DNA of 16,013 nt, the filler included, from an uncultured virus (IMG/VR IMGVR_UViG_2061766007_003579) (lineage: Duplodnaviria; Heunggongvirae; Uroviricota; Caudoviricetes). It is 2 parts of one record of this genome, joined end to end, with 100 filler letters (N's around TTAATTAATTAA, not from the genome) between each part and the next. Parts side by side here need not be neighbours in the genome. Positions count along the whole stretch, not along the records: positions 1 to 11,889 come from IMGVR_UViG_2061766007_003579; 1 more part is not named here. One strand, given 5' to 3'. Made by a program: the position numbers and the translations under genes. The notes under the pieces are model-generated. The model made no database searches. It was not told where the DNA came from and was given only the letters and a program-made list of their open reading frames with translations. Each line of letters begins with the position of its first letter. Positions within the stretch are counted from its first letter, which is position 1. Of this stretch, positions 1-16,013 are shown in pieces.

Positions 1-2
1 AT

Positions 3-304
3 GGAAACGGAGTCTTCATTGCAGTAGCCCGGGGTTCATCTAACAATCAGCAGAAGATTCTTAGAAGCTCAAACGGTTCAGATTGGACTCATGTGGCTAC
101 AGTCACCACATATGGCAGTAGACTCGCTTATGGAAATGGCACCTGGAGACTTTCATATCAAGGTCAGGTTGCAGAGAACTACTTTGATTCAACAAACAAT
201 GGTTCTTCTTGGACGGATATGGGAAAAACCACTTATGCTGGTTGGTGTTATGGAAATGGTGTTTGGGCCAATGGGCAGGGAAACATCATATTTGACGGGA
301 CACA
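3..304 (+). CDS. Partial beta-propeller (YGNG / Asp-box-like repeats), probably part of a large fibre or receptor-binding protein
   Basis: Frame is open from base 3 to the gap: GNGVFIAV...RSSNGSDW...AYGNGTW...STNNGSSW...CYGNGVW. It shows repeated YGNG and S-x-N-G-x-x-W motifs. Confidence 0.6.
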
Positions 305-314
305 NNNNNNNNNN

Positions 315-529
315 CGGCACCTGGAGACTTTCATATCAAGGTCAGACAGCAGAGAACTACTTTGATTCAACAAACAATGGTTCATCTTGGACGGATATGG
401 GGAAAACCACTTATGCTGGTTGGTGTTATGGTAATGGTGTTTGGGCCAATGGGCAGGGAAACATCATNNNNNNNNNNTGGCACTTGGAGACTCTCATATC
501 AAGGTCAGACAGCAGAGAACTACTTTGAT
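315..529 (+). repeat. Two further variant copies (315-467, 478-529) of the propeller fragment, separated by 10-N gaps
   Basis: Near-identical to about 137-290 with SNPs (caggttgcagag vs cagacagcagag; ctt vs ctc). Confidence 0.9.
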
Positions 530-540
530 NNNNNNNNNNG

Positions 541-959
541 TCCTTGGTATATCAGGATTCGAACACCTCCTCGCGTCAGGGAATGAGCAAGACCGTTTAC
601 TGTAATGGCTATTACTTCAGAAGCCAATCCGGTATGGAGAGTTCAGGAAGCAATCATTCATTCACCTGCTTGTACAGTGCGGATCTGGTCAACTGGTCCA
701 CCGCATTTTCATTGACGGCTTCTCAGACAAGTTCAACGACACTTGCAAGCGCAAGAGGAATGATCGGTGTCCAGGACGTAGGTGTCTTCATTGTGGGAGG
801 AAACATCTGCAAGAAATGTGGAACAAGCGCATATTCGGATTCCGACTGGACAATAGCGACAGTAGGCAGTTTGCAGATAACCTATGACTACACCGTTTAT
901 CCAGTCGGTGCAAACCTTCTGGATGGCAGCAAGGCGGTCATAGCAACGATTTTATCCAG
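541..959 (+). CDS. Partial fibre or receptor-binding protein segment (shaft A, upstream part)
   Basis: Open Ser/Thr/Gly-rich frame with an Asp-box-like YSADLVNW motif. Its last ~160 nt are repeated with SNPs from 970 onward. Confidence 0.55.
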
Positions 960-969
960 NNNNNNNNNN

Positions 970-1826
970 GGAAACATCTGCAAGAAATGTGCAACAAGCT
1001 CGTATTCGGATTCCGACTGGACAATAGCGACGGTAGGCAGTTTGCAGATAACCTATGACTACACCGTCTATCCAGTCGGCGCAAACCTTCTGGATGGCAG
1101 CAAGGCGGTCATAGCAACGATTATATCCAGCCACAGTGCGTGGAGGACCTCAAAGACTGTCCTCAGCTCGATAAGCCTCAACCCGACAGCCTACTACCGG
1201 TTCAGGGAGTTCAGGCAGAACAATGCGGTCATCTCCTCCTTTGATGCAAGGAAATACACTTCCGGGACCTCGTTCAGGATTCTGTTCACGAAATACGACG
1301 GAACGGGGCTGGACATCTCCAGTCCGTCTTCCGGGTCATATAGCTACAACGCGAAATGGAACGGGACGCTTTTCATCGTGTTTCTTAACGGAAGTGCAGT
1401 CGGATCGTTCTCAACTGCTGATTATCTTACAGCGACACACACCATATCCTTCACTCCGGTGGGTCAGCTGGATGCGATTCTGGTCAAGGATGTCCTGCCC
1501 AAATCGGACAGCCAGTACTCTTTGGGTGAGCAGGGAAACGAGTTCGCCTCGGCCTACATCGACAACATCTACGGCAATGTGAACGGCAATGTCACAGGCA
1601 ATTCCGGTTCAACCGATCTCGTGAGGTCTTTGGATTCGAGAAGCACCAACCCGGAACCGGGAGCAGTACCCACAGGCTTGGCGCTGGCATTCAAGTCAAA
1701 TTCCGCCATCGGAATCTCAGGGCATGGCACATACTGCGGTCTTCTCACTTTCCGTCCGTATGGGTCGGCAACCGATTTCTCCGGAGGTCCTGTGCACAGG
1801 ATCGCGTTCTGTCAGGACGGGGCGGT
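970..1826 (+). CDS. Partial phage tail-fibre-like protein: shaft A + GN repeat + knob-like tip K1
   Basis: Gap-free frame containing DVLPKSDSQYSLG..F.SAYI, GNVNGNVTGNSGS and DSRSTNP...FKSNSAIGISG..YCGLLTFRPYG..DFSGGPVHRIAF. These motifs are typical of phage tail-fibre shafts and knobs. Confidence 0.7.
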
Positions 1827-1898
1827 NNNNNNNNNNACTGGATGCGATTCTGGTCAAGGATGTCCTGCCCAAGTCGGACAGCCAGTANNNNNNNNNNC

Positions 1899-2111
1899 TT
1901 GACGCTGGCATTCAAGTCGAATTCCGCCATCGGAATCTCAGGGCATGGCACATACTGCGGCCTTCTCACTTTCCGTCCGTACGGGTCAGCCACCGACTTC
2001 TCCGGAGGTCCTGTGCACAGGATTGCGTTCTGTCAGGACGGGGCGGTTATGCATCAGACGGGAGACGGCAACGGATGGAGCTCTTGGAGCTATCCGAGCG
2101 CTTGGAACTAG
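1899..2111 (+). CDS. 3' end of tail-fibre-like gene with tip K1 (variant copy)
   Basis: LTLAFKSNSAIG...GDGNGWSSWSYPSAWN, stop TAG 2109-2111. Contiguous with the downstream radical SAM start. Confidence 0.7.
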   Translation: MTLAFKSNSAIGISGHGTYCGLLTFRPYGSATDFSGGPVHRIAFCQDGAVMHQTGDGNGWSSWSYPSAWN

Positions 2112-2119
2112 GAGGAAAC

Positions 2120-2344
2120 ATGATCAGAAACCTTGAGGAGTTTCCGGGACTCAACTGCACGATCAACACCACGGAGCAGTGCAACCTCAGATGCAGGTAC
2201 TGCTATGAGGTGAGCAAGCGGTCGCGGAACATCGACTTCGATCTGTGCAGGAGATTCATCGATATGGTCACCGGGTCGCAGGAGCAGTTCACTCCGATGA
2301 TGAGGAAACTTGCCTCGGAGGGCATGATATTCGACTTCATCGGA
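2120..2344 (+). CDS. Radical SAM maturase, 5' part of a second copy (cut by gap)
   Basis: AGGAGG at 2110-2115, ATG at 2120, CNLRCRYC motif. Four conservative aa differences from 5811-6989 over 75 aa. Confidence 0.9.
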
Positions 2345-3247
2345 NNNNNNNNNNNNNNNNNNNNNNNNNNNNNNNNNNNNNNNNNNNNNNNNNNNNNNNN
2401 NNNNNNNNNNNNNNNNNNNNNNNNNNNNNNNNNNNNNNNNNNNNNNNNNNNNNNNNNNNNNNNNNNNNNNNNNNNNNNNNNNNNNNNNNNNNNNNNNNNN
2501 NNNNNNNNNNNNNNNNNNNNNNNNNNNNNNNNNNNNNNNNNNNNNNNNNNNNNNNNNNNNNNNNNNNNNNNNNNNNNNNNNNNNNNNNNNNNNNNNNNNN
2601 NNNNNNNNNNNNNNNNNNNNNNNNNNNNNNNNNNNNNNNNNNNNNNNNNNNNNNNNNNNNNNNNNNNNNNNNNNNNNNNNNNNNNNNNNNNNNNNNNNNN
2701 NNNNNNNNNNNNNNNNNNNNNNNNNNNNNNNNNNNNNNNNNNNNNNNNNNNNNNNNNNNNNNNNNNNNNNNNNNNNNNNNNNNNNNNNNNNNNNNNNNNN
2801 NNNNNNNNNNNNNNNNNNNNNNNNNNNNNNNNNNNNNNNNNNNNNNNNNNNNNNNNNNNNNNNNNNNNNNNNNNNNNNNNNNNNNNNNNNNNNNNNNNNN
2901 NNNNNNNNNNNNNNNNNNNNNNNNNNNNNNNNNNNNNNNNNNNNNNNNNNNNNNNNNNNNNNNNNNNNNNNNNNNNNNNNNNNNNNNNNNNNNNNNNNNN
3001 NNNNNNNNNNNNNNNNNNNNNNNNNNNNNNNNNNNNNNNNNNNNNNNNNNNNNNNNNNNNNNNNNNNNNNNNNNNNNNNNNNNNNNNNNNNNNNNNNNNN
3101 NNNNNNNNNNNNNNNNNNNNNNNNNNNNNNNNNNNNNNNNNNNNNNNNNNNNNNNNNNNNNNNNNNNNNNNNNNNNNNNNNNNNNNNNNNNNNNNNNNNN
3201 NNNNNNNNNNNNNNNNNNNNNNNNNNNNNNNNNNNNNNNNNNNNNNN
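2345..3247. other. Assembly gap of 903 N
   Basis: Uninterrupted run of N. Confidence 1.
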
Positions 3248-3248
3248 C

Positions 3249-3362
3249 GAGGACGATGCCAAAGTCTTCTTTGATGTCGGCTGTCAGTTTCTGTCCTCCA
3301 TTCTTTTCGCGAAATACATAAGGAGCAGTACATGTCCCTTGAATCAGGAAACAAAGCGGTAG
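3249..3362 (+). CDS. 3' part of the 68-aa accessory protein (variant copy)
   Basis: EDDAKVFFDVGCQFLSSILFAKYIRSSTCPLNQETKR*, homologous to 8077-8283. Confidence 0.7.
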   Translation, partial: EDDAKVFFDVGCQFLSSILFAKYIRSSTCPLNQETKR

Positions 3363-3756
3363 CATCAGAGGTTCAATCAATCATTAACAGCCTCTATGCC
3401 GCTAGGTCTAACAGGGGCATGGCCAACGGCGCTAAGCCCTCAATCAGCGCAGGAGACTCTGTCAAAGCATCCGACATCAATTCTGCGATCACCACTGCAA
3501 AGGGGAGTTTCTCCGGAAGCAACGGCTGGATATATTATTCATCAGACATTCTCGCCTATGTCGTGGCCGGTCAGCTGATGCGTTCCTCAGAGATCAAGGC
3601 CCTGCAGCAGGTCCAGCAGGACACACTCTACCTTGCCAGATGCTCATCCGGTTGCTATGGGAACTGCATCTCGGGATGCTCCAACTCGACATGCACACAA
3701 TCATGCACATCGACATGCCGTAACGGATGCAACAGGAACTGCGGGAGCGCCGGATG
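3332..3756 (+). CDS. CxxxC-repeat Cys-rich protein, partial copy 1
   Basis: AAGGAG upstream of ATG 3332. A Cys-free 103-aa N-terminus is followed by CSSGCYGNCISGC..., cut by a gap. Confidence 0.85.
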
Positions 3757-3766
3757 NNNNNNNNNN

Positions 3767-4152
3767 ACGGATTCCGCAGATACGGTGGCCTCATCTTCAT
3801 GCTATGGGCTTACAGTAAACGGCAATGAGGTTGTCGCTGTAGTGGGGCTTTCCTGTTACAGGATATCATTCCCGAATGCGGTCTTCTCATATGACTACTC
3901 GAAGTTCCAGAACGGGATCAATATCCTGGACAGCAATTACAGGAGCCTAGCAGTCATCTCCAATGACTCATCATGGGTATCTTCCATTTTCACGGCAACG
4001 CTGAATGACACACAGTTCCTGAACCTACCGGCAGACATTCCATCTTCAATGGAGAACACGCTTCTGATGTCCAGGTCATCGATAGGACTCAACCTGTTCT
4101 CGTCCGCTAACACACTGATTGGCCTTTTGTCATATTCGGATGTCACTTACTA
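3767..4152 (+). CDS. Internal fragment of an unknown Ser/Asn-rich protein, possibly the upstream part of fibre B
   Basis: Open 128-codon frame between two gaps, with composition like the adjacent fibre fragments and no diagnostic motif. Confidence 0.4.
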
Positions 4153-4163
4153 NNNNNNNNNNG

Positions 4164-4938
4164 GGAACGTTGTCTCTAGGTTCACTGATCAATTTCAGCT
4201 CCTCGAATATCGGAAACCTCACTCCCGCATATAAGTTCGATGACATATACATCGGCAATACTAGAAGCGGACAGGCTATAAGCTTCGAGGGCAGCGACAT
4301 TGCATCAGCGTCATTGTCTTGGACAAAGGTCGGAAGTAATGCCGGATCCAGTTCAGTAACCTCAGGTATCACCAAGATCATATATGGAGGCACCGGACAG
4401 CCTCTGAGCCTTTATGTGGGAACAACGGCATACACCGTTGGTACGGATGATCTATTCACTGCATTGGGCATCTCTTTCACCCCATCTGCCAATCTGGCGA
4501 AAGGTGTCAGGTTCGATGACATGTATCCGATGAACAATGATGTGTCGATAGGCACTCAGGGGAATCCAGTTAAGTCGATACACGCTGTCAGCGTCAACGC
4601 AAATACCTTCAATGGCAATCTTTCCGGTAATGTCAACGGTAATGTCACTGGTGATGTGAGCGGCAATTCAGGCTCGTCAGACCGGATCAACTCTCCTGAT
4701 ACAAGGAGCTCAAACCCGGCACCAAACACGATTTCAACAGGGTTGTTTTTGGATTTCAAGTCAAATTCGGCCATAGGAATCTCCGGTCACGGAAGTTATT
4801 GCGGACTTCTCACGTTCCGCCCGTACGGTTCACCGACTGATTTCTCCGGAGGGCCGGTTCACAGGATAGCCTTTTGTGAGGACGGTGCGATTCTGCATCA
4901 GACAGGTAATTCAAGCGGATGGGGTTCCTGGAGTTATC
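4164..4938 (+). CDS. Partial tail-fibre-like protein: shaft B + GN repeat + tip K1 variant
   Basis: Gap-free: DDMYPMNNDVSIGTQGN...FNGNLSGNVNGNVTGDVSGNSGS...DFKSNSAIGISGHGSYCGLLTFRPYG...GWGSWSY. Confidence 0.7.
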
Positions 4939-4949
4939 NNNNNNNNNNT

Positions 4950-5798
4950 TACATCGGTAACACAAGAAGCGGACAGGCTATAAGTTTCGAGGGTAGCGAC
5001 ATAGCATCTGCGTCATTGTCTTGGACAAAAGTCGGAAGTAATGCCGGATCCATTTCAGTAACCTCAGGTATTACCAAGATCATATACGGCGGTACAGGAC
5101 AGCCTCTGAGCCTTTATGTGGGTACAACGGCATACACCGTTGGTACGGATGATCTCTTCACTGCATTGAGCATCTCATTCACCCCCTCCGCCAATCTGGC
5201 GAAAGGTGTCAGGTTCGATGACATGTATCCCATGAACAACGATGTGTCGATAGGCACTCAGGGAAATCCCGTCAAGTCGGTACACGCCGTCAGCGTCAAT
5301 GCAAACACCTTCAACGGCAATCTCACAGGAAACGCCGACACCGCAACCAATGCGACAAACGCCAACAGGGACCGTAACGGAATGAGCTTGACTGTCCCGA
5401 GCTATGGAACAACAAGCTCGACGGGTTACATCAAGATCAATATCAATTCCGAGACCAGCTGGATGACAAGGTTCACGGTCAGGCTATATCAGGGATACGT
5501 CGGATATGACATCGCATTCCAGGGATACAACTACGGATCCAACCACTGGTATTCGCCGACGGCTGAGCTGATAGCGGGAACCGGAAATATCACAGTCTAT
5601 TTTGGCTACGATGCGGATTGGAAGCTATGGGTCGCGATTCCGGGTGGCAGCTATACCGGCTTGAAGATTCTGGACGTGGTGAACGGATATACGCAGGTCA
5701 CGGATTTTGCTGACAAGTTTCAGATTTCCGTGGTCTCAAGCCTTTCCGGGACCATCCAGTCAACTCAGACAATTTACCGTACGGCCTGTTGGGCTTAA
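4950..5798 (+). CDS. 3' part of tail-fibre-like protein: shaft B + different C-terminal tip K2
   Basis: The first 375 nt match 4248-4622. Then TGNADTATNATNA and an aromatic beta-rich domain ending TIYRTACWA*, TAA 5796-5798. Confidence 0.7.
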   Translation, partial: YIGNTRSGQAISFEGSDIASASLSWTKVGSNAGSISVTSGITKIIYGGTGQPLSLYVGTTAYTVGTDDLFTALSISFTPSANLAKGVRFDDMYPMNNDVSIGTQGNPVKSVHAVSVNANTFNGNLTGNADTATNATNANRDRNGMSLTVPSYGTTSSTGYIKININSETSWMTRFTVRLYQGYVGYDIAFQGYNYGSNHWYSPTAELIAGTGNITVYFGYDADWKLWVAIPGGSYTGLKILDVVNGYTQVTDFADKFQISVVSSLSGTIQSTQTIYRTACWA

Positions 5799-5810
5799 AG
5801 GAGGAGAAAG

Positions 5811-6989
5811 GTGATAAGAAACCTTGAGGAATTCCCGGGACTCAACTGCACAATCAACACCACTGAGCAGTGCAACCTCAGATGCAAGTATTGCTATGAG
5901 GTCAGCAAGCGGTCTAGGAACATCGACTTTGAGCTGTGCAGGAAATTCATAGACATGGTCACCGGTTCTCAGGAGCAGTTCACACCTATGATGAAGAAAC
6001 TCGCGTCAGAAGGCATGATCTTCGACTTCATAGGCGGTGACAGCTTCATGGACCCTGCCCTGCTTGAACGAATTGCCTTATACATCGCATACCGTCTGAA
6101 TGCGGTGAGACACCCGGCAAGGAACAGATGGCGAATGTCCGTCAGCACAAATGGAACCCTGTTCAAGAACCCGGAAGTAAGACACTTCTGTGAGAAATGG
6201 AGGGACCTTCTTTCTGTGGGAGTCTCAATTGACGGTTGTCCGGAGATTCATGACAAATACCGTGTATTTCCCAATGGTGAGGGTTCTATGGATAAGATCA
6301 GACAGTGGCTTCCGTGGTACCGGGAGATATTCCCAATCCAGAGCAGAAGCACCAAATCCACCTGTTCCAGGGCTTCAATCCCCTATCTTTACGACTCTCT
6401 TGTCTATATGCATGAGGAGCTTGGATTTAATTGGATAAACCAGAACTTCATCATGGAGGACACGGGTTGTACAGAAGAAGACTATAAACTTTTGGACAAG
6501 CAGATGGAGAAATGCGTCCGATACGTGATCGATCACCGAAAAGAGATTTACTGGGGTATGATTGACCGTCAGTACCTCCAGAGGAGAAACCCTGATGACC
6601 CGATACCAGATATCGGACGATGCGGTTCAGGGTGTATGCCTTGTCTTTCATTGGATGGCCTAATCTACCCCTGCTTCCGCTGGCTCCCGATTTCGCAGCC
6701 CGATGGCGCTGATCCAAAGGCGGCCATAAGCGGTGATGTGAACACGGGCATTTGGTTTCCGGGAGCGATGGATCTGATACTGGAGAAATCCAAGCGCTCC
6801 GAATGCACCAAGGATCCGAAATGCCTGAAATGTGAATTCGAGCCATGCTGCCCGTTCTGCATCGGTGGGTGTTATGCGGAGTTCGGAGATTTCATAAGGA
6901 CAACACACATCTGCGAGATTACAAAGCTTCAAGCCAAATGGACTGAGACTTACTGGAGGGAATATGAGAGTCTTGAAAATGTCGGATGA
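5811..6989 (+). CDS. Radical SAM/SPASM peptide maturase resembling the CXXX-repeat target family (392 aa)
   Basis: AGGAGG then GTG start. CxxxCxxC (CNLRCKYC, aa 21-28), FIGGD, STNG and SIDG..EIHDKYR motifs. SPASM-type CX11GX4C and CX2CX5CX2CX3C...C. A CxxxC-repeat protein lies nearby. Confidence 0.92.
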   Translation: MIRNLEEFPGLNCTINTTEQCNLRCKYCYEVSKRSRNIDFELCRKFIDMVTGSQEQFTPMMKKLASEGMIFDFIGGDSFMDPALLERIALYIAYRLNAVRHPARNRWRMSVSTNGTLFKNPEVRHFCEKWRDLLSVGVSIDGCPEIHDKYRVFPNGEGSMDKIRQWLPWYREIFPIQSRSTKSTCSRASIPYLYDSLVYMHEELGFNWINQNFIMEDTGCTEEDYKLLDKQMEKCVRYVIDHRKEIYWGMIDRQYLQRRNPDDPIPDIGRCGSGCMPCLSLDGLIYPCFRWLPISQPDGADPKAAISGDVNTGIWFPGAMDLILEKSKRSECTKDPKCLKCEFEPCCPFCIGGCYAEFGDFIRTTHICEITKLQAKWTETYWREYESLENVG

Positions 6990-7161
6990 TCTGTCGAAAC
7001 GCTATCTGACTGTCAGGGAAAGCTTCGACTCTGCCCGGCAGACACTGATGACGGCATTGCCGGATGTTCCAAATGGAGAACGTCACGACTTCTATGTGAA
7101 TGCATTCAGGAATCTCTGTGACCGGAGCATAGCACTTGCAGCGGTGGAGGAGGAGATATTC
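6964..7161 (+). CDS. Accessory protein 1, partial (start 6964 or 6979)
   Basis: Overlaps the rSAM stop, with GGAGG upstream. The frame is conserved in the second copy at 7402. Confidence 0.7.
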
Positions 7162-7172
7162 NNNNNNNNNNT

Positions 7173-7427
7173 GATGTGAAAACAGGGAAGTGGTTCCCGG
7201 GGGCGATGGACCTGATACTGGAGAAATCCAAACGCTCCGAATGCACCAAAGATCCGAAATGCCTGAGATGCGAATTTGAGCCATGCTGCCCGTTCTGCAT
7301 CGGAGGGTGCTATGCGGAGTTCGGGGATTTCATAAGGACAACACATATCTGTGAGATAACAAAGCTTCAAGCTAAATGGACTGAGACTTACTGGAGGGAA
7401 TATGAGAGTCTTGAAAATGTCGGATGA
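7173..7427 (+). CDS. Radical SAM/SPASM 3' part, variant copy
   Basis: Matches 6735-6989 with mostly synonymous changes (KCLRC vs KCLKC). Confidence 0.9.
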   Translation, partial: DVKTGKWFPGAMDLILEKSKRSECTKDPKCLRCEFEPCCPFCIGGCYAEFGDFIRTTHICEITKLQAKWTETYWREYESLENVG

Positions 7428-7654
7428 TCTGTCGAAACGCTATCTGACTGTCAGGGAAAGTTTCGACTCTGCCCGGCAGACACTGTTGACAGCTCTGCCA
7501 GACGTTCCAAACGGAGAACGTCACAACTTCTATGTGAATGCATTCAAGGATCTCTGTGACCGGTGCATCGCTCTTTCGGCTGTTGAGGAGGAGATCTTCA
7601 ACACACATGGAATCACGGGTTTCGAGAAGATCGAGCTCAACGAAATATACACCT
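7402..7654 (+). CDS. Accessory protein 1, second copy, cut by the 16-N gap
   Basis: MSDDLSKRYLTVRESFDSARQ...FEKIELNEIYT. The next codon starts with T and could be a stop. Confidence 0.7.
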
Positions 7655-7671
7655 NNNNNNNNNNNNNNNNC

Positions 7672-7890
7672 GCGGCCATCGTACGTGCCAATAACGAGTC
7701 ATCCGACGAACAGACCTATGAGATCGACGGAAAGAGGATGACTCTGACCGAGTATCAGAATATGATCACCAAGATGCAGCTGGATGCCCAATATGAGGAG
7801 GCTAAACTGAGACAGCAGGAAACTGAGGTCCAGGCATCAAGGCTGGCTGCACTGGAGAAACAGGCCGAGGAGGAACAGGAGAATGTGTGA
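7672..7890 (+). CDS. C-terminus of an acidic, coiled-coil-like accessory protein 2
   Basis: TYEIDGKRMTLTEYQNMITKMQLDAQYEEAKLRQQE...EEEQENV*. The frame is preserved in four variant copies. Confidence 0.7.
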   Translation, partial: AAIVRANNESSDEQTYEIDGKRMTLTEYQNMITKMQLDAQYEEAKLRQQETEVQASRLAALEKQAEEEQENV

Positions 7891-7907
7891 GAGAACNNNN
7901 NNNNNNG

Positions 7908-8084
7908 ACCTATGAGATCGACGGAAAGAAGATGACTCTGACCGAATACCAGAACATGATCACCAAGATGCAGCTGGATGCCCAGTATGAGGAGGCAAAG
8001 CTTAGGAAGCAGGAATCCGAAGTTCAGGCATCAAGGCTGAACGCACTGGAGAAACAGGCAGAGGAGGAACAGGAGAATGTGTGA
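7908..8084 (+). CDS. Accessory protein 2 C-terminus, variant copy
   Basis: Near-identical to 7714-7890. Confidence 0.7.
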   Translation, partial: TYEIDGKKMTLTEYQNMITKMQLDAQYEEAKLRKQESEVQASRLNALEKQAEEEQENV

Positions 8085-8283
8085 GAGACCCTGTGAGGAG
8101 ATAAGAAACCTCGACGCTATGCACCGCGGTGTGATGTCGGTTCTTTCCGGCAGAACTGAGTTCACGGATGAGGATGACGCAAGGGCTTTCTTTGATGCCG
8201 GCTGTCAGTTTCTGTCATCTATTCTTTTCGCTAAATACAGAAGGAGCAGCACATGTCCCTTGAAGCTGGAAACAAAGCAGTAG
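8077..8283 (+). CDS. 68-aa accessory protein 3
   Basis: AGGAG-type RBS, with the ATG overlapping the upstream stop (ATGTGTGA). Conserved in three complete copies with mainly synonymous differences. Confidence 0.75.
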   Translation: MCERPCEEIRNLDAMHRGVMSVLSGRTEFTDEDDARAFFDAGCQFLSSILFAKYRRSSTCPLKLETKQ

Positions 8284-8317
8284 CATCAGAAGTTCAATCA
8301 ATTGTGAACAGCCTCTA
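8253..8317 (+). CDS. CxxxC-repeat protein, 5' stub (copy 2)
   Basis: MSLEAGNKAVASEVQSIVNSL, with synonymous differences from the 8674 copy. Confidence 0.7.
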
Positions 8318-8328
8318 NNNNNNNNNNA

Positions 8329-8505
8329 ACCTATGAAATCGACGGAAAGAAGATGACTCTGACCGAGTACCAGAACATGATCACCAAGATGCAGTTGGAT
8401 GCCCAGTACGAGGAGGCAAAACTGAGGCAGCAGGAATCCGAAGTCCAGGCATCAAGGCTGACTGCACTGGAGAAGCAGGCAGAGGAGGAGCAGGGAAATG
8501 TGTGA
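8329..8505 (+). CDS. Accessory protein 2 C-terminus, variant copy
   Basis: Same 177-nt segment as 7908-8084 with SNPs, ending EEEQGNV*. Confidence 0.7.
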   Translation, partial: TYEIDGKKMTLTEYQNMITKMQLDAQYEEAKLRQQESEVQASRLTALEKQAEEEQGNV

Positions 8506-8704
8506 GAGAACCTGTGAGGAGATGCGGAACCTCGATGCAATGCACCGCGGTGTGATGTCGGTTCTTTCCGGAAGGACTGAGTTTACAGATGAGGACGATG
8601 CAAGGACTTTCTTTGATGTTGGCTGCCAGTTTCTGTCCTCTATTCTTTTTGCGAAATACAGAAGGAGCAGCACATGTCCCTTGAAGCAGGAAATAAAGCA
8701 GTAG
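8498..8704 (+). CDS. 68-aa accessory protein 3, variant
   Basis: MCERTCEEMRNLDAMHRGVMSVLSGRTEF..., homologous to 8077-8283. Confidence 0.75.
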   Translation: MCERTCEEMRNLDAMHRGVMSVLSGRTEFTDEDDARTFFDVGCQFLSSILFAKYRRSSTCPLKQEIKQ

Positions 8705-9011
8705 CATCAGAAGTTCAATCAATTGTGAACAGCCTCTATACCGCAAGGTCAAACAGAGGTATGGCCAACAGCACAAAGCCCTCAATCAACGCAGGAGCTT
8801 CTATCAAAGCAGCCGACATCAATACTGCGATTATAACCGCAAAAGGAGATTTCTCCGGAAGCAGCGGTTGGATTAATTATTCATCAGATATTCTCTCTTA
8901 TGTTGTGGCCGGTCAGCTGATGAGGTCATCAGAGATCAAGGCACTGCAGCAGGTCCAGCAAGACACTCTCTACCTTGCAAGATGTTCCTCGGGTTGCTAC
9001 GGAAACTGCAT
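8674..9011 (+). CDS. CxxxC-repeat protein, partial copy 3
   Basis: AAGGAG RBS, full N-terminal region, then CSSGCYGNC before the gap. Confidence 0.85.
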
Positions 9012-9022
9012 NNNNNNNNNNA

Positions 9023-9109
9023 AAGCTAAGACAGCAAGAATCCGAGATTCAGGCATCGAGGCTGACTGCGTTGGAGAAACAGGCCGAGGAGGAACAGGAG
9101 AATGTGTGA
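9023..9109 (+). CDS. Accessory protein 2 C-terminus, variant copy
   Basis: KLRQQESEIQASRLTALEKQAEEEQENV*. Confidence 0.65.
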   Translation, partial: KLRQQESEIQASRLTALEKQAEEEQENV

Positions 9110-9305
9110 GAGACCCTGTGATGAGATAAGAAACCTCGACGCAATGCACCAAGGTGTGATGTCAGTTCTTTCCGGCAGGACTGAGTTTACAGATGAGGAC
9201 GATGCAAGGACTTTCTTTGATGTCGGCTGCCAGTTTCTTTCCTCAATTCTTTTCGCGAAATACAAAAGGAGCAGCATATGTCCTTTGAGGTCGGAGCAAC
9301 AATAG
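9102..9305 (+). CDS. 67-aa accessory protein 3, variant
   Basis: Homologous to 8077-8283, with an altered C-terminus where it overlaps the next gene. Confidence 0.75.
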   Translation: MCERPCDEIRNLDAMHQGVMSVLSGRTEFTDEDDARTFFDVGCQFLSSILFAKYKRSSICPLRSEQQ

Positions 9306-10009
9306 TCGCATCGGAAATCCAATCAGTTGTGGACAGCCTATATACCGCAAGGTCAAACAGAGGCATGACCAACAGTACAAAGCCTTCATTCTCTGCGGGC
9401 TCAAAAGCGGAAGCTAGTGAAATGAATAGTGCCATAAAAACAGCTAAAGGGGATTTCTCCGGAAGCAACGGCTGGATTTATTATTCATCCGACATTCTTG
9501 CCTATGTCGTGGCAGGCCAGCTGATGAGGTCATCAGAAATCAAGGCCCTGCAGCAGGTCCAGCAAGACACACTATATCTTGCAAGGTGCTCCTCCGGTTG
9601 CTACGGGAACTGCATTTCCGGATGTTCCAATTCAACATGCACCCAATCATGCACATCTACTTGCCGTAACGGATGCAACAACAACTGTGGGAGCGCAGGA
9701 TGCTCTGGGTACTGTTACACAAGCTGTACTGCCAGTTGTTTCCCAAATTGCAAAGGAGGAATCACAATCGCATCGACCTGTAAGAGCGGTTGCGGTAAGA
9801 ACTGTACCGGAGCTTGTGGTTCAGGCTGCAATAATACCTGTGGCGGAGGATGTAGTAGCGGATGTTCAGGTAGTTGCAGCAACTACTGCATAAGCGGATG
9901 TGGATCTGCCTGCGTCAGCAGTTGCCAGACATACTGTGTCTTAGGTTGCAAGAACTCATGCACAAGTGGGTGCAGTAACACCAACCGTATCGGGTCCATA
10001 TCAACCTGA
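9278..10009 (+). CDS. Complete CxxxC-repeat Cys-rich protein (243 aa), putative radical SAM substrate
   Basis: AAGGAG RBS. aa 1-103 are Cys-free. aa 104-243 (from nt 9587) hold 31 Cys, 27 of them starting exact Cxxx units rich in S/G/T/N. Confidence 0.9.
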   Translation: MSFEVGATIVASEIQSVVDSLYTARSNRGMTNSTKPSFSAGSKAEASEMNSAIKTAKGDFSGSNGWIYYSSDILAYVVAGQLMRSSEIKALQQVQQDTLYLARCSSGCYGNCISGCSNSTCTQSCTSTCRNGCNNNCGSAGCSGYCYTSCTASCFPNCKGGITIASTCKSGCGKNCTGACGSGCNNTCGGGCSSGCSGSCSNYCISGCGSACVSSCQTYCVLGCKNSCTSGCSNTNRIGSIST

Positions 10010-10011
10010 CT

Positions 10012-10242
10012 TCACTTGGGTGCGTTGATTCGATCCAGCAGCTCCTTTACCTTTCTGATGTCCTCATTGATGAGTATGGATACATCCAATTCTGGATTCG
10101 ACATGATCTTTGCAGCATAGCGTTCAGCCGTGAACTCCAGCGACTCCTCTGTGATCATCATTCCGTTTTCCGCAAGACGCCCCTTCAAGAAAGAGACCAT
10201 ATGTTCTCTGTCAGGGTTTTTGTTTTCGTGGATTGTATTCAT
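10012..10242 (-). CDS. Hypothetical protein (76 aa)
   Basis: GGAGGTGG RBS before the ATG. Convergent with the Cys-rich gene, stops 2 nt apart. Confidence 0.7.
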   Translation of the reverse strand: MNTIHENKNPDREHMVSFLKGRLAENGMMITEESLEFTAERYAAKIMSNPELDVSILINEDIRKVKELLDRINAPK

Positions 10243-10408
10243 ATTTCCACCTCCACAACCCTATACAAAAAAAGTGTCAAAAATATTGCGGATTTTTCTT
10301 GTATTCAGACAACTTTTTTGACTTTTTTTCGCGATAACACTTAACATGCTACTTAAAAATAAACCAGGAAGTTTTTCTGCCCAATTCCGAAAGCTTAACC
10401 ACTGCCTG

Positions 10409-10417
10409 TGATATAAT
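10409..10417 (+). promoter_or_regulatory. Extended -10 promoter (TG-A-TATAAT)
   Basis: Exact TGnTATAAT, 6 nt before ATG 10424. Confidence 0.6.
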
Positions 10418-10423
10418 AGAATC

Positions 10424-11290
10424 ATGGATGAGATTCTTGTTTTTAAGAAGTTCTTTTATATTAGCCTCACTTATCTTGATTTCAGTGAATTGGGCCCTAA
10501 AAAGGTACCTGCAAGAAAGGAATACGTGGTATTCAGTGACGGTACAATCAGGATTAGGGAAGGCAACGCAGGCTCACTGGAGATCGCTTCTGAGGAGTTT
10601 TTGCACTCAGACCCTTATGAGGTCGCATCGCTTTATTATAATATCCGAAATATTCTTGAGAATGACGAATATGACAAGGATACCCTTTCTCCGACAACTA
10701 AGACGACTGATATCAGATTCGAGATCTGTTATTCAAAATCAGGTCATGTTGAGGTCTGCTCTCCTTTATTAGCTGATGAGAATGGCATCTCTTTAATTTC
10801 TGTCATTGATGGATTCGTTGCCTTTGCTCGGAAAGAGCACACTTACTACAACTGGTACGAGGTCGTATTCAGCGAATTCGACGAACATGGGTATTCATAC
10901 TTTTACGATGATGATTCAATCAAGATTGGTGATAAAGTAGTTGTCCCGACTGGACCTCAAAACAAGGAACGTACCGCAACAGTCGTAAACTTCTGGAGGC
11001 TTTCAGAAGAGCGGCTCCCCTATCCTGCTTCAAAAACAAAGAAGATCATCAGGAAGATAGAACCCCCAAAGCCGTTTAGCATAGATGATTTCCTGAAAAA
11101 CACAAAATTCTCGGTAAAAACGGACTTCGAATTCACCGATGTAGACGGGCATAAACTGAAAGGAAACATCTACGGCGATTACCGTGAAGATCCTGAGGCA
11201 AAGGAACCGTATCTGAAATGTTTCCTGCAAGGTGGTACAGTTGTAAAATTCGTTCAGAGCAGACTCTCATCAATCAAGATAATCAAATAG
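10424..11290 (+). CDS. Hypothetical protein (288 aa) with a small beta-barrel-like motif (V.F...YSY..DD..I..GD.VVVP.G)
   Basis: Long open frame behind a good promoter. The motif loosely recalls the PriA 3'-DNA-binding domain; function not assignable. Confidence 0.75.
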   Translation: MDEILVFKKFFYISLTYLDFSELGPKKVPARKEYVVFSDGTIRIREGNAGSLEIASEEFLHSDPYEVASLYYNIRNILENDEYDKDTLSPTTKTTDIRFEICYSKSGHVEVCSPLLADENGISLISVIDGFVAFARKEHTYYNWYEVVFSEFDEHGYSYFYDDDSIKIGDKVVVPTGPQNKERTATVVNFWRLSEERLPYPASKTKKIIRKIEPPKPFSIDDFLKNTKFSVKTDFEFTDVDGHKLKGNIYGDYREDPEAKEPYLKCFLQGGTVVKFVQSRLSSIKIIK

Positions 11291-11336
11291 CCCTAATTTT
11301 TCCTCAGATCTCCAACTAATTCGGAATTATTGTAGT

Positions 11337-11735
11337 TCATTGGTTTTGTATGAACTTAGATAAATCGGAGCTGAACTTCAGAACGGCTAACATTTTTGCT
11401 TGGTAGTCTTCATCCAACCCATAAACAGAATACTCGTCTGAACGCTTAACCCGTATATTGACGTTTTGTTCTTCCAAGAGTCTTATGAGAGTATCTACAC
11501 TCTCCCCAACCCAGATGTCATAAAGATAGAATTCACGATAATTGAGCGGCTCAATGGCCGTTTGGGAGGTATCAAATAGAACCCACTCTTCCTTTCCATA
11601 GAAGGACTCTGATTCGGATACAATCAGGGCTCTTTTTTTTGCACCCCTCCCATGTGAAAAAGTCCTTATATTATGGGCTTTTTCGGCTTCTCGCACACGA
11701 ATATCAGTTTGTGCTGTCTTTTCATACATGCTCAT
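11337..11735 (-). CDS. Hypothetical ORF, possibly the 3' remnant of an interrupted gene
   Basis: 132-codon frame with no clear RBS. Its 5' part overlaps a copy of the nearby repeat, while the 3' ~95 codons look like ordinary globular protein. Confidence 0.4.
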   Translation of the reverse strand: MSMYEKTAQTDIRVREAEKAHNIRTFSHGRGAKKRALIVSESESFYGKEEWVLFDTSQTAIEPLNYREFYLYDIWVGESVDTLIRLLEEQNVNIRVKRSDEYSVYGLDEDYQAKMLAVLKFSSDLSKFIQNQ

Positions 11736-11787
11736 CCAGTCGATTTTCGACCGTTTACAGTAAAAACCCCATCCCGACCGACCTTGA

Positions 11788-11889
11788 AATCGTGTGCGAG
11801 ATGGGAGTAATCGTGTACGAGATAGGGGTAATTCGTGTGCGAGATAGGGGTAATCGTGTGCGAGATGGGTATTTCGTGTGCGAGATGGG
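11788..11889 (+). repeat. At least five tandem 19-22-bp repeats, core TCGTGT(G/A)CGAGAT(G/A)GG
   Basis: Units start at about 11788, 11809, 11830, 11852 and 11871 and run into the gap. An inverted core lies at 11689-11702. Confidence 0.9.
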
Positions 11890-11989
11890 NNNNNNNNNNN
11901 NNNNNNNNNNNNNNNNNNNNNNNNNNNNNNNNNTTAATTAATTAANNNNNNNNNNNNNNNNNNNNNNNNNNNNNNNNNNNNNNNNNNNN
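11890..11989. other. Artificial contig-joining spacer
   Basis: 44 N + TTAATTAATTAA (11934-11945, stops in all six frames) + 44 N = exactly 100 nt. Confidence 0.97.
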
Positions 11990-12045
11990 ATTAAATGAGA
12001 CAACTATTAACCAAACAAATACAATAAATCCTTTCTTGATGTTCA

Positions 12046-12345
12046 TCAGTGAATATCCCAGACCTTCTCCTGTATTTCTTTTCCAGCTCTGAAGAATGCA
12101 ACTCCATGGTTTTCAACAGATACAATTTCCCCTGTTTTGGGATTGCGTGCATGGGCCTTCCCTTTTCTATTCCTGACCTCGAATGTGCCCAGTCCTCTGA
12201 GCTCAATAATCTTCCCTTCTGCAAGTCCTGATTTCAACTCTTCGAACAATAGGTCAATAACAGTATGAATGCTGGCACGACTGATTGCCGGCTCTTTGCT
12301 GTGAATGTTCTCTATAATCTCAGCCTTTGTAAGTTTCTCGCTCAT
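12046..12345 (-). CDS. HU/IHF-family DNA-binding protein, spirochaete Hbb-like (99 aa)
   Basis: GAGGAG RBS, MSEKLTKAEII start, IELRGLGTFEVRNRKG..ARNPKTGE signature. The tail HGVAFFRAGKEIQEKVW resembles Borrelia Hbb. Confidence 0.92.
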   Translation of the reverse strand: MSEKLTKAEIIENIHSKEPAISRASIHTVIDLLFEELKSGLAEGKIIELRGLGTFEVRNRKGKAHARNPKTGEIVSVENHGVAFFRAGKEIQEKVWDIH

Positions 12346-12461
12346 GGCCTTTCTCCTCGTAATTCCAACCGTATCTAACATTAAAGCATTTCCTATACCA
12401 GTTGGCAATGCCCGACCAGAACGCAAGGGTACACGATTTCGCGGTCATCGGAGGATAACAA

Positions 12462-12854
12462 ATGACCGAAGACCAGAAAAACCAGATTAGGCAGTTGAGA
12501 GCTCAGGGCCTTACCATCAACAAGATTGCAGATGGATTAGGCCTTAACAAGGATACTGTAAAAACCTTCTGTCGGAGAAATGGACTGAATGGAACTGCGA
12601 TTGATAAGCGTCCACATCCCAGTGGTGTTATCCAAACTTGTATGGAGTGTGGAAAACTAATTGATCAGGAACCACAAAGGAAGAAGCGTCGCTTCTGTTC
12701 TGATAAATGCAGAATTGCATGGTTCAACCATAACAGAAACAGAGTCACATCCCAATGCCCATGCTGCGGAAAAACCTTTCAGCACAACGGGGCCAACTCT
12801 TTCTGCTCACGTCAGTGTTATATCACAAACCGCTTTCACGGAGGCCAAATATGA
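12462..12854 (+). CDS. HTH plus Zn-finger protein of the type found upstream of tandem serine recombinases
   Basis: GGAGG RBS. N-terminal HTH (IRQLRAQGLTINKIADGLGLNKDTVKTFCRR), then CxxC...FCSxxC twice. Confidence 0.85.
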   Translation: MTEDQKNQIRQLRAQGLTINKIADGLGLNKDTVKTFCRRNGLNGTAIDKRPHPSGVIQTCMECGKLIDQEPQRKKRRFCSDKCRIAWFNHNRNRVTSQCPCCGKTFQHNGANSFCSRQCYITNRFHGGQI

Positions 12855-13009
12855 AATTGTCCGAAGATCAGTTCAGACGTCAGCGCCTCTACCAAGCAGC
12901 TCTATCAGCTATCTCCAGACTCAGAGAAGAAGGTGTTCTCACCGAAGAGGAAGCCGAGCTTTCCGTTGAGTATCTCCAGAAGAAATACTGTCCGATTATA
13001 CGGTATTAA
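12851..13009 (+). CDS. Small SHOCT-like protein (52 aa)
   Basis: ATGA overlap with the upstream stop and GGAGG RBS. The motif LREEGVLTEEE is SHOCT-like. Confidence 0.7.
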   Translation: MKLSEDQFRRQRLYQAALSAISRLREEGVLTEEEAELSVEYLQKKYCPIIRY

Positions 13010-13060
13010 CACTTTACTAAATAGGGATTTAGAGTGATATATACAACAGGAGATTCCAAG

Positions 13061-14371
13061 ATGAATGTTACGGTACTTGAACCAAAGAGAACGTTGGTTC
13101 CGAAGCGCATAAGGGTGGCAGCTTATGCACGAGTATCTGTGGAAAAAGAAACCTCCGAACACTCATTCAAAGCCCAATCCGAACATTTCATAAAACTACT
13201 CAACTCCAACCCGCTCTGGATTAACGCCGGCCTTTACACTGACTTAGGCATTACAGGAACAAAGGCAGTCAGACCTGGATTCTCAAGACTGATTGAAGAT
13301 TGTGAGAAAGGACTGATTGACCTGGTGATCACCAAAAGCGTCAGCAGGTTTGCAAGGAACACAGTTGACCTTCTGAATACGGTCAGACATCTATCAGAAC
13401 TCTGTATCAATGTACACTTTGAGCGGGAAAACATGGACTCAATTTCCGGAAAAGGCGAGTTCGTCATGACGTTGCTTGCATCGTTTGCTCAAGAGGAAGC
13501 CCGCTCGATGTCAGAGAACATGAAGTGGACCTTCCGCAAGGGCTTTGAGAAAGGGACAGGGAACTGGTCTCACCTATACGGCTATAAGCGTGAAGACGGA
13601 AACCTGACAATCGATGAGCATGAGGCAGAAGTAATCAGGAGCATCTACTCAATGTACCTTGATGGGAAAGGCCCCCATGCCATTGTTGCAGAACTCAAGA
13701 GAATGGGAGTAACAAGAAGAGACGGCACACTATTCACCTACAACCGAATCGTCAAAGTGCTTAATCAGGAGAAATATGCCGGCAACTCATTGCTGCAGAA
13801 AACATACCGCGAAAACTTCATAACAAAGAAAAGGATGGAGAACAAGGGACAGTTACCCATGTACTTCGCAGAAGGAACCCACCCCGCCATCATTGACCAG
13901 TCTGTGCTGGACTCAGTAAGAGAACTCAAAGCTCAGCGAAGAGAACTGGGATACATGGCAGGAAGGCAGGAGAGGTTCTCCTGTTTTACTGGAAAGATCT
14001 TCTGTGCTGAATGCGGCCGCACCTACAGGCGCTGCAACAAAGGTGGAAGATGGAAGCGTTACATCTGGAGATGCGGTTCCAAGATAACGAATGGCACTTC
14101 AGCATGTGCGGCCCAGAACCTCCCGGAGAAGTTACTCATTGAAGAATCCTGCAGAGTTCTAGGCCTGGAGTCCTTTAATCCTGAGATTATTCAAGCTCAA
14201 GTGGACTCAATCGTCGTATCTAACCCCTGCACCATCACTTTCACCCTCAAGGATGGACTCATTGAATCCAGAAGCTGGAGCTACGATGAAAAAACCAAAT
14301 CGTATAAGGAGGTCGATAGTGGCAAACAGAGTCACGGTGATTCAGCCGACGCTGACACTATTCTCATCTAA
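13061..14371 (+). CDS. Large serine recombinase 1 (436 aa)
   Basis: AGGAG RBS, ATG 13061. YARVS catalytic motif, TKSVSRFARN, recombinase domain (LNQEKYAG) and Zn ribbon CAECG...WRC. Confidence 0.95.
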   Translation: MNVTVLEPKRTLVPKRIRVAAYARVSVEKETSEHSFKAQSEHFIKLLNSNPLWINAGLYTDLGITGTKAVRPGFSRLIEDCEKGLIDLVITKSVSRFARNTVDLLNTVRHLSELCINVHFERENMDSISGKGEFVMTLLASFAQEEARSMSENMKWTFRKGFEKGTGNWSHLYGYKREDGNLTIDEHEAEVIRSIYSMYLDGKGPHAIVAELKRMGVTRRDGTLFTYNRIVKVLNQEKYAGNSLLQKTYRENFITKKRMENKGQLPMYFAEGTHPAIIDQSVLDSVRELKAQRRELGYMAGRQERFSCFTGKIFCAECGRTYRRCNKGGRWKRYIWRCGSKITNGTSACAAQNLPEKLLIEESCRVLGLESFNPEIIQAQVDSIVVSNPCTITFTLKDGLIESRSWSYDEKTKSYKEVDSGKQSHGDSADADTILI

Positions 14372-15887
14372 GCCAATTGAGAACAAGACCAAACGCAGGG
14401 TTGCTGGATATGCCAGGGTCTCTACAGACAAAGATGAACAGTACACCTCTTACGAAGCCCAGGTGGAATACTACAAGCGATTCATAAAGTCCAATGACCA
14501 GTGGGAGTTCGTAGACGTGTATACGGATGAAGGTATATCTGGAACGCATACGGCAAACCGTGACGGCTTCAACCGAATGATTGCTGATGCCCTTTCCGGA
14601 AAAATTGACCTCATTCTAACTAAATCGGTTTCACGATTTGCAAGGAACACGGTGGATAGCCTCACAAAGATCAGAGAGCTGAAAGACAACGGTGTCGAAG
14701 TGTTTTTCGAGAAAGAGAACATCTGGACATTTGAAGGTAGCGGCGAGCTGCTTCTGACAATCATGAGCTCTTTAGCACAGGAGGAATCCAGATCCATATC
14801 GGAGAACATACGCTGGGGCTGGCAACGCAGTTTTGAGGAAGGGAAAGTATCACTGGCCTACTCCAAATTCCTTGGGTACGACAAAAATCCTGAAGGCGGG
14901 CTGAAACTCAATCCTCAACAAGCACCTATAGTCAGAAAAATCTATGATCAGTTCCTCTCTGGCAGAAGTATCAACTCCATAACAGCAGAATTGAATGTCC
15001 TCGGCCCCAAGAAGCCGTTCGGAGACGGTATTTGGACTAACAACAACATCAAAAGCATACTCACCAACGAGAAGTACACAGGCAACGCCATACTGCAGAA
15101 ATCCTACAAGACCGACCTTCTTTCAAAGCGCAAGGTTAATAATGGCGAAGTAAAAAAATATTATGTGGCCGATGCCCACGAGGCCATTGTCTCCCAGGAA
15201 GAGTTCGATATTGTCCAGGAAGAACTCAAGCGAAGGTCAGCAAAATACTCCAACAAGACCCTGTGCAAGAGTGTGTTCTCGGACAGGGTTATATGTGGAG
15301 ATTGCGGACACATCTTCGGTGCAAAGCTCTGGCACTCCACAGACAAATACCGGACCACAGTCTGGCAGTGCAACAATAAGTTCAAAGCAGAAAAGCGCTG
15401 CACCACTCCCCACCTTACTGAGAATGCATTGAAGGAAACCTTCATGAAAGCGGTCAACATGATTGCAGTTGACAGAGAATACGTAAAAGAAGATCTCACC
15501 TACATTCGCGATGTGATCCTTGCTACAGCCTCTCTTGAGACGGAATTGAATGATGCAAAGAAACTCGCAGAAGATTCATCCTTCGTTGTCAGGAATCTTG
15601 TAGGTGGGGCTCCGATTACGGATACCGACAGATTAGAAAGGCTTTTAGCGGATTGTCAGAAGAAAGCAGATAAGGTTGATGAGCTTCAAGAGAAACTCCG
15701 TGATCTGAATATGCGCCGCGCCTCTATTACCCGCTTCATTGAAAAGATAGACTCTCTTCATCCATTCTATCAGGAATTCAGCGATTCCCTTTTCAGGGGG
15801 ATGTGTGACTGCATGATCGTCCACTCCAAGGCAAAGATTATTGTAAGATTCCACTCAGGCTACGAGGTGGAAATCAACAGCAACTAA
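14319..15887 (+). CDS. Large serine recombinase 2 (522 aa)
   Basis: AAGGAGG RBS, GTG 14319. YARVST, TKSVSRFARN, LTNEKYTG, Zn ribbon CGDCG...WQC and a C-terminal coiled coil. Confidence 0.95.
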   Translation: MANRVTVIQPTLTLFSSKPIENKTKRRVAGYARVSTDKDEQYTSYEAQVEYYKRFIKSNDQWEFVDVYTDEGISGTHTANRDGFNRMIADALSGKIDLILTKSVSRFARNTVDSLTKIRELKDNGVEVFFEKENIWTFEGSGELLLTIMSSLAQEESRSISENIRWGWQRSFEEGKVSLAYSKFLGYDKNPEGGLKLNPQQAPIVRKIYDQFLSGRSINSITAELNVLGPKKPFGDGIWTNNNIKSILTNEKYTGNAILQKSYKTDLLSKRKVNNGEVKKYYVADAHEAIVSQEEFDIVQEELKRRSAKYSNKTLCKSVFSDRVICGDCGHIFGAKLWHSTDKYRTTVWQCNNKFKAEKRCTTPHLTENALKETFMKAVNMIAVDREYVKEDLTYIRDVILATASLETELNDAKKLAEDSSFVVRNLVGGAPITDTDRLERLLADCQKKADKVDELQEKLRDLNMRRASITRFIEKIDSLHPFYQEFSDSLFRGMCDCMIVHSKAKIIVRFHSGYEVEINSN

Positions 15888-15903
15888 GCCTCGTATAACC
15901 AAA

Positions 15904-15974
15904 TGAACCCCTCTATTCAAAAATGAACCCCTGCCAACCATAATTGAACCCCTGTTTCCCCTATTTGAACCCCT
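15904..15974 (+). repeat. Four direct TGAACCCCT repeats with 20/21/21-bp period
   Basis: Exact 9-mers at 15904, 15924, 15945 and 15966, each preceded by an A/T tract. Confidence 0.9.
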
Positions 15975-16013
15975 CTTCCTGTTTGTATTAAAAACCTGCA
16001 TGCGAGTCAAAAA

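What the first reader, a model, noticed from the sequence alone, without database searches (positions are those of the whole stretch)
4950..10009. Tail-fibre gene coupled to a radical SAM/SPASM maturase and a 31-Cys CxxxC-repeat protein
Seen: in gap-free sequence (4949-7161) a fibre-like gene stops 12 nt before a complete rSAM/SPASM gene, and a different fibre end sits 8 nt before another rSAM copy (2111 to 2120). Downstream lie small overlapping ORFs and a protein with 31 Cys in CxxxC spacing. Known: SPASM rSAMs form Cys-to-carbon thioethers in sacti- and ranthipeptides. CXXX-repeat target/maturase pairs exist as TIGRFAM families (TIGR04114/TIGR04115 as I recall them, not searched), and I know of no established function for them. 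Inference: this is a RiPP-like modification system inside a phage or tailocin adsorption module, possibly cross-linking or metal-loading a virion fibre component.
Basis: partly seen in the sequence, partly recalled or inferred. Interest (0 to 1): 0.85.

Follow-up and report, generated by a model that had tools for sequence, protein, structure and literature searches.

The report
Phage radical-SAM enzyme with cysteine-ladder protein
A prophage from ruminant-gut bacteria carries, directly behind its tail-fibre gene, an iron-sulfur "radical SAM" enzyme and a protein with a cysteine at every fourth position that the enzyme probably staples with sulfur-carbon bridges, perhaps as part of the phage tail, though no experiment has tested this.

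Summary
The features are at the stated coordinates. A tail-fibre gene ends at 5798. A complete rSAM/SPASM gene (5811-6989) starts 12 nt later. Three small overlapping ORFs follow, then a 243-aa protein (9278-10009) with 31 Cys, 27 of 30 spacings being exactly 4.

The "second rSAM copy" and the repeated small ORFs are probably strain variants strung into one scaffold, not extra genes. The evidence is the 17 N-runs, neighbouring pieces 80-96% alike, public contigs that skip two of the internal duplicated blocks, and a clean relative (L001) with one copy of each gene.

That relative is a complete siphovirus-type prophage, not a tailocin.

The rSAM's best family is TIGR04115 (CXXX-repeat maturase), at 217 bits against a cut-off of 350. 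It belongs to a divergent sister clade. A Cys-ladder gene accompanies the enzyme in 36 of 43 related loci.

Tail genes flank the pair in most phage loci I annotated. In Margulisiibacteriota the pair sits among housekeeping genes.

The enzyme-substrate pairing is well supported. Thioether chemistry is inferred from related enzymes, including CrpC/CrpA (2026). A role in the virion is plausible but untested.

This scan has flagged the same kind of phage cassette on other DNA. This one is a new variant: the ladder lies downstream and there are three clade-specific helper ORFs.

The parts
1..2111 (+). Fragments (variant pieces separated by 10-N gaps) of the C-terminal part of a very large tail protein or fibre. 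It ends in the 'type-1' tip (1898-2111).
   Evidence: tblastn of the L001 1925-aa tail protein gives 55% identity over 1000-1860 and 93% over 1899-2108. Also phrog_5342 tail fibre, E 3.9e-7.
2120..2344 (+). The 5' 75 codons of a second rSAM allele, cut by the 903-N gap. Most likely a strain variant, not a second gene.
   Evidence: 88% nt identity to 5802-6031; 91.7% to L001.
3332..3756 (+). N-terminal 141 residues of a ladder-protein allele, cut by a 10-N gap.
   Evidence: 84% aa identity to 9278-10009.
4163..4938 (+). Fibre fragment ending in a type-1 tip variant.
   Evidence: phrog_5342 tail fibre, E 1.4e-9; tblastn to the L001 tail protein.
4950..5798 (+). C-terminal part of the tail fibre with the 'type-2' tip. 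The tip cassette (about 5324-5798) is exchanged between co-occurring strains.
   Evidence: Residues from 5322-5795 match distal long-tail-fibre proteins of Vibrio phage QD01 and Aeromonas phage PX29 at 42-44% identity, E 1e-16 and 4e-13. Run X2 contigs diverge into type-1 sequence at 5323 and 5812.
5811..6989 (+). Radical SAM/SPASM maturase, 392 aa. It has no N-terminal RRE domain.
   Evidence: TIGR04115 at 217 bits (cut-off 350), PapB at 120 bits. Pfam Radical_SAM. phrog_1802, E 2e-35. CteB 5WGG, E 5.5e-15, with the alignment starting at CteB residue 101. Cys motifs.
6964..7161 (+). ORF A (about 87-91 aa when complete). Its start overlaps the rSAM end by 26 nt. It is cut here by a gap; a variant copy lies at 7402-7654.
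   Evidence: Conserved in L001, L086 and L087. Only 14 homologues, 57-93% identical, with no Pfam domain.
7172..7654 (+). Redundant variant copy of the rSAM 3' end plus ORF A (scaffold artefact).
   Evidence: 91% identical to 6734-7161. The X1 contig joins 7161 to 7671.
7671..7890 (+). 3' part of ORF B (about 100 aa when complete). Soluble, with a charged helical C-terminus. Its start is hidden by the 16-N gap.
   Evidence: Homologous ORFs in L001 (11374-11718) and L087 (5115-5420). No membrane segment.
7907..9021 (+). Redundant variant copies of the ORF B end, ORF C and the ladder 5' part (scaffold artefact).
   Evidence: Self-similarity of 84-91%. The X4 DNA contig joins 7802 directly to 9022.
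9102..9305 (+). ORF C, 67 aa. Its start overlaps the ORF B stop. Its end overlaps the ladder start by 28 nt.
   Evidence: Conserved in L001 and L087. No family hit.
9278..10009 (+). Cys-ladder protein, 243 aa. It has a roughly 103-aa three-helix N-domain, 31 Cys at period 4 (residues 104-232) and a conserved C-terminal tail (233-243).
   Evidence: Cys count and spacing. Alignments. 61 synonymous against 8 non-synonymous differences in the ladder. Nearest ESM Atlas clusters carry PF27846 and are 82-100% viral.
10012..10242 (-). Conserved 76-aa ORF on the opposite strand, directly after the ladder gene. Function unknown.
   Evidence: Same position in L001, 12610-12834. No family hits.
12462..12854 (+). 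phrog_2308-family small DNA-binding-like protein that precedes the recombinases.
   Evidence: phrog_2308, E 1.7e-33. Same family before the recombinases in L001 and L083.
13034..15887 (+). Two overlapping large serine recombinase genes (13034-14371 and 14253-15887). This is the integration module at the prophage end.
   Evidence: Pfam Resolvase, Recombinase and Zn_ribbon_recom in both. CcrB-like NCBIfam hits.

Best explanation
The window is the tail-fibre end of a temperate siphovirus-type prophage of a ruminant-gut Clostridia bacterium. Its closest relative lies in an Oscillospiraceae genome bin.

Directly behind the fibre gene lies a chain of five genes: rSAM/SPASM enzyme, ORF A, ORF B, ORF C and the Cys-ladder protein. 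The gene starts seen here overlap the ends of the preceding genes, which suggests coupled translation.

Shown:
- The enzyme and the ladder protein form a conserved pair.
- The ladder is a real protein under strong purifying selection.
- The cassette travels with phage tail modules whose fibre tips are swapped between strains.

Inferred:
- Late in infection, in the host cytoplasm, the rSAM abstracts hydrogen atoms. It joins many of the 31 ladder cysteines to nearby carbon atoms as thioether bridges (ranthionine or sactionine). Recognition would be through the conserved third helix of the N-domain and the first rungs, possibly helped by ORFs A-C, because the enzyme has no recognition (RRE) domain of its own.
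- The stapled protein would resist reduction and proteases. It is then most likely built into or onto the tail-fibre region of the virion.

My odds: enzyme-substrate pair about 0.85; thioether chemistry about 0.6; virion or tail component about 0.45.
For: Pairing:
- A CxxxC-rich ORF lies in the same locus in 36 of 43 loci whose rSAM is at least 42% identical (23 of 23 genome loci and 8 of 10 viral loci; 5 of 10 metagenome loci). It is usually directly upstream of the rSAM.
- Six of the seven misses are cut by contig ends.

Chemistry:
- The best NCBIfam families are all Cys-thioether maturases: TIGR04115 at 217 bits, PapB 120, QhpD 71, CcpM 66, SCIFF 63.
- The closest solved structure is the thioether synthase CteB.
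- rSAM and SPASM Cys motifs are present.
- CrpC, a SPASM rSAM, was shown to put thioethers on a 28.8-kDa Cys-rich protein (PMC13692751, sections 8, 12, 14).

Selection:
- Ladder: 61 synonymous against 8 non-synonymous differences. Helix 3: 8 against 1. C-tail: 5 against 0. N-terminal residues 1-79: 28 against 18.
- Residues 80-112 are nearly invariant (31 of 33) in 8 alleles.

Phage late or tail context:
- The L001 contig carries terminase, portal, protease, major head protein, tape measure and a 1925-aa tail protein, then the cassette, then a serine recombinase.
- True TIGR04115 members (458 and 355 bits) sit between the tail-fibre gene and the lysis genes in L027, and between tail genes in L028.
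- L087 has a fibre with a Peptidase_S74 chaperone domain upstream.
- Gene overlaps of 26 and 28 nt and a 12-nt spacer.
- No membrane segment or signal peptide in A, B, C or the ladder.
- No protease or transporter family in the window proteins scanned.
- An RNA-library contig spans fibre, rSAM, ORF A and ORF B. This is only a weak hint, because DNA carry-over is not excluded.
Against: - No experiment exists on this family.
- The window's rSAM is below the TIGR04115 cut-off (217 against 350 bits). The ladder matches no target model above noise.
- Pfam's SPASM model gave no hit at E <= 0.01. The SPASM call rests on motifs and full-length family alignments.
- Structure prediction gave no usable ladder model: pLDDT 43 overall and 25-40 in the ladder. 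The N-domain model (pLDDT 69) has no significant structural match. No fibre-like fold is shown.
- The slot after the fibre gene and before the recombinase is also the classical slot for cargo (moron) genes.
- In 8 of 8 Margulisiibacteriota loci the pair lies among housekeeping genes, each next to an XRE-type regulator, with no Pfam phage structural domain.
- 3 of 11 phage loci (L076, L078, L085) show no tail gene within 7 kb.
- In a ladder of CxxxC units the residue four positions on is another Cys. It is not the Asp, Gln or Thr acceptor known from PapB, CrpC or CteB. The acceptor is therefore unknown.
Confidence: 0.5

Rival explanations
1. Cargo (moron) reading. The cassette is a lysogenic-conversion or accessory module that makes a cross-linked Cys-rich product for the host cell or for release at lysis. 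The product could be metal-binding, antimicrobial or surface-active. It is not a virion part. Its place next to the fibre gene reflects the usual cargo slot.
For: - The cassette sits between the last tail gene and the recombinases, among small ORFs of unknown function and opposite-strand genes.
- The same pair occurs without phage genes in 8 of 8 Margulisiibacteriota loci.
- It lies away from tail genes in L076, L078 and L085.
- The authors of the CrpA paper suggest metal binding (PMC13692751, section 14).
Against: - Same strand as the fibre gene, 12 nt behind it, with overlapping genes.
- In L027 and L028 the pair lies inside the late operon, before the lysis genes or between tail genes.
- It is also present in very large phage contigs of 159-285 kb.
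- No exporter, leader protease or immunity gene family was found. No signal peptide.
Confidence: 0.27
2. Different chemistry. The ladder is not thioether-stapled. The rSAM performs another Cys-directed reaction, such as formylglycine formation as in anaerobic sulfatase maturases. Or the ladder mainly binds metals or Fe-S clusters, with the rSAM acting on only a few sites.
For: - The SPASM superfamily includes anSME. The TIGR03942 hit is 46 bits.
- The ladder offers no canonical acceptor residue at position +4.
- Only the Cys columns, besides the start Met, are invariant across distant ladders.
Against: - The strongest family matches, by a wide margin, are thioether-forming maturases.
- Within the clade the non-Cys ladder residues are also strongly conserved. 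This argues for a defined structure or defined acceptor sites rather than simple metal chelation.
Confidence: 0.13
3. True duplication. The phage really carries two tandem fibre-rSAM-ladder units (1898-3756 and 4950-10009) with different fibre tips, giving two receptor specificities.
For: - Both units are in one scaffold.
- Both tip types occur in one sample, run X2.
- No contig was laid across 1-4948.
Against: - Every join is an N-gap.
- Neighbouring pieces overlap at 80-96% identity, as unrolled assembly bubbles do.
- Two internal duplicated blocks are skipped by public contigs.
- The clean relative L001 has one unit in a 36.7-kb phage contig.
Confidence: 0.1

Closest known systems
CXXX-repeat peptide modification system, defined only by curated HMMs: TIGR04115 maturase, TIGR04114/PF27846 target repeat, TIGR04116 accessory, TIGR04117 and TIGR04118 targets
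   Same: - TIGR04115 is the best family for the rSAM, aligned over positions 5-354 of 359.
- The target has a cysteine at every fourth residue.
- True TIGR04115 members (L027 at 458 bits, L028 at 355 bits) also sit in phage tail modules next to ladder proteins with a homologous N-domain.
   Different: - The window's rSAM scores 217 bits, below the 350 cut-off.
- The ladder hits no target model above noise.
- There is no TIGR04116-like helper. Three clade-specific ORFs (A, B, C) take its place.
- The ladder gene lies downstream of the enzyme, not upstream.
- A post-ladder tail motif is present in this clade but absent in L026, L027 and L028.
- I found no paper on this system.
CrpC/CrpA of Methanococcus voltae (TIGR04463 family; Dieter et al. 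2026, PMC13692751)
   Same: A SPASM rSAM installs thioether (ranthionine) crosslinks on a whole Cys-rich protein of 28.8 kDa. That protein has an N-terminal recognition region and C-terminal Cys repeats. AlphaFold confidence for the Cys region was also low there (sections 8, 12, 14 read).
   Different: - CrpC has an RRE domain. The window enzyme has none.
- CrpA uses 17-residue repeats with C-x-x-Q/D motifs, not a period-4 ladder.
- It is archaeal and cellular. The words 'phage' and 'tail' do not occur in its main text.
- The window rSAM scores only 43 bits on TIGR04463, cut-off 525.
PapB/freyrasin and CteB/SCIFF ranthipeptide maturases
   Same: Second-best NCBIfam family is PapB at 120 bits. 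The closest solved structure is CteB 5WGG, E 5.5e-15. From recall: both make Cys-S to side-chain-carbon bridges in repeated C-x3-acceptor motifs.
   Different: - Those substrates are short secreted peptides with leader peptides. Here the substrate is a 243-aa protein with 31 Cys, and no export or cleavage genes were found.
- Scores are far below the cut-offs (340 and 425 bits).
QhpD/QhpC (quinohemoprotein amine dehydrogenase gamma subunit)
   Same: TIGR03906 hit at 71 bits. From recall: an rSAM/SPASM enzyme staples a structural protein subunit with several Cys thioethers before assembly.
   Different: That is a periplasmic enzyme subunit with a few crosslinks. It has no repeat ladder and no phage context.
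Metal-stabilised tail-fibre tips such as the T4 gp37 needle with His-coordinated iron (recalled, not searched)
   Same: It shows that phage fibre tips can use unusual inorganic or covalent stabilisation. The window's type-2 tip is related to T4-like distal fibre proteins.
   Different: No enzyme-installed crosslink is known there. The ladder here is a separate protein, and its place in the virion is unproven.

Membership tests
TIGR04115 (radical SAM peptide maturase, CXXX-repeat target family) | Score at or above the curated cut-off of 350 bits | tested here: not met
   217 bits, E 5.2e-64. Relatives L027 (458.5) and L028 (355.5) pass. L008 (275), L083 (234) and L084 (202) do not.
TIGR04115 (radical SAM peptide maturase, CXXX-repeat target family) | Best-scoring family, aligned over nearly the full model | tested here: met
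   Top hit, residues 14-376 on model positions 5-354 of 359.
TIGR04115 (radical SAM peptide maturase, CXXX-repeat target family) | Encoded next to a protein with tandem CXXX repeats | tested here: met
   The ladder gene follows at 9278-10009 in the same gene chain. A ladder gene is present in 36 of 43 related loci.
Radical SAM / SPASM superfamily | CX3CX2C cluster motif and a C-terminal 7-8 Cys SPASM motif | tested here: met
   C21/C25/C28; C271-x11-G-x4-C288; C338-x2-C341-x5-C347-x2-C350; C354; C368. Pfam Radical_SAM E 2e-10. The Pfam SPASM model itself gave no hit at E <= 0.01.
CXXX-repeat target (TIGR04114/PF27846, TIGR04117, TIGR04118) | HMM match above the curated cut-off | tested here: inconclusive
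   Only TIGR04118 at E 0.29 (11 bits) and TIGR04117 at E 9.2. No Pfam hit in the local copy. However, a 98%-identical fragment, P0003, carries a precomputed PF27846 hit. The nearest Atlas clusters carry PF27846 in 40-53% of members.
CXXX-repeat target (TIGR04114/PF27846, TIGR04117, TIGR04118) | Cysteine at every fourth residue over a long C-terminal stretch | tested here: met
   31 Cys, 27 of 30 spacings equal to 4.
TIGR04116 (CXXX repeat system accessory protein) | A roughly 90-aa accessory protein matching the model | tested here: not met
   No hit for ORFs A, B or C even at E <= 10. Weak hits only in L005 (E 0.001) and L076 (E 0.034). ORF C against the Zn-ribbon helpers of other loci: hhalign probability 0.3%.
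Classical ranthipeptide/sactipeptide RiPP cluster (PapB, CteB types) | RRE (leader-recognition) domain in or beside the maturase | tested here: not met
   The rSAM core starts at residue 15 and aligns to CteB from residue 101, so there is no N-terminal domain. No PqqD-like hit in ORFs A-C. An RRE-like fold in ORFs A-C was not tested.
Classical ranthipeptide/sactipeptide RiPP cluster (PapB, CteB types) | Short precursor peptide with leader, plus a protease and/or exporter | tested here: not met
   The substrate is 243 aa. No protease or transporter family was found among the 15 window proteins scanned.
Phage tail fibre (upstream gene) | Sequence membership in tail-fibre families and position after the tape measure gene | tested here: met
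   The L001 homologue hits phrog_819 (E 1.9e-74) and many tail-fibre PHROGs, and follows the tape measure gene. Window tips: phrog_5342 and T4-like distal fibre proteins.
Phage tail fibre (upstream gene) | Trimeric fibre or receptor-binding fold | not tested
   No fold was predicted for the fibre.
Virion structural protein (ladder protein) | Presence in purified particles | not testable with these tools
   Needs virion proteomics. Only gene position speaks for it.

The most novel reading that the evidence does not exclude
Phages of gut anaerobes covalently staple a tail appendage. A phage-encoded radical SAM enzyme turns a 31-rung cysteine ladder into a thioether-bridged rod or cap. The product cannot be undone by the reducing, protease-rich gut environment, so it serves as an enzymatic, oxygen-independent substitute for disulfide bonds in a virus particle. 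The appendage travels with exchangeable receptor-binding tips. If true, this would be the first enzyme-installed RiPP-type crosslink in a virion protein.
Probability: 0.35. Interest if true: 0.85.

Novelty: new variant of a known kind. Interest (0 to 1): 0.6.

Why it matters
Radical-SAM thioether chemistry is known from small secreted peptides. It was demonstrated on a large Cys-rich protein substrate in 2026 (CrpC/CrpA).

If phages use it on a protein made with their tail fibres, virions would carry enzyme-made covalent staples. That would be a new principle of particle stability and possibly of host recognition in anoxic habitats.

It would also give a function to the uncharacterised CXXX-repeat families (TIGR04114 to TIGR04118).

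This window adds several things:
- a divergent clade with a different gene order;
- three new helper ORFs;
- evidence that the ladder is the most constrained part of the cassette;
- evidence that the cassette stays fixed while fibre tips are swapped between co-occurring strains;
- a counter-example: chromosomal, multi-copy giant ladders in Margulisiibacteriota, which any general model must explain.

A cultured strain with a true family member in a prophage tail module (Anaerobacterium chartisolvens DSM 27016, L027) makes the question testable.

Tried and rejected
- Whole genome: none is held for the window.
- Close relatives in IMG/VR with single proteins: none for the rSAM or the ladder.
- tblastn of the ladder against 50,697 phage records: no match, though the low-complexity filter is on.
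- ORF C as a shortened homologue of the Zn-ribbon helper that precedes ladder genes in Treponema-type and viral loci. A MAFFT alignment looked suggestive, but hhalign gave probability 0.3%. Rejected.
- ORFs A, B and C against NCBIfam and Pfam at E <= 10: only noise.
- ORF A aligned to the small ORFs that overlap the rSAM end in other loci: 13-16% identity, so no case for homology.
- AlphaFold2 of the whole ladder protein (14-sequence alignment): mean pLDDT 43, so not usable.
- AlphaFold2 of the N-domain (28 sequences): pLDDT 69, three helices. Foldseek against BFVD gave 0 matches at E <= 0.001. The best were two uncharacterised gut Myoviridae proteins at E 0.035-0.04.
- N-domain profile against PDB sequences: nothing below E 0.35.
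- Promoter and terminator scan of 4900-11400: counts at chance level.
- Search for ladders fused to fibre proteins among fetched loci: the only long CxC-rich proteins (L032, L036, L038) are unrelated secreted proteins. The N-domain alignment was too divergent for a collection scan.
- RNA-library contigs cover the cassette, but DNA carry-over cannot be excluded. They also cover the opposite-strand gene. I do not count this as shown transcription.
- Parts of 7276-9244 without cover in runs X1, X4 and X5 are not evidence of absence.
- Literature: no paper for 'CXXX repeat' plus 'radical SAM'. None for TIGR04114, TIGR04116, TIGR04117, PF27846 or 'CXXX-repeat'. None for SPASM, prophage, cysteine-rich and tail together.
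- TIGR04115 occurs in one unrelated pig-microbiome paper (listing only).
- Two papers holding 'radical SAM', 'tail fiber' and 'thioether' were irrelevant (passages read).

Full report
**What is in the window**

The 16,013-base window is a scaffold, not a finished sequence. It holds 17 runs of N: 13 of 10 N, one of 16, one of 903 and two of 44. Neighbouring pieces repeat each other at 80-96% identity, for example 6734-7161 against 7172-7599, 7908-8317 against 8329-8738, and 8418-9011 against 9022-9615.

- A fibre-like ORF stops at 5798.
- After 12 nt and an AGGAGG ribosome-binding site, a 392-aa ORF starts at GTG 5811.
- A different fibre end stops at 2111, 8 nt before an ATG at 2120. That ATG opens a second copy of the same enzyme, cut after 75 codons by the 903-N gap.
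- The ORF 9278-10009 encodes 243 residues with 31 cysteines. 27 of the 30 Cys-to-Cys spacings are exactly four residues.

**Copies or artefacts**

I read the repeated pieces as strain variants that the assembler strung in series.

Contigs from public runs laid on 4949-10300 give direct evidence:
- One 3,104-nt contig (run X1) covers 4949-7161. It then continues at 7671 with 150 other letters between, skipping 7172-7654.
- One DNA contig (run X4) joins 7802 directly to 9022, skipping 1,219 bases of repeated ORF B, ORF C and ladder starts.

The closest clean relative, L001, lies in an Oscillospiraceae genome bin from buffalo rumen, with an rSAM 88% identical. It has one copy of each gene, in this order: tape measure, 1925-aa tail protein, rSAM, ORF A, ORF B, ORF C, ladder protein.

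For the larger block 1898-3756 no bridging contig was laid, so a true tandem duplication keeps about 10% probability.

In run X2, contigs diverge at 5323 and at 5812 into the type-1 fibre end. Both fibre tips therefore occur upstream of the same enzyme gene in one sample. The tip (about 5324-5798) behaves as an exchangeable cassette.

**Phage, not tailocin**

The L001 contig is 36.7 kb. Upstream of the tail genes it carries a primase, small and large terminase, portal, head maturation protease and an HK97-type major head protein. It ends in a serine recombinase.

The window ends with a phrog_2308 gene and two overlapping large serine recombinases.

The upstream gene is a real fibre:
- The L001 protein hits phrog_819 (E 1.9e-74) and many tail-fibre families, and carries collagen-like repeats.
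- The window's type-1 tip hits phrog_5342 (E 1.4e-9).
- The type-2 tip is 42-44% identical to distal long-tail-fibre proteins of Vibrio phage QD01 and Aeromonas phage PX29 (E 1e-16 and 4e-13).
- In L087 (rSAM 82% identical) the upstream gene is yet another fibre type, with a Peptidase_S74 chaperone domain.

The stretch is found in bovine and goat gut metagenomes: 20 rows in 13 studies, four of them holding at least half of its words.

**The enzyme**

| NCBIfam family | Bits | Cut-off |
|---|---|---|
| TIGR04115, CXXX-repeat target family maturase (model positions 5-354 of 359) | 217 | 350 |
| PapB ranthipeptide maturase | 120 | 340 |
| QhpD | 71 | 453 |
| CcpM | 66 | 500 |
| SCIFF maturase | 63 | 425 |
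| TIGR04463, the CrpC family | 43 | 525 |

- Pfam finds the Radical_SAM domain but not its SPASM model at E <= 0.01.
- The sequence has CX3CX2C at C21/C25/C28 and SPASM-type motifs. These cysteines are invariant or nearly so in 26 homologues.
- The closest solved structure is the thioether synthase CteB (5WGG, E 5.5e-15). The alignment starts at CteB residue 101, so the window enzyme lacks the N-terminal leader-recognition domain.
- The family is large: 512 proteins at E <= 0.001 among 1,710 candidates, nearly all without a source annotation.
- Relatives in cultured phages are distant, 26-31% identical. They are mostly Erwinia, Salmonella and Cronobacter phages, and those listed have genomes of 224-249 kb.

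**The ladder protein**

It has three parts:
1. An N-domain of about 103 residues, predicted as three helices.
2. The ladder, residues 104-232. The residues between the Cys are mostly Ser, Gly, Asn and Thr.
3. An 11-residue C-terminal tail.

It hits no Pfam, NCBIfam or PHROG model above noise. A 98%-identical fragment, P0003, carries a precomputed PF27846 hit. The nearest ESM Atlas clusters are named 'modification target Cys-rich repeat', carry PF27846 in 40-53% of members and are 82-100% viral.

Close homologues are rare. There are four in the 5.8-billion-protein collection. The N-domain has three hits among 1.84 billion representatives.

At motif level the N-domain aligns across all ladder proteins I collected, whether phage-borne or bacterial. 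A post-ladder motif (Cys, two residues, Ser/Thr, one residue, Arg, then Ile/Tyr/His/Val) recurs in the window's clade, in Treponema-type and viral loci, and in Margulisiibacteriota. It is absent in the true TIGR04115 loci L026-L028.

Selection between the window and L001:

| Region | Synonymous codon differences | Non-synonymous |
|---|---|---|
| Ladder (104-232) | 61 | 8 |
| Helix 3 (80-103) | 8 | 1 |
| C-terminal tail (233-243) | 5 | 0 |
| First 79 residues | 28 | 18 |
| rSAM | 145 | 49 |

The ladder and the helix before it are the most constrained parts of the cassette. 31 of the 33 residues 80-112 are invariant in eight alleles.

**The small ORFs**

- ORF A is about 90 aa. Its start overlaps the rSAM end by 26 nt.
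- ORF B is about 100 aa.
- ORF C is 67 aa. It overlaps the ladder start by 28 nt.

All three are conserved in L001 and L087. None has a membrane segment or a family hit.

ORF A has only 14 homologues, all 57-93% identical.

I could not show homology to the helpers of other loci. Those are a roughly 105-aa Zn-ribbon protein in Treponema-type and some viral loci, and a roughly 90-aa protein with weak TIGR04116 similarity in the L076 phage contig and in L005.

**Is the pairing and the tail link general?**

Among 43 loci whose rSAM is at least 42% identical to the window's, 36 encode a CxxxC-rich ORF nearby. Six of the seven misses are cut by contig ends. The seventh, L077, has an rSAM with a large insertion. 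The ladder gene usually lies directly upstream of the enzyme. Only the window, L001 and L087 have the enzyme first.

PHROG annotation of 11 loci:
- Tail genes within 7 kb in L001, L011, L027, L028, L083 and L084, with a weak hit in L003.
- A prophage end with an integrase in L006.
- No tail hits in L076, L078 or L085.

L027 (isolate Anaerobacterium chartisolvens DSM 27016) and L028 carry true TIGR04115 members at 458 and 355 bits. In L027 the order is baseplate, tail fibre, ladder, two small ORFs, rSAM, endolysin, holin. In L028 tail genes lie on both sides.

In Cronobacter phage CR5 the related rSAM lies among genes annotated as virion structural proteins and a tail assembly chaperone. It sits near a 69-aa protein with a single CxxxC.

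Against a universal tail link:
- Eight of eight Margulisiibacteriota loci place ladder proteins of 463-742 aa with 77-137 Cys, together with their rSAM, among housekeeping genes.
- In each a divergent XRE-type regulator lies directly upstream of the ladder gene.
- None has a phage structural Pfam hit.
- Several such loci occur per genome.

**Mechanism**

The enzyme-substrate pairing is the firm part.

The chemistry is inferred from the nearest families, all of which join Cys sulfur to a carbon of a nearby residue. It also rests on the 2026 demonstration that CrpC installs ranthionine bridges on the 28.8-kDa Cys-rich protein CrpA. There an N-terminal region serves recognition, and a second protein raises the yield (PMC13692751; abstract and sections 8, 12 and 14 read). 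That paper's main text does not contain the words 'phage', 'tail' or 'TIGR04115'.

By analogy I propose three steps:
1. The conserved helix 3 and the first rungs dock the ladder protein on the enzyme, possibly with ORFs A-C standing in for the missing recognition domain.
2. Many rungs are stapled in the cytoplasm.
3. The product, which has no export signal, is used where the gene order suggests: with the tail fibre.

Weak points:
- The acceptor residue is unknown, because position +4 is itself Cys.
- No fold could be predicted.
- The gene slot is also the classical cargo slot.

**Novelty**

The kind of system is catalogued by HMM curators but, in my searches, is not described in any paper.

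Earlier notes of this scan describe the same sort of phage cassette on other DNA, and none on this sequence. They are unchecked notes. One gave me the lead to the CrpC paper, which I then read.

This window is a new variant. It has a divergent enzyme clade, reversed gene order, three private helper ORFs and a rare N-domain. It adds selection data, the tip-swapping observation and the Margulisiibacteriota counter-example.

Noticed in passing
window 5324-5811: The fibre tip is an exchangeable cassette. Contigs of one DNA run (X2) leave the window's type-2 sequence at 5323 and re-join at 5812, reading the type-1 tip instead. Strains with different receptor-binding tips but the same rSAM cassette therefore co-occur. 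A third, S74-chaperone fibre type sits upstream in L087.
   Followed up: partly
L005, L008, L009, L010, L012, L014, L020, L033 (Margulisiibacteriota / Termititenax genome bins): Giant ladder proteins of 463-742 aa with 77-137 Cys, each with its own rSAM and a divergent XRE-type regulator directly upstream. They are inserted at several housekeeping sites per genome. Four loci also carry a second, different radical SAM gene nearby. No phage genes are around them.
   Followed up: partly
L001 and G001:C142 (L098); window 10012-12400: No endolysin or holin family was found anywhere on the 36.7-kb phage contig or in the window, although head, tail and integration modules are complete. The lysis genes of this phage group are unrecognised or lie elsewhere.
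   Followed up: no
L077:10001-12043: The rSAM homologue on a 195-kb viral contig is 681 aa, with extra sequence starting right after the first two cysteines of the CX3CX2C motif. This looks like an intein-type insertion. It is the only complete locus without a ladder gene nearby.
   Followed up: no
L094:983-2103; L088:454-2853; L089:9013-12081: The ladder architecture is modular. In L094 the N-domain (131 aa) and a pure ladder (234 aa, 53 Cys) are separate ORFs. L088 and L089 carry two ladder genes each, one without an N-domain.
   Followed up: no
L096 (Cronobacter phage CR5, 127127-140170): Next to the distant rSAM homologue CR5_153 lie a second rSAM-annotated gene and a 69-aa protein (CR5_156). 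CR5_156 has an N-terminal helix and a single Cys-x3-Cys, a possible one-rung target. They sit among genes annotated as virion structural protein and tail assembly chaperone.
   Followed up: partly
window 13034-15887: Two large serine recombinase genes overlap by 119 nt. The same pair, preceded by a phrog_2308 gene, ends the related viral contig L079.
   Followed up: no
L001:4215-9992: The 1925-aa tail protein combines long collagen-like Gly-X-Y runs, repeated Trp-containing units and the fibre tip in one polypeptide.
   Followed up: no
L078:3039-6351: Three further radical SAM genes stand in a row a few kb upstream of the ladder and rSAM pair on a 159-kb viral contig.
   Followed up: no
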